Position numbers and translations under genes: made by a program | Shown: one piece after another, positions 1-64,000 of the stretch | How positions within the stretch are numbered: position 1 is the stretch's first letter | Layout: each line of letters starts with the position of its first letter | Source of the DNA: an uncultured Sphingomonadaceae bacterium | GTDB lineage: Bacteria > Pseudomonadota > Alphaproteobacteria > Sphingomonadales > Sphingomonadaceae | DNA length: 64,000 bases | Assembly (NCBI GenBank): GCA_964247235.1 | Contig: CAXTTJ010000005.1 | Location: 9,065 to 73,064, forward strand | Direction: 5' to 3' | Notes under the pieces: generated by a model | What the model was told of the DNA's origin: nothing | Databases searched by the model: none | What the model saw: the letters and a program-made list of their open reading frames with translations, nothing else

Positions 1-40
1 CGCAACGGCGCTTCGTAACGAATCTTTGGGAGTTCAATTG

Positions 41-1327
41 ATGGCTGACTCAACCGCAAGGCTGACGCTGGGCGACAATGACAACAATTATGCCGTGCTG
101 TCGGGAAGCGTCGGACCCGACGTCATCGATATCCGCAGGCTTTATGCACAGACGGGCACTTTCACATATGATCCCGGTTTCACCAGCACAGCAAGCTGCG
201 AATCGGCCATCACTTATATCGATGGCGACGCCGGTATCCTGCTCCACCGCGGCTATCCGATCGATCAGCTGGCAGATCAGTCGAGCTTCATGGAAGTCAG
301 CTACCTGCTCCTGAATGGTGAATTGCCTGATAAAACCGCACTCGACAGCTTTACCACGACGATCACGCGCCACACGATGCTGCACGAGCAGATGGCGACT
401 TTTTATCGCGGATTCCGGCGCGATGCACATCCGATGGCAATCATGTGCGGCGCCGTTGGCGCCCTGAGTGCCTTTTATCATGATTCGACTGATATCACCG
501 ATCCGAAACAACGGCTGATCGCGTCGCACCGCCTGATCGCCAAAATCCCGACAATCGCTGCCATGGCCTATCAATATAGCGTCGGGCGCCCGTTCCTTTA
601 TCCTCAGAACAACCTGTCCTATACCGGTAATTTCCTGAGAATGACTTTTGGGAACCCCGCAGAACCCTATGAAATCAATCCGATTGTCGAACGGGCAATG
701 GACAAGATTTTCATCTTGCACGCCGACCATGAACAAAATGCCTCGACGTCGACCGTGCGGCTTGCCGGATCATCGGGGGCCAACCCGTTTGCCTGCATTG
801 CGGCGGGCATTGCCTGCCTGTGGGGTCCGGCGCACGGCGGCGCCAATGAAGCGGCCCTCAACATGCTGCGTGAAATCGGCACCGTGGACCGGATCCCGGA
901 CTATATCGCGCGCGCCAAGAACAAGGATGACCCGTTCCGCCTGATGGGGTTCGGCCACCGTGTTTACAAAAACTTCGATCCCCGCGCAAAAGTGATGAAG
1001 GCGACGGCCGACGCGGTGTTAAAGGAACTTGGCGTCTCGGACCCCATTTTCGACGTTGCGCGCGAGCTGGAGCAGATCGCGCTCAACGATCCCTATTTCA
1101 TCGACAAAAAGCTTTATCCCAATGTCGATTTCTATTCTGGCGTGATCCTGTCTGCCATCGGGTTTCCGACAACGATGTTCACGGTGCTCTTTGCACTTGC
1201 CCGCACAGTCGGCTGGGTCGCGCAATGGAACGAGATGATCAGCGACCCGGAACAGAAAATCGGCCGCCCCCGTCAGCTTTATACCGGACCGACACAGCGC
1301 GATTACGTGCCCGTGAGCGAACGTTAA
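41..1327 (+). CDS. gltA: Citrate synthase (type II)
   Basis: Motifs [41 protein letters not shown] at 41 preferred over the ORF start at 26. Confidence 0.97.
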
Positions 1328-2652
1328 GCCACCGGCAGCGTCAGCACGAAGCGGGCGCCCTGCCCCGGCGCGCTGTCGACGGCGATGTCGCCCCCCATGG
1401 CGCGCGCCAGCCGCCGGGAAATATACAGGCCAAGGCCGCTTCCGACTGATTCCGCCGGGTCGACTCGCTCGAATTTTTCAAAGATGCGGCGCTGGTCATC
1501 GCGGTCGATTCCCTTGCCCTGATCCGCGACGATCAGCACGGCGGTGTCGGCATCGCGTTCGGTACGCAGCCAGATCATCGACCCTTCGGGCGAATAGCGC
1601 ACGGCATTGCCGATCAGATTGACAACGATTTGCAGGACACGACGGAATTCACCCCGCGCGGCCAGTGTCTCGTCGCTTGCCGGACGGTCGATCTTCACCT
1701 GTTTGTCGGCGGCACGAACTTGCAACAACCCTGCTGCGCGACGGGCGATATCCGCCAGATCGACCGGTTCAGTCTCGATCCGGAATTCGGGCTGTTCGAC
1801 TGTCTGCAGATCACCCAGATCGTCAACCAAGGCAAGCAAATGACGGGCCGCACTCGCAATATCCCCGGCATAATTGGCATAGTCACGACGCAACGGCCCG
1901 TCAGACTGAGCGCGGATCAGATCAGCATTGGCGACAATCCGGCTCAGCGGCGTCCTGAGCGCCTTGTCGAGGCGTGCGCCAAAGGCGGTATCGACCGGAA
2001 AATCAGGCTCATGGTCAATCACGGGCGGTTCCGACCCTGTTGCCTGACCGTCGAACCCGATCAGACGACCGTCCTCTGCAATTAGGGCTGTTGCCGAAAG
2101 CATGATTTCCTCGTCAGGACGATCCCGGTGGATGGCGCGCTGATCGACCACATCAGTCCTGCCAGCAACAGCGCCGATAATCGGCAAATCGCCCTGGTCA
2201 TCTTCGATCAGCCGGACAATCCGGGTGAGCGGCTGACCGATCAGATCCGCGCCGCCATAAGACAGGGCCGTCAGCCGCAAAGCGCCATCGGTCGCCCATG
2301 TCCAGCGTTCGGTTTTACTCTGTGGGGCAGCGGCTTGCTCGTTGGCCAGCGGCATCAGCCATGGCGCGCGCTGGGGACGCACCGTCCACCCCCCAACGGA
2401 CAGGATGACCGCATCACCGTCAGGGCGGGCACGGACCCATACGTCAAGATCATGATCGCCCTCGGCAATGACGACGCTGCGCGACACCAGGATGCCGAGC
2501 GTGCGGGCAAGGCGCGCCATCGACGCCAGCGGCGGCACGGCAAGCCCTTCGCCCAACCCGGCCCCGGCACGTTGCTGCAAACCGAGCAGGCGCGCGTCGG
2601 CACTAAGCAGCCGGCCACTGCCGTCAACGCGTGCGACGCTTGATTCAGCCAT
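1324..2652 (-). CDS. Histidine kinase-like protein (HisKA + HATPase_c) lacking the phospho-His
   Basis: N box [10 protein letters not shown]1 DQGKGI, F box IFEKF and G2 GSGLGL are intact. H box reads DKALRTPL instead of SHELRTPL. Confidence 0.85.
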
Positions 2653-2709
2653 GAACCAAACCCATGAAGAAAGCGGGATGCACCATGCAGCTGGTGTAGC
2701 GCAGGGCGG

Positions 2710-2725
2710 TTAAGGGCGTGCTAAC
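2710..2725. promoter_or_regulatory. CtrA-like binding site
   Basis: TTAA-GGGCGTG-CTAAC, one mismatch to TTAA-N7-TTAAC, about 60 nt upstream of the kinase start. Confidence 0.45.
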
Positions 2726-3882
2726 CCTGATCCGCCTTTTCGCATGACCCAGCCGAGACTGAACACCGCATGTGCCGCACTCATGATCAGTGCAGCGACT
2801 GGTGAGAACAGAGCAAACCCCGTCAGGCCGATGACCGCATGGCCGCCGGGATCGCTGCGCCATTTTGACAGACTCGCGTCCTCATGCGCCAGCGGCGCAG
2901 CGAGCCATGTCGCACCGATGATGATCATGGAAAGAACGAGACAACCCCATTGTGCCGTGCGCAGCGTCAATGTCGTGCCCATTGCCAGAATCACAATCAT
3001 TGCCGTCGCAGTCCCGACAGGACCGCGAAACTTTTCCCAGCGCAACGTGGCGGCACCTGCCCGGGTGCTCAGACAACTGGCCACATCGCATGTCTGTCCG
3101 AACAGAAAAAGCAGCAACGATGCAACGATCCAGCCTGCCATTGCGCATGCCGCCGCCGCTCCGAAAAGGACAATCCCTGCCAGCGTCACCCACTGTGGCT
3201 CAAGACCGAATTCGCCCGCACTGCGCGCGATCATGCGCGCAACAGGCGCAATCAGCCAGTGCATGGCCCCGCCCGCGTCTGCAACAGGAGTCGTGGCGAT
3301 CAGTCGCCGTCCTGCCGCTCTTGCCGCCGATCCGCTGTCGATCAGCATCAGGTCCGCCCCCGCCTGTTCGGGTATCAGCGTCTCGCGCGCGGCCCCTTCC
3401 TGCACAGCGCGGCGCATCAGCGTTGATGCAAAGTCCCAGTCGCCAACCATCGCGGCCGTGCGGCGCAGCAGGGCACCGTCGATGCGCGCAAAGCCCGTCC
3501 AGCGCGCGGTCGCATCGATCAGTTCAAATCGTTCATTCGCCGGTTCATCCCGCACACAGAGCAGAACCGGCTCGGCGGCGGTTGCGACGGATGTCAGGCG
3601 CGCCGACGACAGGATGAGGTCAGGTGAGAGTATCAACACGGCTTCGTCAGGATGAATCATTTCGGCCGCGTCGTTGACGGTCCGCGCAATATCGATGCTG
3701 AGCCCCTCACTGCGCAACCGCTCCGTCGACGCGAGAAGCGCCGATGTCATCCGGTCGACATGGATGACCACATGGCCAACACCGGCGGCCCTCGCGCGGC
3801 GAAGCTGGAATTCGAGCGGATGTGCCCCGAGCACGCGGGGCGCCGCCATATTTCCGGCAATTAACAGTGCGGCCAACGGCAA
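2710..3882 (-). CDS. Conserved hypothetical protein: degenerate nucleotidyltransferase-like N-terminus plus membrane C-terminus
   Basis: 390-aa ORF. Soluble alpha/beta N-terminal half and several hydrophobic helices in the C-terminal half. Confidence 0.7.
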   Translation of the reverse strand: MPLAALLIAGNMAAPRVLGAHPLEFQLRRARAAGVGHVVIHVDRMTSALLASTERLRSEGLSIDIARTVNDAAEMIHPDEAVLILSPDLILSSARLTSVATAAEPVLLCVRDEPANERFELIDATARWTGFARIDGALLRRTAAMVGDWDFASTLMRRAVQEGAARETLIPEQAGADLMLIDSGSAARAAGRRLIATTPVADAGGAMHWLIAPVARMIARSAGEFGLEPQWVTLAGIVLFGAAAACAMAGWIVASLLLFLFGQTCDVASCLSTRAGAATLRWEKFRGPVGTATAMIVILAMGTTLTLRTAQWGCLVLSMIIIGATWLAAPLAHEDASLSKWRSDPGGHAVIGLTGFALFSPVAALIMSAAHAVFSLGWVMRKGGSGLARP

Positions 3883-3952
3883 ATCTTATCCCCGTGCGGC
3901 CTCACCGCTCACCAAGGCCTGAGCATTAGCGCATCGTCGGGGAAAATGGTAC

Positions 3953-4252
3953 TTAAAGGTCGAGCGCGGCGATGGCGCGTTCGATTTTCCGCAACGCCAC
4001 GGCATCGATACGGTCGGCCTGTGTTGCCTCTGTCGCGACGTCCATCAACCGCAGCGCCCCGAAACTCGCCGCCAGACTGTGGAGACGCGCCGCCGCGCCG
4101 TGCCAGTCGTCAAGCGTCTTTGCGTGAGTTAAGGCCGCTACATGCACGTCGGCACTGGCAAAAAATGCCCCGCGCAATTCTGCAACCAGACCGGGTTCGT
4201 CACCCACTGCTGCGGCAAGGGCTGCTTCCAGCGCTCCAGGATCATAAGCCAT
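3953..4252 (-). CDS. Stand-alone Hpt-fold protein
   Basis: 99-aa all-helical ORF with AARLHSLAASFGA, resembling the Hpt motif AHxLKGSAxxxGA. Confidence 0.7.
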   Translation of the reverse strand: MAYDPGALEAALAAAVGDEPGLVAELRGAFFASADVHVAALTHAKTLDDWHGAAARLHSLAASFGALRLMDVATEATQADRIDAVALRKIERAIAALDL

Positions 4253-4275
4253 GGCCGGTCGTTATCATCGTTCCT

Positions 4276-4290
4276 TTAAGGAGTGGTTTA
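4276..4290. promoter_or_regulatory. CtrA-like binding site in the divergent Hpt/TipN-like intergenic region
   Basis: TTAA-GGAGTGG-TTTA, N7 spacing. Confidence 0.4.
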
Positions 4291-4346
4291 TACGCCGCAT
4301 GCGGGCGCGTTTCGCGATTCAAAAATAATATGGTAAACGCACCATT

Positions 4347-6638
4347 ATGAACGGGGTAACGCAAGTGGTCGGCCTGTGGCCGGATCCGGATCAGGACGCG
4401 CACGACGATGAAACGCTGCTCGACCTGCGTGGTTTTGCCATCGAAGACGAGGCGCCCGCAGCGGAGCCCCCGCGCGACTGGCGCGTCATTGCAACAACCA
4501 TAATCTGCGGGCTTGCAGGCCTGAGCTGGATCCTGTTGCTCGGTAGCATTTATGGTCCACGATGGATGACATCACCACCGACGCCTGAGATGATCATCCT
4601 GAACATCTCGATTGCCTCCGCGCCGATCGCGATGATCTGCCTCATTTATATCATCGCCACGCGGAACAGCCGTTCGATGTCACAGCGGATGACCGAAGCG
4701 TCGATGGCGATGCGCCGGGAACAGTCCCGGCTTGAAGCATCGCTCGCCGATGTCTCTGGTCAGCTTGCGCGCGAACGTCATGAACTGTCCGAAGCAAACG
4801 ACAGACTGATGACGCTTGGCGAAGAGGCCGTTCACCGCATGAAAGTGGCCAGCGTCGCCATGCGCGACGAAATTGAAACGCTGACCCGTTATGGTCAGTC
4901 GCTCAAATTTTCCGCGACATCGGCGCGTGCCGATCTTGCGATTCTGCTGGCGGACCTGCCAAAGGCGCAGCTTGAAACAAGGCATATGGTGTCTGCCCTT
5001 CAGGAAGCGGGCGTGACCGCACATGAACGGGCAGGCGCGCTTGATTCACAGCTCGCCTCGCTTACGGCACGCGGGCGTGAAGCCGATGAGATTGCCGGCG
5101 GTGCGGCCCAGAAACTGGCAGCCCATCTCTCGCGCGTCGAAAGCGTCAGCGAAAATGCCGGCATCCGCCTTGAAGAAGCTGCTGCAACGATGACTGGCGC
5201 CATCGATGCGGCACTCGACCGTGCAGCAACGGCCGGTGACACGGCACGTCAGAATATGGATGCGCAGGGTGCAGCGATGCTTGCACTGGTCGATCAGACA
5301 CAGGCCGCACTGGCCCGTACCGGTGCAGATTCGGCCGACGCGATCGCCATGCGTGTCGATGATGTCACGGAAAAGCTTGAAGCGCTGGGCGCATTGCTTG
5401 CGTCGCAAAGTGAAACGACGTCCAATCTGCTCAATGATGTTCGCGACAATCTGGACGGTGTCGATACGCGCCTCGAAGCGCTCGATGACAAGGGCATACA
5501 GCGTGCAGAGCGACTGACGAGCGCGCTGGCGCTGCTCGATGATCATGCCGCGGCATTGACCGGATCGCTGCAATCGGGGGCAACGAGCGCGGACACACTG
5601 ATTGCGCGGACCGAAACACTGATGACGGCGCTGGACGCATCGGTTCGCGAAATTGACGACACTCTACCAGCCGCATTGAACCGGCTTGAAACCAAAGCCG
5701 ATGCAAGTCGTGCGAAAGTCGCCGAAGCGGGGCCGGTCGTGGCGCAAATCGAACGTGATGCATCCGCGGCGCTCGACCGGTTGATCGAAGCCGAAGCCCT
5801 GATTGCCAAACAGCGCGCATCGCTCGACGCGATGGCGGGTGAGACCGACAGCCGGTTGCTGGCAAGCCGTGATGCCGCTGCACAGCTGGTTTCAGCCGTG
5901 GAAAGCGCCGACGCGACGACCCGCGCACTTGCCGACGGCGCCGGGGCGCAGCTTGTCGAAGCGATGGTCCGTGTTCGCGAAACGGCACATGCTGCTGCCG
6001 AGCGCGCACGCGAAGCCATAAGCGCGGTTATTCCAGAGGCCACGGCGCAATTTTCGGAAAGCGCGCGCGAGGCATTGACCCGGGCGGTCACCAGCCAAGT
6101 TCAGGCACAGATCGCCGACCTTGCGCAGACTGCGGAGCATGCGGTCGAAACCGCGAGCAAGGCGTCCGACAGGCTGATGCGGCAGATGCTGACCATATCC
6201 GAAACCAGTGCGGCCGTCGAAGCGCGCATTGCCGGCGCACGCGAAGAGGTCGAAAAAAGCGACCGCGATAATTTCGCGCGCCGCGTTGCGCTGCTGATTG
6301 AATCACTCAATTCGACCGCGATCGATGTCACCAAGGTTCTGTCCAACGATGTCACGGACAGCGCCTGGGCTTCGTATCTTCGCGGCGATCGCGGTGTCTT
6401 CACCCGCCGTGCCGTCCGGCTCCTCGATTCCGGTGAAGTCAAGGAAATCATACGTAAATATGACGAGGAAAGCGAGTTTCGCGATCAGGTCAACCGCTAT
6501 ATCCATGATTTCGAAGCGATGCTTCGCAACGTGCTTGCAACCCGCGACGGCTCCGCTCTGGGGGTGACTTTGCTCTCATCCGACATGGGCAAGCTCTATG
6601 TCGCACTTGCACAGGCGATTGAACGGCTGCGAAGTTAA
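4347..6638 (+). CDS. Membrane-anchored long coiled-coil protein, TipN/GPR(RgsE)-like polar landmark
   Basis: Two N-terminal TM helices, about 550 aa of Ala-rich heptads, and C-terminal WASYLRGDRGVFTRR...VNRYIHDFE...LLSSDMGKLYVALA recalled as similar to TipN/GPR-family C-termini. Confidence 0.65.
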   Translation: MNGVTQVVGLWPDPDQDAHDDETLLDLRGFAIEDEAPAAEPPRDWRVIATTIICGLAGLSWILLLGSIYGPRWMTSPPTPEMIILNISIASAPIAMICLIYIIATRNSRSMSQRMTEASMAMRREQSRLEASLADVSGQLARERHELSEANDRLMTLGEEAVHRMKVASVAMRDEIETLTRYGQSLKFSATSARADLAILLADLPKAQLETRHMVSALQEAGVTAHERAGALDSQLASLTARGREADEIAGGAAQKLAAHLSRVESVSENAGIRLEEAAATMTGAIDAALDRAATAGDTARQNMDAQGAAMLALVDQTQAALARTGADSADAIAMRVDDVTEKLEALGALLASQSETTSNLLNDVRDNLDGVDTRLEALDDKGIQRAERLTSALALLDDHAAALTGSLQSGATSADTLIARTETLMTALDASVREIDDTLPAALNRLETKADASRAKVAEAGPVVAQIERDASAALDRLIEAEALIAKQRASLDAMAGETDSRLLASRDAAAQLVSAVESADATTRALADGAGAQLVEAMVRVRETAHAAAERAREAISAVIPEATAQFSESAREALTRAVTSQVQAQIADLAQTAEHAVETASKASDRLMRQMLTISETSAAVEARIAGAREEVEKSDRDNFARRVALLIESLNSTAIDVTKVLSNDVTDSAWASYLRGDRGVFTRRAVRLLDSGEVKEIIRKYDEESEFRDQVNRYIHDFEAMLRNVLATRDGSALGVTLLSSDMGKLYVALAQAIERLRS

Positions 6639-6898
6639 AATTTGGTCACGTCGAGCATATCAAGCGTGACCCAGCCACAGACATAATTGGCATAAAACAG
6701 ACTGAAAACAAGCGTTGCGACGATGGTCGTGCGCATCACGATCCTGCCGGGCCGAAAATTTGCAGGCGCGCCGTCCGCCTGCCCCGGCACTATGGCGACA
6801 CCTGCCTCCGCATGCGATCTGATACCGAATGGCAGGACGAGAAATCCGGACATTACCCAGAACAGCACATAAATGGCGAGCGCGGTCTTCCAGTTCAT
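6635..6898 (-). CDS. Small membrane protein, DUF1467-like
   Basis: MNWKTALAIYVLFWVMSGFLVLPFG...VPGQADGAP. ATGA overlap with the rnj stop. Confidence 0.7.
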   Translation of the reverse strand: MNWKTALAIYVLFWVMSGFLVLPFGIRSHAEAGVAIVPGQADGAPANFRPGRIVMRTTIVATLVFSLFYANYVCGWVTLDMLDVTKF

Positions 6899-8532
6899 CC
6901 CTCGACTACCAGCACATCGATGACCGGTTTCTTGCCCGTCCATTCGGTCGCACAGCGCCGCACAGCGAGGCGCACGGCTTCACGTCGCCGTTCGGCATTT
7001 TTTTCAAGGCCCGCTGCGTCCGCCGCTGCGTCACGGACGTCAGCCAGAAACTGGTCACGATCCTCTTCGACGGGGATGCCCTGTATCCGGACGTCGGGCT
7101 GACCGAACAACTTTCCCGTCCGGTCAACGGCGATTGCCACCGATATCACACCATTGACCGAAATCCGCCGCCGCTCGCCGATGGTGGCGCCGTCGGCTGG
7201 CAGGATCACGTCACCGTCGAGCACAAGCCGTCCGGTGCGTTCGCTGCCAATAATGGCCGGACCATCGGGGGCAAGTCGCACAACATCACCGTTCGACTGG
7301 ACCAGCGCACGCGGCACCCCCTCACTCAGGCCAAAGCGCGCCTGTTCGGCCATATGCCGCCGCTCACCATGCACGGGGACCAGCATTTCAGGGCGAATCC
7401 ATTTGTACATGGCCGCAAGTTCGGGCCGCCCGGGATGACCCGATACATGCACATGCGCCTGCTTTTCAGTGATCATGATCACATTCTTGCGGGCAAGGGC
7501 ATTCTGGATGCGACCGATCGCGACTTCGTTGCCGGGAATCTGCTTTGATGAAAATATGACGGTGTCGCCTTCACCCATCTTGATCTGATGCTGATCGAAC
7601 GCAATCCGGGCAAGCGCCGCACGAGACTCGCCCTGCCCGCCTGTTGCGATAATCATGCTCTTGTGCGGCGGCAGTGCCATCGCCCCGTCGAAATCGACCG
7701 TGTCGGGAAAGTCCTTGAGATATCCGTTCGCCCGCGCCGCCGTGATGATCCGGTCGAGCGAACGGCCCGCCACAGCCAGCACCCGGCCATTCGCCTTTGC
7801 CACCTGGCCGAGCGTGGCAAGGCGCGCGGCGTTCGAAGCAAAGCTGGTGACGACCACACGCCCTTTTGCGGCCGCAACCGCGCCCATCAGGCCGTCACGC
7901 ACGCTGCCCTCTGTGCCCGAAGCTTCGGCATTGAACGCGTTGGTCGAATCGCAGACAATCGCAAGCACGCCCGTGTCGCCAATCGCTTTCATTTCAGCAG
8001 GCGTGGCATTCACCCCCATGACCGGGTCATCGTCAAGTTTCCAGTCGCCGGTGTGAAAGACGCGGCCATAAGACGTGTCGATTATCACCGCATCCATGTC
8101 AGGGATCGAATGGGCAAGCCGCACAAGTTGCACACCAAACGGACCAAGATCGATCTTGCGGCCAGGTTTCATCACATGAAGTTTAACCTGACTGGCGATC
8201 CCTTCTTCCTCCAGCTTGCCGCGGATCAGCGTTGCCGTAAAGGGGTTGGCATAAAGCGGTACGCCGAGATCAGCCGCAAGATAAGGCACGGCACCGATAT
8301 GATCTTCATGGCCGTGAGTCAGGACAATGCCGACAAGGTCGTTTTTTCGCGCCTCGATAAATTCAAGATCGGGCAACACCAGGTCAATCCCCGGATAATC
8401 CGCACCGGCAAATGTCAGCCCGAGGTCGACCATCAGCCATTTGCCGTCACAACCATATAGGTTTACATTCATGCCGATTTCATCGGACCCGCCAAGGGCG
8501 AGAAAAAGCAATTCTTTACCAGGTGTTGTCAC
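6895..8532 (-). CDS. rnj: Ribonuclease J
   Basis: LGGSDEIGMN, THGHEDHIG, HTGDWKLD, HVSGH (metallo-beta-lactamase/beta-CASP motifs). Confidence 0.93.
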   Translation of the reverse strand: MTTPGKELLFLALGGSDEIGMNVNLYGCDGKWLMVDLGLTFAGADYPGIDLVLPDLEFIEARKNDLVGIVLTHGHEDHIGAVPYLAADLGVPLYANPFTATLIRGKLEEEGIASQVKLHVMKPGRKIDLGPFGVQLVRLAHSIPDMDAVIIDTSYGRVFHTGDWKLDDDPVMGVNATPAEMKAIGDTGVLAIVCDSTNAFNAEASGTEGSVRDGLMGAVAAAKGRVVVTSFASNAARLATLGQVAKANGRVLAVAGRSLDRIITAARANGYLKDFPDTVDFDGAMALPPHKSMIIATGGQGESRAALARIAFDQHQIKMGEGDTVIFSSKQIPGNEVAIGRIQNALARKNVIMITEKQAHVHVSGHPGRPELAAMYKWIRPEMLVPVHGERRHMAEQARFGLSEGVPRALVQSNGDVVRLAPDGPAIIGSERTGRLVLDGDVILPADGATIGERRRISVNGVISVAIAVDRTGKLFGQPDVRIQGIPVEEDRDQFLADVRDAAADAAGLEKNAERRREAVRLAVRRCATEWTGKKPVIDVLVVEG

Positions 8533-8557
8533 GTAAGTTGGTGTTCCATTCAGTTGT

Positions 8558-9337
8558 TCAGGCCACCGTCAAGCGATGCCACAGGATCGCAAGACCGCGG
8601 ATGGTTAAATCAGGCTCCAGCGCATCGAAGACACTGCTATTCTGTTCGAAAAGAGTTGCAAGACCGCCCGTTGCGACGACTTTCACGGGGCGACCCACTT
8701 CGGCTTTCATCCGCAGGACAAGTCCTTCGATAAGCGCGATATAGCCCCAGTAGATGCCAATGACCATCTGATCCTCCGTCGTCCGCCCGATCACGCTCTT
8801 GCTGGCGGGTGCTTCGATCGCGATACGCGGCAGCTTTGCCGCTGCCGATACCAGGGCATCGAGCGACAGGTTGATCCCCGGGGCAATGATCCCGCCCTTG
8901 TAAGCGCCCGAATAATCGATCACGTCGAACGTTGTCGCGGTGCCGAAATCGATCACGATCAGGTCGCCACCATGAAGCGTGTGCGCGGCAATGGCATTGA
9001 CGACGCGGTCCGCGCCCACAGTCGCCGGCTCGACAACATCGAGATGAATGCCCCACGCCAGCGGTGGGCGCCCCGCAATCAATGGCGTGTGACCAAAATA
9101 TTTTTCGGAAAGGACCGTCAGGTTATGCAGTGCGCGCGGCACCACGGTTGCAATCGCGACCGCCACAATCGCCTTTGGATCATGACCGCCCAGCCCCATC
9201 AACTGGTGCAGCCACACTGCATATTCGTCCGCTGTCCGCCGGGCATCGGTCGCGATCCGCCAGCGCGCGACGACCATGTCTTTGGTCACGAGCGCGAAAA
9301 CGACATTGGTATTCCCGGCATCGATTGCGAGTAACAT
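8558..9337 (-). CDS. coaX: Type III pantothenate kinase
   Basis: [36 protein letters not shown]. Confidence 0.95.
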
Positions 9338-9346
9338 AGCCAGCTT

Positions 9347-10054
9347 TCAGAGAAGGAAGACGTCGCCTGCATGAATGACACGCACCGCGCCATCCGCCAA
9401 GCGCAACCGCAAGGCGCAGCCTTCGGTCAGGCCATCGAACAGGCCCTCGATCATGTCCCCATCGGGCAGACTGGCGACCAGCGCCGTCCCCGCCGGATGT
9501 GCACGATCAAGCCATGCCCTGCGAATTGCCGCCAGCCCGTCACCCCGCCATCGCATCAGCCAGCGCGCAAACAGATCGGCAACAGCGTCAAGAAACACGC
9601 GCGGTTCGGGCACTGCGGTCCCTAGCATGGCAAGGCTTGTTACCGGCCGGTTCAGCCCTTCGGGTATCATGACAAGGTTCACGCCAATGCCGATCACGAC
9701 CGCGTCACCGACCCGTTCCAGCAGAATTCCCGACATTTTTGCACCGCCGATCAGCAGATCATTCGGCCATTTGAGCTGGCACGGTGCGCCATCTGCCCAG
9801 ATCGTCACGGCGTCATGAACGGCAACTGCCGCGACCAGCGCCAGCGTTGCGGCATCAGGATCGCCCGGGTGCACACGTACAAGGCCGCTTGTGTGAAGAT
9901 TACCGAGCGGAGACTCCCATGTGCGACCCAATCGACCGCGCCCGGCGGTCTGGCGATCGGCCATCAGCCAGTCGCCCTCGGTCGCCCCTGCCGCTGCCAG
10001 ACGCAGCATGTCGGCATTGGTCGATGCGGTTTCAGCGACCCGGGTGATGCTCAG
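9347..10054 (-). CDS. birA: Biotin--[acetyl-CoA-carboxylase] ligase (no HTH domain); start uncertain, probably CTG
   Basis: STN, QTAGRGRLGRTW, KWPNDLL, KMSGIL, GIGVN. Confidence 0.9.
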   Translation of the reverse strand: MSITRVAETASTNADMLRLAAAGATEGDWLMADRQTAGRGRLGRTWESPLGNLHTSGLVRVHPGDPDAATLALVAAVAVHDAVTIWADGAPCQLKWPNDLLIGGAKMSGILLERVGDAVVIGIGVNLVMIPEGLNRPVTSLAMLGTAVPEPRVFLDAVADLFARWLMRWRGDGLAAIRRAWLDRAHPAGTALVASLPDGDMIEGLFDGLTEGCALRLRLADGAVRVIHAGDVFLL

Positions 10055-11475
10055 AAAAGCGCCCTCGCGGCGACGGCAGCTTCTGCTCCGATGGCGGGAA
10101 TCAGCAGATAGCCGAACAGGATAAACGCCGCACAAGCCGCAATCAGGCCATTTTCGAGCGAACTGCCGGCGACTGCGTAAGGCGTGGCCGGTTCATCAAA
10201 ATACATCGTCTTGATGATCTTGAGATAATAAAAGGCGCCGATGACAGATGCCGCGATGCCGATCGCCGCGAGCGGCAGCAGTCCCGCTGCGACAGCCGCG
10301 TCAAAAACCACGAACTTTGCCCAGAACCCGAACAGCGGCGGAATGCCGGCAAGACTGAACATGAAAATTGCGAGGGCTGCCGCCAGCCCTTTGCGGCTTT
10401 GTGACAGGCCCGACAGGCTGGCAATGCTTTCGACCGGCTGACCGGCGGCATCGCGCATCTGGAGCACACACAGGAAACTGCCAATTGTCATGACGACGTA
10501 AATCGCCAGATAGGTGAGCACGGCCGCCACGCCCTGTCTGCTCCCCGAGGCGAGACCGATCAGCGCAAAGCCGACATTGTTGATCGATGAGTAAGCGAGC
10601 AGCCGCTTGATATTCGTCTGCCCGATCGCGCCCGCCGCGCCAAGGACGATCGACGCCAGCGACGCGAAAATCACGATCTGTCGCCACTCCGGTGTCGCCG
10701 ATCCCATCGCTTCGACCGCAATGCGTGTCAGCATTGCCATTGCTGCGACCTTTTGCGCAGAGGCGAATAATGTCGTGACCGGCGTCGGCGCGCCTTCATA
10801 AACGTCGGGCGTCCACATGTGAAACGGCACGGCGGACACCTTGAAAGCGAGACCGGCAAAGACAAAAACCAGCCCGAACAATTGCCCGGTGGTCAGCCCC
10901 GCCGCAAACGCCCGCGCGATCCCGTCATACCCCGTCGTCCCGGTGAAGCCGTAAACAAGGCTCATCCCATATAATAATATCCCCGAGGCCAGCGCGCCAA
11001 GGACGAAATATTTCAACCCTGCTTCTGCAGAGCGGGCATCGCGGCGCATGAAGCTGGCGAGCACATAGGACGCCAGTGATTGCAATTCGAGACCGATATA
11101 CAGCGTGATCAGGTCAGTGGCCGACACCATCATGCCCGCCCCGACCGTGGCGAATAAAATCAGTATCGGATATTCGGCACGCAACCGGTCTCCCGTCGCA
11201 AAAAAACGCGGGGCAATGATGATCGAAACAGCAGTCGCGCCATAAATAAGCAGCTTGGCAAAGGCCGCAAAGGCATCCACGCGGTAAAGGCCGCCAGCGC
11301 CAGTCCCCTGCGCGTCGGTCATCACAAGCAATGCCGCCACGGCAATGAGCATGACCGACGTCCAGACGATCGCATGAAGCGCGTCATCGCCGCGCCATGC
11401 CGCAACCAGCATCAGGACGATCGCGCCGATCGACAAGACCAGCTCAGGCGCCGAAAGCATAAGAGACGCAGTCAT
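10051..11475 (-). CDS. nuoN: NADH-quinone oxidoreductase subunit N
   Basis: EAGLKYF, FKVSAVPFHMWTPDVYEG, KRLLAYSS. Confidence 0.97.
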   Translation of the reverse strand: MTASLMLSAPELVLSIGAIVLMLVAAWRGDDALHAIVWTSVMLIAVAALLVMTDAQGTGAGGLYRVDAFAAFAKLLIYGATAVSIIIAPRFFATGDRLRAEYPILILFATVGAGMMVSATDLITLYIGLELQSLASYVLASFMRRDARSAEAGLKYFVLGALASGILLYGMSLVYGFTGTTGYDGIARAFAAGLTTGQLFGLVFVFAGLAFKVSAVPFHMWTPDVYEGAPTPVTTLFASAQKVAAMAMLTRIAVEAMGSATPEWRQIVIFASLASIVLGAAGAIGQTNIKRLLAYSSINNVGFALIGLASGSRQGVAAVLTYLAIYVVMTIGSFLCVLQMRDAAGQPVESIASLSGLSQSRKGLAAALAIFMFSLAGIPPLFGFWAKFVVFDAAVAAGLLPLAAIGIAASVIGAFYYLKIIKTMYFDEPATPYAVAGSSLENGLIAACAAFILFGYLLIPAIGAEAAVAARALF

Positions 11476-12992
11476 TTGTGCGTCTCCGCATCGATGATGA
11501 TCCGTAAGGGCTTGCCGGACGCTGTCTGCGCATCACCACCCGGGTTTGCCCGCGCCATCCGCGCGACCAGCGCGCCGACGTCGCGGCGCATCGGTTTCAG
11601 GAAGCTTTCCGGATAAACTCCCATCCAGAAAACCACCGCGACAATTGGCACGAACATCGCGATTTCGCGTCTGTTAAGGTCGGGCATCGCCAGTGTATCG
11701 GCCCCCGCGGCCTTGCCGTAAATCATCCGCGCATACAGATAAAGCATGTAGGCCGCGCCAAGGATGATGCCCGTGGTGGCAACAAAGGCAACCCAGCTCG
11801 ACGCCTGATAGGCCCCGACCAGACTGAGGAACTCACCGACAAAACCGCTTGTACCAGGCAGGCCCACCGAAGCCATCGTGAATATCATGAAAAACATGGC
11901 ATAACCCGGCATCGTATCTGCAAGGCCGCCATAGCGATTGATCTCACGCGTATGCATGCGGTCGTAAACGACGCCGACGCACAGGAAGAGTGCACCCGAG
12001 ACCAGACCATGGCTAAGCATCACGAGCATCGCGCCCTCAAGCCCCTGCCGGTTGAACGCGAGCAGGCCGATCGTCACGAACGCCATGTGCGCGACACTCG
12101 AATAAGCAATCAGCCTTTTCATGTCAGACTGCACCAGCGCGATCAGCGACGCATAGACGACGGCGATCATCGACAGGCCCATGACGAGCCAGAACCAGTG
12201 CGCTGTCCCTTCTGGAAACATCGGGAGCAGGAAGCGGATGAAGCCATAGCCACCCATTTTGAGCAGCACACCCGCAAGGATCACCGACCCCGCCGTCGGT
12301 GCCTGAACATGCGCATCGGGTAACCAGGTATGCACAGGCCACATCGGCATCTTGACAGCGAATGATGCGAAAAAGGCGATCCACAGCCACGTCTGGGCCT
12401 TGGGCGCGAAGTCGAACTGCATCAGCGTCGGTATGTCGGTCGTCCCCGCCTGCTGCGCCATCCACAGCATCGCAATCAGCATCAGGACCGAGCCGAGCAG
12501 CGTGTACAGAAAAAATTTGTAGCTCGCATAAATCCGGTTCGCGCCGCCCCAGACACCGATGACAAGATACATCGGAATCAACCCCGCTTCGAAGAAAATA
12601 TAGAACAGGAACAGGTCCTGCGCCGCGAACACGCCGATCATCAGCGCTTCCATCAAGAGGAAGGCCGCCATGAATTCAGGAACCCGTCTGGTAATCGATT
12701 CCCACGAGGCTACGATACATATCGGCATCAGGAAAACACTGAGCATGATCAGCATCAGAGCAATGCCGTCAACACCAAGCGCCCAGCTGAACCGATCGAA
12801 CAGGTCGATCCGTTCGACAAACTGCCACTGTGCACCGCCCGGATCGAATTGGGTCCACAGGCTGATCCCGAGAACCAGATCGATTAACGTCGCCCCCAGC
12901 GCAACCCAGCGCGCGGTCGATGCTGACACGTAAAGACACAGCAGCCCCGCCAGCAACGGGATGGCGATCATGGTGGTCAGCACGCCGTTCAT
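11472..12992 (-). CDS. nuoM: NADH-quinone oxidoreductase subunit M
   Basis: [34 protein letters not shown] at 12992 overlaps the nuoL stop. Confidence 0.97.
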
Positions 12993-14959
12993 CGTGCCAT
13001 CACCCATGTCGCTGCCGCACTCAGGCCGACCAGCATGACCAGCGCATAGGTATAAAGATAGCCTGACTGCAATTTTACGGCAAAGCGGCTCCCCTGCGCA
13101 ACGATCGCCGCTGCGCCATTGGGGCCGAACCGGTCGATCACCCCCTCATCGCCGCCTTTCCAGAACAGGCGCCCGAACGCGAACGCCGGTTTGACAAGGA
13201 GCATGTCGTAAAGTTCGTCCCAATACCATTTGTTGCGCAGAAAATCGTAAAGCGGGTGGAATGTCGCGACGAAACGCTTGGAAATGCTCGTGTCACGCAT
13301 ATAGGCCCAATAGGCAATGCCGAGGCCGGTCATCATGACGATGGTCGCCGATAGTTTTACGAGTAACGGCACGCCGTGCATATGATGGGACAGTTCCTCG
13401 TCAAATGCGACGCTTCCCTGCCAGAACTCCGCTTCGAGGAAAGCGTGGTGGAATGCGAAACCTGCAAACACCGCGCCGATCGTGAGGAGTCCGAGCGGGA
13501 CGAGCATCGACATCGGGCTTTCATGCGGATGATATCCCGCTGTGCCGTCGCTACTGGGCGCTGGATGGCCGTGGGTGATATGATCGGACTGATCCCACCG
13601 CGGCTTGCCCCAAAAGGTCAGGAACATCAACCGCCACGAATAGAAACTGGTCAGCAACGCCGCAAACACGGCAACGAAAAATGCGATTCCGCCTTGTTCG
13701 CCGCCGCGCGCATAGGCCGCTTCGATGATGGCATCCTTCGAATAAAAACCGGCGAACCCGAACATTTCGATGATCCCGACGCCGGTAATCGCAAGCGTAC
13801 CTGCCAGCATCGCATAGAAAGTCAGCGGGATATGCGTCCGCAGGCCGCCATAATAGCGCATGTCCTGTTCATGGTGCATCGCATGGATGACGCTGCCCGC
13901 GCCAAGGAACAGCAGCGCCTTGAAAAACGCGTGCGTGAACAGATGGAACATCGCGCCACCAAAGGCGCCCACGCCCGCCGCCATGAACATGTAACCAAGC
14001 TGCGAACAGGTCGAATAGGCGATCACCCGCTTGATGTCAGTCTGCGTCGTACCGACAGTCGCGGCGAAAAACGCGGTCGCGGCACCGACATAGGTGACGA
14101 CATGCATCGCCGTTTCACTCGTCACGAACATCGGTGACAGGCGACAGACCATGAAGACGCCCGCAGTCACCATGGTGGCGGCATGGATCAGCGCAGAGAC
14201 GGGTGTCGGCCCCTCCATCGCGTCAGGAAGCCAGGTGTGCAGCCCGAGCTGCGCCGACTTGCCCATCGCGCCCACAAACAGCAGCAGACAGAGCAAAGTC
14301 ATCACATCGACGCGGTGCCCGAGAAAGCCGATCGTCATCCCTGCCATACCCGGTGCCGCCGCAAGGATCGCGGGGATAGACACAGTGCCGAACACAAGAA
14401 ATGTCCCGAAAATCCCGAGCGAAAAACCGAAATCACCGACACGGTTGACGACAAATGCCTTGATCGCCGCCGCGTTGGCGGAGGGCTTGTGATACCAGAA
14501 ACCGATGAGGAGATAGGACGCAAGCCCGACCCCTTCCCAGCCAAAGAACATCTGGACGAGATTGTCCGCAGTGACGAGCATCAGCATCGCGAAGGTGAAC
14601 AGCGAGAGATACGCAAAGAAGCGCGGCTGGCTCGGGTCTTCGGCCATATAGCCCCAGCTGTAGAGGTGGACGAGCGCCGACACCGACGTCACCACAACCA
14701 GCATGACCGCGGTCAGCGTGTCGACACGCAACGACCAGTCGACATGCATTGTCCCCGAATGAATCCAGTCGAGCACCGGCACGACCTGCGCTACAGAGTG
14801 CCCGCTGAGAAAGCCGATAAAGATTGGCCACGCCAGCGCGCAGCTGCCGAACAGCGCGCCGGTCGTCACGACCTTTGCCGCGGTGTAACCGATAATGCGC
14901 CCGCCAAGGCCAGCAATGATCGCTGCCACCAACGGCAAAAAGACGAGTGCCTGTATCAT
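12989..14959 (-). CDS. nuoL: NADH-quinone oxidoreductase subunit L
   Basis: [42 protein letters not shown]. Confidence 0.97.
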
Positions 14960-14968
14960 GCGCGCACC

Positions 14969-15033
14969 CTTCGCGGCTTCGCGGCTTCGCCTGAACCATT
15001 GCCATCCTCACGCGAAGCCGCGAAGACGCGAAG
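14969..15033. repeat. Palindromic (CGCGAAGC)n element 1, nuoK-nuoL junction
   Basis: 22-bp inverted arms at 14969-14990 and 15012-15033, one mismatch. Confidence 0.9.
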
Positions 15034-15056
15034 AAGAATACTGGCTGCGGCGCGCA

Positions 15057-15362
15057 TCATCCGCGCATCCTGTTCACATCGTCGACCGAAATCGTCGCAC
15101 GACCACGGAAATAAATGACCAATATGGCAAGGCCAATCGCCGCTTCGCCCGCCGCGACAGTCAGCACGAACATGGCAAACACCTGCCCCACCAGATCCCC
15201 CAGAAACGCGCTGAACGCGACGAGATTGATATTCACGCTCAGCAGGATGAGCTCGATCGACATCAGGATGACGATGAGATTCTTGCGGTTTATGAAAATG
15301 CCGAGCACGCCAAGCACGAACAGGATCGCACTGACCGCGATAAAATGGTGAAGGCCGATCAC
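15057..15362 (-). CDS. nuoK: NADH-quinone oxidoreductase subunit K
   Basis: [27 protein letters not shown]. Confidence 0.97.
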
Positions 15363-15973
15363 AATTCCACCCCTGCACCGACCGGCTGGTCCCTGACGAT
15401 CCGCACGGCATCCTGCGGACGGCGGCGGACCTGACGGTCGATATTCTGCGCTTTCAGGCCGCTGCGCTCGCGGTGCGTAAGGACAATCGCGCCGATCATC
15501 GCCACGAGCAGCACAAGCCCCGCCGCCTCAAACGCATAAAGATAGCGTGTATAGAGCAGCAGGCCGATGGCTTCGGTATTGGGCACGCCATTCGCAATGG
15601 GCGATGCCCGCTCCGCCAGCACGACCGGGCCAGCCGTCCATGCGAAAGTCGCAATCAGCGTTTCGGACACCAGAGCCGCCGCGATCACCAGCCCGAACGG
15701 CAGATATTTCGTAAATCCCTGCCGCATCTCCGAAAAATCGATGTCGAGCATCATGACGACGAACAGGAACAGCACCGCCACCGCACCAACATAAACAATG
15801 ACGAGCAGCATCGCGATGAATTCCGCGCCGACCAGCACCATCAGCCCCGCCGCGTTGAAAAAGGCGAGGATGAGCCACAGCACGCTATGCACCGGATTGC
15901 GCGCGGTGATCGTCATCAGCGCGGACATCACGACGATGCCGGCGAACAGATAAAAGGCAAAGACCTGGATCAC
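15359..15973 (-). CDS. nuoJ: NADH-quinone oxidoreductase subunit J
   Basis: [34 protein letters not shown]. Confidence 0.97.
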
Positions 15974-16023
15974 CCGACTACTCCAAATTGGCGCCGCAGG
16001 CCAATAAGCTTTCTTCCCTCTTC

Positions 16024-16086
16024 CTTCGCGGCTTCGCGGCTTTGCGTGAGTCCAGTTGATTCACGCGAAGCCGCGAAGCCGCGAAG
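16024..16086. repeat. Palindromic element 2, nuoI-nuoJ junction
   Basis: 29-bp inverted arms at 16024-16052 and 16058-16086, 5-nt loop, two mismatches. Confidence 0.9.
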
Positions 16087-16153
16087 AAGAAGCGAAAAAT
16101 ATGAAGCCACTGGCGCGGCAATTGTGGTAGACATCCGAATCACGCCCGCGCCC

Positions 16154-16636
16154 CTACCGATACGGCGCATCGGCGGCAAGGTTCGCGGCGATCGCGCGTT
16201 CCCAGCGGTCGCCGTTATCAAGCAGTTTGGACTTGTCGTAGATCAATTCCTCGCGCGTTTCGGTTGCATATTCGAAATTCGGCCCCTCGACGATGGCATC
16301 GACCGGACACGCCTCTGCACACAGCCCGCAGAAGATGCACTTGGTCATGTCGATGTCGTAACGCGTCGTGCGGCGGCTCCCGTCATCGCGCGGCTCGGCC
16401 TCAATCGTGATCGCCTGCGCCGGACACACCGCCTCGCACAGCTTGCACGCAATGCACCGCTCCTCACCATTGGGATAACGGCGCAGCGCATGCTCGCCCC
16501 GAAACCGCGGCGAGAGCGGGTTCTTCTCATACGGATAGTTGATCGTCGCCTTGGGCTTAAAGAAATATTTCAAGGTCAGCCAATGGGCCTTGAGGAATTC
16601 CCATAGGGTAAAGGTTTTGATGAGGTGGGGGATCAT
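16154..16636 (-). CDS. nuoI: NADH-quinone oxidoreductase subunit I
   Basis: Two 4Fe-4S motifs: [12 protein letters not shown] and [12 protein letters not shown]. Confidence 0.98.
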
Positions 16637-17679
16637 GCACTATACCTCGTCAGCATCAGATACCCGCTCACCAGCACCACCCATACCAGCGAAAGCGGCA
16701 GGAAAATCTTCCAGCCCAGCCGCATGAGCTGGTCATAGCGATAGCGCGGGACGGTGGCCTTCACCCAGCTGAACATGAAGAAGAAGATCAAAATCTTCAG
16801 GAACAGCCAGAAAATGCCGGGGATCACATAAAGCGGTGCCCAGTCAACTGGCGGCAGATACCCGCCCCAGAACAGGATCGCGTTCAATGCGCACATCAGG
16901 ATGACGTTGGCGTACTCACCCAGCCAGAACAGCGCGAACGACATAGACGAATATTCGGTCTGATACCCGGCGACGAGCTCGCTTTCGGCCTCGGTCAGGT
17001 CGAACGGCGCGCGCGCGGTTTCGGCGAGGCTCGAAATGAAGAACACCACCGCCATCGGCAGGAACAGCGGATTGAAGCCGAAGCCGTTGGTGATCCACAA
17101 ATGGCTGCGTTGCGCCTCGACAATGGCGGTCATGTTGAACGACCCGACCCACAAAACGACCGAAATCAGCACAAATCCGATGCTGACTTCGTAAGAAACC
17201 ATCTGCGCCGCGGCGCGCAGGGCTGAGTAAAACGGATATTTCGAGTTCGACGACCATCCCGCCATCATCACCCCGTAAACGCCAAGCGACGACGCCGCGA
17301 GAATATAGAGCAGCCCGACATTGATATCTGACAGCACCATCCCCGGCCCGAACGGCACCACCGCCCACACGATCAGCGCGACCGTGAAGGTGATGATCGG
17401 CGCGAGGAGGAACAGGCCCTTGTTCGCACTCGACGGGATGATCGTTTCCTGAAGAAAAACCTTCAGCCCATCGGCGAAGGACTGCAGCAAGCCGAACGGC
17501 CCGACGACATTGGGCCCCTTGCGCAACGCCATCGCCGCCCAGATTTTCCGGTCGGCGTAGATCAGCATCGCGACCGCGAGCATGACCGGCAGCGCGATGA
17601 GGAGAATCATCGCAATGTTCCACGCGAGCCAGCCTGTCGAATACCCCAAATGCAATTGCGCCCATTTCATCCAGGTCAT
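16633..17679 (-). CDS. nuoH: NADH-quinone oxidoreductase subunit H
   Basis: [43 protein letters not shown]. Confidence 0.97.
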
Positions 17680-17715
17680 CGCAGCGTCTCCCGACCGTAG
17701 GCCAGAAAGAGTGTT

Positions 17716-17795
17716 TCACGCGAAGCCGCGAAGCCGCGAAGGCTCTTGCGGGAAGTTTGCGACAGCAACCTTCGCGGCTTTGCGGCTTCGCGTGA
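17716..17795. repeat. Palindromic element 3, nuoG-nuoH junction
   Basis: 27-bp inverted arms at 17716-17742 and 17769-17795; arm order is reversed relative to elements 1 and 2. Confidence 0.9.
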
Positions 17796-17836
17796 GTCAA
17801 ACTTTCCTGCGCGCGAGCGCGCCATTTCCCGTAGCG

Positions 17837-19852
17837 TCATTCCGCTGCCTCCAGCATGTCGCTCCCGTGCAAAATTTCCGCCGAACATAGCTGCATCGTC
17901 GGGCTCGCGCGGCAGATGGCGTTGGTCAGGTAGAAATCCTTGATCGGATAACCCGCCATTTCGGCCCTTGGTGATTTCGGCAGTTTCGGCGGGTTCCAGC
18001 CATAATCGGCCAATCCCTCGACGCCAAGCGCCGGAACCTCGGCAAACATCGCGGCACGCAGGCCATCATAGCTATCGAACGGCAGCGTGTGGCCGAGCAC
18101 CTGCGACAGTGCCCGCAGGATCGTCCAGTCCTCACGCGCGTCTCCCGGCGGGAAGACGGCCCGCTCGCCGCGCTGCACACGCCCTTCAAGGTTCACATAA
18201 GTCCCCGGCTTTTCGGCGTAGCTCGCGCCCGGCAGCACGACATCCGCCGCTGCTGCGCCCCCCCGAACAGACGCGTCGCCATGATGGCCGATATAGACTT
18301 TGAACGAAGACTTGAACGCCGACCAGTCGACTTCGTCAGCGCCAAGTGCGAACACCAATCTGGTTCCCCGAAGCGCCGCGATCCCGCCCGGCTGCGCATA
18401 GCCGAGCATCAGCCCGCCCATCCGCGCGGCTGCCATATGCAGGACGTTGAACCCGTTCCAGCCGTCACGCACCAGCTTGTATTTGTCTGCTATGGCAAGC
18501 GCGGCGCCATGGACACCATCAACCGCCAGAGCACCGCCGCCAACGATGATCGCGGGCCGTTCGGCCACCGCCAAAGCATCCGACAGCACCTTGGGCAAGC
18601 GCGACAAAATGCCCAGCTCGCTTCCAAGCCAATGCGCCTTATAAGTGAGGTCAACCTCCGGCCCGATGGCAAAAACCTTCCCCCCACGCTTGATCGCCTT
18701 GCGCACGCGCGTGTTCACCAGGGGCGCTTCCCAGCGCAAATTCGTGCCGATCAGAAGAACCATATCGGCACGCTCGATGCCCGACATTGTGCTGTTGAAA
18801 TTCACTGCACTCAACGAAGAAACATCGTATTTCAAGCCATTTTGCCGCCCTTCAAACAAATCGCTACCCATCAAACGAACCAGATGCTTTGCCGCATACA
18901 TGGTTTCGCAGTCGACCAGATCGCCCGCAACCGCAGCGACGCTTGACCCTGCATCAACAGCCTGGATCGCCGCGAACGCTTCGTCCCATGTTGCCGCTTC
19001 CAGCTTGCCATTCCGCCGCACATACGGGCGATCGAGACGCTTCCTTACAAGGCCATCGACGGCATGGCGCGTCTTGTCCGACGCCCATTCCTCGTTTACG
19101 TCTTCGTTGATCCGCGGCAGCGCGCGCAGCACCTGCCGTCCGCGTGAATCGAGCCTGATGTTCGTCCCCACCGCGTCCATAACATCAATGGCGGGGGTCT
19201 TTTTCAACTCCCACGGCCGCGCCTCGAACGCATAGGGTTTGGACGTCAACGCACCTACCGGACACAGATCGACGACATTGCCCGACAATTCGGACTGGAT
19301 CGCATGTTCCAGATAGGTGGTGATCTGCATCGATTCACCGCGCCCGATTGCGCCGATATCCTCGACGCCCGCGACTTCCTCCGCAAAGCGGATGCAGCGC
19401 GTGCACTGGATGCACCGCGTCATCACCGTCTTGACGATCGGCCCCATATATTTCTCGGTCACGGCGCGCTTGTTTTCGTCATAGCGGCTGATGCCCTTGC
19501 CATAGGCGACCGACTGGTCCTGCAAATCGCATTCGCCGCCCTGATCGCAAATCGGGCAATCGAGCGGGTGGTTGATGAGCAGAAACTCCATCACCCCCTC
19601 GCGCGCCTTCTTCACCATCGCGCTGTCGGTGCGGATCGCCTGTCCCTCGGCGGCCGGAAGCGCGCACGACGCCTGCGGCTTGGGTGGCCCCGGCGCGACC
19701 TCGACCAGGCACATGCGGCAATTGCCCGCAATACTCAGGCGCTCATGATAGCAGAAACGCGGGATTTCCTTGCCCGCAAGTTCGCAGGCCTGAAGCACAG
19801 TAGCGCCAGCGGGAACTTCGATTTCGACGCCGTCGACAGTGAGTTTAGGCAT
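17837..19852 (-). CDS. nuoG: NADH-quinone oxidoreductase subunit G
   Basis: FCYHERLSIAGNCRMC, HPLDCPICDQGGEC, RCIQCTRC. Confidence 0.98.
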   Translation of the reverse strand: MPKLTVDGVEIEVPAGATVLQACELAGKEIPRFCYHERLSIAGNCRMCLVEVAPGPPKPQASCALPAAEGQAIRTDSAMVKKAREGVMEFLLINHPLDCPICDQGGECDLQDQSVAYGKGISRYDENKRAVTEKYMGPIVKTVMTRCIQCTRCIRFAEEVAGVEDIGAIGRGESMQITTYLEHAIQSELSGNVVDLCPVGALTSKPYAFEARPWELKKTPAIDVMDAVGTNIRLDSRGRQVLRALPRINEDVNEEWASDKTRHAVDGLVRKRLDRPYVRRNGKLEAATWDEAFAAIQAVDAGSSVAAVAGDLVDCETMYAAKHLVRLMGSDLFEGRQNGLKYDVSSLSAVNFNSTMSGIERADMVLLIGTNLRWEAPLVNTRVRKAIKRGGKVFAIGPEVDLTYKAHWLGSELGILSRLPKVLSDALAVAERPAIIVGGGALAVDGVHGAALAIADKYKLVRDGWNGFNVLHMAAARMGGLMLGYAQPGGIAALRGTRLVFALGADEVDWSAFKSSFKVYIGHHGDASVRGGAAAADVVLPGASYAEKPGTYVNLEGRVQRGERAVFPPGDAREDWTILRALSQVLGHTLPFDSYDGLRAAMFAEVPALGVEGLADYGWNPPKLPKSPRAEMAGYPIKDFYLTNAICRASPTMQLCSAEILHGSDMLEAAE

Positions 19853-19992
19853 TATTCCACCGCCTCCAGCAACTCACCACCATCACGCTCGTTGATCCGC
19901 CGCCCGATCTCAGGCCGGAAGTGCTTGATCAGCCCCTGGGTCGGCCACGTCGCGGCGTCGCCCCGCGCACAAATGGCATGACCTTCGGCTTG
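19852..19992 (-). pseudogene. Decayed duplicate of the nuoF 3' end
   Basis: Translates to [46 protein letters not shown], versus Nuo[46 protein letters not shown]. Ends in a TAATG overlap with the nuoG start. Confidence 0.9.
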
Positions 19993-20027
19993 CGGTCTAC
20001 AAATTGTTATATGAAGCATCGGCCCGC

Positions 20028-20255
20028 TCAGTGCGCTGTATCGGCGAGGCCGAGCCGCTTTTCAATTTGGTCAACGCGAACTTTCAAGTCCGAGATGTCA
20101 CTCTGCATCCCATAAACAGAGGTCATCAAGCCGCGCATATGTTCCTCGATCGAAGCCAGTCGGATGCCTTGCGACAATTGCTCGCGTTTGACACCACCCA
20201 AATCACCTTGAATTGATTTCAGTATTTCCAGCATCAAGTCGTCGCGGTCGGTCAT
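20028..20255 (-). CDS. 75-aa coiled-coil hypothetical protein (cargo A)
   Basis: Heptad pattern; similar to the ORF at 22434-22661. Confidence 0.8.
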
Positions 20256-20263
20256 TTTAATTC

Positions 20264-21559
20264 CTATTCAGCGGCTTGTAGCACAGGTTCGGCACGTTCG
20301 TTAATCCGCCGCTCTAATTCGGGCCGAAAATGCCTGATCAGCCCCTGGATCGGCCACGCCGCCGCGTCGCCCAGCGCGCAGATGGTGTGGCCTTCTACCT
20401 GTTTGGTCACTTCCTGCAGCAGGTCGATTTCGCCGATCTCCGCATCGCCGGTGCGCAGGCGTTCCATCATCCGCCACATCCATCCGGTGCCTTCGCGGCA
20501 CGGCGTGCACTGGCCACATGACTCATGCTTGTAGAAATAACTCAACCGCGAAATCGCGCGGACAATATCGGTCGATTTGTCCATTACGATAACCGCTGCG
20601 GTTCCCAGCCCTGATCCGACTGCCTTCAACCCGTCAAAGTCCATCGGGGCGTCCATGATCTGCGCGGCAGGGACGAGCGGCACGGACGATCCGCCGGGAA
20701 TGACCGCGAGCAGATTGTCCCACCCGCCGCGAATGCCGCCGCAATGCGTGTCGATGAGCTCACGAAACGGGATGCCCATCGCGTCCTCGACCACGCAAGG
20801 CTTGTTCACATGGCCGCTGATCTGGAACAGCTTGGTCCCTTCATTCTTCGGATTGCCGATCCCCGCAAACCATGGCGCACCGCGTCGCAGAATCGTCGGG
20901 ACGACGGCAATGCTCTCGACATTGTTGACTGTCGTCGGGCAACCATAAAGCCCCGCGCCCGCCGGGAACGGCGGTTTCAAACGCGGCTGGCCTTTCTTGC
21001 CTTCAAGACTTTCAAGCATCGCGGTTTCTTCGCCGCAGATATACGCGCCCGCGCCCCGGTGGACGAACACATCGAAATCATAGCCCGATTTGCAGGCGTT
21101 CTTGCCGATCAGTCCCTTGGCATAAGCCTCCGCCACGGCCGCGAACAGCACGTCGGTCTCACGGATATATTCGCCGCGGATGTAGATGTACGCGGCGCGC
21201 GCGCGCATGGCGTATCCGGCGATCAGCGCGCCTTCGATCAGCTTGTGCGGATCATGGCGGATGATCTCACGGTCCTTGCAGCTGCCGGGTTCGGATTCAT
21301 CGGCATTGATGACGAGGAAGTTCGGACGCCCCTCGGTCGGCGCCTTGGGCATGAAGCTCCACTTCATCCCCGTCGGGAAGCCAGCCCCGCCACGCCCGCG
21401 CAGGCCGCTCGCCTTGACCACATCGATGATTGCGTCCTGTCCGACAGCCATCAACGCCCTGGTCTTGTCCCAGTCACCGCGCTTCATCGCAGACGCGAGG
21501 TTCCACGGCTGAAAACCATAAAGGTTCGTGAAGATGCGGTCCTTGTCTTGCAAACTCAT
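20264..21559 (-). CDS. nuoF: NADH-quinone oxidoreductase subunit F
   Basis: [45 protein letters not shown]. Confidence 0.98.
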
Positions 21560-21588
21560 GCGCCGCTCCCAGCCCGAAGGGCAAGAAA

Positions 21589-21727
21589 TGACTCACGCGA
21601 AGCCGCGAAGTCGCGAAGAGCAAAGCACTCTCGGCAGCCTCTGCGTGAACCCGAGTCGATTTCATCCAGAGGGCGCAGAGGATGCCGACAAAATAATCTT
21701 CGCGGCTTCGCGCCTTCGCGTGAGTCA
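21589..21727. repeat. Palindromic element 4 with nested second inverted repeat, nuoE-nuoF junction
   Basis: 31-bp outer arms at 21589-21619 and 21697-21727; inner arms TCGGCAGCCTCTGCG / CGCAGAGGATGCCGA. Confidence 0.9.
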
Positions 21728-21761
21728 AATTTACTTGCGCGCACGTGCGCGAGCATTGGCG

Positions 21762-22430
21762 TCATGCCCAGTCCTTCCGGTAGTCATGGTTCTTGCCGAC
21801 CATTGCGATCAACGTCGTCGGCCGCCCTTCGGGGCAGCTGACCTGCCGCGCGATCTGCGAACCCGGCGTCACGGCACGCCCCTCGGCAAGCGCACTCAGG
21901 ATGGCTTCCATGCTGTCATAAGTCAGGTCTTCGAAATTATCGTCGTTGATCTGGACCATCGGCGCGTTCGCGCAGGCACCCAGACATTCGACTTCGGTGA
22001 GGGTGAACAAGCCGTCGGCGGTCGTCCGCCCCTTCGCCATCCCCCGGTTCGCGCAGGCGGCGAGGACATCGTCCGACCCGCGCAACATGCACGGCGTCGT
22101 TCCGCACACCTGCACATGATAGCGCCCGACCGGGGCCATATTGTACATCGTGTAAAAACTGACGACTTCATAGGCACGCATATAGGGCATGCCGAGTTGG
22201 GCCGCGACAAACTCGATGACGGGCACGGGCAGCCACCCTTGCGCGTTCGTTTCCGCCCCCACCTGTCGCTGGGCAAGGTCGAGCAGCGGCATCACCGCCG
22301 ATTGCTGCCGCCCCGCCGGATAGCGCGCGATGATCTCGGCGGCCTTGGTGGCATTCGCCTTGGTCCAGGCGAATTTGCCCCACCGCGCGCGGGTCTCCGC
22401 TTCCTCGGGGATGTGGGTGGTGTCAGCCAC
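21762..22430 (-). CDS. nuoE: NADH-quinone oxidoreductase subunit E
   Basis: [27 protein letters not shown] start. Confidence 0.97.
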
Positions 22431-22433
22431 AGA

Positions 22434-22661
22434 TTATCGCGCCTCCGACAATTCAAGCCGACGCTCGACACGACCGAGGCGTTCGTCGAACTTGTCCATG
22501 CGATTGTTCAAACCGGATAGGCTGATCAACATCCCGCCCATATGCTCGTCAAGTGCGGAAAGCCGTGATTTCACGACCTGCATGTCGTCTTCTATATTGG
22601 TCAACCGGTCATCGATGCGACGTAAGCGTTCGAGGATCAGATTTTCAACATTGTCAGTCAT
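22434..22661 (-). CDS. 75-aa coiled-coil hypothetical protein (cargo B)
   Basis: [13 protein letters not shown]...RLGRVERRLEL; paralogous to cargo A. Confidence 0.8.
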   Translation of the reverse strand: MTDNVENLILERLRRIDDRLTNIEDDMQVVKSRLSALDEHMGGMLISLSGLNNRMDKFDERLGRVERRLELSEAR

Positions 22662-22930
22662 GCCGAAGCTCCTTTCTGAACAGCACTATAGCCAAATTCA
22701 TGGTCACGCGCGCGAGTTTCGGCTTCGTCGGGCATGTGGGGGGTGTCGCCATTTGCGATTTCCCTCGAACGCCTTTCGAGAAACGCCTTCCAAAAGAGGG
22801 CTGCAAACCCGAGAAAATTCGTGAGTAGAATTTCGTCTAACACGTCCAAACCACGCGCAAACTTGAGCACTAGCAAAACTAATGACGCGCCGACGCTCAT
22901 CTTTTGGATGGTATCGAGCACCCCAATCAC
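22658..22930 (-). CDS. Chimeric small ORF: about 60-aa membrane peptide fused to a nuoE 5' relic
   Basis: Two hydrophobic segments followed by [18 protein letters not shown] overlap with the nuoD stop and ATGA overlap with cargo B. Confidence 0.55.
22688..22752 (-). pseudogene. Decayed duplicate of the nuoE 5' end with a 1-nt deletion
   Basis: Restoring one T gives [16 protein letters not shown] versus Nuo[17 protein letters not shown] (13/16 identical). Confidence 0.85.
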
Positions 22931-24177
22931 CGGTCACACTCCCCGAACACGATGTCCATCGCGCCGAGCACGGCGGTCGTGTCCGCGAGCATGTGGCCCT
23001 TCATCATGAAGTCCATCGCCTGCAAATGGCTGAACGCGGTCGGGCGGATTTTGCAGCGATAGGGTTTGTTCGTCCCGTCGCTGACCAGATAGACGCCGAA
23101 TTCGCCCTTGGGGCTTTCGGTCGCGACATAGACTTCGCCGGCGGGGACGTGGAAGCCCTCGGTATAGAGTTTGAAATGGTGGATCAGCGCTTCCATCGAT
23201 CGCTTCATTTCGGCGCGTTTGGGCGGCACCACCTTGCGGTCGTCGCTGGCGATCGGCCCCTCGGGCATTTGCGCCAGGCACTGTTTCATGATGCGCGCCG
23301 ATTGACGCACTTCCTCGACGCGGACCATGAAGCGGTCATAGCAATCGCCGCCACCTCTACCAATAACATTGCCCACCGGCACGTCGAAATCCATCCGGGC
23401 GTACACATCATAAGGCTGCGACTTGCGCAGATCCCACGCGATGCCCGAACCACGGATCATCGGCCCCGAAAAGCCCCAGCGCACCGCATCATCCTTGGTG
23501 ACCACACCGATGTCGACATTGCGCTGCTTGAAAATGCGGTTGTCGGCGACGAGGCTGATCGCATCCTCGAACAGTTGCGGCAGGCGCGTGTCGAGCCAGT
23601 CGGCAATGTCGGTGAGCAGCTTCAGCGGCACATCCTGATGCACGCCGCCGGGCCGGAAATAGGCGCAATGCATTCGCGCACCCGATGCGCGCTCGAAAAA
23701 GTTCATGCAGTCTTCGCGGATTTCGAACATCCACAAATTCGGCGTCATCGCACCGACGTCCATCACATGCGACCCGAGGTTGAGCATGTGATTGGAAATG
23801 CGCGTCAATTCGGCGAAAAACACTCGCAGATATTGCGCGCGCAACGGGACGTCGAGATCAAGCAGCTTCTCGATCGCGAGCACATATGAGTGCTCCATGC
23901 ACAGCGGCGAACAATAATCGAGGCGGTCGAAATAAGGCAGCGCCTGAAGATAGGTCTTATGCTCGATCAGCTTTTCGGTGCCGCGGTGGAGCAGCCCGAC
24001 ATGCGGGTCGCAGCGCTCGACGATTTCGCCGTCGAGTTCCATGACAAGCCGGAGAACGCCATGCGCGGCCGGGTGCTGCGGCCCGAAATTGATCGTGTAA
24101 TTCTGAATTTCGACATCGCCGGGGGTGGGCTTTTCGCCGTCGGTCTCCGTGCGAAATTGTTCGAGCGTTTCAGCCAC
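22927..24177 (-). CDS. nuoD: NADH-quinone oxidoreductase subunit D
   Basis: [47 protein letters not shown] at 24177. Confidence 0.97.
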
Positions 24178-24217
24178 AATAAATCTCCGCCGCGCTTGCG
24201 GCATTCAAAACCTTCAT

Positions 24218-24316
24218 CTTCGCGCCTTCGTGCCGTCGTGTGAAATCACGTCCTGTCTTCTCAACCTTGGCGAAGAAGGAGAAAAATGCCTCACACGAAA
24301 GCACGAAGGCACGAAG
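24218..24316. repeat. Palindromic element 5 (CACGAAGG variant), nuoC-nuoD junction
   Basis: 26-bp inverted arms at 24218-24243 and 24291-24316, three mismatches. Confidence 0.85.
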
Positions 24317-24333
24317 GTGGGAAGAAATGGCAG

Positions 24334-25071
24334 TCATGCACCTTCCTTCGTCTTGCGCACACGCTTCGGTTTGGCGGCTTCGTTCGCGGCAGGCCCTGCG
24401 CCGGTGTCCGACGGTTTTTCGGTCACTTTTGGCGTCGCTGGCGGAGCAACCGGCGGAGCGGGCGCCACATATTTCTCGTCACCGGGAAGGATGTAGTCCG
24501 CACCTTCCCAAGGGCTCATGAAATCGAATGTGCGGAAATCCTGTGCCAACCGCACCGGTTCGTAGACGACACGCTTGGCGTCTTCGGAATAGCGCAGTTC
24601 GACATAGCCGGTCAGCGGGAAATCCTTGCGCTGAGGGTGCCCGCGAAAACCGTAATCAGTAAGGATACGGCGCAAATCGGGGTTACCGCTAAACAGCACG
24701 CCATACATGTCGAACACTTCGCGTTCGAGCCACCCCGCGACCGGCCACAGCCCCGTGACCGACGGCACGGCCTGAACCTCATCGGTTATTAGCTTTACGC
24801 GGATACGATGGTTTCTTGTCAGCGACAGCAGATGATAAACCACCTCGAACCGTTCAGGCCGGTCGGGATAATCGACGCCGGCAATTTCCATGAGCTGCTG
24901 ATAGCCGCAGTCATCGCGCAGCGCGGTCATCACCGCGACGATGGCCTCGCGTTTCACTGTCAGCGTCACTTCACCGACCAGATCGACCGCGTCGAGCACA
25001 GCCTTGCCACAGGCCTTCTTCGCAGCGGCAATCACACCCTTGTTCGGTGCATAGGCGGGCGCACAATGCAT
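24334..25071 (-). CDS. nuoC: NADH-quinone oxidoreductase subunit C
   Basis: [28 protein letters not shown]; Pro/Ala/Lys-rich tail. TGATG overlap with nuoB. Confidence 0.96.
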
Positions 25072-25607
25072 CAGCGTTCGATGGTTCCGCTGCGACGGAT
25101 TTTCCGCTGCAGCTGCATGATGCCGTACAACAACGCCTCTGCCGTCGGCGGACAGCCCGGCACGTAAATATCGACGGGCACGATGCGATCGCATCCGCGC
25201 ACCACCGAATAGCTGTAATGATAATAGCCGCCGCCGTTCGCGCAGCTGCCCATCGATATCACATATTTCGGGTCCGACATCTGGTCGTACACCTTGCGCA
25301 GCGCGGGCGCCATCTTGTTGCACAGCGTCCCCGCCACGATCATCACGTCTGACTGGCGCGGAGACGCACGTGGTGCGACACCGAAGCGTTCGAGATCGTA
25401 GCGCGGCATGTTGACATGGATCATCTCGACCGCACAGCAGGCGAGGCCAAAGGTCATCCACCACAGCGATCCGGTGCGCGCCCAGTGAAACAGGTCCTCG
25501 GTCGACGCCACAAGAAACCCCTTGTCGGTCAGCTCGCCGTTGAGATCGTTGAAAAACCCGTCATTTTGCACCGACGTGCCGGGGGCGCGGGCAAGTTCTA
25601 CTCCCAT
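25071..25607 (-). CDS. nuoB: NADH-quinone oxidoreductase subunit B
   Basis: [37 protein letters not shown]. Confidence 0.97.
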
Positions 25608-25975
25608 TCGAGCGCTCCCTTTTTCCACGCATAGGCATAGCCGAGGATGAGTTCGAGCAGGAAGATGATCATCGCGCCCCAGCCAGCAATACCGATTCCG
25701 TGTAAGGACACCGCCCACGGAAACAGGAACGCCGCCTCCAGATCGAAAATGATGAACAGGATTGCCACGAGGTAGAAGCGCACGTCAAACTGGCTGCGGC
25801 TATCCTCGAATGCCGGAAAGCCGCATTCATATTCGCTGAGCTTTTCAGGCGAGGGTTTATACGCGCCCGTGAAACGCTGTGCGATCATCGGCAAAAACAC
25901 GAACGCGCTCGAAATGAACAGCGCAATCGCCAGAAACAGCAGGATTGGCAGATAACCGGCGGCGGACGACGCCAT
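25598..25975 (-). CDS. nuoA: NADH-quinone oxidoreductase subunit A
   Basis: [27 protein letters not shown]. Start is 25975 or 25981. Confidence 0.96.
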
Positions 25976-26019
25976 AATCATAACTCCCTGAGGCGGAAAA
26001 TACCGCCCCGTATGATTGC

Positions 26020-26048
26020 GCTTTAGGCGACCCCTGCCCCCTTCGCAA
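26020..26048 (-). promoter_or_regulatory. Putative sigma70 promoter of the nuo operon
   Basis: TTGCGA-17 nt-TAAAGC on the minus strand upstream of nuoA. Confidence 0.45.
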
Positions 26049-26082
26049 GCGCAGCAAACACCAATCTGACCGGGGTCAGGAC

Positions 26083-26895
26083 CTAGCGCAACGCCCCTGC
26101 GACCAGCTTGTGCAGCCGCGAGTGCAGCCCGTCGCTCGCGGCCAGGAATTCGTTGCGCTCCATCGCCCGGTCGCCGCCCCGGAAATCGGTGACAAAGCCG
26201 CCCGCTTCACGGACCAGCAGCACGCCAGCCGCGACGTCCCACGGCTGCAAATGGCTTTCCCAATACCCGTCGTAGCGCCCCGCCGCGACCCAGGCGAGAT
26301 CAAGCGCCGCCGATCCGAACCGCCGGATTCCCGCCACTTCGGGCGCAACCGCCCCGAAAATCCGGCTCCATTGCGCAAAATCGCCGTGCCCCAGAAACGG
26401 GATGCCGGTCGCAATCAGTGATTCCGACAGATCGGTTCGCGCCGACACGCGCAGGCGCCGGTCGGTCAGCCACGCGCCCCGCCCCTTTTCCGCCCAGAAC
26501 ATCTCGTCGGTCAGCGGCTGATAGGTCAGTGCCGAGGTAATCTCGCGCTTGCCGTTCGGCATTGGCTCCTCGACCGCGATCGAGATCGCGAAATGGGGAA
26601 TGCCGTGCAGGAAGTTCGACGTGCCGTCCAAGGGATCGACGATCCAGCGCGGCTTCGACGGGTCACCCGGGATTTCCCCCGATTCCTCCATCAGCAACGC
26701 CCAGTCGGGCCGCGCCTTGTTCAGTTCGTTGTAGATCGCATCTTCGGCGCGCTTGTCGGCCATCGACACGAAATCGGCCGGGCCCTTGCGCGACACCTGC
26801 AATTGCTGGACTTCATTGAAATCACGACGCAACCGCGGTGCCGCCTTGCGCACGGCACGATCCATGATCGTCATCAGGCCGGAATGGGAAACCAC
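26083..26895 (-). CDS. suhB: Inositol monophosphatase family protein
   Basis: [28 protein letters not shown]. Confidence 0.92.
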
Positions 26896-27462
26896 TTAAC
26901 CCTCGGCTCGTCGGACGTACGTCTGCTCATATACATCAACAACAATCCGCGTCCCCGCGCCGATATGCGGCGGCACCATCACGCGCACGCCGTTTTCAAG
27001 GACGGCGGGTTTATATGACGACGACGCCGTCTGTCCCTTCACCACTGCGTCGGCCTCGACGATCAGCGCCTCGATCGTGTCGGGCAGCTGGACCGAAATC
27101 GGCTTGTCATCATAAGTTTCCATGACGACATCCATGCCGTCCTGAAGGAACGCCGCGGCATCGCCAAGGATGCCGCGATCAAGCGTCACCTGGTCATAGG
27201 TTTCCTTGTCCATGAAGGTCAGGGCGTCACCATCGGCGAAGAGGAACTGAAAATCCTTGGTATCAAGGCGAACTTTTTCAACGCTTTCGGCCGAACGGAA
27301 ACGGATATTGGTCTTGCGCCCGTCGATCAGGTTTTTCAGCTCGACCTGCATATAAGCGCCGCCCTTGCCCGGCTGCGTATGCTGGATCTTCACTGCGCGC
27401 CACAGGCCGCCTTCATAGTCCAATATGTTGCCGGGACGGATTTCGACCGCGTTGATCTTCAT
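26896..27462 (-). CDS. efp: Elongation factor P (188 aa)
   Basis: [24 protein letters not shown]. Confidence 0.97.
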
Positions 27463-27511
27463 ATTTACCTGCCGATTGAAAGAGCGATACGCGCCGATAG
27501 CGGCTTGGGCC

Positions 27512-28189
27512 TTAGGGAGCAAGAACCGCCGCAAACACCTTCACCGCTGCCACTTCGTCGACGCCCCAGACGGCGTTGCACACCGCAATGAAATCAGCCC
27601 CCGCCTCGACCAGCGGCCGGGCATTGTCCGCTGTGATCCCGCCGATGGCAACGCAGGGCGTGCCGAACAGCGTCTGCCACCACGTCAGGATCGCCGGATC
27701 GGGGCGATAGTCGCTCGGCTTGGTCGTCGTCGGATAGAAGGCCCCGAACGCGACATAATCCGCCCCCGCCTCTCCCGCTTCCATCGCAAGGTGGCGGCTG
27801 TCGTGGCACGTCACGCCGATCTGCGCCTCACGCCCGAGGATTTGCCGTGCCTCACGCGGATCGCCATCCGACTGCCCGAGATGCAAGCCATCCGCGCCGA
27901 GCCGCTTGGCAAGACCGATTGAGTCATTGACGATGAACGCCACGTCCGCGTCTGCACAGATGCGCTGGAGCGGCTCGGCAAGCGCTGCAATGGCGTGATC
28001 GTCGACGCCCTTCAGCCGCAACTGAAACGCCGCAACGGGGCCAGCAGCGACGGCGCGCTTGAGGCGTTCAGCGAATGCGGCATCGATCACGGGCGGCGAA
28101 ATCAGATAAAGCTGACACGCCGGGCGCCGCTCACGGGCAAAACGTTCGCCGAAGGAGGCATCGAGGGGCGGCAGGTCGTCATCGATCAT
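27512..28189 (-). CDS. thiE: Thiamine-phosphate synthase
   Basis: [30 protein letters not shown]. Confidence 0.92.
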
Positions 28190-28216
28190 CGCGCGCCTAT
28201 AGCAAACCGAAAATCA

Positions 28217-28244
28217 TTGACCATCACCGATTTGTGTGTATGAT
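28217..28244 (+). promoter_or_regulatory. sigma70 promoter of hicAB, probably leaderless
   Basis: TTGACC-16 nt-TATGAT; ATG lies 7 nt after the -10 box with no SD sequence. Confidence 0.6.
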
Positions 28245-28251
28245 GCGCATA

Positions 28252-28437
28252 ATGACCAGTCGTGATCTGATCAGGCAGCTGACCGATGCAGGCTGGACGC
28301 TCGATAGGGTGCGCGGATCGCACCATGTTTTTGTACATGCGACGCGGCCCGGCCATGTCGTTGTCCCACATCCGAAAAAGGATCTGGGGCGCGGGCTAAT
28401 CGGGGCGATCCGCAAACAGGCAGGATTGGAAAAATGA
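28252..28437 (+). CDS. hicA: HicA family toxin
   Basis: GW..RVRGSHHVF...VVVPHPKKDL. Confidence 0.92.
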   Translation: MTSRDLIRQLTDAGWTLDRVRGSHHVFVHATRPGHVVVPHPKKDLGRGLIGAIRKQAGLEK

Positions 28438-28844
28438 CCATGCGCTATCCGATTGCCATCGAACCCGGCACCGAAACGACAGCATTTGGCGTCGTCGTGC
28501 CCGATCTGCCGGGATGTTTTTCGGCAGGGGACACGCTCGACGAAGCGATTGTCGGTGCCGAAGAAGCCGCCGCTGCATGGATCGACGCGACGCTTGACGC
28601 AGGGGCCGCCATCCCCCCGCCCTCGACGCTCGAAGCGGTGCAGGCCAATCCCGATTATCGCGGCTGGACTTACGGCGTGATCAACGTCGACCCCGCACTG
28701 CTCGACGACCGCGTCGAACGCGTCAATATCACCCTCCCCCGCCGCGTCCTGAAACGCCTTGACGCAATGGCAAGGGCAGCGGACGAAACGCGCTCGGGGT
28801 TCGTGGCGCAGTTGACGGTTGGGGATGGGAAGCGAGCGGCTTAG
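28434..28844 (+). CDS. hicB: HicB family antitoxin with C-terminal RHH
   Basis: VPDLPGCFSAGDTLDEA; RVNITLPRRVL. ATGA overlap with hicA. Confidence 0.92.
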   Translation: MTMRYPIAIEPGTETTAFGVVVPDLPGCFSAGDTLDEAIVGAEEAAAAWIDATLDAGAAIPPPSTLEAVQANPDYRGWTYGVINVDPALLDDRVERVNITLPRRVLKRLDAMARAADETRSGFVAQLTVGDGKRAA

Positions 28845-28883
28845 ATTATCAGTTTCAGAGCAAGTGCGTATCCAGATGCATCA

Positions 28884-29342
28884 CTAATCAAACCGGTCTC
28901 GCGACGCGGCGGGATGCGCTGGAACTGGAGCGGAACGCCACTGAAACATCCGCTCCTGACGCTCCTTTGGGGCGAGCTTCTTTGCGACTTTCCAATCTGC
29001 GTCCGTTACCTGACGCATTGTATATCCCTTGGATAGCATGCAGTCGTAAATGGTAAGGCTGAAGCGCTTGTATCCCGACATGATCGCCGACGCGCCGCTT
29101 GCCAGGCCGCCAGCGAGCCCCCCGCCGCCCGACTGGCCTTGGGGCAACGCGCCCTGCGTGTAGGGAAATAGCGCGGTTGGATCATGTTTCGCCTTGTCCG
29201 CATCGGCAAGGCATGCACCCTCCTCCTGGTTCATGACTGCTTCGGTAACGCCTGGCTTATGGGCGTAAATTGGCGTTCGAGCGAAGGTCGGCGTCGTTAG
29301 CATTGCCATGCCCAAAATCAATACGCGCGACATCGCTCTCAC
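28884..29342 (-). CDS. Hypothetical exported protein
   Basis: Signal-peptide-like N-terminus, Gly-rich segment, C...CMLSKGY. Confidence 0.65.
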   Translation of the reverse strand: MRAMSRVLILGMAMLTTPTFARTPIYAHKPGVTEAVMNQEEGACLADADKAKHDPTALFPYTQGALPQGQSGGGGLAGGLASGASAIMSGYKRFSLTIYDCMLSKGYTMRQVTDADWKVAKKLAPKERQERMFQWRSAPVPAHPAASRDRFD

Positions 29343-30247
29343 TCCTCACCCTTATAAATCCGCACCAGCTTCTCGAGCATCGCGAGTGCATCCGCCCGTG
29401 GCCGCTGGAACGTGTTTCGCCCGATGATCGAGCCGTTGCCGCCGCCGTCGCGAACGTCGCGCGCGTCCTGATAGACCGCGTCCGCGCCCTTCGCTGCTCC
29501 CCCTGAGAACACCACGATCCGCCGCCCGGCAAAGCACGCCTGCACGACATGCGCGACGCGTTTGGCCTGGGTGCTGCCGTCAAAGCCTTCATAAGCCTTT
29601 TTCGCGTCGGCCTGTTCGATATGGTCGGTGGGCAGCTTCACCTTGATGATATGCGCGCCGAGCAGCGCTGCCATGTGTGCCGCGTATGCGCCAACATCCA
29701 GCGCGAGTTCGCCCGACTTCGGCAATGCGCCGCCGCGCGGATAGCTCCAGATGACGGTCGCGATGCCGACTGACTTGGCTTCGGCGGACATCTCCCTGAT
29801 TTCTTCCATCAATTCAAAGCAATCGTCACTGCCCGGATAGATTGTGAACCCGATCGCCGCACAACCGAGGCGCAGCGCATCGTCGACGCCGCCGGTCATC
29901 GCCTGATTGGCCCCCGTCGCCCAGCTGTTCGAGCTGTTGACCTTCAGGATCGTCGGAATCTGCCCCGCAAAGGTCGCTGCCCCCGCTTCGAGCATGCCCA
30001 AAGGCGCGGCATAAGCCGACAGCCCCGCATCAATCGCGATCTCATAATGGTAATGCGGGTCATAGGCGTCGGGATTGACGGAAAACGACCGCGCCGGGCC
30101 ATGTTCGAATCCCTGATCGACCGGCAGGATGACCAGCTTTCCCGTCCCGCCGAGCTTGCCCTGCATCAGGATACGCGCAAGATTGCCCTTCACGCCGGGA
30201 TTGTCGGATTCATAGTTATTCAAAATGGCGCGGACGGTCGGTGTCAT
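29339..30247 (-). CDS. fbaB: Class I fructose-bisphosphate aldolase (DhnA type)
   Basis: LPVDQGFEHGP, WSYPRGG, GAHIIKVK, IIGRN. Confidence 0.92.
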   Translation of the reverse strand: MTPTVRAILNNYESDNPGVKGNLARILMQGKLGGTGKLVILPVDQGFEHGPARSFSVNPDAYDPHYHYEIAIDAGLSAYAAPLGMLEAGAATFAGQIPTILKVNSSNSWATGANQAMTGGVDDALRLGCAAIGFTIYPGSDDCFELMEEIREMSAEAKSVGIATVIWSYPRGGALPKSGELALDVGAYAAHMAALLGAHIIKVKLPTDHIEQADAKKAYEGFDGSTQAKRVAHVVQACFAGRRIVVFSGGAAKGADAVYQDARDVRDGGGNGSIIGRNTFQRPRADALAMLEKLVRIYKGEE

Positions 30248-30323
30248 CTGATGTCCCTGTGCATAGGAATATATGTCCCCGCCGATAGCGAAGCCCGTGC
30301 CGCGCCGCAATCCGGATAGGGGG

Positions 30324-30650
30324 TTAAAGGTCGAGCCAGCGGCGCAGGGCCGTATCTACTCGTGCCATATCCTCGCGATCCAACGAGCCTATGTAGCGGT
30401 CGAGCGACGACCGCCTGAAACTGAACAAACGATCAGTCTGAACGTCGGATGGGAGTTGAAGTCCGCTGGCCGCACTCGGCGCGATTCGGACTCGAAACCA
30501 GATTGACGGGGCGAGCGCTGACGAAATGAAGGCGATTGTCACCGAAGAATGCTCCGCTGCCACCGATGTTTGCACGACAAGCAGTGGTCGAGGTTTTTTC
30601 GTCATCAGACCTTTTTCGCTACCCCAATAGATTGCCCCCCGTTCAATCAT
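30324..30650 (-). CDS. PemK/MazF family toxin
   Basis: RGAIYW, KKPRPLLVVQ, SDVQTD, VDTALRRWLDL. Confidence 0.85.
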   Translation of the reverse strand: MIERGAIYWGSEKGLMTKKPRPLLVVQTSVAAEHSSVTIAFISSALAPSIWFRVRIAPSAASGLQLPSDVQTDRLFSFRRSSLDRYIGSLDREDMARVDTALRRWLDL

Positions 30651-30894
30651 CGGGTCGAGTCATGCGCCAGGCGAGCTCCTCCATTTCTTCCAGCTCGGCA
30701 CGCGCAACAGGATTATTTCGCTCAAACTCGGCAATCAACGCAAGCTCGCGGCGGAATTCCACGTCATCGTCGTCGTGCCGATCCATATACTCGACAATGG
30801 CCGCCCGACCGACATCGCTTTTACGCTGCCCGCGCCGACGAATGAAGCGTTCAAACCTCTGTTCAATGTCTGGCCCCAGCTTGATTCCCAGCAT
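30643..30894 (-). CDS. Ribbon-helix-helix antitoxin
   Basis: GIKL...KSDVGRAAIVEY RHH pattern with an acidic tail; 8-nt overlap with the toxin. Confidence 0.75.
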   Translation of the reverse strand: MLGIKLGPDIEQRFERFIRRRGQRKSDVGRAAIVEYMDRHDDDDVEFRRELALIAEFERNNPVARAELEEMEELAWRMTRPDD

Positions 30895-30904
30895 TGTTGC
30901 CTCC

Positions 30905-30920
30905 GTTTAACCTGTTAAAC
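30905..30920. promoter_or_regulatory. Inverted repeat, probable antitoxin operator
   Basis: GTTTAAC-CT-GTTAAAC just upstream of the antitoxin RBS. Confidence 0.6.
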
Positions 30921-30928
30921 CTATGCAG

Positions 30929-32116
30929 TCAGCCCGCGAATGTCAACGCCGCGACCCCCGGCAATTCGCGCCCTTCCATCCATTCGAGGAAGGCGCCGCC
31001 CGCTGTCGAGACGAATGTGAAATCGTCCGCACAACCCGCCTGATTGAGTGCCGCAACGGTGTCGCCGCCGCCCGCGACCGACACCAGCGACCCGTCGTGC
31101 GTCAGCGCCGCCGCCGTCCGCGCCAGTGCGACTGTTGCCGCATCGAACGGCGGTGTCTCGAACGCGCCGAGGGGACCGTTCCACACCAAAGTCCGGCAAT
31201 TTTTGAGCACATCGGCAAGCGCCTCAACCGCCGCGGGACCGATGTCGAGGATCATCTCATCCGCCGCCACCTCATGCACGTTGACCGTGCGCGTGGGCGG
31301 ATTTGCGCGAAATTCGCGTGACGTCACGACGTCATAGGGAAGGTGGATCGTGCACCCGGCCGCATCCGCTGCATCGAAAATCGCGTTGGCAGTGCCAAGC
31401 AGATCATGTTCGCACAATGATTTGCCGACATTGATGCCGCGCGCCGCAAGGAATGTATTGGCCATGCCCCCGCCGATGATGAGATGATCGACCTTGCCGA
31501 CGAGATGCCTGAGCACGTCGAGCTTGGTCGAAACCTTCGCACCGCCGACGACGGCTGCCACCGGATGCGCCGGACTGCCCAGCGCCGTTTCCAGCGCGGT
31601 CAGCTCGGCCTCCATTGCCCGACCTGCAAATGCCGGCAAGACATGCGCCAGCCCCTCGGTCGAGGCATGCGCCCGGTGCGCCGCCGAAAATGCGTCATTC
31701 ACATACAGATCACCCAGCGCCGCGAAACGCGCGACGACCGCAGGGTCATTCGTTTCCTCGCCCGCGAAAAACCGGGTGTTTTCGAGCACCGCAATCTGAC
31801 CGGGCAAAAGCGCGGCAACCCCGGCGACATCGCCCTCCCAATCGACGAAATAGACCGGACGCCCCAAAACTGCGCTGTAAGCCCCCGTCAGGCGCGAAAG
31901 TGAAAATTGGCTATCTGGTGAGACCGGCCGTCCAAAATGCGCCAGAACAAGCACTACAGCGCCTTTATCGGCCAACTCCGTCACAGTGGCAACGGTCGCA
32001 CGAAACCGGGTGTCGTCCGTGACGGCGTCATCCGTCATCGGGACATTCAGATCCTCACGGACAAGAATGCGCGTTCCGCGGACGTCACCCAGATCATCGA
32101 GCGTCCTGAAGCGCAT
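30929..32116 (-). CDS. pgk: Phosphoglycerate kinase
   Basis: [41 protein letters not shown] overlap with gap. Confidence 0.96.
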
Positions 32117-33126
32117 CAGATCAGCGTCCCGATGGCTCCCGCCGTATCGACCATGCGGTTCGAAAAGCCCCATTCATTGTCATACCAGCTGACGACGCGC
32201 ACGAGCTTGCCGCCGATGACCGCAGTTTCAAGGCTGTCGACGGTCGATGACGATGCATTATGATTAAGATCAATTGAAACAAGCGGTTCATCTGTATAGT
32301 TGAGAATTCCTGCCAGCGGTCCGCTTTCCGATGCGGCTTTCAGGATGGCATTGACCTCGTCCCTTGTCGTGTCACGCGACGGCGTGAAGGTCAGATCGAC
32401 CAGCGAGACGTTCGGCGTCGGCACGCGCACGGCAGACCCGTCGAGTTTGCCTTTCAGTTCCGGAAGCACTTCCCCCACGGCGCGCGCGGCACCGGTTGTC
32501 GTCGGGATGATCGACATGCCCGCCGCACGCGCCCGGCGCATGTCGGGATGAATCTGGTCCAGAATCTTCTGATCATTGGTATAGGCGTGGATCGTCGTCA
32601 TCAATCCCCGTTCGATTCCAATGGCATCGTTCAATATTTTCGCAACAGGGGCGAGGCAGTTGGTCGTGCACGACGCGTTCGAAACGATCATGTGTTCGGG
32701 CTTCAGCTTGTCATGATTGACACCGAACACGACAGTGAGATCAACGCCCTTTGCCGGGGCCGAGATGAGCACGCGCTTCGCCCCCGCATCGAGATGCTTC
32801 TGCGCTGAGTCACGATCGGTAAAAAACCCTGTGCATTCAAGCGCGATGTCGATATTGTTCGCGGCGTGTGGCAAGTTGGCAGGATCACGTTCTGCGGTCA
32901 CGTGAATGCGCTTTCCGTCAATGATGATGTCATTGCCATCGGCGGCAACCGTGCCGGGATAGGCGCCGTGCACGCTGTCGCGCTTGAACAGCATCGCGTT
33001 CGATTTCGCATCGGCAAGATCGTTGATCGCCACCAGTTCAAGCCCGCAATCGGGCCGTTCCAGGATCGCGCGCGCGACAAGGCGGCCGATCCGCCCGAAA
33101 CCATTGATTGCAACCTTCACAGCCAT
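32116..33126 (-). CDS. gap: Glyceraldehyde-3-phosphate dehydrogenase
   Basis: [30 protein letters not shown]. Confidence 0.98.
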
Positions 33127-33128
33127 CG

Positions 33129-35093
33129 TCAGTCCTTTTGTAATTCATCAAGAATTTTTGGTATGATCGCGTCGGCGGTCAGCCCGAAATGCGCATACAG
33201 GGCATCGATAGGCCCCGACGCGCCGAAACTGTCGATGCCAAAGCGCAAGCCACCGCCGACATAGCGTTCCCAGCCCATCGTCGTCCCCGCCTCGATCGAT
33301 ATGCGCAGTGGCCCATGTGGCAGGACATCCGCCCGGTACGCCGCCGTCTGCGCATCGAAACGCGTCCAGCAGGGCATGGAAACGACGTCCGCGCCAATGC
33401 CGTGGCGTTCGAGGCCGTCAGCCACTGACATCGCCAGCGACACCTCTGACCCGGTCGCGATCAGGATCACGCGCCGCGCTGCGGTGGCAGGACGCAGCCT
33501 GTAACCGCCCCGCGCCGACCAGTTTTCGCTCATATCTCTGCGCAATTGCGGCAGAGTCTGTCGCGACAAGGCCAGCAGCGACGGTCCGCCAGCCTTTTCG
33601 ATTGCCAGCGCCCAGCATTCGGCTGTCTCGATCGCGTCGCATGGCCGGTACACGTCAAGATTGGGGATAAGCCGCAGCGACATGATCTGTTCGACCGGCT
33701 GGTGCGTCGGGCCGTCCTCGCCGACGCCGATCGAATCATGCGTCATCACATAGGCGACGCGTGCATTCTGCAACGCCGAAAGCCGGATTGCGGCGCGGCA
33801 GTAATCCGAGAAGATCAGGAAAGTGCCGCCATAAGGGATGACCCCGCCGTGCAGCGCCATGCCGTTCATCGCCGCCGCCATGCCGAATTCGCGGATGCCA
33901 TAGTTTACATAACGCCCGGCGTAGTTCGTCACATCAAGCGTGTCTGTCGATGCCGTCCGGGTAAAATTCGAACCGGTCAGATCGGCCGATCCCCCCAGCA
34001 AGTCAGGCAGCGCCGCAGTCGCCGCCGTCAGCGCCATTTCGGATGCCTTGCGCGTCGCAACTTTCTGTGGCGCGGCGATCAGTGTGTCGATATGCGGTTG
34101 CAGCCATGCGCTGCCCGGCGTTCCGGCCAGACGACGCTGAAATTCATCGGCATGCGGCGATGCCAGCAGCCGTGCCGCCCATGCCCTGTGCGTGTCAGCC
34201 CCGCGCGATCCGGCGGCGCGCCATTCGGTCAGGATATCTTCGGGAATTTCGAAGGGTGCGTAAGGCCAGTCGAGCGCGGCCCGCGTCGCCGCCACTTCGT
34301 CCTTGCCCAGCGGGCTGCCGTGCGGCGCCTTGGTCCCCTGCTTGGTCGGCGCGCCTTTGCCGATGAGTGTGCGGCATGCGATCAACGTCGGCCGGTCATC
34401 CTCCAGCACTAACTTGATAACGCGGTCTATATCGTTGAAATCATGTCCATCACATGCTTCGACACGCCAGCCGCTTGCCCGGTATCGCGCCGGAATATCC
34501 TCACTGGTCGACAATGTCGTCGCGCCGTCGATCGTGATGCGATTGTCGTCCCAGAATATAATCAGGCGCCCCAGACCGAGATGCCCGGCAAGGCCGACGG
34601 CTTCATGATTGATGCCCTCCATCAGGCATCCGTCTCCGGCTACGACCCACGTGCGGTGATCGACCAGGGCATCGCCGAACAGCGCGTTCAGATGACGTTC
34701 GGCAATCGCCATGCCGACTGCCATCGCCAGCCCCTGCCCCAGTGGTCCGGTGGTGCATTCGACCCCCGCCAGCTCGAAATTTTCCGGATGCCCGGCGCAC
34801 GGACTGCCGAGTTGACGGAAATTGCGGATGTCGTCGATGGTCGGCTTTTCATAGCCGGTCAGGTAGAGCGTGGAATAAGCCAGCATCGAGCCATGTCCGG
34901 CCGACAGGACGAACCGGTCACGATCCGCCCATCTGGGCGCCGCGGCATCGAATTTGAGGTATCTGGTGAACAGCACCGTCGCCACATCCGCCATTCCCAT
35001 CGGCATGCCGGGGTGCCCCGAACTGGCCGCCTCGACCGCATCCATCGACAGCGCGCGGATGGCATTTGCAAGGCGGTCCGGCGTAACGGTCAT
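33129..35093 (-). CDS. tkt: Transketolase
   Basis: [28 protein letters not shown]. Confidence 0.98.
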
Positions 35094-35218
35094 GAAATCT
35101 TCCCAGGTCGATGAGTCGCTGTGTGAAGCGATGGTCCGCCCCTTTGTCGCGGGGGGGCGCAGCCGTCAATGTTACAGCGGCAGTTGATGCGACGGACAGG
35201 CGTGCTATTCACCCGATC

Positions 35219-35407
35219 ATGACCGATGACTCGACGACGCACGCGCTTGACCGCATCAATCGGGCGCTGACCCGTATCGAAGCGGCTGCTGCACGAACAC
35301 CCCCTTCCTCCGGGGGTGAAGCGCGGTATCAGGCCCTGCGGTCGCGCACGCAGGCCGCACTCGCCAGCCTTGAAACGGTGATCCGTCAAGCGGGGGGACC
35401 GCAATAA
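35219..35407 (+). CDS. Small coiled-coil protein upstream of zapA
   Basis: 62-aa helical ORF coupled to zapA by a TAATG overlap. Confidence 0.7.
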   Translation: MTDDSTTHALDRINRALTRIEAAAARTPPSSGGEARYQALRSRTQAALASLETVIRQAGGPQ

Positions 35408-35709
35408 TGGCCGACGTCGACGTGGTCGTGGGCGGGCGCCATTACAGCATTGCCTGCCGCGACGGGGGCGAGGACCATCTTCGCACCATCGCCGCGCATG
35501 TCGACCGCAAGGCCGCAGAAGCCAAGGCCGCCGTGGGCGATGTCAACGAAACGCGGCAATTGCTGTTCGCAGCGCTCCTGCTCGCCGACGAAATCGCGGA
35601 AAACGCTGGCAGCGTGCCCGCAGCGCCCACCGATCCGCGCGTGGCAACTGCGCTGACCCAGCTTGCAAATCGTATCGAAGCCGTTGCCGATACGCTCGAA
35701 CATCCCTAA
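35407..35709 (+). CDS. zapA: Cell division protein ZapA
   Basis: GRHYSIACRDGGEDHL, LLFAALLLADE; zapA-6S-ygfA gene order. Confidence 0.9.
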   Translation: MADVDVVVGGRHYSIACRDGGEDHLRTIAAHVDRKAAEAKAAVGDVNETRQLLFAALLLADEIAENAGSVPAAPTDPRVATALTQLANRIEAVADTLEHP

Positions 35710-35711
35710 AC

Positions 35712-35882
35712 AGGTGTTGGCGGGTACTGCCCGGTACGAGCTCGTTGAACATCCCTGAGGCGATTATTCATCCTGGGGGACTGTCCCTGTTCAGGCCCTG
35801 GCCTGCGTATATGGTTCCCACCTGACGTTTCTGGCGTCAGAGGATATTCGGAGCAAACGACCATGGTGGTCCCGCCAACATC
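35712..35882 (+). ncRNA. ssrS: 6S RNA
   Basis: About 170 nt closed by the terminal stem TGTTGGCGGG / CCCGCCAACA, located between zapA and ygfA. Confidence 0.85.
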
Positions 35883-36435
35883 GCTGAATTTATTGCGTAA
35901 AAAACTAAGGCAGCAGCGACAGTATAGTGCAGATAACGCAGAAAATCGGAACGAAGCCGCATTCAGGCGGTCGGCCCTGTTCGACGACGTGCTGAACGCC
36001 GCATCTTCGGTGGGCAGTTATCTTCCCTGTGGCGGAGAGCCTGATCCCGCCCGGCTGACGTCAAAGGCCACGTCATTCCCCGTTGTCGCGCCGGGTCATC
36101 GCATGATGACGTTTCATCGCTGGTCTGCGGGTGATCCGCTCGACACGACGCTGTGGGGCGGACAGCAACCCGCCGCGACGGCTGAGCGGGTTGAACCGGA
36201 CCTCATCCTCGTGCCGATGCTGGGGTTCGATCATGCCTTCAACCGCATCGGTCAGGGTGGCGGTTATTACGACCGCTATCTGGCCGCACATCCGCGTGCG
36301 CTGCGCATCGGCATTGCCTGGGACGTGCAACGGCTCGATCATATCGATGCCCGGCCGTGGGACGTGGCGATGGATGCCATCCTGACCGAAACCAGTTTCC
36401 ATGTGAAGGACTTGACCCGATGCCGACCCCGTTAG
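35863..36435 (+). CDS. ygfA: 5-formyltetrahydrofolate cyclo-ligase (start uncertain)
   Basis: DLILVPMLGFD, RIGQGGGYYDR, PWDVAMD. Confidence 0.9.
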   Translation: MVVPPTSLNLLRKKLRQQRQYSADNAENRNEAAFRRSALFDDVLNAASSVGSYLPCGGEPDPARLTSKATSFPVVAPGHRMMTFHRWSAGDPLDTTLWGGQQPAATAERVEPDLILVPMLGFDHAFNRIGQGGGYYDRYLAAHPRALRIGIAWDVQRLDHIDARPWDVAMDAILTETSFHVKDLTRCRPR

Positions 36436-36641
36436 GCCCGCCGAGCTGGCGCAAACCCGCTGGCATGGGCATCATCCTGCTCCTGATCACGGGATGGGCC
36501 GTCATCGCACTCATCGCCACGCCCGTCGTGATCCGGATGGCCTGGCCATTGCAAGCCTTGTTTTTCGGAGTTTTCGGAACAGTCTGGATCATCCCGCTCA
36601 AACCGCTGCTTCGCTGGATGGAACTGGGGCCACATGAATAG
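36420..36641 (+). CDS. Small two-TM protein, DUF2842-like
   Basis: PSWRKPAG...WIIPLKPLLRWME. Confidence 0.75.
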   Translation: MPTPLGPPSWRKPAGMGIILLLITGWAVIALIATPVVIRMAWPLQALFFGVFGTVWIIPLKPLLRWMELGPHE

Positions 36642-36664
36642 AGTCAGGACCTGGCCAGAAAAAG

Positions 36665-36741
<77 letters not shown>

Positions 36742-36761
36742 ATCAATGCGTGAAGGCGCGG

Positions 36762-36790
36762 CTGTTAAGCGACCCCCCGGTGACTGTCAA
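36762..36790 (-). promoter_or_regulatory. sigma70 promoter of tRNA-Asp
   Basis: TTGACA-17 nt-TAACAG. Confidence 0.6.
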
Positions 36791-37066
36791 GGCGCGGCTG
36801 GAAACCGGCCATTGCACCTGGCCCCACCGAATTTTGACGTCAGAATGGCGAAAATCGGGCCTTTCACATTAACAAATTCATGGCAGTCAGCAATCGTTTG
36901 CAGGCAGCAACCGCTCTCTGTCTCCATCGACCGAGGCTGACGTCATTTTGTCAGATTGGCGTTAACGAATTTTTGGTTAGTTGGCGCGCATACCCCATTT
37001 CGAAGCAAAATTCCTATGGGGACTGCAATGACTTTGGGGGCCGGCTGGTCGATTTTGAACGTACGG

Positions 37067-38038
37067 ATGGGGCATATCGCGCCACTCGTCGTCGCGACTG
37101 CGTCCATCGTCTTTGCCCACCCCGCACATGCCGTCGGGACTGCGGCAGGCACCACGATCAGCAATACCGCAACCGCGACCTATACCGACGGCAGCGGCAA
37201 TCTCGTCAACGTGCCATCGAACAAAGTCGACATCCGCGTCGATGAGTTGCTTGACGTCAAGGTCGCGTCGGCCGACCCCGGTGATGTCGCGGCCCTGCCC
37301 GGCGCCACCAACCAGGTCCTGACTTTTTCCGTCACCAATACCGGCAATGGATCGGAAGCATTCCGGCTTGCCCCGATCAATGCCATCGGTGGCGATGCAT
37401 TTGACCCGACGACGACCTCGCTTGTCATCGACAGCAATGGCAATGGCGTTTATGATCCTGGAGTCGACACGGTGTACAACGCCGGATCGAACGATCCTGT
37501 GCTTGCGCCTGATACGTCGGTAAAAATATTTGTCCTGTCGACGGTCCCTGTCGGAGCCACAGATGGCCAGCGCGGCCAGACCGACCTGACGGCAACCGCC
37601 ATTACCGGAAGCGGCACACCCGGCACGACATTTGCCGGCCAGGGACAGGGCGGCGGCGATGCCATTGTCGGCAGCACCACAGCGCTTGGCCGCGACAAGG
37701 GCTTTTACATCATCAACACCGCGACCGTCAGCTTTGTGAAAAGCGCCGCGGTTGCCGATCCTTTTGGCGGAACCAAGTCAGTCCCCGGATCCATCATCAC
37801 CTACACGCTGGTCGCTACCGTGACGGGATCAGGATCGCTGGCCAATCTTGCCGTCGGCGATCCGGTTCCCGCTGGCACAACCTATGTTCCCGGGACGATC
37901 ACGTCGCAATCAGCGCCGGTCACCGACATCACTGATGCCGACAGCGGCGAATTTGCGACGAACCGCGTGGCGGTCCGTTTCGGCACCGTTGTCGGCGGTC
38001 AGACCCGCACTGTGACCTTCAAAGTAAAAATCAACTGA
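37067..38038 (+). CDS. Secreted DUF11/isopeptide-domain protein, subunit 1 (start 37028 or 37067)
   Basis: Signal peptide ending AHA, GTAAGTTISNTAT, DSNGNGVYD, VKS...PGSIITY...GDPVP...FKVKIN*. Confidence 0.8.
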   Translation: MGHIAPLVVATASIVFAHPAHAVGTAAGTTISNTATATYTDGSGNLVNVPSNKVDIRVDELLDVKVASADPGDVAALPGATNQVLTFSVTNTGNGSEAFRLAPINAIGGDAFDPTTTSLVIDSNGNGVYDPGVDTVYNAGSNDPVLAPDTSVKIFVLSTVPVGATDGQRGQTDLTATAITGSGTPGTTFAGQGQGGGDAIVGSTTALGRDKGFYIINTATVSFVKSAAVADPFGGTKSVPGSIITYTLVATVTGSGSLANLAVGDPVPAGTTYVPGTITSQSAPVTDITDADSGEFATNRVAVRFGTVVGGQTRTVTFKVKIN

Positions 38039-38061
38039 CTCTGATGGAAAGGATTCCCCCC

Positions 38062-38523
38062 ATGAAACTCCTTCTCGCCCTTTTCGCGCTTATGGTTCCA
38101 GTTGCGGCGCAGGCGACCAATGATGTCGCGCTGACGAGCAGTGTGTTTGTCGAGAAATCGGTGCCGCAAGCCGACGGCCATGCGCGCCTCATTCTCGAAG
38201 AACCGCGCGTCGTGGTTCCCGGTGACAAGCTGGTCTTTGTTCTTGCCTACAAGAATCTGGGCGGAAAGCCCGCAACCGATTTCGTCGTCACCAATCCGAT
38301 GCCGGGTGCCGTTGCCTATCAGGGCACGGGCGACGCGGGCGCGCTCGTGTCGATCGACGGCGGCCGGACGTGGGGCACACTCGCCACGCTGAAGGTTCGC
38401 AAGGCCGACGGCAGCGTGCGGGCCGCATATCCCGAAGATGTCACGCACGTCCGCTGGGCCATGAAATCGCCAATCCCGGTCGGAGCGGCCGGCAAGTTAA
38501 GTTTTCGCGGCGTCGTTCGCTAG
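38062..38523 (+). CDS. Secreted single-domain DUF11-like protein
   Basis: Signal peptide ending AQA; VVPGDKLVFVLAYKN...TNPMP. AAAGGA RBS. Confidence 0.8.
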   Translation: MKLLLALFALMVPVAAQATNDVALTSSVFVEKSVPQADGHARLILEEPRVVVPGDKLVFVLAYKNLGGKPATDFVVTNPMPGAVAYQGTGDAGALVSIDGGRTWGTLATLKVRKADGSVRAAYPEDVTHVRWAMKSPIPVGAAGKLSFRGVVR

Positions 38524-38592
38524 CTGCAACCCGTTTTCAGTGCCGACGGGTGGGGAAAGGCACTTTTGAGACCAGGAAGTGAGTAGAGTAAG

Positions 38593-39672
38593 ATGACCAG
38601 GACCATGACATTGCTGGCAGGCGCCAGTGGTATCGCACTGTCGGCCTTTGGTGCCACGTCCGCACTTGCGGCCGGTACGGCGTCGGGATCGGTTATTTCC
38701 AACGTTGCGACTGTCAGCTATTCGGTTGGCGGCACCGCACAGCCCGCGATTTCAAACGTCGCCAACACATTCACGGTCGACCGCAAAGTCGTGTTCCGTG
38801 CCGACGAAACCGCACCGATCGCCACGACGACCGTCGCGCCGGGTCAGGCGGTTGCCGTCACCACCTTCACGGTGTCGAACACGTCGAACGCGACGATGGA
38901 CTTTGGCCTGGCTGTCACGCAGCAGGCCGGCGGCCCTGGCGCGCACAGCAACACCGACAATTTCGACGTGACCACGCCGACGACCTATGCCGACACGAAC
39001 GGCAACGGCGTTTATGATGCCGGGACCGATCTTGCCATCACTTATCTCGACGAAGTTCTGCCTGACACCTCACGCACCGTGTTTGTCGTCGCAGCCATTC
39101 CGTCGGGCCGGGTCACGGGCGATGTCGCCGCTGTCACGCTGACAGCACAGGCGCGCGACGGTGGCGTGAGCGGAACGCAGGGTGCGGTCGCCGCCAACAC
39201 TGCGGGTGCGAACACTGCGGGTGTCGACACTGTCCTTGCCGACAGCGCCTATGATGCTCTGAACACCGCATCGGACGGATTTGCCGTGGCCAAGGACGAC
39301 TACACCGTTTCGGCCGCCGCAATCACCGTCAACAAGGTCAACCGCGTCATCGAGGATCCGATCAACACGATCGCCAGCGGCAATGCCGCCAATGCCAAGA
39401 TGATTCCCGGCGCCACGATCGAATATTGCATCATCGTTGCCAACGCAGCGGGCGGCGGGACAGCGACGGGCGTGTCGATCACCGATCCGGTTCCCAGCAC
39501 ATTGACGATCATTCCGGCATCGCTGCGCATCAACGGCACGGCATCGGGCAGCACCTGCTCGGGCGGCGTCGCAGGCGGCAGTGTTGCGGGCCAGACGGTA
39601 TCGTCGGGCACGCTCAACAATATTGCTGCCGGCGCCAATGTCGCCGTCTATTTCCAGGCAACGATAAACTGA
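38593..39672 (+). CDS. Secreted DUF11/isopeptide-domain protein, subunit 2
   Basis: Signal peptide, AGTASGSVISNVAT, DTNGNGVYD, IPGATIEYCIIVAN, ITDPVP, FQATIN*. Confidence 0.85.
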   Translation: MTRTMTLLAGASGIALSAFGATSALAAGTASGSVISNVATVSYSVGGTAQPAISNVANTFTVDRKVVFRADETAPIATTTVAPGQAVAVTTFTVSNTSNATMDFGLAVTQQAGGPGAHSNTDNFDVTTPTTYADTNGNGVYDAGTDLAITYLDEVLPDTSRTVFVVAAIPSGRVTGDVAAVTLTAQARDGGVSGTQGAVAANTAGANTAGVDTVLADSAYDALNTASDGFAVAKDDYTVSAAAITVNKVNRVIEDPINTIASGNAANAKMIPGATIEYCIIVANAAGGGTATGVSITDPVPSTLTIIPASLRINGTASGSTCSGGVAGGSVAGQTVSSGTLNNIAAGANVAVYFQATIN

Positions 39673-39679
39673 TGCGTCG

Positions 39680-39753
39680 CACATCCGAAATCGGGGGATT
39701 TTCGGGTGTGTGTCTGCTCGCGGCGTTCCTGTCTCTGCGGAGACGGGGACGCC
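39680..39753 (+). other. Two tandem stem-loops between subunit genes 2 and 3
   Basis: 39680-39710 (imperfect) and 39722-39753 (14 bp with G-U pairs, TGCG loop). Confidence 0.7.
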
Positions 39754-39781
39754 GTTTGGCCGTTTCAAAGGGGAGCCGATC

Positions 39782-40837
39782 ATGCGCACTATGACACTGC
39801 TGGCGGGGACCAGCCTGCTGACGCTATTGGTGCCAGTGGCGGCGCGCGCTGCGGGAACGGTCTCTGGATCGACGGTGTCCAACACGGCGACAGTCACTTA
39901 TGCAGTTGGTGGCGTGACGCAACCGACGGTTTCGAACACCCCCAACACATTCGTGGTCGACCGCAAGATCGTCTTTCGCGTCGATGAAAGCGCACCAATT
40001 GCCACGACAACGGTCGCGCCAGGCCAGTTGCTTGCCGTCACTACATTCACGGTCAGCAACACGTCGAACACAACGCTCGATTTCGGACTTGGCCTGACGC
40101 AACAGGTCGGTGGACCGGGCGCGCACAGCAATACCGACACGTTCGATGTCACGACTCCCGGACTTTTCGCCGATACCAACCTGAACGGCGTCTATGATGC
40201 GGGCATCGATCAGGCCATCACCTATCTCGACGAAGTGCTGGCCGACACGTCGCGCACGGTCTTTGCCGTCGCAAATATACCGGGCGGACAGGTGACCGGT
40301 GATGTTGCCGCCGTAACGTTAACCGCGCAGGCGCGTGATGGCGGGTCCGCTGGTGCGCAGGGCGCCATTTCTGCGAACACGACCGGCGCGAATACCGCAG
40401 CCGTCGACACGGTCTTTGCCGACACGGCCTATGACACGCTCAATGTCGCGGCAGATGGGCTGGGCGTGGCCAAGGATGATTATACCGTTTCCACCGCCGC
40501 CTTGTCAGTGACCAAAGTCAACCGCGTCATTTCCGACGGTTTCAACAGCGCGGTCAACGCCAAATTCATTCCCGGCGCGACAATCGAATATTGCATCATC
40601 GTTGCCAATGCCGTTGGCGGCGCCACCGCAACGGGTGTTTCGATAACCGATCCGGTTCCCGCAACGCTCAGCATTGTCGCAGGATCGCTCAGGATCAACG
40701 GCACGGCGGTCGTAAGCGTGTGTTCGGGGGGCGCCGCAGGCGGGACAATCACGGGACAGAATGTTGCATCGGGTACGCTGAACCCGATCCTGGCGGGGAC
40801 AAATAATGCCGTTTATTTTCAGGCAATCGTAAACTGA
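39782..40837 (+). CDS. Secreted DUF11/isopeptide-domain protein, subunit 3 (tandem paralog of subunit 2)
   Basis: Colinear with subunit 2 throughout; ends FQAIVN*. Confidence 0.85.
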   Translation: MRTMTLLAGTSLLTLLVPVAARAAGTVSGSTVSNTATVTYAVGGVTQPTVSNTPNTFVVDRKIVFRVDESAPIATTTVAPGQLLAVTTFTVSNTSNTTLDFGLGLTQQVGGPGAHSNTDTFDVTTPGLFADTNLNGVYDAGIDQAITYLDEVLADTSRTVFAVANIPGGQVTGDVAAVTLTAQARDGGSAGAQGAISANTTGANTAAVDTVFADTAYDTLNVAADGLGVAKDDYTVSTAALSVTKVNRVISDGFNSAVNAKFIPGATIEYCIIVANAVGGATATGVSITDPVPATLSIVAGSLRINGTAVVSVCSGGAAGGTITGQNVASGTLNPILAGTNNAVYFQAIVN

Positions 40838-40838
40838 C

Positions 40839-40895
40839 GGGTGGCGTGACGGGTTCGCAATCCTGTGACCCGCCATCCACTCTGGTACTTTTTTT
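40839..40895 (+). terminator. Imperfect hairpin plus T-tract (attenuator-like) before the platform gene
   Basis: GGGTGGCG...CGCCATCC, followed about 10 nt later by T7. Confidence 0.45.
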
Positions 40896-43800
40896 ATGCG
40901 TTTTGGGGTTAACCATCTGAAGGCCATCATGGCCCCCCTTGCCGCCCTGCTTGCAGTGGCGGCATTGCCCGTTCATGCCCAGACGATCAGCAACACTGCG
41001 ACGATCGCATGGCAGGTCGGTGCCACCACGCTGGTCAAGGATTCGAACAAGGTCGACCTTGTCGTCGAACGTCCGCCGACCACATTGTCATTGTCGACAT
41101 TCCAGTTTTCGGGCGATGCCGGCGCAACCCTGCTCCCTGTGCCGACCACGATCTGTCGCGGCAGCGGCGGGGACGTGCCCGTCATTCTTGAAGGCGCATT
41201 CGCCAACACCCGCCGCGACCCCGCCAGTGTCGAGCAGACAGACCAGATCCGTGCCGGTGAACCACTTGTCGTCGGCATCACATCAGCGGCTGACAATATC
41301 CGCGCCGACGCCGTTGATTTTCTTTCCGTCACGCTGACGACGCCGACCGGCGACGCCGAAACCCTGATCTTGCAGGAAACTGGCGCCAATACGAACCTGT
41401 TTGTTGGCGTAATTCGTACCGCTGCGGTTCCTCCTGAGGCTGTCAAGGGTGATTGCCAGTTGTCGCTGCACCCCGGCGACAACCTGACACTCGCCACGAC
41501 GCGCGTGCAGGACGGAACCTCGATCGCCAGCACACCCATCGACGTCCTCATCGACCCCTATGGCGTCGTTTTCGACAGTGCGGACGGCAAGCCGGTCGGC
41601 GGCGTGCGCGTGACATTGGTCGACGATGCCACTGGCCTGCCCGCCACGATATTCGGTGATGACGCGATTTCGAGCTTTCCGTCGACGATCACGACCGACG
41701 GCCTGCCCATCACCGACGCGAGCGGTACGGTCTATCGCTTTCCGGTCGGAGATTATCGCTTTCCCTTTGTCAGGCCCGGGCGATACCGGCTTTTGGTCCA
41801 GCCCCCGACGCCCTACACTGCACCGTCGCTTTCGTCACCGGCCGAACTGGCCGGTTTGCTGCGTCCTGACGGTTTGCCCTTCACGCTGATCGCCGGGTCT
41901 TACGGACAGCCATTTGTCGTCAATGATCCTGCGCCGGTGCGTGTCGATGTGCCCGTCGACAAGCCCGGTGCGGCACTGCAACTGCGCAAGACCGCGTCGT
42001 CGGCGGTGGCGGTCCCCGGCGATGCCGTGCAGTACCGCATCGTCGTGACCAATGGCGACGCCCTTCGCGCAACCGGAATCGTGACCGTGACGGATCATTT
42101 GCCCGCGACCATGCGCCTGAAATTGAATTCGGTTCGCTATAATGGAACAATACAATCCTATTCGGTTAGTAGCGACGGTCATGACCTGACAATTACCTTG
42201 CCACCGCTGGCTGCCCGCGCATCTGGTACGGTCACCTATCTTCTCGAAGTGCGTCCCGACGCACCTGCCGGGCAGACCATGAACCGGGCACAGGCGCGCG
42301 ACAGCCGGGGCACGGTCAGCGCGGTCGCAGACGCCATGGTCCGCATCGCCCGTGACACGCTGGGTGACCGGATGACGATCATCGGCCGCATCACTGATGG
42401 CGGTTGCACGGTCGATCCCGACAGCGCGAACGGCATCGGCGGTGTCCGGGTCATGCTCGAAGATGGCAGCTATGCCGTCACCGATCCCGATGGACGCTAT
42501 CATTTCGAAGGGGTCCTGCCCGGCACCCATGTCGTCCAGATGGACCCGTCGACACTGGGGCCGAGCCTGATCCCCGCCAATTGCACGCTGAATGCGCGCG
42601 CGGGTGGCAGCCCGATCTCGCGCTTTGTCGAGGGACAGGGCGGTGCGCTGATCCGTGTCGATTTCCGGGCACAGGCGGGCGTCAACCCGGCGCTGGGTGC
42701 GGCAAAGGCCCCTGCCCGTCCCAAACCCGCTGGCGAGGCCGCAGCGGCCGGTGCGGACCGCGACTGGTTCGACGGGCAGACCCCCGGTGTCGCCTGGCTG
42801 TTTCCGGCACCCGATCATAATCCGCGGACAAAGGCGGTGCGCGTCGTAATCAAGCATCTGCCCGGTCAGACCGTCACCCTGTTCTCGAACGGCAAAGCTG
42901 TCAGCCCGCTCACGCTCGACGGGACGCGCAAGAATGGCGATGGCAGCATTGCCGTGACAGTGTGGCGCTCGCTCGACCTTGGCGATCATGACACGCGGTT
43001 CACCGCCGAAGTGCGCGATGCCAATGGCGTCGTTGTCGACCGGCTCGACCGCACCGTGCACTATGCCTCGAACCCGATGAATGCCGCGCTTGTCCGGGAA
43101 AAATCGGTGCTGATCGCAGACGGCGTGACGCGCCCTGTCATTGCCGTGCGCCTGACTGATCGTGACGGCCACCCCGTGCACCACGGCCTGGTCGGTGACT
43201 TCGCAGTCCCCGCTCCCTATTTCCCCGCTGTCGAAGCCGATGCACAGGCCGCGCGCCAGCTCGCCGGTCTGGAACGTGCCCGCCCCGTCTGGCATGTGGA
43301 GGGCGAAGACGGCATTGCCTATATCGAACTCGAACCGACCACAGCGTCGGGGGCCTTGTCGATCACCCTGCCGTTCCGCGACGGCCAGGTGGCCCGCACG
43401 CAGCGCATCGACAGCTGGCTCGAACCCGGCAATCGCCCATGGACCGTCGTCGGCTTTGCGGCGGGCACTGTCGGTTTCAATACACTCAAGGGTCGGCTTG
43501 AAGGGGTTGGCGCGAACGGCAGCCACTGGCTGACCGACGGCCGCATCGCGCTGTATGCCAAGGGCCGGCTCAAGGGCAAATGGCTGCTGACTCTTGCTTA
43601 CGACAGCGACAAGCGTCAGGACGAAAGCCGTTTCGGTGGCGTCATTGATCCGCAAAGCTATTACACAATCTATGCCGATCGCAGCGAACGCCGCTACGAT
43701 GCCGCATCGGTCCGCAAACTTTATGTCCGGCTGGAACGCCCGCAATTCTATGCCCTGTTCGGCGATTTTGAAACCGGCATGGTCGAACCGCAACTGACGC

Positions 43801-45983
43801 GTTATGTGCGCAGTTTCAACGGCGTGAAGGCGCAATATCGCAACGAACATGTTGCCGCGACTGCATTTGCCGCCGACACGCCCTACCGCCACCGTCGTGA
43901 AGAAATCCAGGGCAACGGCCTGACCGGTCCCTATCAGCTTGGTGCGCGTGACATCCTGCCCAACAGCGAGCGCATCACGATTGAAATCCGTGACCGGCTG
44001 CGTTCGAACCGGATTGTCGAAACCCGTGCGCTGACCCGCCATATCGATTATGACATCGATTATGTCGCGGGCACGTTGCGGTTTCGCGATCCCGTGCTCA
44101 GCCGCTCTTCGCTGCTCGACCCGCAGGTCATCATTGTCGATTATGAAGTCGACGGCATCGGTCAGCGCGTCACCAACGCCGGCGGGCGCGCCACCTGGAC
44201 CAACAGCGCCAAGACACTTGTTGTCGGCGCCAGTGCGATCCACGACGAAAGCGATGCCGCCAGAACCAATGTCGGCGGCGTCGACATGCGCTACACACCC
44301 AATGCCCAGACCGAAGTCCGCGCCGAATTCGCACACAGCACCGCCAGTGCACGCAGCGGCGCAATCGCACCGACGACAGGTGACGCCAGCGCCAGCGCCT
44401 GGCTGGTCGAAGCCGAACATCACGGCCCCAAATATGATATTCTCGCCTATGCCCGCGAACAGCAGTCCGGGTTCGGGGTGGGTCAGCTCAACACGTCGGA
44501 AACCGGCACGCGCAAATATGGGTTTGACGGGCGGCTTCGCTTTGGTCCGGACCTGTCGCTTGTCGGCAGCGCGTGGCAGGAAGATTATCTGGCCAGCATC
44601 GCGCGGCGCCAGGCCGGGCAGGCGCGCATCGAATACCGGGCAAAAGGTGTTGACCTGCGCGCCGGGATCACATTTGCCAATGACCGTCTGGCCGATGGCC
44701 GCACGGCCCAGTCGCGCATTGCCCAGCTTGGCGCGACCAGACGTTTCATGGACAACCGGCTCGAACTCGACGCCCAGACCGAATTCGCAATCGGCGGCAA
44801 GGACGAAAGCATCGACGTGCCTGCCCGTCACCGTGCCAGCGCGCGCTTTGCCGTGACGCCTGCCGTCGCCATTGTCGGCAGTTATGAAATCGCCAAGGGC
44901 CAGACCATCGACGCCCGCACCGCACGGGTCGGCTTTGACGTGAAGCCATGGGCCGGGGGCCACATCGTCACCAGCCTCAATCAGCAAAGCATCGCCGAAT
45001 ATGGCCCGCGCAGCTTTGCGGCGTACGGCCTGTCGCAATCGCTGCCGATCGGCAAGCGCTGGACTGTCGATGTCACGCTCGACGGCAACAAGACTCTGAA
45101 CGGCATTGATCGCACCCGGGTGCTGACCACGGCCCAGCCGGTCAGCTCGGGCGGCTTCATCGGCAGCGACGGCACGCTGACCGAAGATTTCACGGCTGTC
45201 ACCGCCGGGGCCAGCTATCGCGGTGACCGCTGGAGCCTTGCTGGCCGCATCGAGGCACGTGCCGGAAACCGGACTGATCGCTATGGCCTCAACCTGTCCG
45301 TCCTGCGCCAGCTTGGCGAGGGTCAGGCCTTTGGCGGCGCCTTCGGCTGGTTCCGCGCCAATGAAGCCGCTGGCCAGACATCGGAATCGACATCGCTTGC
45401 CCTGAGCTGGGCCAATCGCCCGGACGACAGCCGCTGGGCCTGGCTCGAAAAGCTTGAGCTGCGCCGCGATGCCGTCACCAACGCCGTTACGGGACTGCCC
45501 GGCGCCATTGGTGGCGCGCCGTCGCTCGTCACGGGCAACGCCAGTGCGTCACGCATCATCAACAGTATCAGTGTCAACTGGTCCCCCGTCACCAAAGCCG
45601 AAGGACGTTACCTCGGGCGCAGCGAAGTCTCGCTGTTCTGGGGCAGCCGCTACACGTCGGACCGGATCGACCGGGACGACCTGTCGGGCTGGTCGAACGT
45701 CGTGGGTGCAGACATCCGCTTTGACCTGGGCGAAACAGTGGATATCGGCCTCGCCGGCACCGTGCGCGAAAGCACGGGTGGCCGCGCCATCAGCTATTCG
45801 GGTGGCCCCTCGATCAGCCTGTCACCGTTCGAAAACAGCTATATCACCGTGGGCTACAACGTCGTCGGTTTCAACGACCGCGACTATGGCGATACCCGCT
45901 ACACACGCAGCGGCCCCTATCTGACGCTCCGCCTGAAATTCGACCAGAATTCACTCGGCGCACTGGGCCTCGGACGCCGGTAA
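40896..45983 (+). CDS. 1695-aa exported protein: Ig-like/DUF11/SdrD-B-like domains plus a large C-terminal beta-barrel-like region
   Basis: Signal peptide; LRKTA..VPGDAVQYRIVVTN..VTDHLP; GVRVMLEDGSYAVTDPDGRYHF; alternating amphipathic strands in the C-terminal half. Confidence 0.8.
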   Translation: MRFGVNHLKAIMAPLAALLAVAALPVHAQTISNTATIAWQVGATTLVKDSNKVDLVVERPPTTLSLSTFQFSGDAGATLLPVPTTICRGSGGDVPVILEGAFANTRRDPASVEQTDQIRAGEPLVVGITSAADNIRADAVDFLSVTLTTPTGDAETLILQETGANTNLFVGVIRTAAVPPEAVKGDCQLSLHPGDNLTLATTRVQDGTSIASTPIDVLIDPYGVVFDSADGKPVGGVRVTLVDDATGLPATIFGDDAISSFPSTITTDGLPITDASGTVYRFPVGDYRFPFVRPGRYRLLVQPPTPYTAPSLSSPAELAGLLRPDGLPFTLIAGSYGQPFVVNDPAPVRVDVPVDKPGAALQLRKTASSAVAVPGDAVQYRIVVTNGDALRATGIVTVTDHLPATMRLKLNSVRYNGTIQSYSVSSDGHDLTITLPPLAARASGTVTYLLEVRPDAPAGQTMNRAQARDSRGTVSAVADAMVRIARDTLGDRMTIIGRITDGGCTVDPDSANGIGGVRVMLEDGSYAVTDPDGRYHFEGVLPGTHVVQMDPSTLGPSLIPANCTLNARAGGSPISRFVEGQGGALIRVDFRAQAGVNPALGAAKAPARPKPAGEAAAAGADRDWFDGQTPGVAWLFPAPDHNPRTKAVRVVIKHLPGQTVTLFSNGKAVSPLTLDGTRKNGDGSIAVTVWRSLDLGDHDTRFTAEVRDANGVVVDRLDRTVHYASNPMNAALVREKSVLIADGVTRPVIAVRLTDRDGHPVHHGLVGDFAVPAPYFPAVEADAQAARQLAGLERARPVWHVEGEDGIAYIELEPTTASGALSITLPFRDGQVARTQRIDSWLEPGNRPWTVVGFAAGTVGFNTLKGRLEGVGANGSHWLTDGRIALYAKGRLKGKWLLTLAYDSDKRQDESRFGGVIDPQSYYTIYADRSERRYDAASVRKLYVRLERPQFYALFGDFETGMVEPQLTRYVRSFNGVKAQYRNEHVAATAFAADTPYRHRREEIQGNGLTGPYQLGARDILPNSERITIEIRDRLRSNRIVETRALTRHIDYDIDYVAGTLRFRDPVLSRSSLLDPQVIIVDYEVDGIGQRVTNAGGRATWTNSAKTLVVGASAIHDESDAARTNVGGVDMRYTPNAQTEVRAEFAHSTASARSGAIAPTTGDASASAWLVEAEHHGPKYDILAYAREQQSGFGVGQLNTSETGTRKYGFDGRLRFGPDLSLVGSAWQEDYLASIARRQAGQARIEYRAKGVDLRAGITFANDRLADGRTAQSRIAQLGATRRFMDNRLELDAQTEFAIGGKDESIDVPARHRASARFAVTPAVAIVGSYEIAKGQTIDARTARVGFDVKPWAGGHIVTSLNQQSIAEYGPRSFAAYGLSQSLPIGKRWTVDVTLDGNKTLNGIDRTRVLTTAQPVSSGGFIGSDGTLTEDFTAVTAGASYRGDRWSLAGRIEARAGNRTDRYGLNLSVLRQLGEGQAFGGAFGWFRANEAAGQTSESTSLALSWANRPDDSRWAWLEKLELRRDAVTNAVTGLPGAIGGAPSLVTGNASASRIINSISVNWSPVTKAEGRYLGRSEVSLFWGSRYTSDRIDRDDLSGWSNVVGADIRFDLGETVDIGLAGTVRESTGGRAISYSGGPSISLSPFENSYITVGYNVVGFNDRDYGDTRYTRSGPYLTLRLKFDQNSLGALGLGRR

Positions 45984-46034
45984 CGGACCCTATTACGGGG
46001 ACACGATACTTAATTCCGGATATGCGAGACTGAC

Positions 46035-47042
46035 TTAGGTCAAATCGCGAAATCGGGGCGCGCGCGCGGCCTTGAGACCGGAATCGTGACGATCATAGAC
46101 GTTGCGCGCGACCATATGCGGATGCTGCGCGGCATTGGCAGGCGACAAGACGGGCGCAAAGCAGATGTCGGTGCCTTCCATCATCGCGCACCATTCGTCC
46201 TGACTCCGGGTCCTGAAAATAGCAGCAAGGCGCGCCGTGAGCGCAGGCCAGTCCGACCGGTTCATCTGATCGGCAAATGCCGCGTCCCCAGTGAGGCCGA
46301 GCGCATCGAGCAGCAGTGCGTAAAAGTGCGGTTCGAGTGAACCGATCGTCACATATCTGCCGTCACTGCACAGATAACTATTGTACCAATGAGGTCCGTC
46401 AAGCAGGCCCTGACCACGTTCGGCCTCCCTTCCAACCGGCGCGACCGAATGCAGCAGGTTCATCATATGCGCCGAGCCGTCGACGATGGCAGCATCGATG
46501 ACCTGCCCCTGTCCCGTCGCGCGGACATGCAGCAACGCAGAGAGGATCCCGATCATCAGATAAAGCGAACCCCCGCCAATATCCCCGATCAGCGTCGGTG
46601 GGGTAAGCGGTGGCGAACCGGGCTGGCTCGCATACCAGAGGGCACCTGACAAAGCGATATAGTTGATGTCATGACCCGCAGCCTGCGCGAGCGGCCCGTC
46701 CTGTCCCCAGCCCGTCATCCGTCCATAAATAAGCTTCGGGTTCACGGCGGCGACGGCATCGGGTCCGAGACTGAGGCGTTCCATCACGCCGGGGCGCATC
46801 CCCTCGATCAGGACATCGGCCGTGGCGACGTGCGACAGCAATTCGGCACGGCCTGCGTCGCTCTTGAGATCAAGGATGACGATCGTCTTGCCATGCGTCA
46901 TCATGCCATTTTGCGCATTGGCTCCGGGACGCTGCACAAGCGTGACGTCGGCACCCAGTTCGACAAGGAACGCACCGGCGAACGGCGCAGGGCCAAGTCC
47001 CGCGATTTCGATCACTTTGATGCCGCGCAATGGCTCGATCAC
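46035..47042 (-). CDS. CaiB/BaiF family CoA-transferase / alpha-methylacyl-CoA racemase
   Basis: GLGPAPF, LDLKS, EGMRPGVMERL, GHDINY, GDIGGG. Confidence 0.9.
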   Translation of the reverse strand: MIEPLRGIKVIEIAGLGPAPFAGAFLVELGADVTLVQRPGANAQNGMMTHGKTIVILDLKSDAGRAELLSHVATADVLIEGMRPGVMERLSLGPDAVAAVNPKLIYGRMTGWGQDGPLAQAAGHDINYIALSGALWYASQPGSPPLTPPTLIGDIGGGSLYLMIGILSALLHVRATGQGQVIDAAIVDGSAHMMNLLHSVAPVGREAERGQGLLDGPHWYNSYLCSDGRYVTIGSLEPHFYALLLDALGLTGDAAFADQMNRSDWPALTARLAAIFRTRSQDEWCAMMEGTDICFAPVLSPANAAQHPHMVARNVYDRHDSGLKAARAPRFRDLT

Positions 47043-47211
47043 GGGGAACCCCTTTTATAACGAGTCACCGCAAGGCCCGTTGCGCCGTATCGCTAAAGCA
47101 ATCGGGTTCGAAATGCACTGGTCAACATATCGGCCCATCACATGATGGATATACGGTTATTTATAAATAATAAATAATCCCATATCGGCGTTATTATGCG
47201 GCCATGTAACA

Positions 47212-48576
47212 TCAACTTTCGCGGAATGCGCGCCGGAAACTGTCAACGACCGGTTGCATCAGATACTGAAGTAAGGATCGCGACCCAAGGTTGATGAACA
47301 CTTCGGCAGGCATGCCGGAGACGAGCCGGATGTCCTTGAGCTGCCTCAGTTCTTTCACGTCCAGAACAATCTGTGTTTCGTAATAGAGCGTGTTGGTCTT
47401 GTCATCATACGTAGCATCGGGGCTGACTTCACGGACCGTGCCATGCAGCATCGGCATGGTCCGTGCCTTGTACGGAGTCAGCCGGATTTCCGCGGGCAGA
47501 TCCTGATACACGACATCAACGTCATTTGCCTTCAATCGTGCAACGACGACGATTTTTTCGTTCGCAGGGACAATATCGAGGATCGGTTGTCCGGGACCGA
47601 CGACGCCGCCGGGCGTCACCATGCGCAAATTGACGACAGTGCCATCGACCGGGGCCACGATCTGCCGCCGCCTGCTGATATCGCGGCTGACGTTCAGTTT
47701 TTCCACCATGTCAGCAAGACTGGCCTGGACATCGCGCTGTTGCGCTGCGGCGTCGGTGACCATCTGACTGCGCAGAAACGCCATCTGGGCATGGGTTTCG
47801 CCAACGGTATCACGGATCCGGGCCTGATTTCCCATCAGTTGCCCCTGCTGTCCGATCGTCGCCGCCTGCTGCCGCTGCAATGCGAGCAGGCGCGATTTGC
47901 GTTCCAGCCCCTCATCGACCAGCGTCTGGACGCCCCGGGCTTCTTCGTCGAGCAATTTGCTCTGACTGCCAAGCGCCTCGACCTGCGCGCCTGTGCTTGC
48001 CATTTCCGCACTGGACTGGCCGACACGCTGCCGCAGGATCGAGATTTGTTCGCCCATGGCACGACGCCGTGCACGAAAGACGGCATCGGATGCGGCGATG
48101 ATTGATTTCACGCTGTCATCCTTGCCGCGGTTGAGCAGTTCGGACGGATAAGTCACATGCGCACTGCCCGTGCGTTCTGCGGTCAGCCGCGCGTCCTGGG
48201 CAAGGAGCGTGTCATATGTCGTTTGCAGCGCCGTATCGCGTGCGCCGCTGGCCGTATTGTCGAGATAGACCAGCACCTGCCCCGCTTTGACACGCTGGCC
48301 TTCCTTGACGGCGATGCGCTGGATGATGCCGCCTTCGAGATGCTGGACAACTTTGCGGCCGCCGCCGTCGGATCGCAGCACGCCCTGTGCGATTGCCGCG
48401 CTGTTGAGCGGGGCAAAAATGGCCCAGAGACTGAAAAAGCCGACAAACAGACCAAGTGCCCAATAGGCTGTCCGCAAAATATGGTTAACCGCCGGCGCAT
48501 CGGGGAAATGCACGGGCACCACAGCGTTGCGCGGGACATCAATGTCCGTGGGGCGAATAGTGATAGGCGCATTCAT
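47212..48576 (-). CDS. HlyD/PrtE-type T1SS membrane fusion protein
   Basis: TM helix, VQHLEGGII, APVDGTV, SGMPAEVFI, YLMQP. Confidence 0.93.
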   Translation of the reverse strand: MNAPITIRPTDIDVPRNAVVPVHFPDAPAVNHILRTAYWALGLFVGFFSLWAIFAPLNSAAIAQGVLRSDGGGRKVVQHLEGGIIQRIAVKEGQRVKAGQVLVYLDNTASGARDTALQTTYDTLLAQDARLTAERTGSAHVTYPSELLNRGKDDSVKSIIAASDAVFRARRRAMGEQISILRQRVGQSSAEMASTGAQVEALGSQSKLLDEEARGVQTLVDEGLERKSRLLALQRQQAATIGQQGQLMGNQARIRDTVGETHAQMAFLRSQMVTDAAAQQRDVQASLADMVEKLNVSRDISRRRQIVAPVDGTVVNLRMVTPGGVVGPGQPILDIVPANEKIVVVARLKANDVDVVYQDLPAEIRLTPYKARTMPMLHGTVREVSPDATYDDKTNTLYYETQIVLDVKELRQLKDIRLVSGMPAEVFINLGSRSLLQYLMQPVVDSFRRAFRES

Positions 48577-48589
48577 GACTGTCAGTCCC

Positions 48590-50398
48590 TTATTCGGCGG
48601 GGATGGAATGAACGACCGGGCGGCTTTTCCCATTTGCAAGCGGCGGTGGCTGTTTGGATGGAGATTGCGGACGTCGCGGCGGCTGCTGTCCGGCCAGCTG
48701 TGCCATGACGTCGCGCGTCGGCCCGAAGTTCGTGACACGACCTTCCTGCAGGACGACAATCTTGTCAGCCAGGCGCAGCAGATTGGGCCGATGCGAAACA
48801 ACCGCCGTCGTAACCTGCTGCTGCTTGAGCATCCGCAGCGTTTCCATCAGCGCCGCATCGCCGCGATTGTCGAGGCTGGAATTCGGTTCATCGAGGACAA
48901 TGATTTTCGGATTGCCAAACAGCGCCCGCGCCAGGCCGATCCGTTGCCGCTGCCCCCCCGACAGCTGCAAGGCGCCGTCGCCCAGCCGGAATTCATAGCC
49001 ATCTTCAAGCTGCAGGATCATTTCATGACAGTCGGCACGTTTGGCCGCCGCAATAACCTCTGCATCCGTGGCATCGCGGCGGAACCGCGCGATATTCGCC
49101 CGGATCGATCCGGGCAACAGTTCGATATCCTGCGGCAGATACCCGACATGCGGCCCGAAATCCGACCGTTTCCAGTCGAACGTGTCGGCACCGTCCAGCC
49201 GGACATGCCCGCCCGATGGCTTGAGAACACCGACGAGCAGGCGCGACAATGTTGTCTTGCCCGATGCCGACGGGCCGACGATCGCCAGCATTTCACCGGC
49301 AGCGATGTGCAGGCTGACGTTGCGAAGAACCGCTGTCTTCATGCCCGGGGGAACATAGCTGAGCGCCTGAATCGCAAGGGCACCCGTCGGGGCGGGCAAC
49401 GCCATTTCCGATGGCCGCGGGCGTGGCAAGGTCAAGAATTCGGACAGGCGCTGCCAGGCGTGACGCGCCAGCACAAACTGCTTCCAATAGCTGATCGACG
49501 CCTCGATCGGCGCCAGCAGACGTGCGACGATGATCGACCCCGCAATCATGGCGCCACCGGTCAGCTGCAGGTCGAGGATCAGCAGCGCACCAGTGGCGAG
49601 CAATATGATCTGAATGACATAGCGGATGAACTTGCTGGTCGCGAGCACACGGCTGGCCCGTCTCTGCGTTTCATCGACCGCATCGGTTTCTTCAAGATAA
49701 CCGCGCGCCCAATGGTCGACCGTGTCCCCTGCCATGCCCATGGCGTCGATGACTTCGCTGTTGCGGACAAGGCTTTCGGCATATTGCATGTTGGCGCTCG
49801 CCTGCGCCTGATTGGCACGGATTGCGCCGCGCGTCCGCCGTTCGTTGAAAAAGGTAAGTCCGAACAGGGCCCCTGCCCCCACGCCCCCGATCAGTCCGAA
49901 CAATGGGTGCAAAAGAAAAATCACGATGAGGTACAGCGGCACCCACATCATATCGACGACACTGAAAACAGTCGGCGTGGATATGAAATTCTTGACCGTC
50001 GCGAGCTCGCGCAACGCTTCCAGCCGGGTGTTCGGCATCGTCAGGCGCAGTTCGAGCGATCGCGTCAGCAGCCGGGGCCCAAGCTGCTGGGCAACCCAGG
50101 TGCCGACACGATTTGCAACTTGCTGACGCACACCTTCGAGCATCGCGCTCAACGCCACACCCGTCAGCGTTGCCACGGTCAGAAAGAATAATGTGTCCTT
50201 GCTCTGGCTTGTGAGCACACGGTCATAAACCTGCATCATGTAAAGCGACACGGTTAGCGTCATGATGTTGATGATGCCGCTGAAAATGACGAGCTTGCCG
50301 GCCAGCGACCGGTGCGGGGTCAGCATTTCGGTCAGCAGCGAAGGCTGCGGCTGGCCCCGACCGGGGCGAAAGGGTTTTGCAAATGCCATGGGGAACAT
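48590..50398 (-). CDS. PrtD/AprD-type T1SS ABC transporter (no C39 domain)
   Basis: YMMQVYDRV, Walker A GPSASGKT, LSGGQRQRI, LDEPNSSLD. Confidence 0.93.
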   Translation of the reverse strand: MFPMAFAKPFRPGRGQPQPSLLTEMLTPHRSLAGKLVIFSGIINIMTLTVSLYMMQVYDRVLTSQSKDTLFFLTVATLTGVALSAMLEGVRQQVANRVGTWVAQQLGPRLLTRSLELRLTMPNTRLEALRELATVKNFISTPTVFSVVDMMWVPLYLIVIFLLHPLFGLIGGVGAGALFGLTFFNERRTRGAIRANQAQASANMQYAESLVRNSEVIDAMGMAGDTVDHWARGYLEETDAVDETQRRASRVLATSKFIRYVIQIILLATGALLILDLQLTGGAMIAGSIIVARLLAPIEASISYWKQFVLARHAWQRLSEFLTLPRPRPSEMALPAPTGALAIQALSYVPPGMKTAVLRNVSLHIAAGEMLAIVGPSASGKTTLSRLLVGVLKPSGGHVRLDGADTFDWKRSDFGPHVGYLPQDIELLPGSIRANIARFRRDATDAEVIAAAKRADCHEMILQLEDGYEFRLGDGALQLSGGQRQRIGLARALFGNPKIIVLDEPNSSLDNRGDAALMETLRMLKQQQVTTAVVSHRPNLLRLADKIVVLQEGRVTNFGPTRDVMAQLAGQQPPRRPQSPSKQPPPLANGKSRPVVHSIPAE

Positions 50399-50399
50399 C

Positions 50400-51596
50400 C
50401 TAATCGGCAGGTTGCTGACAAATTTGGCGAAGCGGCGGCACCAGTCCGTAGATCAGCTGGGCCAGTTCCATCTGGCGATGGACGCCAAGCTTGGCCCGGA
50501 CCCGCTTCAGGTAGGTGCGCGCGGTTTCCTCGGACAGGCCGGTTTCCTCCGCAGCTTCGTTCAAACTGCTGGCGCGGAGGAAATTGCTGAGGAACCTCTG
50601 TTCGGACGGCAGCAGCCCAAGCGCTTCGAGCACCGTCGCCGGTGCCGCCGCAGCGTGCGGGGCATGGACAAGCACCATTGCACAGCGCGACAGCGTATCC
50701 CCGCTGCGCGACACCGCCGGCACGACAAAAGCGAGACGGCATTCGCCCAGCCGCGTATCAAGACGCAGGACAATTTCCGTCTGATCCGGGTCCATTGCTG
50801 TCGCTGCGGACCGGATCGCTGCGCGCAAGTCGCGCGTTCCCGTTGTCGTGCTGCACACGATCGTCCCGTCGGCCGACCGCGACAGCGGGGTTCGCGCCGA
50901 CAGCATCGTACTGGCGGCTGCATTGCAGAATAACGGCCGCCCCGTCGCATCGACAAGGAACGTGGCAAGCGACACCCGGTCAAACATGGTTTCAAGCAAT
51001 TTGGCATGGCGTTCGTTGCGCGCAGCGGCGACATCACCCGCCGCCGACCGCGCAAGAACGGGCAGCACGTCCGACAGGACGCGCTTGCATGCCGGCGTGA
51101 AGGCCCCGGCATCGGGTGTCCGGAACAGCAGGATGCTGAATATTGCACCGCCGATCGTCGTGCGGATGGCGGCGACATGATCGAACCGGGCCAAGGCCAC
51201 CGAACTGATGGACTCAGGCGATATGCCATGAGGTTCGGCCGCTTCGCAGACTGGCCCCGTCCGGATGCGAAAAGTGAAAACATCGCCGTCCCGGCACGCT
51301 TTCCAGGCATATTCTGCATAAGCGATCAGGGCATCGGCAAGCGGCGCACTTTCACGCGCCTCGTCAAAGCCGATAAGATAGGCATGACGCCCCGCAACTG
51401 GCGCGGCCGTGACATAAGAGACGATGGCAGCCTCGATACCCAGATTTTTCAAATAGGTCCGCCAGCCCAGATCAGAACTCAGCGAATGAAAGGGTTCAGG
51501 CGTCTTTTCGCCGACCAGCGGCGCAGGCGTTGCAAAATATGACTTCGCAGACTCCGGTTCGCAAACGGCATAATCTACGTTCATGGAAAAGGACAT
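50400..51596 (-). CDS. LuxR-type HTH regulator with sensory/PAS-like domains
   Basis: C-terminal LLPSEQR...LNEAAEETGLSEETARTYLKRVRAKLGVHRQMEL. Confidence 0.8.
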   Translation of the reverse strand: MSFSMNVDYAVCEPESAKSYFATPAPLVGEKTPEPFHSLSSDLGWRTYLKNLGIEAAIVSYVTAAPVAGRHAYLIGFDEARESAPLADALIAYAEYAWKACRDGDVFTFRIRTGPVCEAAEPHGISPESISSVALARFDHVAAIRTTIGGAIFSILLFRTPDAGAFTPACKRVLSDVLPVLARSAAGDVAAARNERHAKLLETMFDRVSLATFLVDATGRPLFCNAAASTMLSARTPLSRSADGTIVCSTTTGTRDLRAAIRSAATAMDPDQTEIVLRLDTRLGECRLAFVVPAVSRSGDTLSRCAMVLVHAPHAAAAPATVLEALGLLPSEQRFLSNFLRASSLNEAAEETGLSEETARTYLKRVRAKLGVHRQMELAQLIYGLVPPLRQICQQPAD

Positions 51597-51812
51597 TCTG
51601 ATTCACTTTGGCTGGAGTAACACTTAAACCCAAGCGACCAGTTTTTTGTTTTTTGTGTCAAATAAACCCGGCTCTGCACCGGGTATCGGAAATGGTGAGT
51701 TTGAATTCCGACCCGATGAAACCATCCGGACGGAACATGAAACGGACGTTCACCACTTCCCGATACCAGAGATTTATGTCTTGGCCCGGCGCGAGTCTAC
51801 ACCCCTGTTTGT

Positions 51813-51832
51813 ATGTCCCCATTTGAGGATAT
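51813..51832. promoter_or_regulatory. Operator-like site ATGTCCC-N6-AGGATAT upstream of tolC / divergent regulator
   Basis: Degenerate copy of the palindrome at 53221. Confidence 0.55.
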
Positions 51833-51894
51833 TCCCATTCGCCGCCCCTCCAGTTACCCACAAATCCCATTCGCAAAGGACAAGGGGATACAGC

Positions 51895-53205
51895 GTGCGG
51901 CATTTCGCCATGGTTTCAGCGACGGTTGCCGCGACATTCATTGCCCTTGCCCCGGTTGCGCGCGCCGATGGCACGACAATGCCAGAGCTTGCGGCAATCG
52001 TTGTCGACACGAACCCCCAGATCGAAGCACAGCGCGCCGCCGTCCGCGCGCTCGAAGCACGTGTCTCGGCCGCGCACAGTGGTTATCTGCCCTCGATTGA
52101 AGCCAATGCCCTGTCACAGCGCCGTCATCTGAACCTTATCGGCAATACGGGCGATACGACATTTACAGCCGCAGAAGCGAGCGTCGAAGCGCGCCTGAGG
52201 CTTTTCGACGGATTTCGCACGTCAAACGCAATTGACTCGTCCAAGGCCGAGCTTTCGTCAGGAAAGGCGGTATTGCAAGGGACGATTTCGGACGTGCTGC
52301 TCGACTTGTTGCGGTCCGCGTCCGATGTGCATCGCGATCGTCTCATCCGTGGCTATGCGCAACAACAATATGATGCCATCGCTGACCAGCTCCGCGGGAC
52401 AAGCCGTCGCCTGTCTTTTGGCGAAGCCACCAGGACCGACGAAAGCCAGGCGACGGCACGTCTTGCCACATCGTCCACGGGCGTGCTGTCGGCAACCGAG
52501 GCACTTGAACAAAGCGCGGCCGAGTTTGAAGCGGTCAGCGGCCGGCCTGCCGATTCGGTGCCGCCGCTCCCGGAACTGGGCCTGATGCCGGTCTCGCTTG
52601 AGGATGCGAATGCGACAGCACAGGCCGAAAGCCCGCGTATCGCCGCTGCCAAGTCCACGGCCGAAGCGGCGCAAAAGAACATTGCCTTTGCCCGCGGCGC
52701 ATTGCTGCCTTCGGTCGATGTTGTCGGCGGCTATGATTATATCACGGGCGGCATTGCCAATCTTTTCACGGGTCGCCTGCCGGAGGATCGTTCGGCGGTT
52801 TATGCGGGTGTCGAAATGCGCGTTCCCATATTTCAGGGCGGGCGCGACTATGCCGAAATCCGCCGTGCCCGGGCCGTCAGCGACCAGCGCATGTCACAAG
52901 TCAACCAGGCCGCGCGCGACGTCGTTCAGGAAGTCACTGTGGCCTGGGCGCGCTGGAAATCCGCAACGGCGATTATCGACGCCGCGCGCACTGCCGTCGC
53001 CGCCAATGAGCGCGCTGCATCTGGCGTCAGCAAGGAAGCCGTCGGCGGTTCGCGCACCGTGCTCGATGTGCTTGACGCGCAGAATGAATTGCTGGCCGCA
53101 CGTGTCGCCCTCGAACGTGCCTTGCGCAATGAATTTGTGGCGCGCGCCACCGTTCTGGCGACCATTGGCAGCCTGACGCCGCAAACGATCAAAGCCGCAC
53201 CCTGA
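51895..53205 (+). CDS. TolC family outer-membrane efflux protein
   Basis: Signal peptide, SGYLPSI, GSRTVLDVLDAQNEL. GTG start with GGGGA RBS. Confidence 0.92.
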   Translation: MRHFAMVSATVAATFIALAPVARADGTTMPELAAIVVDTNPQIEAQRAAVRALEARVSAAHSGYLPSIEANALSQRRHLNLIGNTGDTTFTAAEASVEARLRLFDGFRTSNAIDSSKAELSSGKAVLQGTISDVLLDLLRSASDVHRDRLIRGYAQQQYDAIADQLRGTSRRLSFGEATRTDESQATARLATSSTGVLSATEALEQSAAEFEAVSGRPADSVPPLPELGLMPVSLEDANATAQAESPRIAAAKSTAEAAQKNIAFARGALLPSVDVVGGYDYITGGIANLFTGRLPEDRSAVYAGVEMRVPIFQGGRDYAEIRRARAVSDQRMSQVNQAARDVVQEVTVAWARWKSATAIIDAARTAVAANERAASGVSKEAVGGSRTVLDVLDAQNELLAARVALERALRNEFVARATVLATIGSLTPQTIKAAP

Positions 53206-53220
53206 TCTTCAGCCGTGACC

Positions 53221-53280
53221 ATGTCCCCACCAAGGGACATGTTCTTTATCAATAACTTGCATGTCCCCAAGCAGGGATGT
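53221..53280. promoter_or_regulatory. Two operator-like palindromes upstream of RTX gene 1
   Basis: ATGTCCC-CACCAA-GGGACAT (53221-53240) and ATGTCCC-CAAGCA-GGGATGT (53261-53280), 40 nt apart. Confidence 0.7.
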
Positions 53281-53400
53281 TGGCAGCGATCCTCACCCGT
53301 TAACCTTTGCTTTGTGGCGGGCATATTTCCGCCATGCGGGGGGCGCGTCGAGCAGAGCGAAGCGTGAGTCAACCGCCCAATAAAAAGCGAGGAAATCAAA

Positions 53401-55623
53401 ATGGCAACTCCTACAACGCCAAAAGCGGCAATTGCCCGCGCCCAGGTACTGGGTACCAATGCGGTTGACACGATCGACCTTCAGACGGTCGTTTCGACCG
53501 CAAACCTGCCTTACAACGTCCGTGCCGGTGGCGGTAACGACTTTGTCTTCGGCAATAATTACGACAACGACATGTACGGTGACAACGGCAATGACGTTGT
53601 CGTCGGCCGTCAGGGCAATGACCGCCTTGAAGGTGGCAGCGGCAATGACACGCTGATCGGCGACAATTCCGCCGTCGTCGTCACCGGACCGGGCGCCGCG
53701 ACCTTCACGGGTCTCGACCAGTCTGGCGACGGGAACGACACCCTGCTGGGCGGGTCGGGAAATGACACGGCCTGGGGCGGCGGTGGAAACGACTTTATCC
53801 ACGGCGGTTCGGGCAATGACACCCTTTATGGCCAGTCGGGTGACGACAAGGTCGTTGGCGGCACCGGTGACGACACGATGACGGGCGGAACCGGCAATGA
53901 CGACATGTTTGGTCAGGACGGCATCGACAATATTTCGGGCGATGCCGGCAACGACTATGTCGAAGGCGGCATGGGGTCCGACACGATCAATGGCGGCACC
54001 GGTGACGACATCCTGTTTGGTGACAACGGCCACAGCTTTGGTGACACCACCACAAGCGGCATGGGCTCCGGCAACGGCGCAAATCCCGTTGGTGGTCGCG
54101 AAGGTGATGCCGATTATGCCTATAACCTGTCTGGTGAATATGACACCGAAGAAGGTGACGCAGACGTCATCAACGGCGGCGACGGCAACGACCAGGTCTA
54201 TGGCCAGGGCGGCGATGACATCATCACCGGCGGCAACGGCAACGACTTGCTGTTTGGCGATGCTGGCAACGACACCATCAGCGGCGGTGCCGATGATGAC
54301 CAGCTTGATGGCGGCGAAGGCAATGACACGCTGAACGGTGACGACGGTCAGGACGAAATCGACGGTGATGCCGGCGAAGACGTCATTCGCGGCGGTGCCG
54401 GGAACGACTTCGTCCAGGGCGGTGCCGACAACGACAACATCGGCGGCGGAACCGGCGATGACGTCCTGAACGGCAACGACGGCGACGACACCGTCAACGG
54501 CGATGCCGGCAACGACATCATCGCGGGTCAGACCGGCAACGATCTGCTCAACGGTGGCGACGGCGACGACGTCATCCAGGGCAATGGCGACACGTTCTCC
54601 GATCCGTCCGATCCCGACGACATCCAGACCGATGACGATACGATCAATGGCGGCAACGGCAACGACATCATCAACGGCAACGAAGGCCAGGACCTCATCC
54701 ACGGTGATGCCGGCAACGACACCATCATGGGCGATGACGGTAACGACACCGTTTATGGCGATGCCGGTGACGACAACCTGCAGGGCAATGCCGGGGACGA
54801 CTCGCTGTCGGGCGGCACGGGCAATGACGTGATCTCCGGTGGCACCGGAAATGACGTGGCGCATGGCGATGCCGGCAACGACGTCATCAACGGCGATCTT
54901 GGCAATGACACGCTGTACGGGGATGCTGGCGACGACAGCATCGCCGGTGATCGTGGCAATGACACCATCTATGGCGGTGCCGGCAATGACGTGATCGACG
55001 GGGACACCCGTGGTGACGTCATCGGTTTGTCCACCGATGGTCGCGATACCATCTATGGTGAAGCGGGAAACGACACGATCCATGGCAATGGCGGCAACGA
55101 CTATATCGATGGCGGTGCCGACAATGACACGATCTATGGCGACACTGGCAACGACACCATCTTTGGTGGCAGCGGCGACGACTATATCGAAGGCGAATCG
55201 GGCAATGACTCGATCACCGGCGGTGCCGGCGACGACCGTCTGTCGGGCGGATCAGGCAAAGACCTGTTCAACTACAACGAAACCGAAGATGGTGCCAACT
55301 ATGGTGACGACACGATCCAGTCACCCGACGGTGGTCGTGACTTCAGCCTAGCCAACCGCGACACGATTGTCATCGATGTCGACAACCCCGGCAGCTTCGA
55401 TCATAACGACATCAGCGTTGTGACCGCAGACTGGGATGGCGACGGCGATGCCCTCGACGTCATGATCACCGGTGCCAATGGCAGCGTCCTGATCGAAGAC
55501 TTCTGGGAAGGCGCCGACGCACTCAATACGTCGCTTGCCGAAGGTGGTTTCTACGACTCGGTCGATGCCATCAACACCTACAGCCAGGGCAACGCATCTT
55601 ACGACATGATCACGTTCGTCTGA
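53401..55623 (+). CDS. RTX calcium-binding repeat protein 1 (T1SS substrate)
   Basis: Dozens of GGxGxDxLx nonapeptides; no signal peptide; C-terminus YDMITFV. Confidence 0.92.
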   Translation: MATPTTPKAAIARAQVLGTNAVDTIDLQTVVSTANLPYNVRAGGGNDFVFGNNYDNDMYGDNGNDVVVGRQGNDRLEGGSGNDTLIGDNSAVVVTGPGAATFTGLDQSGDGNDTLLGGSGNDTAWGGGGNDFIHGGSGNDTLYGQSGDDKVVGGTGDDTMTGGTGNDDMFGQDGIDNISGDAGNDYVEGGMGSDTINGGTGDDILFGDNGHSFGDTTTSGMGSGNGANPVGGREGDADYAYNLSGEYDTEEGDADVINGGDGNDQVYGQGGDDIITGGNGNDLLFGDAGNDTISGGADDDQLDGGEGNDTLNGDDGQDEIDGDAGEDVIRGGAGNDFVQGGADNDNIGGGTGDDVLNGNDGDDTVNGDAGNDIIAGQTGNDLLNGGDGDDVIQGNGDTFSDPSDPDDIQTDDDTINGGNGNDIINGNEGQDLIHGDAGNDTIMGDDGNDTVYGDAGDDNLQGNAGDDSLSGGTGNDVISGGTGNDVAHGDAGNDVINGDLGNDTLYGDAGDDSIAGDRGNDTIYGGAGNDVIDGDTRGDVIGLSTDGRDTIYGEAGNDTIHGNGGNDYIDGGADNDTIYGDTGNDTIFGGSGDDYIEGESGNDSITGGAGDDRLSGGSGKDLFNYNETEDGANYGDDTIQSPDGGRDFSLANRDTIVIDVDNPGSFDHNDISVVTADWDGDGDALDVMITGANGSVLIEDFWEGADALNTSLAEGGFYDSVDAINTYSQGNASYDMITFV

Positions 55624-55629
55624 GCAGGC

Positions 55630-55657
55630 AGTTCCCCCAATTGCGATTGGGGGAACT
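55630..55657 (+). terminator. 12-bp perfect hairpin after RTX gene 1
   Basis: AGTTCCCCCAAT-TGCG-ATTGGGGGAACT; no U-tract, so it may be stabilising rather than terminating. Confidence 0.55.
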
Positions 55658-55745
55658 AACTCAACGGACCTCTGCACTGGGGGTGAGCGGACCGCTGCTC
55701 ACCCCCTTTTTGTGTCCGGGGACTATCGGTATGACGGGCACGAAC

Positions 55746-55804
55746 ACTGCCCCGAAATGGGGCATGTGCCAGGCACCACGCGCAATGTCCCCAACAGGGA
55801 ATAT
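55746..55804. promoter_or_regulatory. Two operator-like sites upstream of RTX gene 2
   Basis: TGCCCC-GAAAT-GGGGCA (55748-55764) and ATGTCCCCAACAGGGAATAT (55785-55804). Confidence 0.55.
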
Positions 55805-55903
55805 GGGTCCCCCGCTTTGTGTCACACTCTGACAACATCACGGCTTTGTAAGGGTACGTGAAAACAATGCCGGATCGGCGTCAATGATCCGGTGAGCAGA
55901 GAA

Positions 55904-58204
55904 ATGAACCAAAACATGGTCACCGATCCTATCGTGGTCGGCCCCGTGACGCTCGTCAGCCTGGTGAGCATCACAGCCAAGCCCAAGATGCCGGGGGGGC
56001 GGTCACCCGGCACAGGCGCGCCTGCCGATGCAGATGTTGCGCCCTCTGCCGCGCTTGGCCGCGATGCAGCGACACTCGCGCCCGGACCGTCACCCGATCC
56101 TTTTGTCTTTCCAAGATCAGCAGCCGCATCATCGGCACTGCATGTCGGCCCCGATGGTGCATCGATCCGGCTCGACCCCGGCGCGAGTTATCCGCACGAC
56201 GGCGGTTTGCCATCCGATACCGGTCCGCCCGACGCCACGGTCGATCCGGACACCACCCCCGCGCCAACGCCCCCGCCCGTCATCGGCGGTGACACGGTGC
56301 CCAAGGATCCGTCACCACCCGATCCCGTGCCTGGCCCGGGCCCCACGAACGGCGACCCGAACGGATCAGGCGGTACAGGCACCGGTGCTGGTACTGGTAC
56401 CGGCGGCAGTGGGACAGGCACCGGCGGGACTGGTGCGGCTGGTGGCGGGTCGACGGGAGGCGGCCATGATACGGGTGGCACCAGTGGCGGCGGAACGGGC
56501 GGGTCGGGTGGTGGCACAAGCAGCGGCGGGGGCAGCGGCACGGGGGGTAGCGGCACTGGCGGAGGAACCGGCACGGGGGGCAGTGGAACTGGCACTGGCG
56601 GCGGAGGGACTGGCACCGGCGGCGGCAGTGGCTCTGGCGGAGGAACCGGCTCTGGCGGCAGCGGGACCGGCAGTGGCGGTGATACAGGCAGCGGTAACGG
56701 CACGGGGGGGAACGGCACGGGGGGCACCGGCGGTGGCAGCACCCCGCCTCCGCCACCACCACCTCCCCCGCCCCCGCCGCCCGATCCCAATCTTGCCGAA
56801 GACACGCCGACGACGGAACCGGTCATTGATCAGCCCGACCGGATCGACATATTCGGGACAGCGGACAGCGACGACCTGAACAGCGTCGTTGGCGCGTCGA
56901 TTTTCGGGCTTGGTGACGCTGACCGGATCACGGGATCGGCCTATGACGACCTGATCGACGGGGGCGAGGGGGATGACATCATCGCAGGCGCTGCGGGCGC
57001 CGATTATCTGATCGGAGATGCGGGCGCCGACCGGATTGATGGCGGATCCGGCGCAGACACCATCCTCGGCATGGCGGATGATGACCAGCTTTCCGGCGGT
57101 GACGGGGATGACGTCGTGGACGGCGGCGACGGCAATGACGTGATCAGCGGCGGCGCCGGACTCGACGTCCTGTTCGGCGGCAGCGGTGACGACATGCTGT
57201 CCGGTGGCGCCGGCGCTGACATGCTTGATGGCGGTGACGGCGATGACATGCTGGACGGCGGCAGCGGTCGGGACCTTCTGTTCGGCGGTGCGGGCGACGA
57301 TGTCCTTGTCGGTGGTGCCGGGCATGACAATGCAGGGCTGACTCTTGCCGAGCTCGATGCGATCCAGACGCCCGACGTGTCGATCATCGGCGGTTTGTTC
57401 GGCGGCGACGGCAATGACACTTTGTGGGGCGGACTTGGCGATGACGCCTTGAGCGGTGGGGAAGGAAATGATCGACTCGACGGCGGTGACGGCAATGATC
57501 TATTGTCCGGTGGCGCAGGCGACGACTGGCTGAGCGGCGGCACAGGTGATGACGAGATGAGCGGCGGTGATGGCAATGACACGCTGTCTGGCGATGACGG
57601 CAATGACCGTCTGCTCGGCGGCCGTGGCGATGACATGCTTGCCGGTGGTGCGGGCAACGACACCATCGACGGCGGGGATGGCAATGATCACCTGAGCGGT
57701 GACAGCGGCGCAGACCGGCTTCAGGGCGGTGCCGGCAATGACGTGATTGCCGGTGGCGCGGGGGACGACGTCCTGGCCGGCGGTGACGGCGACGACGTGC
57801 TGGGTGGGGGCGACGGCAATGACATCATCCGGGGGGGCGACGGCAATGACTGGCTGTTCGGCGGGGCAGGCAACGACATATTGTCAGGCGGCACTGGAAA
57901 AGACCGCTTTGTCTTTGATGGCAACAGCAATTTTGGCGACGACCATATCGTCAGCTTCAGCCCGCCCAACCGCGATACCGTCATCTTCGATGTCGATGAT
58001 CCCGCACATTTCGACAGCGACGAAATCTGGGTCACATTTGATCCGGTCGAATCGACGATGACTCTTCATTTTGGTGACCATGGCAGCGTCACGATGCCAG
58101 ATATTTCGGACGGTCTGTTCGAAACGATCGGCGCGCATTCGATCGATGACCTGAACGCCTTTTCGCAGGGCATTGCCGGTTATGACATGATCACGTTTAT
58201 TTGA
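55904..58204 (+). CDS. RTX calcium-binding repeat protein 2 with Pro-rich and Gly/Thr/Ser-rich N-terminal half (start 55892-55916)
   Basis: GGSGTG-type linker, poly-Pro run, GGxGxD repeats; C-terminus YDMITFI. Confidence 0.9.
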   Translation: MNQNMVTDPIVVGPVTLVSLVSITAKPKMPGGRSPGTGAPADADVAPSAALGRDAATLAPGPSPDPFVFPRSAAASSALHVGPDGASIRLDPGASYPHDGGLPSDTGPPDATVDPDTTPAPTPPPVIGGDTVPKDPSPPDPVPGPGPTNGDPNGSGGTGTGAGTGTGGSGTGTGGTGAAGGGSTGGGHDTGGTSGGGTGGSGGGTSSGGGSGTGGSGTGGGTGTGGSGTGTGGGGTGTGGGSGSGGGTGSGGSGTGSGGDTGSGNGTGGNGTGGTGGGSTPPPPPPPPPPPPPDPNLAEDTPTTEPVIDQPDRIDIFGTADSDDLNSVVGASIFGLGDADRITGSAYDDLIDGGEGDDIIAGAAGADYLIGDAGADRIDGGSGADTILGMADDDQLSGGDGDDVVDGGDGNDVISGGAGLDVLFGGSGDDMLSGGAGADMLDGGDGDDMLDGGSGRDLLFGGAGDDVLVGGAGHDNAGLTLAELDAIQTPDVSIIGGLFGGDGNDTLWGGLGDDALSGGEGNDRLDGGDGNDLLSGGAGDDWLSGGTGDDEMSGGDGNDTLSGDDGNDRLLGGRGDDMLAGGAGNDTIDGGDGNDHLSGDSGADRLQGGAGNDVIAGGAGDDVLAGGDGDDVLGGGDGNDIIRGGDGNDWLFGGAGNDILSGGTGKDRFVFDGNSNFGDDHIVSFSPPNRDTVIFDVDDPAHFDSDEIWVTFDPVESTMTLHFGDHGSVTMPDISDGLFETIGAHSIDDLNAFSQGIAGYDMITFI

Positions 58205-58214
58205 TGGTGAATGT

Positions 58215-58229
58215 GTCCCTTTTTGGGAC
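58215..58229. promoter_or_regulatory. Operator-like site upstream of the M23 gene
   Basis: GTCCC-TTTTT-GGGAC. Confidence 0.5.
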
Positions 58230-58265
58230 TGTCGACTCCGTAACGACTCTTTATGGGAAGCCTGA

Positions 58266-59255
58266 ATGACATACCGGCAACTCCTTTGGGTCGCACTTGC
58301 CGGATCAGCCACGGGAAACGTCCGTGCCGATGCGCCTGCGCTGCGCCTCGGCCTTCCGGTCATTTGCGCAATGCAGGCAGAGTGCCTGATTCAGAAACTT
58401 GTCGACATCGATCCGGGTCCGAAACGCGTCGATTATCGTTGCGGCACTCTGACTACCGATGGCCATGACGGCATCGATATTCGCGTACGGACGATGGCCG
58501 AGATGCGCAAAGGTGTCGCTGTCGTCGCCGCCGCGTCTGGCCGGGTGCTGCGCGTCCGCGATGGCGAACCCGATATGAATGTCCGCGACCGTGGCAACCT
58601 TGACGGGCGTGACGCCGGCAATGCCGTTGTCATCGATCATGGACACGGATGGGAAACCCAATACAGCCATTTACGCAACGGTACGGTGCGTGTCCGGCCC
58701 GGTGCTGTTGTCAGCGCGGGTGACCCGATCGGCAGTATCGGCATGTCGGGAAATGCAGAATTCCCGCATCTGCATTTCACGGTACGTCATGATGGTCATG
58801 CCATCGACCCCTTTACAGGGCGTGCGCCACCGTCCGCCTGTTCCGCGGACAAAACACCGGATGGGCTCTGGTCGTCAGATGCGGCGCGGGTCCTCACCTA
58901 TCGCCCGACAGCGATTATCGCCGTTGGCTTTGCAAGCGCGCCGCCATCGGCATCGCTGGTCGATCGCGACCGCAGTGTCCCACCGTACACGCCCACCACG
59001 CCCATATTGTTGTGGGCCGATGTTCTGGGGGCAATGCCGGGCGATCGTCAGCGCTTCGAAATTCGCGCGGCCTCGGGCACGCTCCTGTTCGAGCGCATAT
59101 CGATTATCGAACGGGGCGGGCTGTCATGGCTGGCCTATGCAGGACGCAAACCACCGCCCGGCGGATGGCCGAAAGGTGAAGTCACCGGACGTTATGAATT
59201 GAGCCGTTTGGGCAGGATTGTCGAGACGCGCGACACACGCGTGACGATCGGATAG
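58266..59255 (+). CDS. M23 family metallopeptidase, exported
   Basis: HDGID (HxxxD), TQYSHL, PHLHF (HxH); signal peptide. Confidence 0.9.
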   Translation: MTYRQLLWVALAGSATGNVRADAPALRLGLPVICAMQAECLIQKLVDIDPGPKRVDYRCGTLTTDGHDGIDIRVRTMAEMRKGVAVVAAASGRVLRVRDGEPDMNVRDRGNLDGRDAGNAVVIDHGHGWETQYSHLRNGTVRVRPGAVVSAGDPIGSIGMSGNAEFPHLHFTVRHDGHAIDPFTGRAPPSACSADKTPDGLWSSDAARVLTYRPTAIIAVGFASAPPSASLVDRDRSVPPYTPTTPILLWADVLGAMPGDRQRFEIRAASGTLLFERISIIERGGLSWLAYAGRKPPPGGWPKGEVTGRYELSRLGRIVETRDTRVTIG

Positions 59256-60025
59256 ATTTCCGGAAAATTGAACGGCAGGCGACTTGTCAGGAACAGGCGA
59301 ATGAGCATCGCCTGCCGCTTGACACCGGTCTTTGCAAATATCTGCTTGAGATAAACGAGCACGGTCGACGGTTTCAGATTCATGATTTCCGCAATTTCGG
59401 CAAGGGTGAAACCGTCGATCAGATGTTCGGTCAGGCGCGTCTCTCCCGGTGTCAGGCGATACAGCTCGCACAGCATCCGCACACTTTCGTGAAGCGGGCG
59501 ATCCGGGTCCGAAATCATGACCAGTGCCGCAAGGTCACAAAAGGCTGCATCCCCATCCGGTCGCCCGCTCGGTATGACGGCAACCAGCAACGACGATGTG
59601 CGTGCCCGCGAAATCCGCAGCACCGACACCGGGCTGGCCTTGGACGCTGCCCGCTTTGGATCATCGAGGATCGCGCGGATCGCCTCGGCCAGCGCAGCGC
59701 TGTCCGCTGGCGACGAAGCTTCAAGTGACCGTCCTGTCACATTCAGCCCGTCCTTGCTCGCGATCAGTTCACGCGCTGCCAGGTTCATCTCGATAACAAG
59801 ACCCGAACGATCAAGCGCGATGATGCCAAGTTCCGCTGATCGCGCCAGCCACATCACCTGATCAAGCTTTGGCAGGTAAAATTGCGCTGCTGGCTCTGTG
59901 GGGACCAGGTAGATGGGGGCCGGAGACCGGACCGCAGGCGACCCGAGGGTCAATGGCCAGCTTTTCGCTCTGCTATCTGCTTTTTTCATTTGTATATCCT
60001 TCGAGTTTGCGACCTCGAGGAACAC
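59192..60025 (-). CDS. PAS-like + LuxR-type HTH regulator
   Basis: LTPGETR...GFTLAEIAEIMNLKPSTVLVYLKQIFAKTGVKRQAML. Confidence 0.85.
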   Translation of the reverse strand: MFLEVANSKDIQMKKADSRAKSWPLTLGSPAVRSPAPIYLVPTEPAAQFYLPKLDQVMWLARSAELGIIALDRSGLVIEMNLAARELIASKDGLNVTGRSLEASSPADSAALAEAIRAILDDPKRAASKASPVSVLRISRARTSSLLVAVIPSGRPDGDAAFCDLAALVMISDPDRPLHESVRMLCELYRLTPGETRLTEHLIDGFTLAEIAEIMNLKPSTVLVYLKQIFAKTGVKRQAMLIRLFLTSRLPFNFPEIYPIVTRVSRVSTILPKRLNS

Positions 60026-60223
60026 GCATCATTATCGTTGGCACGCTACAAAAGCGACTGTCTCGCGTACATGCGAGTGAACGTCTATGCACATCTAACC
60101 ATCATTGGCGTTGCGAATCAATACGGATGATCAATGATCGCCTATCGAGACAAAAGCGTTACATCAGTTATGCTGGCCATGTGACTTTCTGACAGGTCGT
60201 GACATGATGCGTTGATTGCCTGA

Positions 60224-61600
60224 TTATTGTCCGAAACGCGATCTGATCGGTCGAAATCGGCTTGATCGCCAGGCGATAGCCCGGGTCAGACGACCATGCA
60301 TGGCCCGGTCGATGGGATAAAAGAACATGAACGCGGCCCCCGCCATTGCAAACGAAAGCGGGGCCACGCCCATCAGCAGCTTGAGACTGGCAAGCGTCTC
60401 GGGCGTCTGTGCGCGGTTGGCGGTATAGCCGATCATCGACAGGCTTTCGCCCAAAGCCCCCACGGCCAGGCCCAGCGCCGCTTTCTGGTTGAACGAGACC
60501 AGGCCAAAGACCATGCCATCCGCTCGCACCCGCGTGCGCCACTGGCCATATTCGACAGTGTCGGGAACCATCGCCCAGAACGTCAGATAGCTTGCCCCCG
60601 CGGCAAAGCCAACGAAAGCGAGATCCGCAATCAGGAGGTCGGGGCGGGTCACCGGCAGGACCTGAAACAACGCATAGCCGACGACGGCAAAGGCTGTCCC
60701 GCTGAGCGACGTGATCCGCTTTGATGTGCGCCGCATCACCAATGTCCAGACCGGAATGCTCAGCATCGCAGCGCCCGTCAGCGACGCCAGCGCCGGGCCG
60801 ATCAGGTCAGCGCGCCCAACCGCATATTTGAAATAATAAGGGATCGACTTGCCAAAGAATGTCGACGCCATCGACCCCATCAGCAGCGATCCGCTGACGA
60901 GCCAGAACGGCGTGTTCGATCGCATCATCGTCCCCATCGCGCGGATGTCCGGCCGATGTTCCGCGGTGTCCAGCATCACTTCGTGCGTCGTCGCGAACGT
61001 TGTCCAGAACAGCATCGTCGCAATCGACGCGAACAGGATCGCCGTCCACAAAAACCCCCGGGCCTGATCACCACCGCCAAACAGGCCGACCAGTTTCAGC
61101 GTGAAAAAGGCAATGATCAGGCCGCCCGACGTTGCCGCAACCATGCGGAACGCGGCCAGCACGCCGCGCTCATGGCTGTCACTTGTCATGACTGCCGACA
61201 GCGAGAGATAGGGCATCGACACGATTGTATAGAAGGTTCTGAACATCATGTGCGCCGCCAGCACCGCCATGGTGAGCGCGACACCAGACAGCCCCGTCGG
61301 AACGAAGATCAGCACCCATGACGCAGCAAGCGGAATGGCGCCGAACAGGATGTAGGGCCGGTACCGTCCCCAGCGCGTGCTCGTACGGCTGGCGATATAG
61401 CCCATCAGCGGATCGATCGCCGCATCCCAGATCAGCGCTGTGGCAAAAATCCAGCCTCCCGTCGCCGGCGAGAGTTCGAGCACATCGGTATAGAACAGCA
61501 GCAGATAGAGATTGGCCGTTGTGAAATAGAGATTGAACGCAAAATCCCCGATGCCGTAACCGAGAAGGCGACCCAGCGGCAGCGCCAGCGCATTTGCCAC
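60224..61600 (-). CDS. GPH family MFS transporter (probable xyloside/xylose symporter)
   Basis: GYGIGD, WDAAIDPLMG, TRWGRYRPY, MVPDTVEYG; adjacent to xylA. Confidence 0.88.
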   Translation of the reverse strand: MANALALPLGRLLGYGIGDFAFNLYFTTANLYLLLFYTDVLELSPATGGWIFATALIWDAAIDPLMGYIASRTSTRWGRYRPYILFGAIPLAASWVLIFVPTGLSGVALTMAVLAAHMMFRTFYTIVSMPYLSLSAVMTSDSHERGVLAAFRMVAATSGGLIIAFFTLKLVGLFGGGDQARGFLWTAILFASIATMLFWTTFATTHEVMLDTAEHRPDIRAMGTMMRSNTPFWLVSGSLLMGSMASTFFGKSIPYYFKYAVGRADLIGPALASLTGAAMLSIPVWTLVMRRTSKRITSLSGTAFAVVGYALFQVLPVTRPDLLIADLAFVGFAAGASYLTFWAMVPDTVEYGQWRTRVRADGMVFGLVSFNQKAALGLAVGALGESLSMIGYTANRAQTPETLASLKLLMGVAPLSFAMAGAAFMFFYPIDRAMHGRLTRAIAWRSSRFRPIRSRFGQ

Positions 61601-61601
61601 T

Positions 61602-62915
61602 TCAACAGAACCGGTTGACGAGGTTTTCGAGCATTTCCTGCCGGCCCGATCTTGGTTTGGGGTCGAGCTTTTCGGTCAGGACATGGTCGGCTGCATCGGA
61701 CAATGACATCGTGCCGTTCAACACGTGCTGACCCAGCGGCCCCGCCCACCCGGCATAGCGATCGGCGACGAAGCGATCGAGCGATTCATCTTCGATGATC
61801 GCAGCCGCATTCAGCAATGCGCGCGCCAGGACATCGACCCCACCGATATGGGCATGGAACAGGTCATCGGCATCCATCGACTGTCGCCGCACCTTGGCAT
61901 CGAAATTGAAACCGCCCGTCGTAAATCCGCCGCCTTTGATCAGGTGATACAGCGCAAGTGTCATTTCGGCGACATTGTTGGGAAACTGGTCCGTGTCCCA
62001 CCCGTTTTGCGGGTCACCACGATTCATGTCGATCGACCCCAATATGCCGAGCGCATTGGCTGTCGCGATTTCATGCTCGAAACTATTGCCCGCAAGTGTC
62101 GCGTGGTTCGCCTCGATATTCACCGCGATTTCCTTTTCAAGACCATAGCGCTTGAGGAAGCCGTACACCGTCGCAGTGTCGCGGTCATATTGATGCTTGG
62201 TCGGTTCATGCGGCTTCGGCTCGATGAGAATCAGGCCGGAAAAGCCGATGCGATGCTTGTGTTCGACGACCATCGTCATGAACCGGCCCATCTGGTCGAG
62301 TTCGCGCGACAGGTCGGTATTGAGGATCGTGTCATAGCCTTCGCGCCCGCCCCAGAGCACGTAATTCTGCCCGCCGAGCGCCTGCGTCGCTTCGAGCATC
62401 GAGCGGACCTGAAGGCAAGCCCAGGCGAAAACCTCCGGATCAGGATTGGTCGCGGCACCCGCTGCATAACGGGGATGGCCGAACAGATTGGCCGTTCCCC
62501 ACAGCAGCCCGACCCCGGTTTCTTCCATTTTCGCGCGCATGCGATCGACAGTCAGTGCGAGTTCGCTGACATAGTCGGCCGCCGAGCCGAAATCGGCCAT
62601 CGCATCGACATCGTGAAAGCAGAAATAGGGGGCACCAAGCCGGTCGAAGAAGTCGAACGCCGCGTCCATCTTCAGCCTGGCGCGATCGCGCGTCACGGGC
62701 TGCCCCGGCGACCAGGGACGGTCGAACGTGCCCTGGCCAAAGACATCGGACCCCGGCCATGCAAAGCTGTGCCAATAGCAAACCGCCCAGCGCAGGTGAT
62801 CCGCCATCGACTTTCCAAGCACCAGCCGGTCCTTGTCATACCAGCGATAGGCAAGCGGGTCCGTGCTTGCGGGTCCGGCATAAGAGATATGGGGAACAGA
62901 CGAGAAGTAAGTCAT
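61602..62915 (-). CDS. xylA: Xylose isomerase
   Basis: [36 protein letters not shown]. Confidence 0.97.
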
Positions 62916-62936
62916 CGGGTGATCTCCATTTTAAAC

Positions 62937-64000
62937 TTAAAGGCTTTGCTGAAATGCACCGAAAAGTGGTCGGACATCCGCGTACAACTGTCGGTAAACG
63001 GCTTTCCGCTGCCCGAGCCTGTCCGCCAGCGCGGGCGACGGTGCAATCGTGGCAAGCAGAGCGGGTGACGCACAGACCGCGTCGACCCCCTCACCCGTGA
63101 CGGCCAGACGAGCGAGCCGTGCAGCCCCAAGCGCCGGACCCGCCTCTCCCTCTGCGATGATGTCAAGTGCACATCCGGTCACCGTCGCAATGAGTTCGGC
63201 CCAATATGTCGAGCGGCCGCCGCCGCCGATCAGCGTCAGCCGGTCGATGGTCGTCCCTGCTGCGCGCAGGGCATCGGCCCCGTCGGCAAACGCAAAGGCC
63301 ACCCCTTCCAGGACGGCCTGCACCAACGCGGCAGGATCGCTGTCATGCGACAGGCCGAACAACACGCCTCGGGCATCCGGATCGTTATGCGGTGTGCGCT
63401 CACCTGACAGATAGGGGAGGAACACCGGCACGGCGGTCAACCTTTCGGACGATTGCGCCGCGGACAACGCTTCTGCAACGCTCGCAAAGCCCGTGACACC
63501 CGCTATCCAGTCGATCGCACTTGCGGCCGATAAGGTGACGGCCATCTGATGCCAGCGGTCTGGAATGGCGTGGCAAAAGGAATGCACGCCCTGTGCCGTA
63601 TTGGGACAATAGCCGTCGCTGACCGCAAAAATGACACCGGACGTGCCCAGGCTGAGAAACCCGTCACCCGGGTTTACAGCCCCGACACCGATCGCACCTG
63701 CGGCATTGTCACCCCCGCCACCGGCAACCGGCACGACCGGCAGGCCGAGGCGCGCAGCGACATCAGGCCGAAGCGCTGCCGTGACGACATTACCCTCAAA
63801 TAATTCCGGCATCTGACTCTCGTCGAGGCCGCAGGCACCAAGCATCGCGTCAGACCATTTTCGCAGCGCCACGTCGAGCCACAGCGTGCCCGCACTGTCG
63901 GACATGTCGCTGGCATGGCAGCCGGTCAGCCTGAGACGCAGATAATCCTTTGGCAGCAGGACTTTTGCGATCCGACCAAAAATGTCAGGTTCGTTTGCGG
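62937..64000 (-). CDS. xylB: Xylulokinase, 5' end outside the window
   Basis: SDMSDSAGT, GGGDNAAGA, SLGTSG, PYLSGERTPH, LEGVAF. Confidence 0.93.
   Translation of the reverse strand, partial: ANEPDIFGRIAKVLLPKDYLRLRLTGCHASDMSDSAGTLWLDVALRKWSDAMLGACGLDESQMPELFEGNVVTAALRPDVAARLGLPVVPVAGGGGDNAAGAIGVGAVNPGDGFLSLGTSGVIFAVSDGYCPNTAQGVHSFCHAIPDRWHQMAVTLSAASAIDWIAGVTGFASVAEALSAAQSSERLTAVPVFLPYLSGERTPHNDPDARGVLFGLSHDSDPAALVQAVLEGVAFAFADGADALRAAGTTIDRLTLIGGGGRSTYWAELIATVTGCALDIIAEGEAGPALGAARLARLAVTGEGVDAVCASPALLATIAPSPALADRLGQRKAVYRQLYADVRPLFGAFQQSL

Follow-up and report, generated by a model that had tools for sequence, protein, structure and literature searches.

In chaperone-usher pili (type 1/P; FimA-FimH with FimC/FimD) an incomplete Ig-like fold is completed by an extension at the N-terminus of the subunit that follows; a tip member that lacks the extension gives the assembly an inbuilt polarity, the operon encodes a large dedicated outer-membrane protein, and no ATPase takes part. 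BsaA of Clostridium perfringens, a member of the TasA family, polymerises by "donor-strand exchange and lock", in which the N-terminal segment enters a beta-sheet of the next monomer before an intermolecular isopeptide bond joins the two, and mutation of the bond residues abolishes oligomerisation (PMC11580942). The archaeal thread Saci_0406 is Sec-exported, is assembled without a sortase through complementation by a donor strand in the N-terminal tail, and apparently carries spontaneous intermolecular isopeptide bonds (PMC9715654). Isopeptide chemistry based on Lys, Asp and Asn also occurs in the CLIPPER domains (DUF11, PF01345; PDB 9IFR) of single-chain fibrillar adhesins, where the domain is intact and the bond intramolecular, and CnaA-like folds bear the bonded Asn on the penultimate strand (PMC12617251). 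In the engineered SpyTag/SpyCatcher and isopeptag pairs a separated strand contains one bond partner, and its docking restores the fold and self-ligation (PMC6539128). Sortase-assembled Gram-positive pili combine CnaA/CnaB-type isopeptide domains with covalent links between subunits.

The operon described here lies in the window, the whole stretch of 64,000 nucleotides that was analysed, from an uncultured Sphingomonadaceae bacterium (assembly GCA_964247235.1, contig CAXTTJ010000005.1, positions 9,065-73,064 of the forward strand). Its five genes encode secreted proteins that resemble fragments of a single long adhesin, divided within its self-crosslinking domain, and their product is probably a surface fibre or a short stalk made from a naturally split CLIPPER (DUF11, CnaA-like) isopeptide domain. 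The system is pilus-like and apparently undescribed: the literature check that the earlier note had called for found no published description of the operon or fibre system, in agreement with the statement that no functional description was known. The earlier note's core idea, an uncharacterised DUF11 fibre system with its own outer-membrane platform and without any known pilus machinery, stands as the best reading, and the isopeptide chemistry proposed with it does not.

The proposed fibre would share with chaperone-usher pili all the features listed above, but the fold is CLIPPER/CnaA-like, two strands would be donated instead of one, the Lys-Asp-Asn triad suggests covalent locking and the terminating donor would be part of the outer-membrane protein. 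As previously stated, sortase, PapD-like chaperone and usher are missing: the usher, PapD_N and sortase families are absent from the whole 99.6%-complete genome, in a search whose positive controls matched. N-terminal insertion into a neighbour and an intermolecular isopeptide bond recall BsaA, which differs in being Gram-positive, in its TasA-type fold, SipW signal peptidase and lack of an outer-membrane component, and in requiring type IV pilus genes for secretion; no TasA-type family occurs among the Pfam/NCBIfam matches here. Sec export, a donor strand from the N-terminal tail and sortase-free isopeptide bonds would likewise be common to Saci_0406, which is archaeal, has another fold and involves neither an outer membrane nor a barrel protein. 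The CLIPPER adhesins share family and chemistry, and one internal domain of this operon is an ordinary complete member, but elsewhere the domain appears to be split between polypeptides. With respect to the engineered split domains, this one would be natural, polymerising, CnaA-like and completed by two strands. Finally, unlike those of sortase-assembled pili, the subunit C-termini show no LPXTG signal on inspection, and any link would be autocatalytic within the reconstituted domain.

Layout and conservation of the operon

The operon comprises the following open reading frames:

37028..38038, + strand: subunit 1, 336 aa; leader, N-terminal module (N-module), domain 1 and truncated CLIPPER domain 2
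38044..38523, + strand: small protein, 159 aa; one truncated DUF11-like domain
38593..39672, + strand: subunit 2, 359 aa; faster-evolving subunit type
39782..40837, + strand: subunit 3, 351 aa; paralogue of subunit 2, 75% identical
40896..45983, + strand: giant protein, 1695 aa; leader, N-module, Ig-like domains and beta-rich C-terminal domain

Five co-oriented genes with Sec leaders had been reported, and five such reading frames are indeed present; by inspection 5/5 leaders have small residues at -3/-1, with cleavage sites AHA|VGT (subunit 1), AQA|TND (small protein), ALA|AGT (subunit 2), ARA|AGT (subunit 3) and VHA|QTI (giant). Co-occurrence of the five genes, a check proposed earlier, is reflected in the order subunit 1, small protein, subunit-2 type and giant, which is kept in all related Sphingomonadales loci with enough flank: subunit 1 is always first, the small protein second and the giant last, with one or two copies of the subunit-2-type gene per locus. 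A matching layout recurs in other classes, and the conservation of gene order is far beyond chance. Subunit 1 is the most conserved subunit type (homologues 55-82% identical). Neither a prepilin peptidase nor an ATPase is encoded in the operon or the adjoining genes.

Truncated domains and N-terminal modules of the subunits

The features of the subunits that bear on a split domain are:

37133..37246, + strand: subunit 1 N-module, mature residues 1-38, VGTAAGTTISNTATATY...SNKVDIRVDE; candidate strand 8/9-like donor hairpin; Asn46, codon 37163
37730..38035, + strand: subunit 1 domain 2, putative acceptor; CLIPPER ending after strand 7; Lys238 codon 37739, Asp278 codon 37859
38671-38787, + strand: subunit 2 N-module; Asn37, codon 38701
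39322-39669, + strand: subunit 2 domain 2, truncated; Lys248 codon 39334, Asp298 codon 39484
39851-39967, + strand: subunit 3 N-module; Asn34
40502-40834, + strand: subunit 3 domain 2, truncated; Lys245, Asp290

The assignment of the subunits to DUF11 is confirmed by TIGR01451, which scores above its cut-off in subunits 1-3 (34 bits in subunit 1, 43 bits in subunit 2) and in the giant. When aligned with hhalign to the giant's own complete internal CLIPPER domain (131 columns), domain 2 of subunit 2 ends at column 96/131 (probability 96.4%, E=1.3e-9) and domain 2 of subunit 1 at the same column (probability 77.8%); the Pfam DUF11 profile covers positions 8-78 in the subunit 2 domain alone. By these profile comparisons the last domain of the subunits is shown to be a CLIPPER domain cut after strand 7, without strands 8-9. 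The Lys of the first strand and the Asp of the G/TDPVP motif are invariant (55/55 subunit-1-type and 66/66 subunit-2-type homologues), so that these two members of the Lys-Asp-Asn triad placed in this domain by the earlier note are upheld.

The third member points to the other end of the chain. The mature N-terminal motif GTxxGxx(I/V)SNxATxxY is common to subunits 1-3, as first observed, and is their most conserved stretch, the paralogues being 31-34% identical elsewhere. Its Asn is invariant in 55/55 homologues of subunit 1 (Asn46), in 66/66 of the subunit-2 type and in 64/64 giants. With the real N-module appended to the truncated domain, the match covers 97-107 of 114 profile positions and gains 0.1-2.9 bits, whereas a scrambled module costs 2.4 bits; the DUF7927 score of subunit 1 rises from 24.3 to 30.7 bits. 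The gain is small and borderline, being equalled by column-shuffled controls in 2/40 and 3/40 cases, and the N-module alone gave no significant hhalign alignment. Judged from where the alignments end, the donor Asn lies at about position 92 of the profile, as does Asn463 in the intact domain of the giant. Taken together, motif, profile extension and invariance show, at the level of sequence, that the mature N-terminus of the subunits and the giant corresponds to the missing strands 8-9 with the bond-forming Asn. Since the last domain of the subunits is truncated and the conserved Asn resides in the N-terminal strand of their partners, an isopeptide bond would link N-module and truncated domain, and would most likely sit between chains.

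The giant and the small protein

Three regions of the giant are relevant:

40980..41075, + strand: giant N-module, QTISNTATIAWQVG...SNKVDLVVERP; apparently donor only; Asn33 codon 40992, Trp39
41964..42356, + strand: complete internal CLIPPER domain, Lys365-Asp400-Asn463 triad; in-protein reference for the uncut domain
43404..45980, + strand: C-terminal beta-rich domain of about 860 aa, putative very large outer-membrane barrel

The subunit-2 HMM matches the N-module stretch of the giant, in which Asn33 and Trp39 are each invariant in 64/64 homologues, and the module also heads diverse giants, distant lineages included. Pfam finds a single CLIPPER domain in the giant, and this one is complete: residues 361-469 match positions 2-98 of the DUF11 profile (36.1 bits; CarboxypepD_reg scores 41.9 bits), a profile of the domain matches PDB 9IFR with Asn463 opposite its bond-forming Asn, and all of 25 diverse giants keep D400 and N463. 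With an N-module and no truncated domain, the giant is a donor only, judging from its domain content. It can only donate, so it would end and anchor a chain; it is thus read as the donor-only terminal member instead of merely the platform of the initial annotation. Among genomes of the order 30/201 have a giant homologue, and among those of the phylum 47/401.

The C-terminal domain of the giant has no sequence family match in Pfam, NCBIfam or PDB and belongs to a family of 2870 cluster representatives, C-terminal in every one, which is regularly encoded beside DUF11 proteins, also in loci without the N-terminal motif. AF2 models it as nearly all beta, with about 36-40 long hairpin strands, at a pLDDT of only 52; Foldseek with this model matches solely outer-membrane barrels, at low TM-score, and the protein ends in a beta-signal-like GPYLTLRLKF (45912-45941) and a conserved DQN tail. 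These approximately 860 residues belong to an undescribed, widespread beta-rich family whose members are probably outer-membrane barrels; the "large barrel" originally described has indirect support, from the low-confidence AF2 model, the low-TM Foldseek matches and the beta-signal-like end. An OmpA domain lies upstream of the C-terminal region in 15/25 diverse giants. Because this peptidoglycan-binding domain is in the N-terminal half of most relatives, the N-terminal half of the giant is probably periplasmic, which makes usher-like growth from the base the likelier geometry.

The "small accessory protein" of the earlier note is small, as stated, and consists of a truncated CLIPPER domain with no donor module: its DUF11 match is confined to profile positions 13-73 and an N-module occurs in 0/57 homologues. 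The catalytic Asp is replaced by Asn in 57/58 homologues, and the Lys position is K in 32 and R in 25. On this composition it is classed as acceptor only, and it resembles a cap, a tip or a partner that holds strands.

Proposed assembly and alternative readings

In the reading judged somewhat likelier than even, the proteins join head-to-tail by two-strand donor complementation, probably locked by Lys-Asn isopeptide bonds, in a fibre ending on the giant. All five proteins would be exported through Sec, as their leaders indicate. The C-terminal CLIPPER domain of a subunit, stopping after strand 7 with its strand-1 Lys and catalytic Asp, would receive strands 8-9 and the bond Asn from the mature N-terminus of another subunit or the giant; successive insertions would generate a head-to-tail chain, and Asn placed beside Lys and Asp would spontaneously form an intermolecular isopeptide bond locking each joint. 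The small protein, an acceptor without catalytic Asp, may sit at the distal end as a cap or tip, or may hold donor strands reversibly, and the giant's barrel would anchor the fibre and may double as its exit pore. Either a long polymer would result or a hetero-oligomer of short, defined length, with a likely function in adhesion or biofilm formation.

Alternatively, each N-module could fold onto the truncated domain of its own chain, possibly with an intramolecular Lys-Asn bond, yielding stapled monomers, compact proteins of two domains that are secreted or on the surface, and no fibre; the giant would then be a separate adhesin-like outer-membrane protein whose free N-module the small protein might bind. 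This is considered unlikely. The AF2 monomer of subunit 2 (pLDDT 90.7, pTM 0.73) has a confident N-terminus (first 30 residues, pLDDT >92) compatible with such folding, and a side-by-side antiparallel arrangement of the two domains could, on topological reasoning, close the ring; AF2 monomers of strand-exchange pilins, however, often self-complement as an artefact. The highest correlations between N-module and domain 2 lie inside one protein (0.32 and 0.54), values that fit self-docking or homopolymerisation alike. Against self-stapling, the giant N-module co-evolves with domain 2 of subunit 1 (partial Mantel r=0.31, p=0.0003, a p value that overstates significance on related sequences), ranking 1 of 56 sliding windows along the giant, with partial Mantel values of <=0.13 against other modules. 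This suggests, from sequence covariation, that the giant's module docks into subunit 1, whose groove must then be open to another chain. Self-stapling would also leave the giant N-module and the small protein's domain partnerless unless they pair, and they show no co-evolution (r=-0.06); nor is there an evident advantage in cutting a domain only to place two of its strands at the opposite end of one polypeptide.

It is decidedly improbable that the N-terminal motif completes no domain and is instead a tag directing the subunits, as released or surface-attached cargo, to the giant for export. Such a role would suit a motif that is the best-conserved part of otherwise divergent paralogues and common to all putative cargo, as well as the consistent proximity of the barrel family to DUF11 genes even at motif-less loci, but it leaves unexplained why the same motif heads the translocon itself, why each subunit stops at strand 7 with invariant Lys and Asp, and why CLIPPER profiles match the motif with their Asn strand.

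Least probable of all is the chemistry of the earlier note, a complete self-crosslinking last domain with strand-1 Lys, DPVP Asp and C-terminal Asn, the N-terminal strand serving a separate non-covalent complementation. Asn does end 3/3 subunits of the window and is the commonest last residue (31/55 subunit-1-type, 56/66 subunit-2-type), but the remaining orthologues have Q, D, P, R or L in its place, and other classes have D, Q, K or R there. In the alignments this residue sits where strand 7 ends, with several residues still to come before strand 8, which holds the Asn in complete CLIPPER domains, and the subunit domains lack the penultimate strand on which CnaA-like folds carry the bonded Asn.

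The D-x-N-x-N-G-V-Y-D loop attributed to all three subunits was found in each:

37430..37456, + strand: DSNGNGVYD loop in subunit 1 domain 1; putative Ca-binding loop of DxDxDGxxD type, by motif
38992-39018 and 40172-40198, + strand: equivalent loops in the other two subunits, by paralogue comparison

The three paralogues agree at every D, N, N, G, V, Y and D of the loop, and across 76 homologues the two Asn, the Gly and the Tyr each reach at least 90% conservation; the motif points to putative Ca binding.

Layout and distribution of the operon

Five co-oriented genes span positions 37028-45983 of the window, with intergenic gaps of 5-109 nt and a convergent gene downstream.

Open reading frames (ORFs) of the operon, all co-oriented
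37028-38038: subunit 1, 336 aa
38044-38523: small protein, 159 aa
38593-39672: subunit 2, 359 aa
39782-40837: subunit 3, 351 aa
40896-45983: giant, 1695 aa

By inspection, the five proteins begin with Sec-type leaders in which small residues occupy positions -3 and -1 (cleavage contexts, in gene order: AHA↓VGT, AQA↓TND, ALA↓AGT, ARA↓AGT, VHA↓QTI), and the mature N-terminal motif GTxxGxx(I/V)SNxATxxY as well as the loop D-x-N-x-N-G-V-Y-D are common to the three subunits. The ORFs and the leaders bear out the earlier note's description of five co-oriented genes with Sec signal peptides, and the shared N-terminal strand and DxNxNGVYD loop that it reported are both present in subunits 1-3. The co-occurrence of the five genes also holds: among 80 related genome loci the order subunit 1, small protein, one or two subunit-2-type proteins (the type of subunits 2 and 3) and giant is fixed wherever the upstream sequence suffices. 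The usual neighbours of the cluster in these loci are tkt and the gene for 5-formyltetrahydrofolate cyclo-ligase. Judged by its homologues, the organism belongs to Sphingomonas or elsewhere in Sphingomonadales; culturable species with homologues include Sphingomonas paeninsulae, S. gilva and Chakrabartia godavariana.

Of the genomes sampled, 30/201 within the order (17/67 genera) and 47/401 within the phylum, other classes included, carry the C-terminal domain of the giant (the putative barrel region discussed below). Operons of distant genomes keep the layout, with two to four leader-bearing subunits followed by a giant ending ...KFDQN...; their subunits have x-x-N-x-A/V-x at the mature N-terminus and stop after a ...F-x-V-x-[IVL]-x strand. 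The genome studied here holds no further paralogues of the five genes except one partial DUF11-like ORF of 647 aa (contig C28:18055-19995, minus strand), which contains several repeats resembling the C-terminal region of subunit 2 (hmmsearch E=7e-20) and is the sole other DUF11-like protein matched by the subunit HMMs.

Two features of the surroundings are recorded here. At 32116-36435 a gap, tkt, a zapA-like gene and the cyclo-ligase gene adjoin the operon; tkt and the ligase gene are kept beside it in most related operon-bearing loci, the operon itself occurring in only ~15% of the order's genomes. On the downstream side the minus strand (47212-50398) carries two ORFs identified by eye, one for an HlyD-like membrane-fusion protein and one for an ABC transporter; they belong to a type I secretion island and have no conserved adjacency to the operon in related loci.

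The CLIPPER domain and its cut copies

DUF11, now named CLIPPER, has a CnaA-like nine-strand fold in which a strand-1 Lys is bonded to an Asn of the penultimate strand with an Asp as catalyst, as seen in PDB 9IFR (PMC12617251). The model TIGR01451 scores 34.1, 43.3, 41.2, and 36.5 bits for subunits 1, 2, 3 and the giant (cut-off 24), and Pfam DUF11 (PF01345) reaches 36.1 bits in the giant (cut-off 24.6), where CarboxypepD_reg is also found; the small protein lies under the DUF11/CLIPPER curated cut-offs (20.5 and 17.8 bits). The internal CLIPPER of the giant is complete by sequence, with the triad K365, D400, and N463 in one chain. The profile of the giants matches PDB 9IFR and places Asn463 (TMNRAQA) opposite the bonded Asn (VVNKVTA); among 25 diverse giants neither D400 nor N463 varies, and K365 is nearly invariant. 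When Lys715 and Asn806 of 9IFR are anchored at chain positions 10 and 101, this alignment sets the catalytic Asp of 9IFR at 749 and not at the printed Asp748 (PMC12617251), a trivial numbering offset that leaves the conclusions untouched.

Domain 2, with which each subunit ends, was compared with this complete domain (131 columns) as the yardstick. The hhalign alignments of subunit-2-type domain 2 (96.4% probability, E=1.3e-9) and of subunit-1-type domain 2 (77.8% probability) both end at column 96 of 131, the end of strand 7, and the remaining 35 yardstick residues have no counterpart in domain 2. The two subunit types align end to end with the same stop position (99.1% probability), and domain 2 of subunit 2 alone spans only positions 8-78 of the 114 in the Pfam DUF11 profile. 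As judged from these alignments, domain 2 is a CLIPPER cut after strand 7, and neither it nor the small protein holds the complete nine-strand Lys-Asp-Asn arrangement.

In the mature N-termini, ISNTATATY...SNKVDIRV, the Asn strand is recognised by its x-N-x-A-x-V pattern, and a second strand comes after it; this segment is here called the N-module. When the real N-module is fused behind the cut domain, DUF11 coverage reaches profile positions 97-107 and the score changes by +0.1-2.9 bits, and a scrambled module in the same fusion changes it by -2.4 bits; the fusion also raises DUF7927 from 24.3 to 30.7 bits for subunit 1 and DUF11 from 20.7 to 25.6 bits for the small protein. By the end coordinates, the donor Asn lies at about profile position 92, the same as Asn463 of the intact domain. 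In hhalign the fusion of domain 2 and N-module lengthened the alignment, but 2/40 and 3/40 column-shuffled controls scored as high (p ~0.05-0.08), and the module alone gave no significant match to the complete CLIPPER, being too short to score. The N-module would be the missing part of the CLIPPER domain; the profile gains are small, and the chief basis of this reading is the identity of the motif and its conservation. The alternative that each domain is merely a circular permutant beginning with strand 8 was rejected, as in subunit 1 the internal NTAT-containing strand leads directly into the first strand of the domain that follows.

Conservation of the putative bond residues, counted over 55-66 orthologues (subunit-1 type; subunit-2 type; giant)
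Donor Asn: 55/55; 66/66; 64/64
Strand-1 Lys of domain 2: 55/55; 66/66; n/a
Asp of xDPxP: 55/55; 66/66; n/a
Asn as C-terminal residue: 31/55; 56/66; n/a

The Lys in the first strand and the Asp in the DPVP motif, named earlier as members of a self-forming isopeptide triad, are invariant in both subunit types. The third member proposed, the Asn at the very C-terminus, is not upheld: it is placed at the end of strand 7, which is the wrong strand, and it is replaced in orthologues by Q, D, P, R, or L and in other classes by D, Q, K, or R. Since the C-terminal residue varies, this Asn is not an essential bond partner. The original observation as a whole is largely confirmed, with the triad assignment corrected.

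Proposed pairing of donors and acceptors

The members at the two ends of the donor-acceptor scheme differ from the subunits. An N-module occurs in 0/57 homologues of the small protein, whose DUF11 match ends at profile position 73 and whose C-terminus, read from the sequence, is strand-7-like (...KLSFRGVVR); Asn occupies the catalytic position in 57/58 and the Lys position holds K or R (32/25). This protein could accept a module and probably cannot crosslink. The giant is always headed by an N-module, also among giants whose barrel domains share only 35-50% identity; the subunit-2 HMM matches its first residues, and its sole Pfam-detected CLIPPER is complete. The operon tally is four donors and four acceptors.

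Co-evolution was examined by partial Mantel correlation on 46 loci, with shared phylogeny removed via barrel-domain distances. Between the N-module of the giant and subunit 1 domain 2 the correlation is 0.31 (permutation p=0.0003, Mantel p-values being optimistic on related sequences), and this module ranks first of 56 sliding 32-residue windows over the first 500 residues of the giant. The same module shows no correlation with domain 1 of subunit 1 (the domain between N-module and domain 2; 0.13), the N-module of subunit 1 (0.09), domain 2 of subunit 2 (0.04), or the small protein (-0.06). These results point to docking of the giant into subunit 1, which is possible only between chains. No signal was obtained in the 46 loci for any other inter-protein donor-acceptor pair, and mutual information between donor and acceptor columns (47 loci) was noise.

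On balance, it appears somewhat probable that the split CLIPPER domains encoded by the operon, joined by donor strands and probably locked covalently, build a fibre or stalk that ends on the giant, a putative outer-membrane protein. The separately secreted subunits would polymerise through a CLIPPER domain split between consecutive polypeptides, and the giant's own N-module would end the chain and tether it at the base. Of this reading, we so far infer the inter-chain docking, the bond itself, fibre length, the subunit order past giant-to-subunit 1 and export through the barrel.

The main rival is that the subunits are self-stapled monomers, each module filling the groove of its own chain. Within-protein pairs of N-module and domain 2 do correlate (0.32, 0.54), which fits self-docking as well as homopolymerisation, and the AF2 model of mature subunit 2 is all beta and confident (pLDDT 90.7, pTM 0.73, N-terminal 30 residues >92), a monomer run that cannot separate self-docking from artefact. 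However, pure self-docking would leave the module of the giant and the groove of the small protein unpaired, which is the main argument for inter-chain docking, and the rival is considered unlikely. Foldseek of the subunit-2 model retrieved only generic tandem Ig-like proteins (TM-score ~0.25).

Besides the pair formed by the giant's N-module and domain 2 of subunit 1, the strongest inter-protein co-variation links domain 1 of subunit 1 (37247-37729) with domain 1 of the subunit-2 type (38788-39321; partial r=0.40, phylogeny removed); lateral contact between the two or common selection on their surfaces are possible causes.

The giant protein and known surface systems

The last 865 residues of the giant gave a poor AF2 model (pLDDT 52), nearly all long beta hairpins with ~36-40 strands, in which strand number and pore are unreliable; Foldseek of this model retrieved outer-membrane barrels only, at TM-scores <=0.2. 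The terminal strand, GPYLTLRLKF, is beta-signal-like and of a conserved end type, followed by a DQN tail. Outer-membrane proteins normally end at an aromatic residue, and a tail beyond it is unusual; here 13 residues (DQNSLGALGLGRR, 45942-45980) extend past the last strand, the first of which (D-Q-N/H/T) are kept in giants of other classes. The C-terminal domain has no sequence relatives in Pfam, NCBIfam, or PDB, and a search of 1.84 billion cluster representatives yielded 2870 proteins (1118 at E <1e-30), in which the domain is always C-terminal and the host proteins are typically ~1500-2700 aa long.

DUF11 and CarboxypepD_reg occur in 25/25 diverse giants, and 15 of these 25 have a peptidoglycan-binding OmpA domain between the second CarboxypepD_reg and the barrel region. 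The giant of the window has roughly at this position an Ala/Pro/Gly-rich linker (...AKAPARPKPAGEAAAAGADRD..., 42660-42815, residues ~590-640). The OmpA domain of these relatives suggests that the N-terminal half of the giant, donor module included, is periplasmic. On that basis, assembly would more probably start at the base in the manner of an usher, where the giant's module would close the chain and tether it, than produce an outward stalk of the autotransporter kind.

Profile searches covering the whole genome found 0 matches to a PapD-like chaperone (PF00345) or usher (PF00577), with the E. coli positive controls found and no usher in the giant, and no sortase (PF04203), its control also working; the absence of these components described in the earlier note thus stands. 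Chaperone-usher pili are made of subunits with an incomplete Ig fold and an N-terminal donor extension, plus a tip subunit that has no such extension; by sequence the operon has an arrangement that looks analogous, in a different fold family. Sortase-dependent pili use a sortase and a C-terminal LPXTG sorting signal; the subunits here, ending ...FKVKIN, ...FQATIN, and ...FQAIVN, show neither LPXTG nor a membrane anchor. TasA/BsaA fibres combine a TasA/camelysin-type fold with a SipW-type peptidase; here only DUF11-type matches were obtained and the operon contains no peptidase gene. To type V autotransporters the giant's layout, N-terminal Ig-like domains before a putative C-terminal barrel, is only analogous, and neither the giant nor 24 diverse relatives match an autotransporter/intimin barrel family (12-16 strands). 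The T9SS model SprA/Sov (TIGR04189) scores 10.7 bits on the giant against a cut-off of 200, over a 100-residue stretch only. TonB-dependent transporters are the best Foldseek matches (E 6e-7), but at TM-scores <=0.2 on a pLDDT-52 model, and none of the 25 giants matches Pfam Plug or TonB_dep_Rec. Identification of the giant as usher, autotransporter, SprA, or TonB-dependent receptor was rejected for want of a profile match to any of them. PDB sequence searches with subunits, chimeras and giant returned noise, save 9IFR for the giant's internal domain.

The literature offers as comparators a CLIPPER survey (intramolecular bonds, single-chain adhesins; PMC12617251), a single-chain 49-domain DUF11 grappling hook, haloarchaeal tafi, archaeal threads (Saci_0406; PMC9715654) and the TasA-family protein BsaA of Clostridium perfringens (PMC11580942). 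Among the publications found, none deals with a multi-subunit system that combines split CLIPPER domains and a giant barrel, in agreement with the earlier impression that no functional account was known. Tentatively, and with somewhat less than even confidence, the operon may represent an undescribed pilus class of double-membraned bacteria, devoid of chaperone, usher, sortase and ATPase, in which a naturally split CLIPPER would crosslink itself and the fibre would be covalently terminated on the N-terminus of the giant, whose new type of very large outer-membrane barrel would act as anchor and exit pore. The operon would then be a natural polymerising counterpart of SpyTag/SpyCatcher.

If correct, this would add a Gram-negative surface-fibre pathway in which order and polarity are set by which proteins donate or accept the strand pair, strength comes from spontaneous covalent bonds and the terminator is part of a membrane protein. 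It would extend isopeptide joining of pilus subunits beyond Gram-positive bacteria and archaea, account for many genes labelled merely 'DUF11 domain-containing protein' and give a function to an unannotated barrel family (2870 cluster representatives without a Pfam or PDB relative). A natural source of orthogonal self-ligating tag/catcher pairs, a possible protein-ligation tool, would also become available.

Two further loci encode shorter barrel-protein relatives of 1126-1277 aa, which share with the giant roughly the initial 300 residues of its C-terminal region.

L097:2415-8971, minus strand: locus with a barrel-protein relative
L099:15-5761, plus strand: locus with a barrel-protein relative that ends ...RLRFKFDE

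Both lack an N-module and lie directly downstream of multi-domain DUF11/SdrD_B proteins that are uncut after strand 7; as a rule, members of the barrel family seem to have DUF11 proteins as partners.

Follow-up and report, generated by a model that had tools for sequence, protein, structure and literature searches.

Several described surface systems resemble parts of the locus analyzed here, which encodes secreted subunits together with one giant protein. Chaperone-usher pili (Fim, Pap, Csu; FimD/PapC, PapH) combine a tip protein without extension, a donate-only end piece, and a large outer-membrane barrel at the base, and our locus would be alike in these respects. However, neither a PF00577 usher nor, in family profile searches of the five operon proteins, a PapD-like chaperone was detected here, the barrel is predicted to have ~37 to 45 strands instead of 24, two strands would be donated instead of one, the isopeptide triad appears to be split across the interface, and a single polypeptide comprises both barrel and terminal donor. 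The CLIPPER (DUF11, PF01345) domain of fibrillar adhesins, known from PDB accession no. 9IFR, is an intramolecular isopeptide domain (PMC12617251). The family and its Lys/Asp/Asn triad are shared by our locus, and the giant contains a standard complete copy; in contrast, the subunit domain stops short of the final two strands, the Asn strand is found N-terminally on other proteins, and the bond would be inter-chain. A precedent for such exchange and locking exists in Clostridium perfringens BsaA (PMC11580942) and in the thread filaments of Sulfolobus (PMC9715654), where an N-terminal donor strand enters the neighbor before the two are joined by an intermolecular isopeptide bond. These proteins differ from ours in having TasA-like or thread folds and monoderm or archaeal envelopes, and neither an outer membrane nor a barrel anchor is involved. 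Sortase pili (BcpA, SpaA/SpaD, EbpC, and basal EbpB) have a covalent shaft and a dedicated basal pilin as an anchor, and they provide the best structural matches of the giant’s stalk. Yet no sortase gene is present in our operon and no LPXTG-type signal in its subunits, which end in ...KIN, ...TIN, and ...IVN; the linkage proposed here is autocatalytic, and the predicted anchor is a membrane barrel in place of peptidoglycan. As to the barrel itself, SprA of the type 9 secretion system (36 strands) and Deinococcus SlpA (30 strands) share its fold class and size range but show no sequence similarity (TM-scores of 0.19 to 0.28) and have other partners and another domain context, while type V autotransporters (Va, Ve) differ in that neither the 12-strand PF03797 barrel nor the intimin/invasin-type barrel matches the C-terminal, far larger one predicted here. 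Our literature searches returned no description of this proposed split-domain fiber system.

The locus lies in a 64,000-nucleotide stretch of DNA (the window) from a Sphingomonas-type bacterium. The giant open reading frame, on the plus strand like all features below unless stated otherwise, runs uninterrupted from position 40896 to 45983 and encodes 1695 aa when read from 40896; the database start is M12 (ATG at 40929), giving 1684 aa. A Sec-type signal peptide (40896 to 40979) can be read from the sequence and keeps its position in homologues, with cleavage presumably occurring after VHA at residue 28. An antisense open reading frame of 1067 aa (41835 to 45038) was taken as a by-product of the high G+C content. 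According to two AlphaFold models, the giant unites in one chain a stalk resembling pilins and a predicted outer-membrane barrel of very large size. We judge the chances to be slightly better than even that it forms the cell-proximal end of a surface fiber in which subunits join head to tail through split CLIPPER (DUF11) domains.

The starting point for this reading is the mature N terminus. The sequence-only reading had matched the giant’s QTISNTAT...SNKVDLVV to the N terminus of subunit A, and indeed QTISNTATIAWQVGATTLVKDSNKVDLVVE (residues 29 to 58; positions 40980 to 41069) and TTISNTATATYTDGSGNLVNVPSNKVDIRVD of subunit A are identical at 16 of 31 positions with one gap (pairwise E value of 6e-4); this is also the sole region in which the two proteins align. 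In all full-length giant homologues inspected, the motif follows the signal peptide, and N33, A35, and N51 are invariant across 115 aligned homologues with 35 to 84% identity. Because a short hairpin HMM passed only 46 of 116 cluster representatives (E < 0.01), a looser motif was then chosen, a regular expression with a control, which was found within the first 130 residues of 94 representatives, against 13% of control windows. When the whole 2.46-Mb genome was searched with the hairpin profile, it retrieved subunits A, B, and C and the giant only, at 38 to 44 bits, the next best hit scoring 11 bits. Since the motif is conserved in homologues and confined to four operon proteins in the genome, the similarity between the N termini of giant and subunits is, as judged from these comparisons, not a product of chance, and the results support a separable module common to both. 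What had been described as “the same N-terminal strand” is, however, more than one strand: the shared stretch appears to correspond to the last two strands of the CLIPPER isopeptide domain, that is, those missing from the subunits, with the bond-forming Asn included, which makes N33 (40992 to 40994) the candidate isopeptide residue of the giant. By class, the giant’s hairpin belongs with that of subunit A, while the hairpin of subunit B represents a second class. In the AlphaFold monomer model, the giant’s hairpin adopts beta structure (pLDDT of 74 to 83); the linker after it has a pLDDT below 50.

The subunits carry what would be the complementary part. Subunit A (336 aa; 37028 to 38038) has a signal peptide and the donor hairpin (TTISNTATATY...SNKVDIRVD) at its N terminus, a beta-sandwich domain in the middle, and at its C terminus a truncated CLIPPER/DUF11 acceptor (K238, D278) ending in ...VTFKVKIN. 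Subunit B (359 aa; 38593 to 39672) combines the second-class hairpin VISNVATVSY...NTFTVDRK with a truncated acceptor (K248, D298), and subunit C (351 aa; 39782 to 40837), 72% identical to B, has the same layout (K245, D290). In all three C-terminal domains, Lys and Asp are retained and the last two strands are missing, leaving the triad incomplete in cis, with the Asn strand absent. This pattern holds for 18 diverse subunits from 12 loci, in which every acceptor has both Lys and Asp and the domain ends before the Asn strand every time; the hairpin Asn is present in all but one of the 18. The C-terminal Asn of A, B, and C was considered as a cis partner and rejected, as relatives end differently (N, D, Q, K, R, or DPS) and, when aligned, this residue lies nine positions upstream of the Asn strand.

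In its effect on the family score, the hairpin behaves like the strands that the subunits lack. Chimeras with the true hairpin raised the Pfam DUF11 score in all 8 cases, built on 6 scoreable subunits, by +2.0 to +6.0 bits, gains that are small in absolute terms, compared with changes of −3.0 to +0.8 for reversed or shuffled hairpins (n = 14); one of the seven tested subunits was unrecognized as DUF11 by the Pfam model. The giant’s hairpin likewise added 4 to 5 bits to the acceptor domains of A and B. A profile built from the giants’ own DUF11 domains gave no hairpin gain over shuffles in acceptor chimeras and was set aside for the broad Pfam model because the Asn strand of the giants (MNRAQA) is too idiosyncratic. 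From these patterns we infer that the hairpin, with its Asn, would insert in trans: the hairpin of one protein would complete the last domain of the next by donor-strand complementation, and the complemented domain would probably be locked by a spontaneous Lys-Asn isopeptide bond between the chains.

Alternatively, the proteins could be independent of each other, with hairpins folding back in cis or onto an adjacent domain, the subunits being monomeric surface or periplasmic proteins, the giant a self-contained adhesin or porin, and the shared N terminus a sign of common descent or an export-targeting signal through the barrel. The fair confidence with which the monomer model folds the giant’s hairpin would fit this alternative, given that AlphaFold monomers cannot separate cis from trans, as would the missing gain with the giants’ own DUF11 profile. 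Yet a cis-only scheme leaves unexplained the presence of donor-only and acceptor-only proteins in one conserved system, domains without an Asn of their own invariably keep Lys and Asp, and the similarity between giant and subunit A ends exactly where the hairpin ends, just before the low-confidence linker. We regard such independence as distinctly unlikely.

Acceptor-only proteins are found in two places. The first is a small protein of 159 aa (38044 to 38523) in which a signal peptide precedes a single truncated DUF11-like domain; lacking a donor hairpin, it is acceptor-only. Its catalytic Asp is replaced by Asn (VTNPMP), and adding a hairpin in a chimera did not extend its DUF11 match. Among the 12 diverse loci searched, 9 have a conserved counterpart, marked by a D/Y-T-H-I/V-R-W motif, in which Lys and Asp are not conserved; the protein could be a noncovalent cap or a hairpin chaperone. 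The gene set of subunit(s), small protein, and giant recurs across classes of the Pseudomonadota, where the giant always begins with the motif. The second is an orphan adhesin-like protein of 632 aa (C28), encoded on another contig of the genome; its C-terminal domain shares 35% identity with the one at the C terminus of an 802-aa operon-encoded protein from a distant genome. Both would be placed at the distal end of the proposed fiber, and the orphan is likely to form its tip.

The giant itself offers no such open acceptor. Its N-terminal half had been expected to contain Ig-like domains, and in the AlphaFold model, together with fold and profile searches, the stalk (41082 to 43433) comprises about six beta-sandwich domains whose best Foldseek matches are the Gram-positive pilins BcpA, EbpC, EbpB, SpaD, and SpaA. 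An internal DUF11 domain with Lys/Asp/Asn candidates, also anticipated, is borne out by matches of residues 361 to 469 to PF01345 (36.1 bits; cutoff, 24.6) and TIGR01451 (36.5 bits; cutoff, 24). This complete CLIPPER/DUF11 domain spans positions 41976 to 42356, and its triad, K365 (41988), D400 (42093), and N463 (42282), is invariant in the 115 giant homologues. The spacings (35 residues from Lys to Asp and 98 from Lys to Asn) are close to those of 33 and 91 in the CLIPPER crystal structure 9IFR (PMC12617251). The modeled stalk further includes a Pro/Ala-rich linker (42696 to 42779), a CarboxypepD_reg-like domain, and, adjoining the barrel, a weakly Big_1-like domain with a sub-threshold score (24.6 against 34.9). 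Since its own DUF11 is complete, the giant should be a donor-only protein, confined to one end of the chain and therefore serving as the anchor: its hairpin would plug only into the last subunit, and the six-domain stalk would tie the fiber to the giant’s own barrel.

This barrel is predicted for the C-terminal module of 846 residues (43443 to 45980). The sequence-only reading had noted about 850 aa of barrel-like strands, and the AlphaFold model (pLDDT of 75.7, pTM of 0.63) folds the module as an antiparallel meander of 45 strands by DSSP, 37 of them with at least 9 residues, although the strand number is approximate and the closure into a single barrel is a prediction. All of its best Foldseek matches are outer-membrane barrels (SlpA, MtrB, ushers, LptD, and SprA), hydrophobic and polar residues alternate along the strands, and the last strand, GPYLTLRLKF, resembles a beta-signal, with a tail of 13 residues after it. 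The module is C-terminal in all 1101 clusters (E < 1e-30). Searches of Pfam, NCBIfam, and the PDB with the single sequence and with a profile revealed no sequence relative of the barrel. Its most conserved stretch, GNGLTGPYQL...DYDIDYVAGTLRF (residues ~1006 to 1075; 43911 to 44120), harbors a cluster of invariant residues and is modeled with short strands as an inserted small beta domain, preceded by roughly eight or nine strands of the module; it matches no family and is a candidate plug or docking domain.

The C-terminal half is thus predicted to form a very large outer-membrane barrel, which by sequence is no usher: no usher family matches at E ≤ 10, and the Foldseek TM-scores to ushers are low (0.22 to 0.25). 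These two results also bear on the idea that the giant might be an usher-like catalyst only, whose barrel exports and polymerizes the subunits while its hairpin binds in their grooves only for a time, serving as a built-in chaperone or a priming strand without entering the fiber. Such a role would agree with the presence of the FimD and PapC ushers among the Foldseek matches and with an operon that has no separate PapD-like chaperone, but N33, the equivalent of the bond-forming Asn, is invariant, which argues for locking instead of transient binding. The missing usher family match and the low TM-scores likewise speak against a purely catalytic giant, which we estimate to be highly improbable.

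Returning to the giant as an end piece, its barrel probably doubles as the export channel, because it is the sole outer-membrane component of the conserved operon and in principle wide enough for folded Ig-like domains. The earlier proposal that one chain could be pore, anchor, and polymerization primer fares unevenly: the anchor and the barrel are backed by the donor-only giant and by the AlphaFold and Foldseek results, the pore is plausible, and the primer is a conjecture.

With regard to the order of assembly, which like the pore function we infer, the giant might also act first, as that proposal has it. It could export its own stalk in the manner of an autotransporter and show a free hairpin, to which secreted subunits would add distally, each renewing the free hairpin, until an acceptor-only cap closes the tip; growth of curli on surface-bound CsgB resembles this. 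Such a primer or nucleator relies on the same anatomy as the end piece, its arrangement of signal peptide, passenger, and C-terminal barrel is reminiscent of autotransporters, and click-type isopeptide capture would work extracellularly without an energy source. On the other hand, subunits would need to reach the tip by diffusion and would escape into the medium, no sequence feature sets the assembly order, and, to our knowledge, the well-studied strand-exchange and sortase pili (Pap/Fim, Mfa/Fim type V, and Spa/Ebp) all grow from the base, with the anchor added last. Although it has a real share of the probability, we consider nucleation by the giant unlikely. The giant could equally be a terminator and anchor that is added last, by analogy with PapH, Mfa2/FimB, and the basal pilins of sortase pili.

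It is tempting to go one step further and to propose a new class of pili in double-membraned bacteria, in which a ~40-strand barrel would be the export pore and, via its own hairpin, the covalent anchor, and the subunits would be pieces of an adhesin stalk cut inside a self-crosslinking domain, without chaperone, sortase, or energy source; we hold this broader proposal tentatively, at somewhat below an even chance. If the reading given here is right, many Pseudomonadota would make covalently locked surface fibers by a route outside the textbook pilus classes, and the giant would be the first case of an outer-membrane channel and a terminal fiber subunit in one polypeptide. Its barrel would at least equal any solved single-chain barrel in size and, as one of the largest known, would raise questions about folding by BAM and about gating, while the split CLIPPER pair would constitute a natural orthogonal analogue of SpyTag/SpyCatcher.

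Finally, a consensus scan of the locus for promoters and terminators found nothing above chance. Folding of the intergenic regions predicted two strong RNA hairpins between the genes of subunits B and C (39670 to 39780; −62.4 kcal/mol, z = −5.2), as well as, in the gap that separates the subunit C gene from the giant gene (40835 to 40898), an RNA hairpin with a U7 run after it (−24 kcal/mol, z = −2.8), which the consensus terminator scan had not flagged. The latter could attenuate transcription ahead of the giant gene, lowering the ratio of anchor to subunits.

The giant, a 1695-aa protein (40896-45983, +), is the last product of five co-directional genes spanning 37028-45983, where it follows fibre subunit A (336 aa), a small protein (159 aa), and fibre subunits B (359 aa) and C (351 aa; 72% identical to B). 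By inspection, all five proteins start with a Sec-type signal peptide, and the only families found in them with Pfam and NCBIfam are DUF11/TIGR01451-type domains, plus CarboxypepD_reg in the giant. Upstream of this region lie the genes for tRNA-Asp (GTC) (36665-36741, -), ~290 bp 5' of the first fibre gene, and for 5-formyltetrahydrofolate cyclo-ligase, with an open reading frame for a membrane protein of ~60 aa between the two (36357-36641); the downstream neighbor is a convergent CoA-transferase gene.

The sequence-only reading held that the giant begins with the same N-terminal strand as the fibre subunits, and this was borne out. The mature N-terminus of the giant is identical to that of subunit A at 16 of 31 residues, and pairwise comparison found no further alignment outside this stretch. 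The motif follows the signal peptide in all full-length giant homologues inspected, with N33, A35, and N51 (numbered from the start at 40896) invariant in an alignment of 115 sequences (35-84% identity). Giants from other Pseudomonadota classes also open with x-I/V-x-N-T/I/V-A, and in each case the subunit encoded directly ahead of the giant opens likewise. Within the first 130 residues of 94/116 cluster representatives, the motif is present in a loose form, with 13% positives among control windows taken from the representatives' own barrels. When a profile of this N-terminal hairpin was searched against the source genome, A, B, C, and the giant scored 38-44 bits and the next best match 11 bits; as these four proteins were among the profile seeds, the informative part is the absence of further hairpin carriers in the genome. 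Their N-termini, all encoded within 37028-41069, fall into two classes: one, seen in A and the giant, closes with SN-x-V-D/T-x-x-V; the other, seen in B and C, with N-x-F-x-V-D-R-K. This split recurs in sphingomonad operons encoding both subunit types (loci L038 and L039), while L040 and L042 hold one class each, and the existence of two classes suggests ordered assembly.

The hairpin pattern corresponds to the last two strands of DUF11, an N-T-A strand followed by an S-N-x-V-x-x-V strand. DUF11 has been renamed CLIPPER, and crystal structure 9IFR shows its Lys-Asn isopeptide bond, catalyzed by Asp (PMC12617251). The giant's internal DUF11 (residues 361-487), for which Lys/Asp/Asn candidates had been pointed out, is a complete domain in which K365, D400, and N463 are invariant, with spacings near those of 9IFR. 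An alignment of 18 diverse subunits, drawn from 12 loci, shows a C-terminal domain that in every case retains the Lys of its first strand and the Asp of an x-D-x-I/V/L-P motif and stops one strand short of the Asn strand; in 17 of the subunits, the sole conserved Asn strand is found at the N-terminus. A CLIPPER domain would be used split between chains, with the hairpin as donor and the truncated C-terminal domain as acceptor. Appending true hairpins to acceptor domains raised the Pfam DUF11 score by 2.0 to 6.0 bits in 8/8 chimeras from the six subunits that this model recognizes, among them the acceptors of A and B fused to the hairpin of the giant, compared with changes of -3.0 to +0.8 for 14 reversed or shuffled hairpin controls. 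A seventh subunit tested was not recognized as DUF11 by the Pfam model, and a more restricted profile, derived solely from the internal DUF11 of the giants, gave no chimera gain. The profile evidence for a split domain is therefore consistent but modest.

The giant has a donor hairpin and no open acceptor, which in a head-to-tail chain makes it an end piece that would plug the acceptor of the last subunit. Two proteins have the opposite composition. The small protein is built on a truncated DUF11-like domain and lacks a hairpin; 9 of the 12 diverse loci searched keep it, but neither its Lys nor its Asp is conserved, and here Asn replaces Asp. A genome-wide search for acceptor domains further identified, outside the window, an orphan secreted protein of 632 aa (contig 28 of the source genome, L043:8053-9951, -), encoded between glpX and recJ. 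It comprises a signal peptide, an N-terminal domain of ~210 residues without family, two SpaA_3/SpaA_4 prealbumin-like domains, and a truncated C-terminal acceptor that has B/C-type Lys and Asp but no Asn strand; a donor hairpin is absent. In a distant genome, an 802-aa protein (L032:13066-15474) encoded at the operon head has an acceptor 35% identical to this one, with the similarity reaching the final residue. The orphan is likely a fibre tip adhesin, and we regard it as a good candidate for this role.

An AlphaFold model of the giant's N-terminal 832 mature residues (115 sequences, pLDDT 84.8) shows the hairpin as beta-structured (pLDDT 74-83), then a four-residue linker (pLDDT <50) and a stalk in which a Pro/Ala-rich linker breaks up a series of about six beta-sandwich domains, matching the Ig-like domains read from the sequence. 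The best Foldseek matches of the stalk are Gram-positive sortase pilins (E down to 3e-14), including the shaft pilins BcpA, EbpC, SpaD, and SpaA and the basal pilin EbpB. The domain adjoining the barrel (43101-43433) has a weak, sub-threshold match to Big_1/Invasin_D3 (E 2.7e-5, 24.6 bits versus a cut-off of 34.9), the domain type found next to the barrel of inverse autotransporters.

The ~850 residues described earlier as barrel-like strands were modeled as a C-terminal module of 846 residues (pLDDT 75.7, pTM 0.63) from 30 sequences with 29-68% identity. The model consists almost wholly of an antiparallel meander, with 45 strands by DSSP, 37 of them with at least 9 residues. Along the strands, hydrophobic residues alternate with polar ones, a pattern of outer-membrane proteins, and the most conserved part is a small inserted beta domain (residues ~1006-1075). 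All best Foldseek matches are outer-membrane barrels, namely, Deinococcus SlpA (E 2e-8), MtrB, TonB-dependent receptors, the ushers FimD and PapC, LptD, and SprA; their TM-scores of 0.15-0.28 are low, which would be expected from a differing strand number. SprA, with 36 strands, and SlpA, with 30, are the largest single-chain barrels known to have been solved. A single closed barrel of the predicted size would have a lumen several nm wide, with room for folded Ig-like domains. The module has no sequence relatives in Pfam, NCBIfam, or PDB. It is a unit with sharp limits, always C-terminal (1101 clusters at 50% identity, E<1e-30), behind N-terminal parts of ~600-1900 residues; among 401 genomes sampled from the phylum, 48 carry it. 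In other genomes, shorter proteins (1100-1440 aa) match the module over only its first ~300 residues, comprising the first strands and the conserved insert (e.g., G380:C25:26960-28165, G135:C1:224112-225269, and G055:C7:113959-114840), which suggests a wider barrel superfamily sharing an N-terminal core.

In the mechanism we propose, subunits would enter the periplasm via Sec and form a head-to-tail chain, each hairpin inserting into a neighbor and the joints probably being fixed by Lys-Asn bonds. The hairpin of the giant would enter the acceptor of the cell-proximal subunit, with the stalk tying the fibre to the barrel. The sequence-only reading of the giant as possible pore, anchor, and primer is partly supported: the anchor and the barrel itself are supported, and the pore is plausible. 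Since nothing else in the conserved gene set belongs to the outer membrane, the barrel is probably the conduit too. That the giant combines the roles of anchor and conduit seems to us about evenly balanced. It might act first, as a primer with growth at the tip, much as curli grows on CsgB, or last, as terminator and anchor in the manner of PapH, Mfa2, and basal pilins. We favor the latter order.

The fibre system would operate in the manner of a chaperone-usher pilus, yet it has neither an usher family nor a PapD-like chaperone, and the contrast drawn between the giant and classical ushers holds in that its barrel matches no usher family. Similarly, the stalk resembles sortase pilins, yet sortase and LPXTG motif are absent. 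The proposed isopeptide chemistry has precedents in BsaA (PMC11580942) and archaeal threads (PMC9715654). No published description of this fibre system was found in the literature searched. The present analysis adds, for the giant, the donor-only logic, two structure models with fold matches, chimera scores with controls, the restriction of the hairpin to four proteins of the genome, its two classes, and the orphan tip candidate.

The giant gene also contains an antisense open frame of 1067 aa (41835-45038, -) without family evidence, probably a by-product of high G+C content. Strong RNA hairpins are predicted in the B-C intergenic region (39670-39780, z = -5.2), and another, followed by a U7 run, lies just 5' of the giant gene (40835-40898, z = -2.8). 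These may be repeat elements; alternatively, it is tempting to speculate that they are attenuators setting the subunit-to-anchor ratio, which would agree with the anchor being expressed at a lower level.

What the first reader, a model, noticed from the sequence alone, without database searches (positions are those of the whole stretch)
51813..58229. Recurrent palindrome ATGTCCC-N5/6-GGGACAT defines a local regulon
Copies lie upstream of tolC (51813), rtx1 (53221 perfect; 53261), rtx2 (55748; 55785) and M23 (58215), all intergenic. The rtx1 and rtx2 pairs are each spaced about 40 nt. The 20-bp dyad size fits LuxR/NarL-type HTH binding, so one or both island regulators, neither of which looks like a typical AHL receptor, probably act here in response to an unknown signal.
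Basis: partly seen in the sequence, partly recalled or inferred. Interest (0 to 1): 0.62.

Follow-up and report, generated by a model that had tools for sequence, protein, structure and literature searches.

The report
Operator boxes of an RTX-secretion regulon
A 20-base DNA box recurs in front of the outer-membrane channel and cargo genes of a protein-secretion island and is conserved there in about 40 Sphingomonadales species, always beside one uncharacterised PAS-sensor regulator, so it is very probably that regulator's binding site; it is a clean but ordinary kind of regulon.

Summary
Four strong 20-bp boxes (51813, 53221, 53261, 55785; shared left half ATGTCCCCA) are the four best hits in the whole 2.46-Mb genome to a matrix built only from other species' sites. 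Two claimed copies are variants one base shorter. 55748 (TGCCCC-N5-GGGGCA) is conserved in the nearest relative. 58215 (GTGTCCC-N5-GGGAC) could not be tested.

The island has the order hlyD-ABC-regulator | tolC-rtx1-(rtx2)-M23. It occurs in about 40 Sphingomonadales species, with the box at the same promoters. The conserved consensus is ATGTCCCCA-W-NN-GGGAAT-R-T, an imperfect dyad. A -10-like hexamer starts 19-21 nt after each proximal box, so the box centre lies near -41 and no -35 is visible.

Among 401 family genomes, only the four with a close ortholog of the 398-aa regulator carry the box more than once. That regulator is modelled as PAS-PAS-LuxR-type HTH, with an invariant recognition helix. 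It has no AHL-binding domain. The 277-aa regulator is missing from most islands.

Best reading: the 398-aa regulator activates tolC and the cargo genes from these boxes in response to an unknown signal. Binding, sign of regulation and start sites are untested. The scan had not noted this element on other DNA.

The parts
51813..51832 (+). tolC box ATGTCCCCATTTGAGGATAT (single site in the regulator-tolC divergent intergenic region)
   Evidence: 24.2 bits with a matrix from other genomes. It sits in a conserved block in G015 within a region that is otherwise about 51% identical. Canonical equivalents are in G044 and Sphingobium.
51852..51858 (+). -10-like element AGTTACC of the predicted tolC promoter, 20-21 nt after the box
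   Evidence: AGTTACCC is conserved in G015 amid diverged flanks. The spacing matches the other promoters. The transcription start site is not mapped.
53221..53240 (+). rtx1 distal box, perfect palindrome ATGTCCCCACCAAGGGACAT
   Evidence: 24.7 bits. Conserved in G015. Other genera have a degenerate CTGCCCCAAAATGaaCCA at the same place.
53261..53280 (+). rtx1 proximal box ATGTCCCCAAGCAGGGATGT
   Evidence: 29.6 bits. The block ccATGTCCCCAwGCAGGrATrT is near-invariant across the 39 aligned rtx1 promoters.
53299..53304 (+). -10-like hexamer GTTAAC of the predicted rtx1 promoter, starting 19 nt after the box
   Evidence: It aligns with the conserved gcCATATCc of 39 species. Inferred, not mapped.
55748..55764 (+). 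rtx2 distal variant dyad TGCCCCGAAATGGGGCA (19-bp type)
   Evidence: One of two such palindromes in the genome. Conserved as TGCCCCGAAATGGGTCA in G015 while the flanks diverge.
55785..55804 (+). rtx2 proximal box ATGTCCCCAACAGGGAATAT
   Evidence: Best hit of the genome, 30.0 bits. Conserved in G015 and G044. Other genera have a box at the equivalent post-rtx1 promoter.
55823..55828 (+). -10-like hexamer CACACT of the predicted rtx2 promoter, starting 19 nt after the box
   Evidence: Position read. The class consensus has CA at +21/+22. Inferred.
58215..58231 (+). Possible weak or variant site GTGTCCCTTTTTGGGAC between rtx2 and M23
   Evidence: N5 spacing and below the matrix threshold. There is no comparative support because G015 lacks M23 and the G044 contig ends. 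It may instead be a hairpin (z -2.1).
50400..51596 (-). 398-aa regulator, candidate binder. Disordered residues 1-40, PAS-like 41-160, long helix, PAS-like 211-311, LuxR/GerE-type HTH 320-384. Its stop lies 1 nt from the ABC start.
   Evidence: Recognition helix LSEETARTYLKRVRAKLGV shows no substitution in the 7 displayed orthologs and is invariant or at least 90% conserved at nearly every position over 31.
59192..59989 (-). Second regulator (PAS-like + GerE HTH; probable start ATG 59989, 265 aa); probably not the box binder
   Evidence: An ortholog is beside only 2 of about 40 islands.
51896..53205 (+). tolC-family outer-membrane channel, predicted regulon member
   Evidence: TIGR01844, 220 bits.
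53401..55623 (+). rtx1, RTX-repeat protein, predicted regulon member
   Evidence: HemolysinCabind, 18 stretches.
55904..58204 (+). rtx2, RTX-repeat protein (start ATG 55904 or 55916), predicted regulon member. Two terminators (55628-55660 and 55680-55712) separate it from rtx1.
58266..59255 (+). M23 peptidase gene. A regulon member in other genera; here either read through from rtx2 or served by the 58215 variant.
47212..50398 (-). PrtD-type ABC exporter and HlyD adaptor, in one operon with the regulator; no box found before them
   Evidence: TIGR01842 632 bits; TIGR01843 360 bits.

Best explanation
The boxes are the operator of the island's own 398-aa one-component regulator (two PAS-like sensor domains plus a LuxR/GerE-type HTH).

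The regulator is transcribed with the ABC exporter and the HlyD adaptor. Probably as a dimer, it binds the imperfect 20-bp dyad ATGTCCCCA-W-NN-GGGAAT-R-T. The dyad lies where a -35 element would be (centre about -41) at the tolC, rtx1 and rtx2 promoters, and at the M23 promoter in other genera. A weaker site about 40 bp upstream helps occupancy at rtx1 and rtx2. Binding recruits RNA polymerase in the class II manner, so channel and cargo are made only when the PAS domains sense an unknown, non-AHL signal.

Shown: the sites, their uniqueness in the genome, their conservation, and their co-occurrence with the regulator. Inferred: which protein binds, the sign of regulation, and the start sites.
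For: - Uniqueness: the four island sites are the top four of 4.9 million positions with a matrix built from other genomes. All hits with 2 or fewer mismatches are in the island.
- Footprint, nearest relative: in G015 (regulator 72% identical) the boxes are conserved blocks inside diverged intergenic DNA.
- Footprint, wider: about 40 species of Sphingomonas, Sphingobium, Sphingopyxis and Sphingorhabdus have the same gene order, with a box before rtx1 in every locus that includes that promoter and one after rtx1 in most.
- Co-occurrence: of 401 family genomes, the box pattern occurs two or more times only in G000, G109, G342 and G436. These are exactly the genomes with a close regulator ortholog. 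Nine others have a single hit, and the reversed-pattern control has 2. In three Sphingopyxis genomes, 9 of 11 hits lie in the island.
- DNA-reading helix: the HTH recognition helix stays nearly invariant while the regulators are only 39-71% identical overall.
- Geometry: a -10-like hexamer starts 19-21 nt after every proximal box, and no TTGACA-like -35 is present. A covarying 5' stem-loop follows the predicted rtx1 start.
- Regulator architecture: PAS-PAS-HTH. Fold matches are PpsR, tandem-PAS sensors, VqmA and EL222.
Against:
- The regulator's GerE match is just under Pfam's cut-off (21.5 against 23.5 bits).
- A box overlapping the -35 position could equally serve a repressor.
- The tolC box is canonical only in the Sphingomonas/Sphingobium branch. 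Sphingopyxis has a degenerate dyad there.
- Related species are not independent, so conservation counts overstate the support.
- The sites used for the consensus were chosen with a matrix, which inflates apparent invariance.
Confidence: 0.7

Rival explanations
1. The same regulator binds the same boxes but as a repressor: it occludes the -35 region until a signal releases it.
For: The box covers the -35 position. Tandem sites 40 bp apart would also suit cooperative repression.
Against: No recognisable -35 hexamer lies under or beside the box, so the promoters look activator-dependent. Known PAS-LuxR-HTH proteins of this build, such as VqmA, are activators (PMC8284805).
Confidence: 0.17
2. The 277-aa regulator binds the boxes, alone or with the 398-aa one. 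Alternatively it binds the shorter A/T-centred variants at 55748 and 58215.
For: It lies in the island here and in G015. It shares the PAS-HTH half with the 398-aa protein (25% identity over 179 residues). The variant dyads form a distinct 19-bp class.
Against: An ortholog is beside only 2 of about 40 box-bearing islands. Its recognition helix (KPSTVLVYLKQIFAKTGV) differs at most positions. Degenerate distal dyads also occur in Sphingopyxis, which lacks it.
Confidence: 0.08
3. The palindromes act as RNA hairpins (terminators or stabilisers) rather than protein sites.
For: 53221 follows the tolC stop by 16 nt and 58215 follows the rtx2 stop by 11 nt. 53221 and 55748 fold much better than shuffles (z -3.7 and -3.9).
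Against: The best-conserved proximal boxes fold no better than shuffles (z -0.8 to -1.4). Positions are invariant rather than covarying, and pair 5-16 is unpaired in 30 of 42 distinct boxes. The boxes lie upstream of the predicted -10 elements. Real terminators with compensatory changes lie elsewhere.
Confidence: 0.03
4. The box is read by a factor encoded outside the island, and the neighbouring regulators act elsewhere.
For: No binding data tie any protein to the box.
Against: Multiple copies of the box and the regulator ortholog coincide perfectly in 401 genomes. The sites are confined to the island in five genomes.
Confidence: 0.05

Closest known systems
VqmA of Vibrio cholerae (PAS sensor + C-terminal LuxR-type HTH, DPO receptor)
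   Same: One-component cytoplasmic regulator. The PAS domain gives ligand sensing and dimerisation, and a C-terminal HTH dimer activates a neighbouring promoter (PMC8284805). It is a fold match to the C-terminal PAS-HTH half (6ugl, 6ide, 7dwm, probability 1.0, target TM 0.37-0.43).
   Different: VqmA has one PAS domain; this protein has two and is about 150 residues longer. No sequence-level similarity was found. The operator is different, the ligand is unknown, and the targets are secretion cargo genes rather than a small RNA.
EL222 of Erythrobacter litoralis (LOV-HTH)
   Same: A PAS-family sensor fused to a LuxR-type HTH, from the same bacterial order; fold match (3p7n, 8a5r). From my own knowledge, EL222 is a light-activated dimeric transcription activator.
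   Different: No LOV flavin-binding signature was seen in the sequence (by eye). This protein has two PAS-like domains, and its sequence and operator are different.
AHL-responsive LuxR/TraR regulators and their lux/tra boxes
   Same: An 18-20 bp dyad centred near -42 replaces the -35 element of target promoters. The regulator is encoded next to its targets (established knowledge of the lux and tra systems).
   Different: No autoinducer-binding domain is present in either regulator or anywhere in the genome, and no LuxI was found (control silent). The box sequence is unrelated to the lux or tra boxes.
PpsR/CrtJ (tandem PAS + HTH redox/light repressor of Rhodobacter)
   Same: Best fold match for the sensor part (4hh2, E 2e-7). 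Both have tandem PAS domains joined by a long helix ahead of a C-terminal HTH.
   Different: From my own knowledge, the PpsR HTH is Fis-type, not LuxR-type, and PpsR binds TGT-N12-ACA as a repressor. TM-scores here are low (0.22-0.24).

Membership tests
LuxR/FixJ/NarL (GerE) HTH superfamily | C-terminal helix-turn-helix domain matching PF00196 above the gathering score | tested here: inconclusive
   398-aa protein: 21.5 bits against a cut-off of 23.5, E 1.8e-4. Weak PDB hits to DevR/DosR, E 0.1. The model shows the expected helices at 320-384. 277-aa protein: 30.1 bits, above the cut-off.
AHL quorum-sensing LuxR receptors | N-terminal autoinducer-binding domain (PF03472) | tested here: not met
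   No hit in either regulator and none in the whole genome, while the control rang in E. coli.
AHL quorum-sensing LuxR receptors | Cognate LuxI-type synthase in the genome | tested here: inconclusive
   No PF00765 hit, but the control genomes did not ring either.
PAS-sensor LuxR-HTH one-component regulators (VqmA/EL222 type) | PAS fold directly N-terminal to the HTH | tested here: met
   AF2 model (pLDDT 73.6): PAS-like alpha/beta domain 211-311 before HTH 320-384, plus a second domain at 41-160. Foldseek matches to tandem-PAS proteins, VqmA and EL222 at probability 1.0 but low TM. No Pfam PAS hit.
PAS-sensor LuxR-HTH one-component regulators (VqmA/EL222 type) | Signal-dependent dimer binding to a dyad operator | not testable with these tools
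   Needs EMSA or DAP-seq and a ligand. Only the dyad and its co-occurrence with the gene are shown.
Class II activator-dependent promoter | Operator centred near -41.5, overlapping a missing -35, at fixed distance from the -10 | tested here: inconclusive
   A -10-like hexamer starts 19-21 nt after the box in all promoter classes, and no -35 consensus is present.
Intrinsic terminator or structured RNA repeat | Stable stem kept by compensatory changes, with a U-run for terminators | tested here: not met
   Proximal boxes fold like shuffles. There is no covariation and a fixed mismatch at pair 5-16. No Rfam match.

The most novel reading that the evidence does not exclude
The 398-aa protein founds an undescribed family of dual-PAS LuxR-HTH receptors, restricted to Sphingomonadales. 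It would sense a diffusible or environmental cue that is not an AHL, and switch on a secreted RTX-protein plus M23-peptidase arsenal through this box. That would make it a new, self-contained signalling-to-secretion module. Because the operator is unique in each genome, it could also serve as an orthogonal genetic switch.
Probability: 0.3. Interest if true: 0.6.

Novelty: new member of a known kind. Interest (0 to 1): 0.42.

Why it matters
This gives a precise, testable cis-element and a candidate regulator for a type I secretion island that is conserved across an environmentally important order and has no functional annotation beyond domain names.

The operator occurs essentially only in the island. 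One knockout and a few reporter fusions would therefore define the regulon, and the PAS domains offer a route to the signal that triggers release of the RTX proteins and the M23 peptidase. In kind it is an ordinary local regulon (regulator beside its targets), so the value is in annotation and follow-up rather than in a new principle.

Tried and rejected
- Literal pattern search: only one exact match, so I moved to a mismatch search and a weight matrix.
- Further regulon members in the genome: the next-best hits (20.8, 19.2 and 16.8 bits) lie inside long open reading frames. One 16.5-bit site on contig C6 looks intergenic but was not pursued.
- Alternative sigma-factor promoter reading (GGGAAT as an ECF-type -35): rejected. 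The invariant left half would be unexplained, and the regulator has no sigma region 2; it shows only the usual weak region-4 cross-hit.
- Promoter duplication with the paralogous rtx genes: rejected. Unrelated genes (tolC, M23, an XRE gene) carry the box and the flanks are dissimilar.
- The distant homolog in G300/L064 (33% identity, near-identical recognition helix) has no island and no convincing box nearby. This is uninformative.
- Rfam scan of the island: only sub-threshold chance hits.
- Literature searches for the motif and for Sphingomonas or Sphingopyxis RTX/T1SS regulation found nothing relevant.
- Sequence search of the PDB with the regulator: only marginal HTH hits.
Full report
**Observation**

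The window lies in a 2.46-Mb, 61% GC genome in 79 contigs. Its nearest relative on record is labelled Sphingomonas sp.. The gene map around the finding comes:

| Gene | Coordinates | Strand |
|---|---|---|
| hlyD adaptor | 47212-48801 | - |
| PrtD-type ABC exporter | 48590-50398 | - |
| 398-aa regulator | 50400-51596 | - |
| tolC | 51896/51910-53205 | + |
| rtx1 | 53401-55623 | + |
| rtx2 | 55904-58204 | + |
| M23 peptidase | 58266-59255 | + |
| second regulator | 59192-59989/60025 | - |

Reading the sequence shows four strong 20-mers that share ATGTCCCCA:
- 51813 ATGTCCCCATTTGAGGATAT
- 53221 ATGTCCCCACCAAGGGACAT
- 53261 ATGTCCCCAAGCAGGGATGT
- 55785 ATGTCCCCAACAGGGAATAT

Two claimed copies are shorter variants: 55748 TGCCCCGAAATGGGGCA and 58215 GTGTCCCTTTTTGGGAC.

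With up to three mismatches the window gives 8 strand-hits against 0.44 expected. In the whole genome every hit with two or fewer mismatches is one of the four sites.

To avoid circularity I built a weight matrix only from sites found in other genomes. The four island sites are then the four best of the genome (24.2-30.0 bits). The next hits, 20.8 and 19.2 bits, lie inside long open reading frames. The two variant palindromes are rare in the genome: two and four places respectively.

**Comparative evidence**

A same-genus genome, G015 (regulator 72% identical), has the island inverted, with boxes at the same four promoters. Pairwise alignments show three things:
- The tolC box and a downstream AGTTACCC form a conserved island in an otherwise 51%-identical region.
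- The two rtx1 boxes are conserved.
- At rtx2, the variant dyad and the proximal box survive while their flanks diverge.

A scan of one genome per species returned about 40 loci from Sphingomonas, Sphingobium, Sphingopyxis, Sphingorhabdus and unnamed Sphingomonadales. All have the order hlyD-ABC-regulator | tolC-rtx1-(rtx2)-M23. The boxes are distributed as follows:
- Before rtx1 in every locus that includes that promoter.
- After rtx1, before M23 or an intervening gene, in most loci.
- In Sphingopyxis, also before an XRE-type gene downstream of hlyD.

Aligning 39 rtx1 promoters gives a near-invariant ccATGTCCCCAwGCAGGrATrT. It is followed 18-19 nt later by gcCATATCc, and about 40 bp upstream lies a degenerate CTGCCCCAAAATGaaCCA. 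Over 42 distinct boxes, T4, C5-C8, G15 and T18 are invariant (G14 in 41 of 42). The right half is GGGAAT rather than GGGACA, so the element is an imperfect dyad. These sites were selected with a matrix, which exaggerates the invariance.

**Which protein binds?**

The 398-aa regulator is present beside every box-bearing island. An ortholog of the 277-aa regulator is present in only two.

In a draw of 401 family genomes, a close ortholog of the 398-aa regulator was found in G000, G109, G342 and G436. The pattern ATGTCCCCANNNNGGNAT occurs two or more times in exactly those four genomes. Nine others have one hit each, and the reversed-pattern control gives two hits. In three Sphingopyxis genomes, 9 of 11 hits to a looser pattern lie in the island.

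The recognition helix LSEETARTYLKRVRAKLGV is nearly invariant across 31 orthologs that are only 39-71% identical overall. The 277-aa protein has a different helix. I therefore assign the box to the 398-aa regulator. This is an inference from co-occurrence, not a demonstration.

**What kind of regulator?**

Pfam finds only a sub-threshold GerE HTH in the 398-aa protein (21.5 against 23.5 bits) and a supra-threshold one in the 277-aa protein. No autoinducer-binding domain exists in either protein or in the genome. No LuxI was found, though that search's control was silent.

An AlphaFold model built on 31 orthologs (pLDDT 73.6) shows this layout:
- a disordered N-terminus (1-40)
- an alpha/beta domain (41-160)
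- a long helix (168-207)
- a second PAS-like domain (211-311)
- the HTH (320-384)

Foldseek matches PpsR without its HTH, FixL and LOV-PAS tandem sensors, and the PAS-LuxR-HTH activators VqmA and EL222. All matches have probability 1.0 but low TM-scores. VqmA is a PAS-plus-HTH dimeric activator (PMC8284805).

**Mechanism**

A -10-like hexamer begins 19-21 nt after every proximal box:
- GTTAAC at 53299
- CACACT at 55823
- AGTTAC at 51852
- CATATC or CAnTTT in other genera

The box then spans roughly -50 to -31, centred near -41. No TTGACA-like -35 is visible. This is the geometry of class II activators such as LuxR and TraR (established knowledge).

A stem-loop with covariation in five of eight pairs begins just after the predicted rtx1 start, which fits that placement.

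The regulator's stop lies one base from the ABC start, so regulator and exporter form one operon without a box. Channel and cargo carry boxes. I read this as the exporter and sensor being made first, with cargo following on signal.

**Rivals**

- *Repressor reading:* fits the position but not the missing -35.
- *RNA hairpin reading:* fails. The conserved proximal boxes fold no better than shuffles (z -0.8 to -1.4). Only the two perfect palindromes fold well. Pair 5-16 is unpaired in 30 of 42 boxes and nothing covaries. Genuine terminators with compensatory changes lie elsewhere, at 55628-55712.
- *Sigma-factor promoter reading:* leaves the invariant left half unexplained.
- *Duplication with the rtx paralogs:* does not explain boxes before tolC, M23 and an XRE gene.

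**Open points**

- *58215:* this variant between rtx2 and M23 cannot be judged. M23 carries a canonical box in other genera. Here the intergenic space is only 61 nt, G015 lacks M23, and the G044 contig ends.
- *tolC box:* it is canonical only in the Sphingomonas/Sphingobium branch. Sphingopyxis keeps a degenerate dyad ACATATCCGTTTGGGTAGTT at that place.

**Novelty**

Full-text searches found no description of the motif or of regulation of such islands in Sphingomonas or Sphingopyxis. The scan's earlier notes cover only this same stretch.

In kind this is a local regulon of a PAS-LuxR-HTH one-component regulator. That makes it a new member of a known kind, with an unusually clean and genome-unique operator.

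Noticed in passing
window 53306-53400 (rtx1 leader): The rtx1 leader has a conserved 5' stem-loop just after the predicted -10. It shows covariation in 5 of 8 pairs over 12 species and is followed by a G-run and further conserved blocks. There is no Rfam match. It may stabilise or regulate the rtx1 mRNA.
   Followed up: partly
window 59987-60024, minus strand (luxR277 leader and start): The 277-aa ORF probably starts at ATG 59989 (MKKADS, 265 aa). A 28-nt leader block (GTTCCTCGAGGTCGCAAACTCGAAGGAT) is identical in G015, while the rest of the upstream region is about 36% identical. It can pair so as to cover the GAAGGA ribosome-binding site.
   Followed up: partly
L020 3177-6150 and equivalents in L021, L022, L036-L063: Sphingopyxis-type islands carry two extra genes after hlyD: an Omp85-like 762-aa protein and, behind a canonical box, a 138-aa XRE-family HTH gene. 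Neither has an ortholog in the window's genome.
   Followed up: partly
L020 15100-15125 and 3745-3770; same in about 25 Sphingopyxis loci: In the box promoters before M23 and the XRE gene, the spacer between box and -10 holds a conserved inverted repeat GGAAAC-N5-6-TTTCC. It could be the site of a second regulator. It is absent from the window's promoters.
   Followed up: no
L028-L063, tolC-regulator intergenic regions: A degenerate dyad ACATATCCGTTTGGGTAGTT is conserved in Sphingopyxis-type islands at the place where Sphingomonas and Sphingobium have the canonical tolC box.
   Followed up: no
window 55628-55660 and 55680-55712: Two terminator-like hairpins follow rtx1. The first shows compensatory changes against G015, so rtx2 has its own promoter.
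   Followed up: partly
G000 contig C6 75746-75765, minus strand (outside the window): A weak box-like site, CGGTCCCCATGCGGGAATTT (16.5 bits), lies in an apparently intergenic stretch. It is the only off-island candidate not obviously inside a coding frame.
   Followed up: no
L053 (contig labelled Cypionkella sp. MAG): A complete island with box and regulator (43% identical) sits on a contig binned as a Rhodobacterales genome. This is either horizontal transfer or mis-binning.
   Followed up: no
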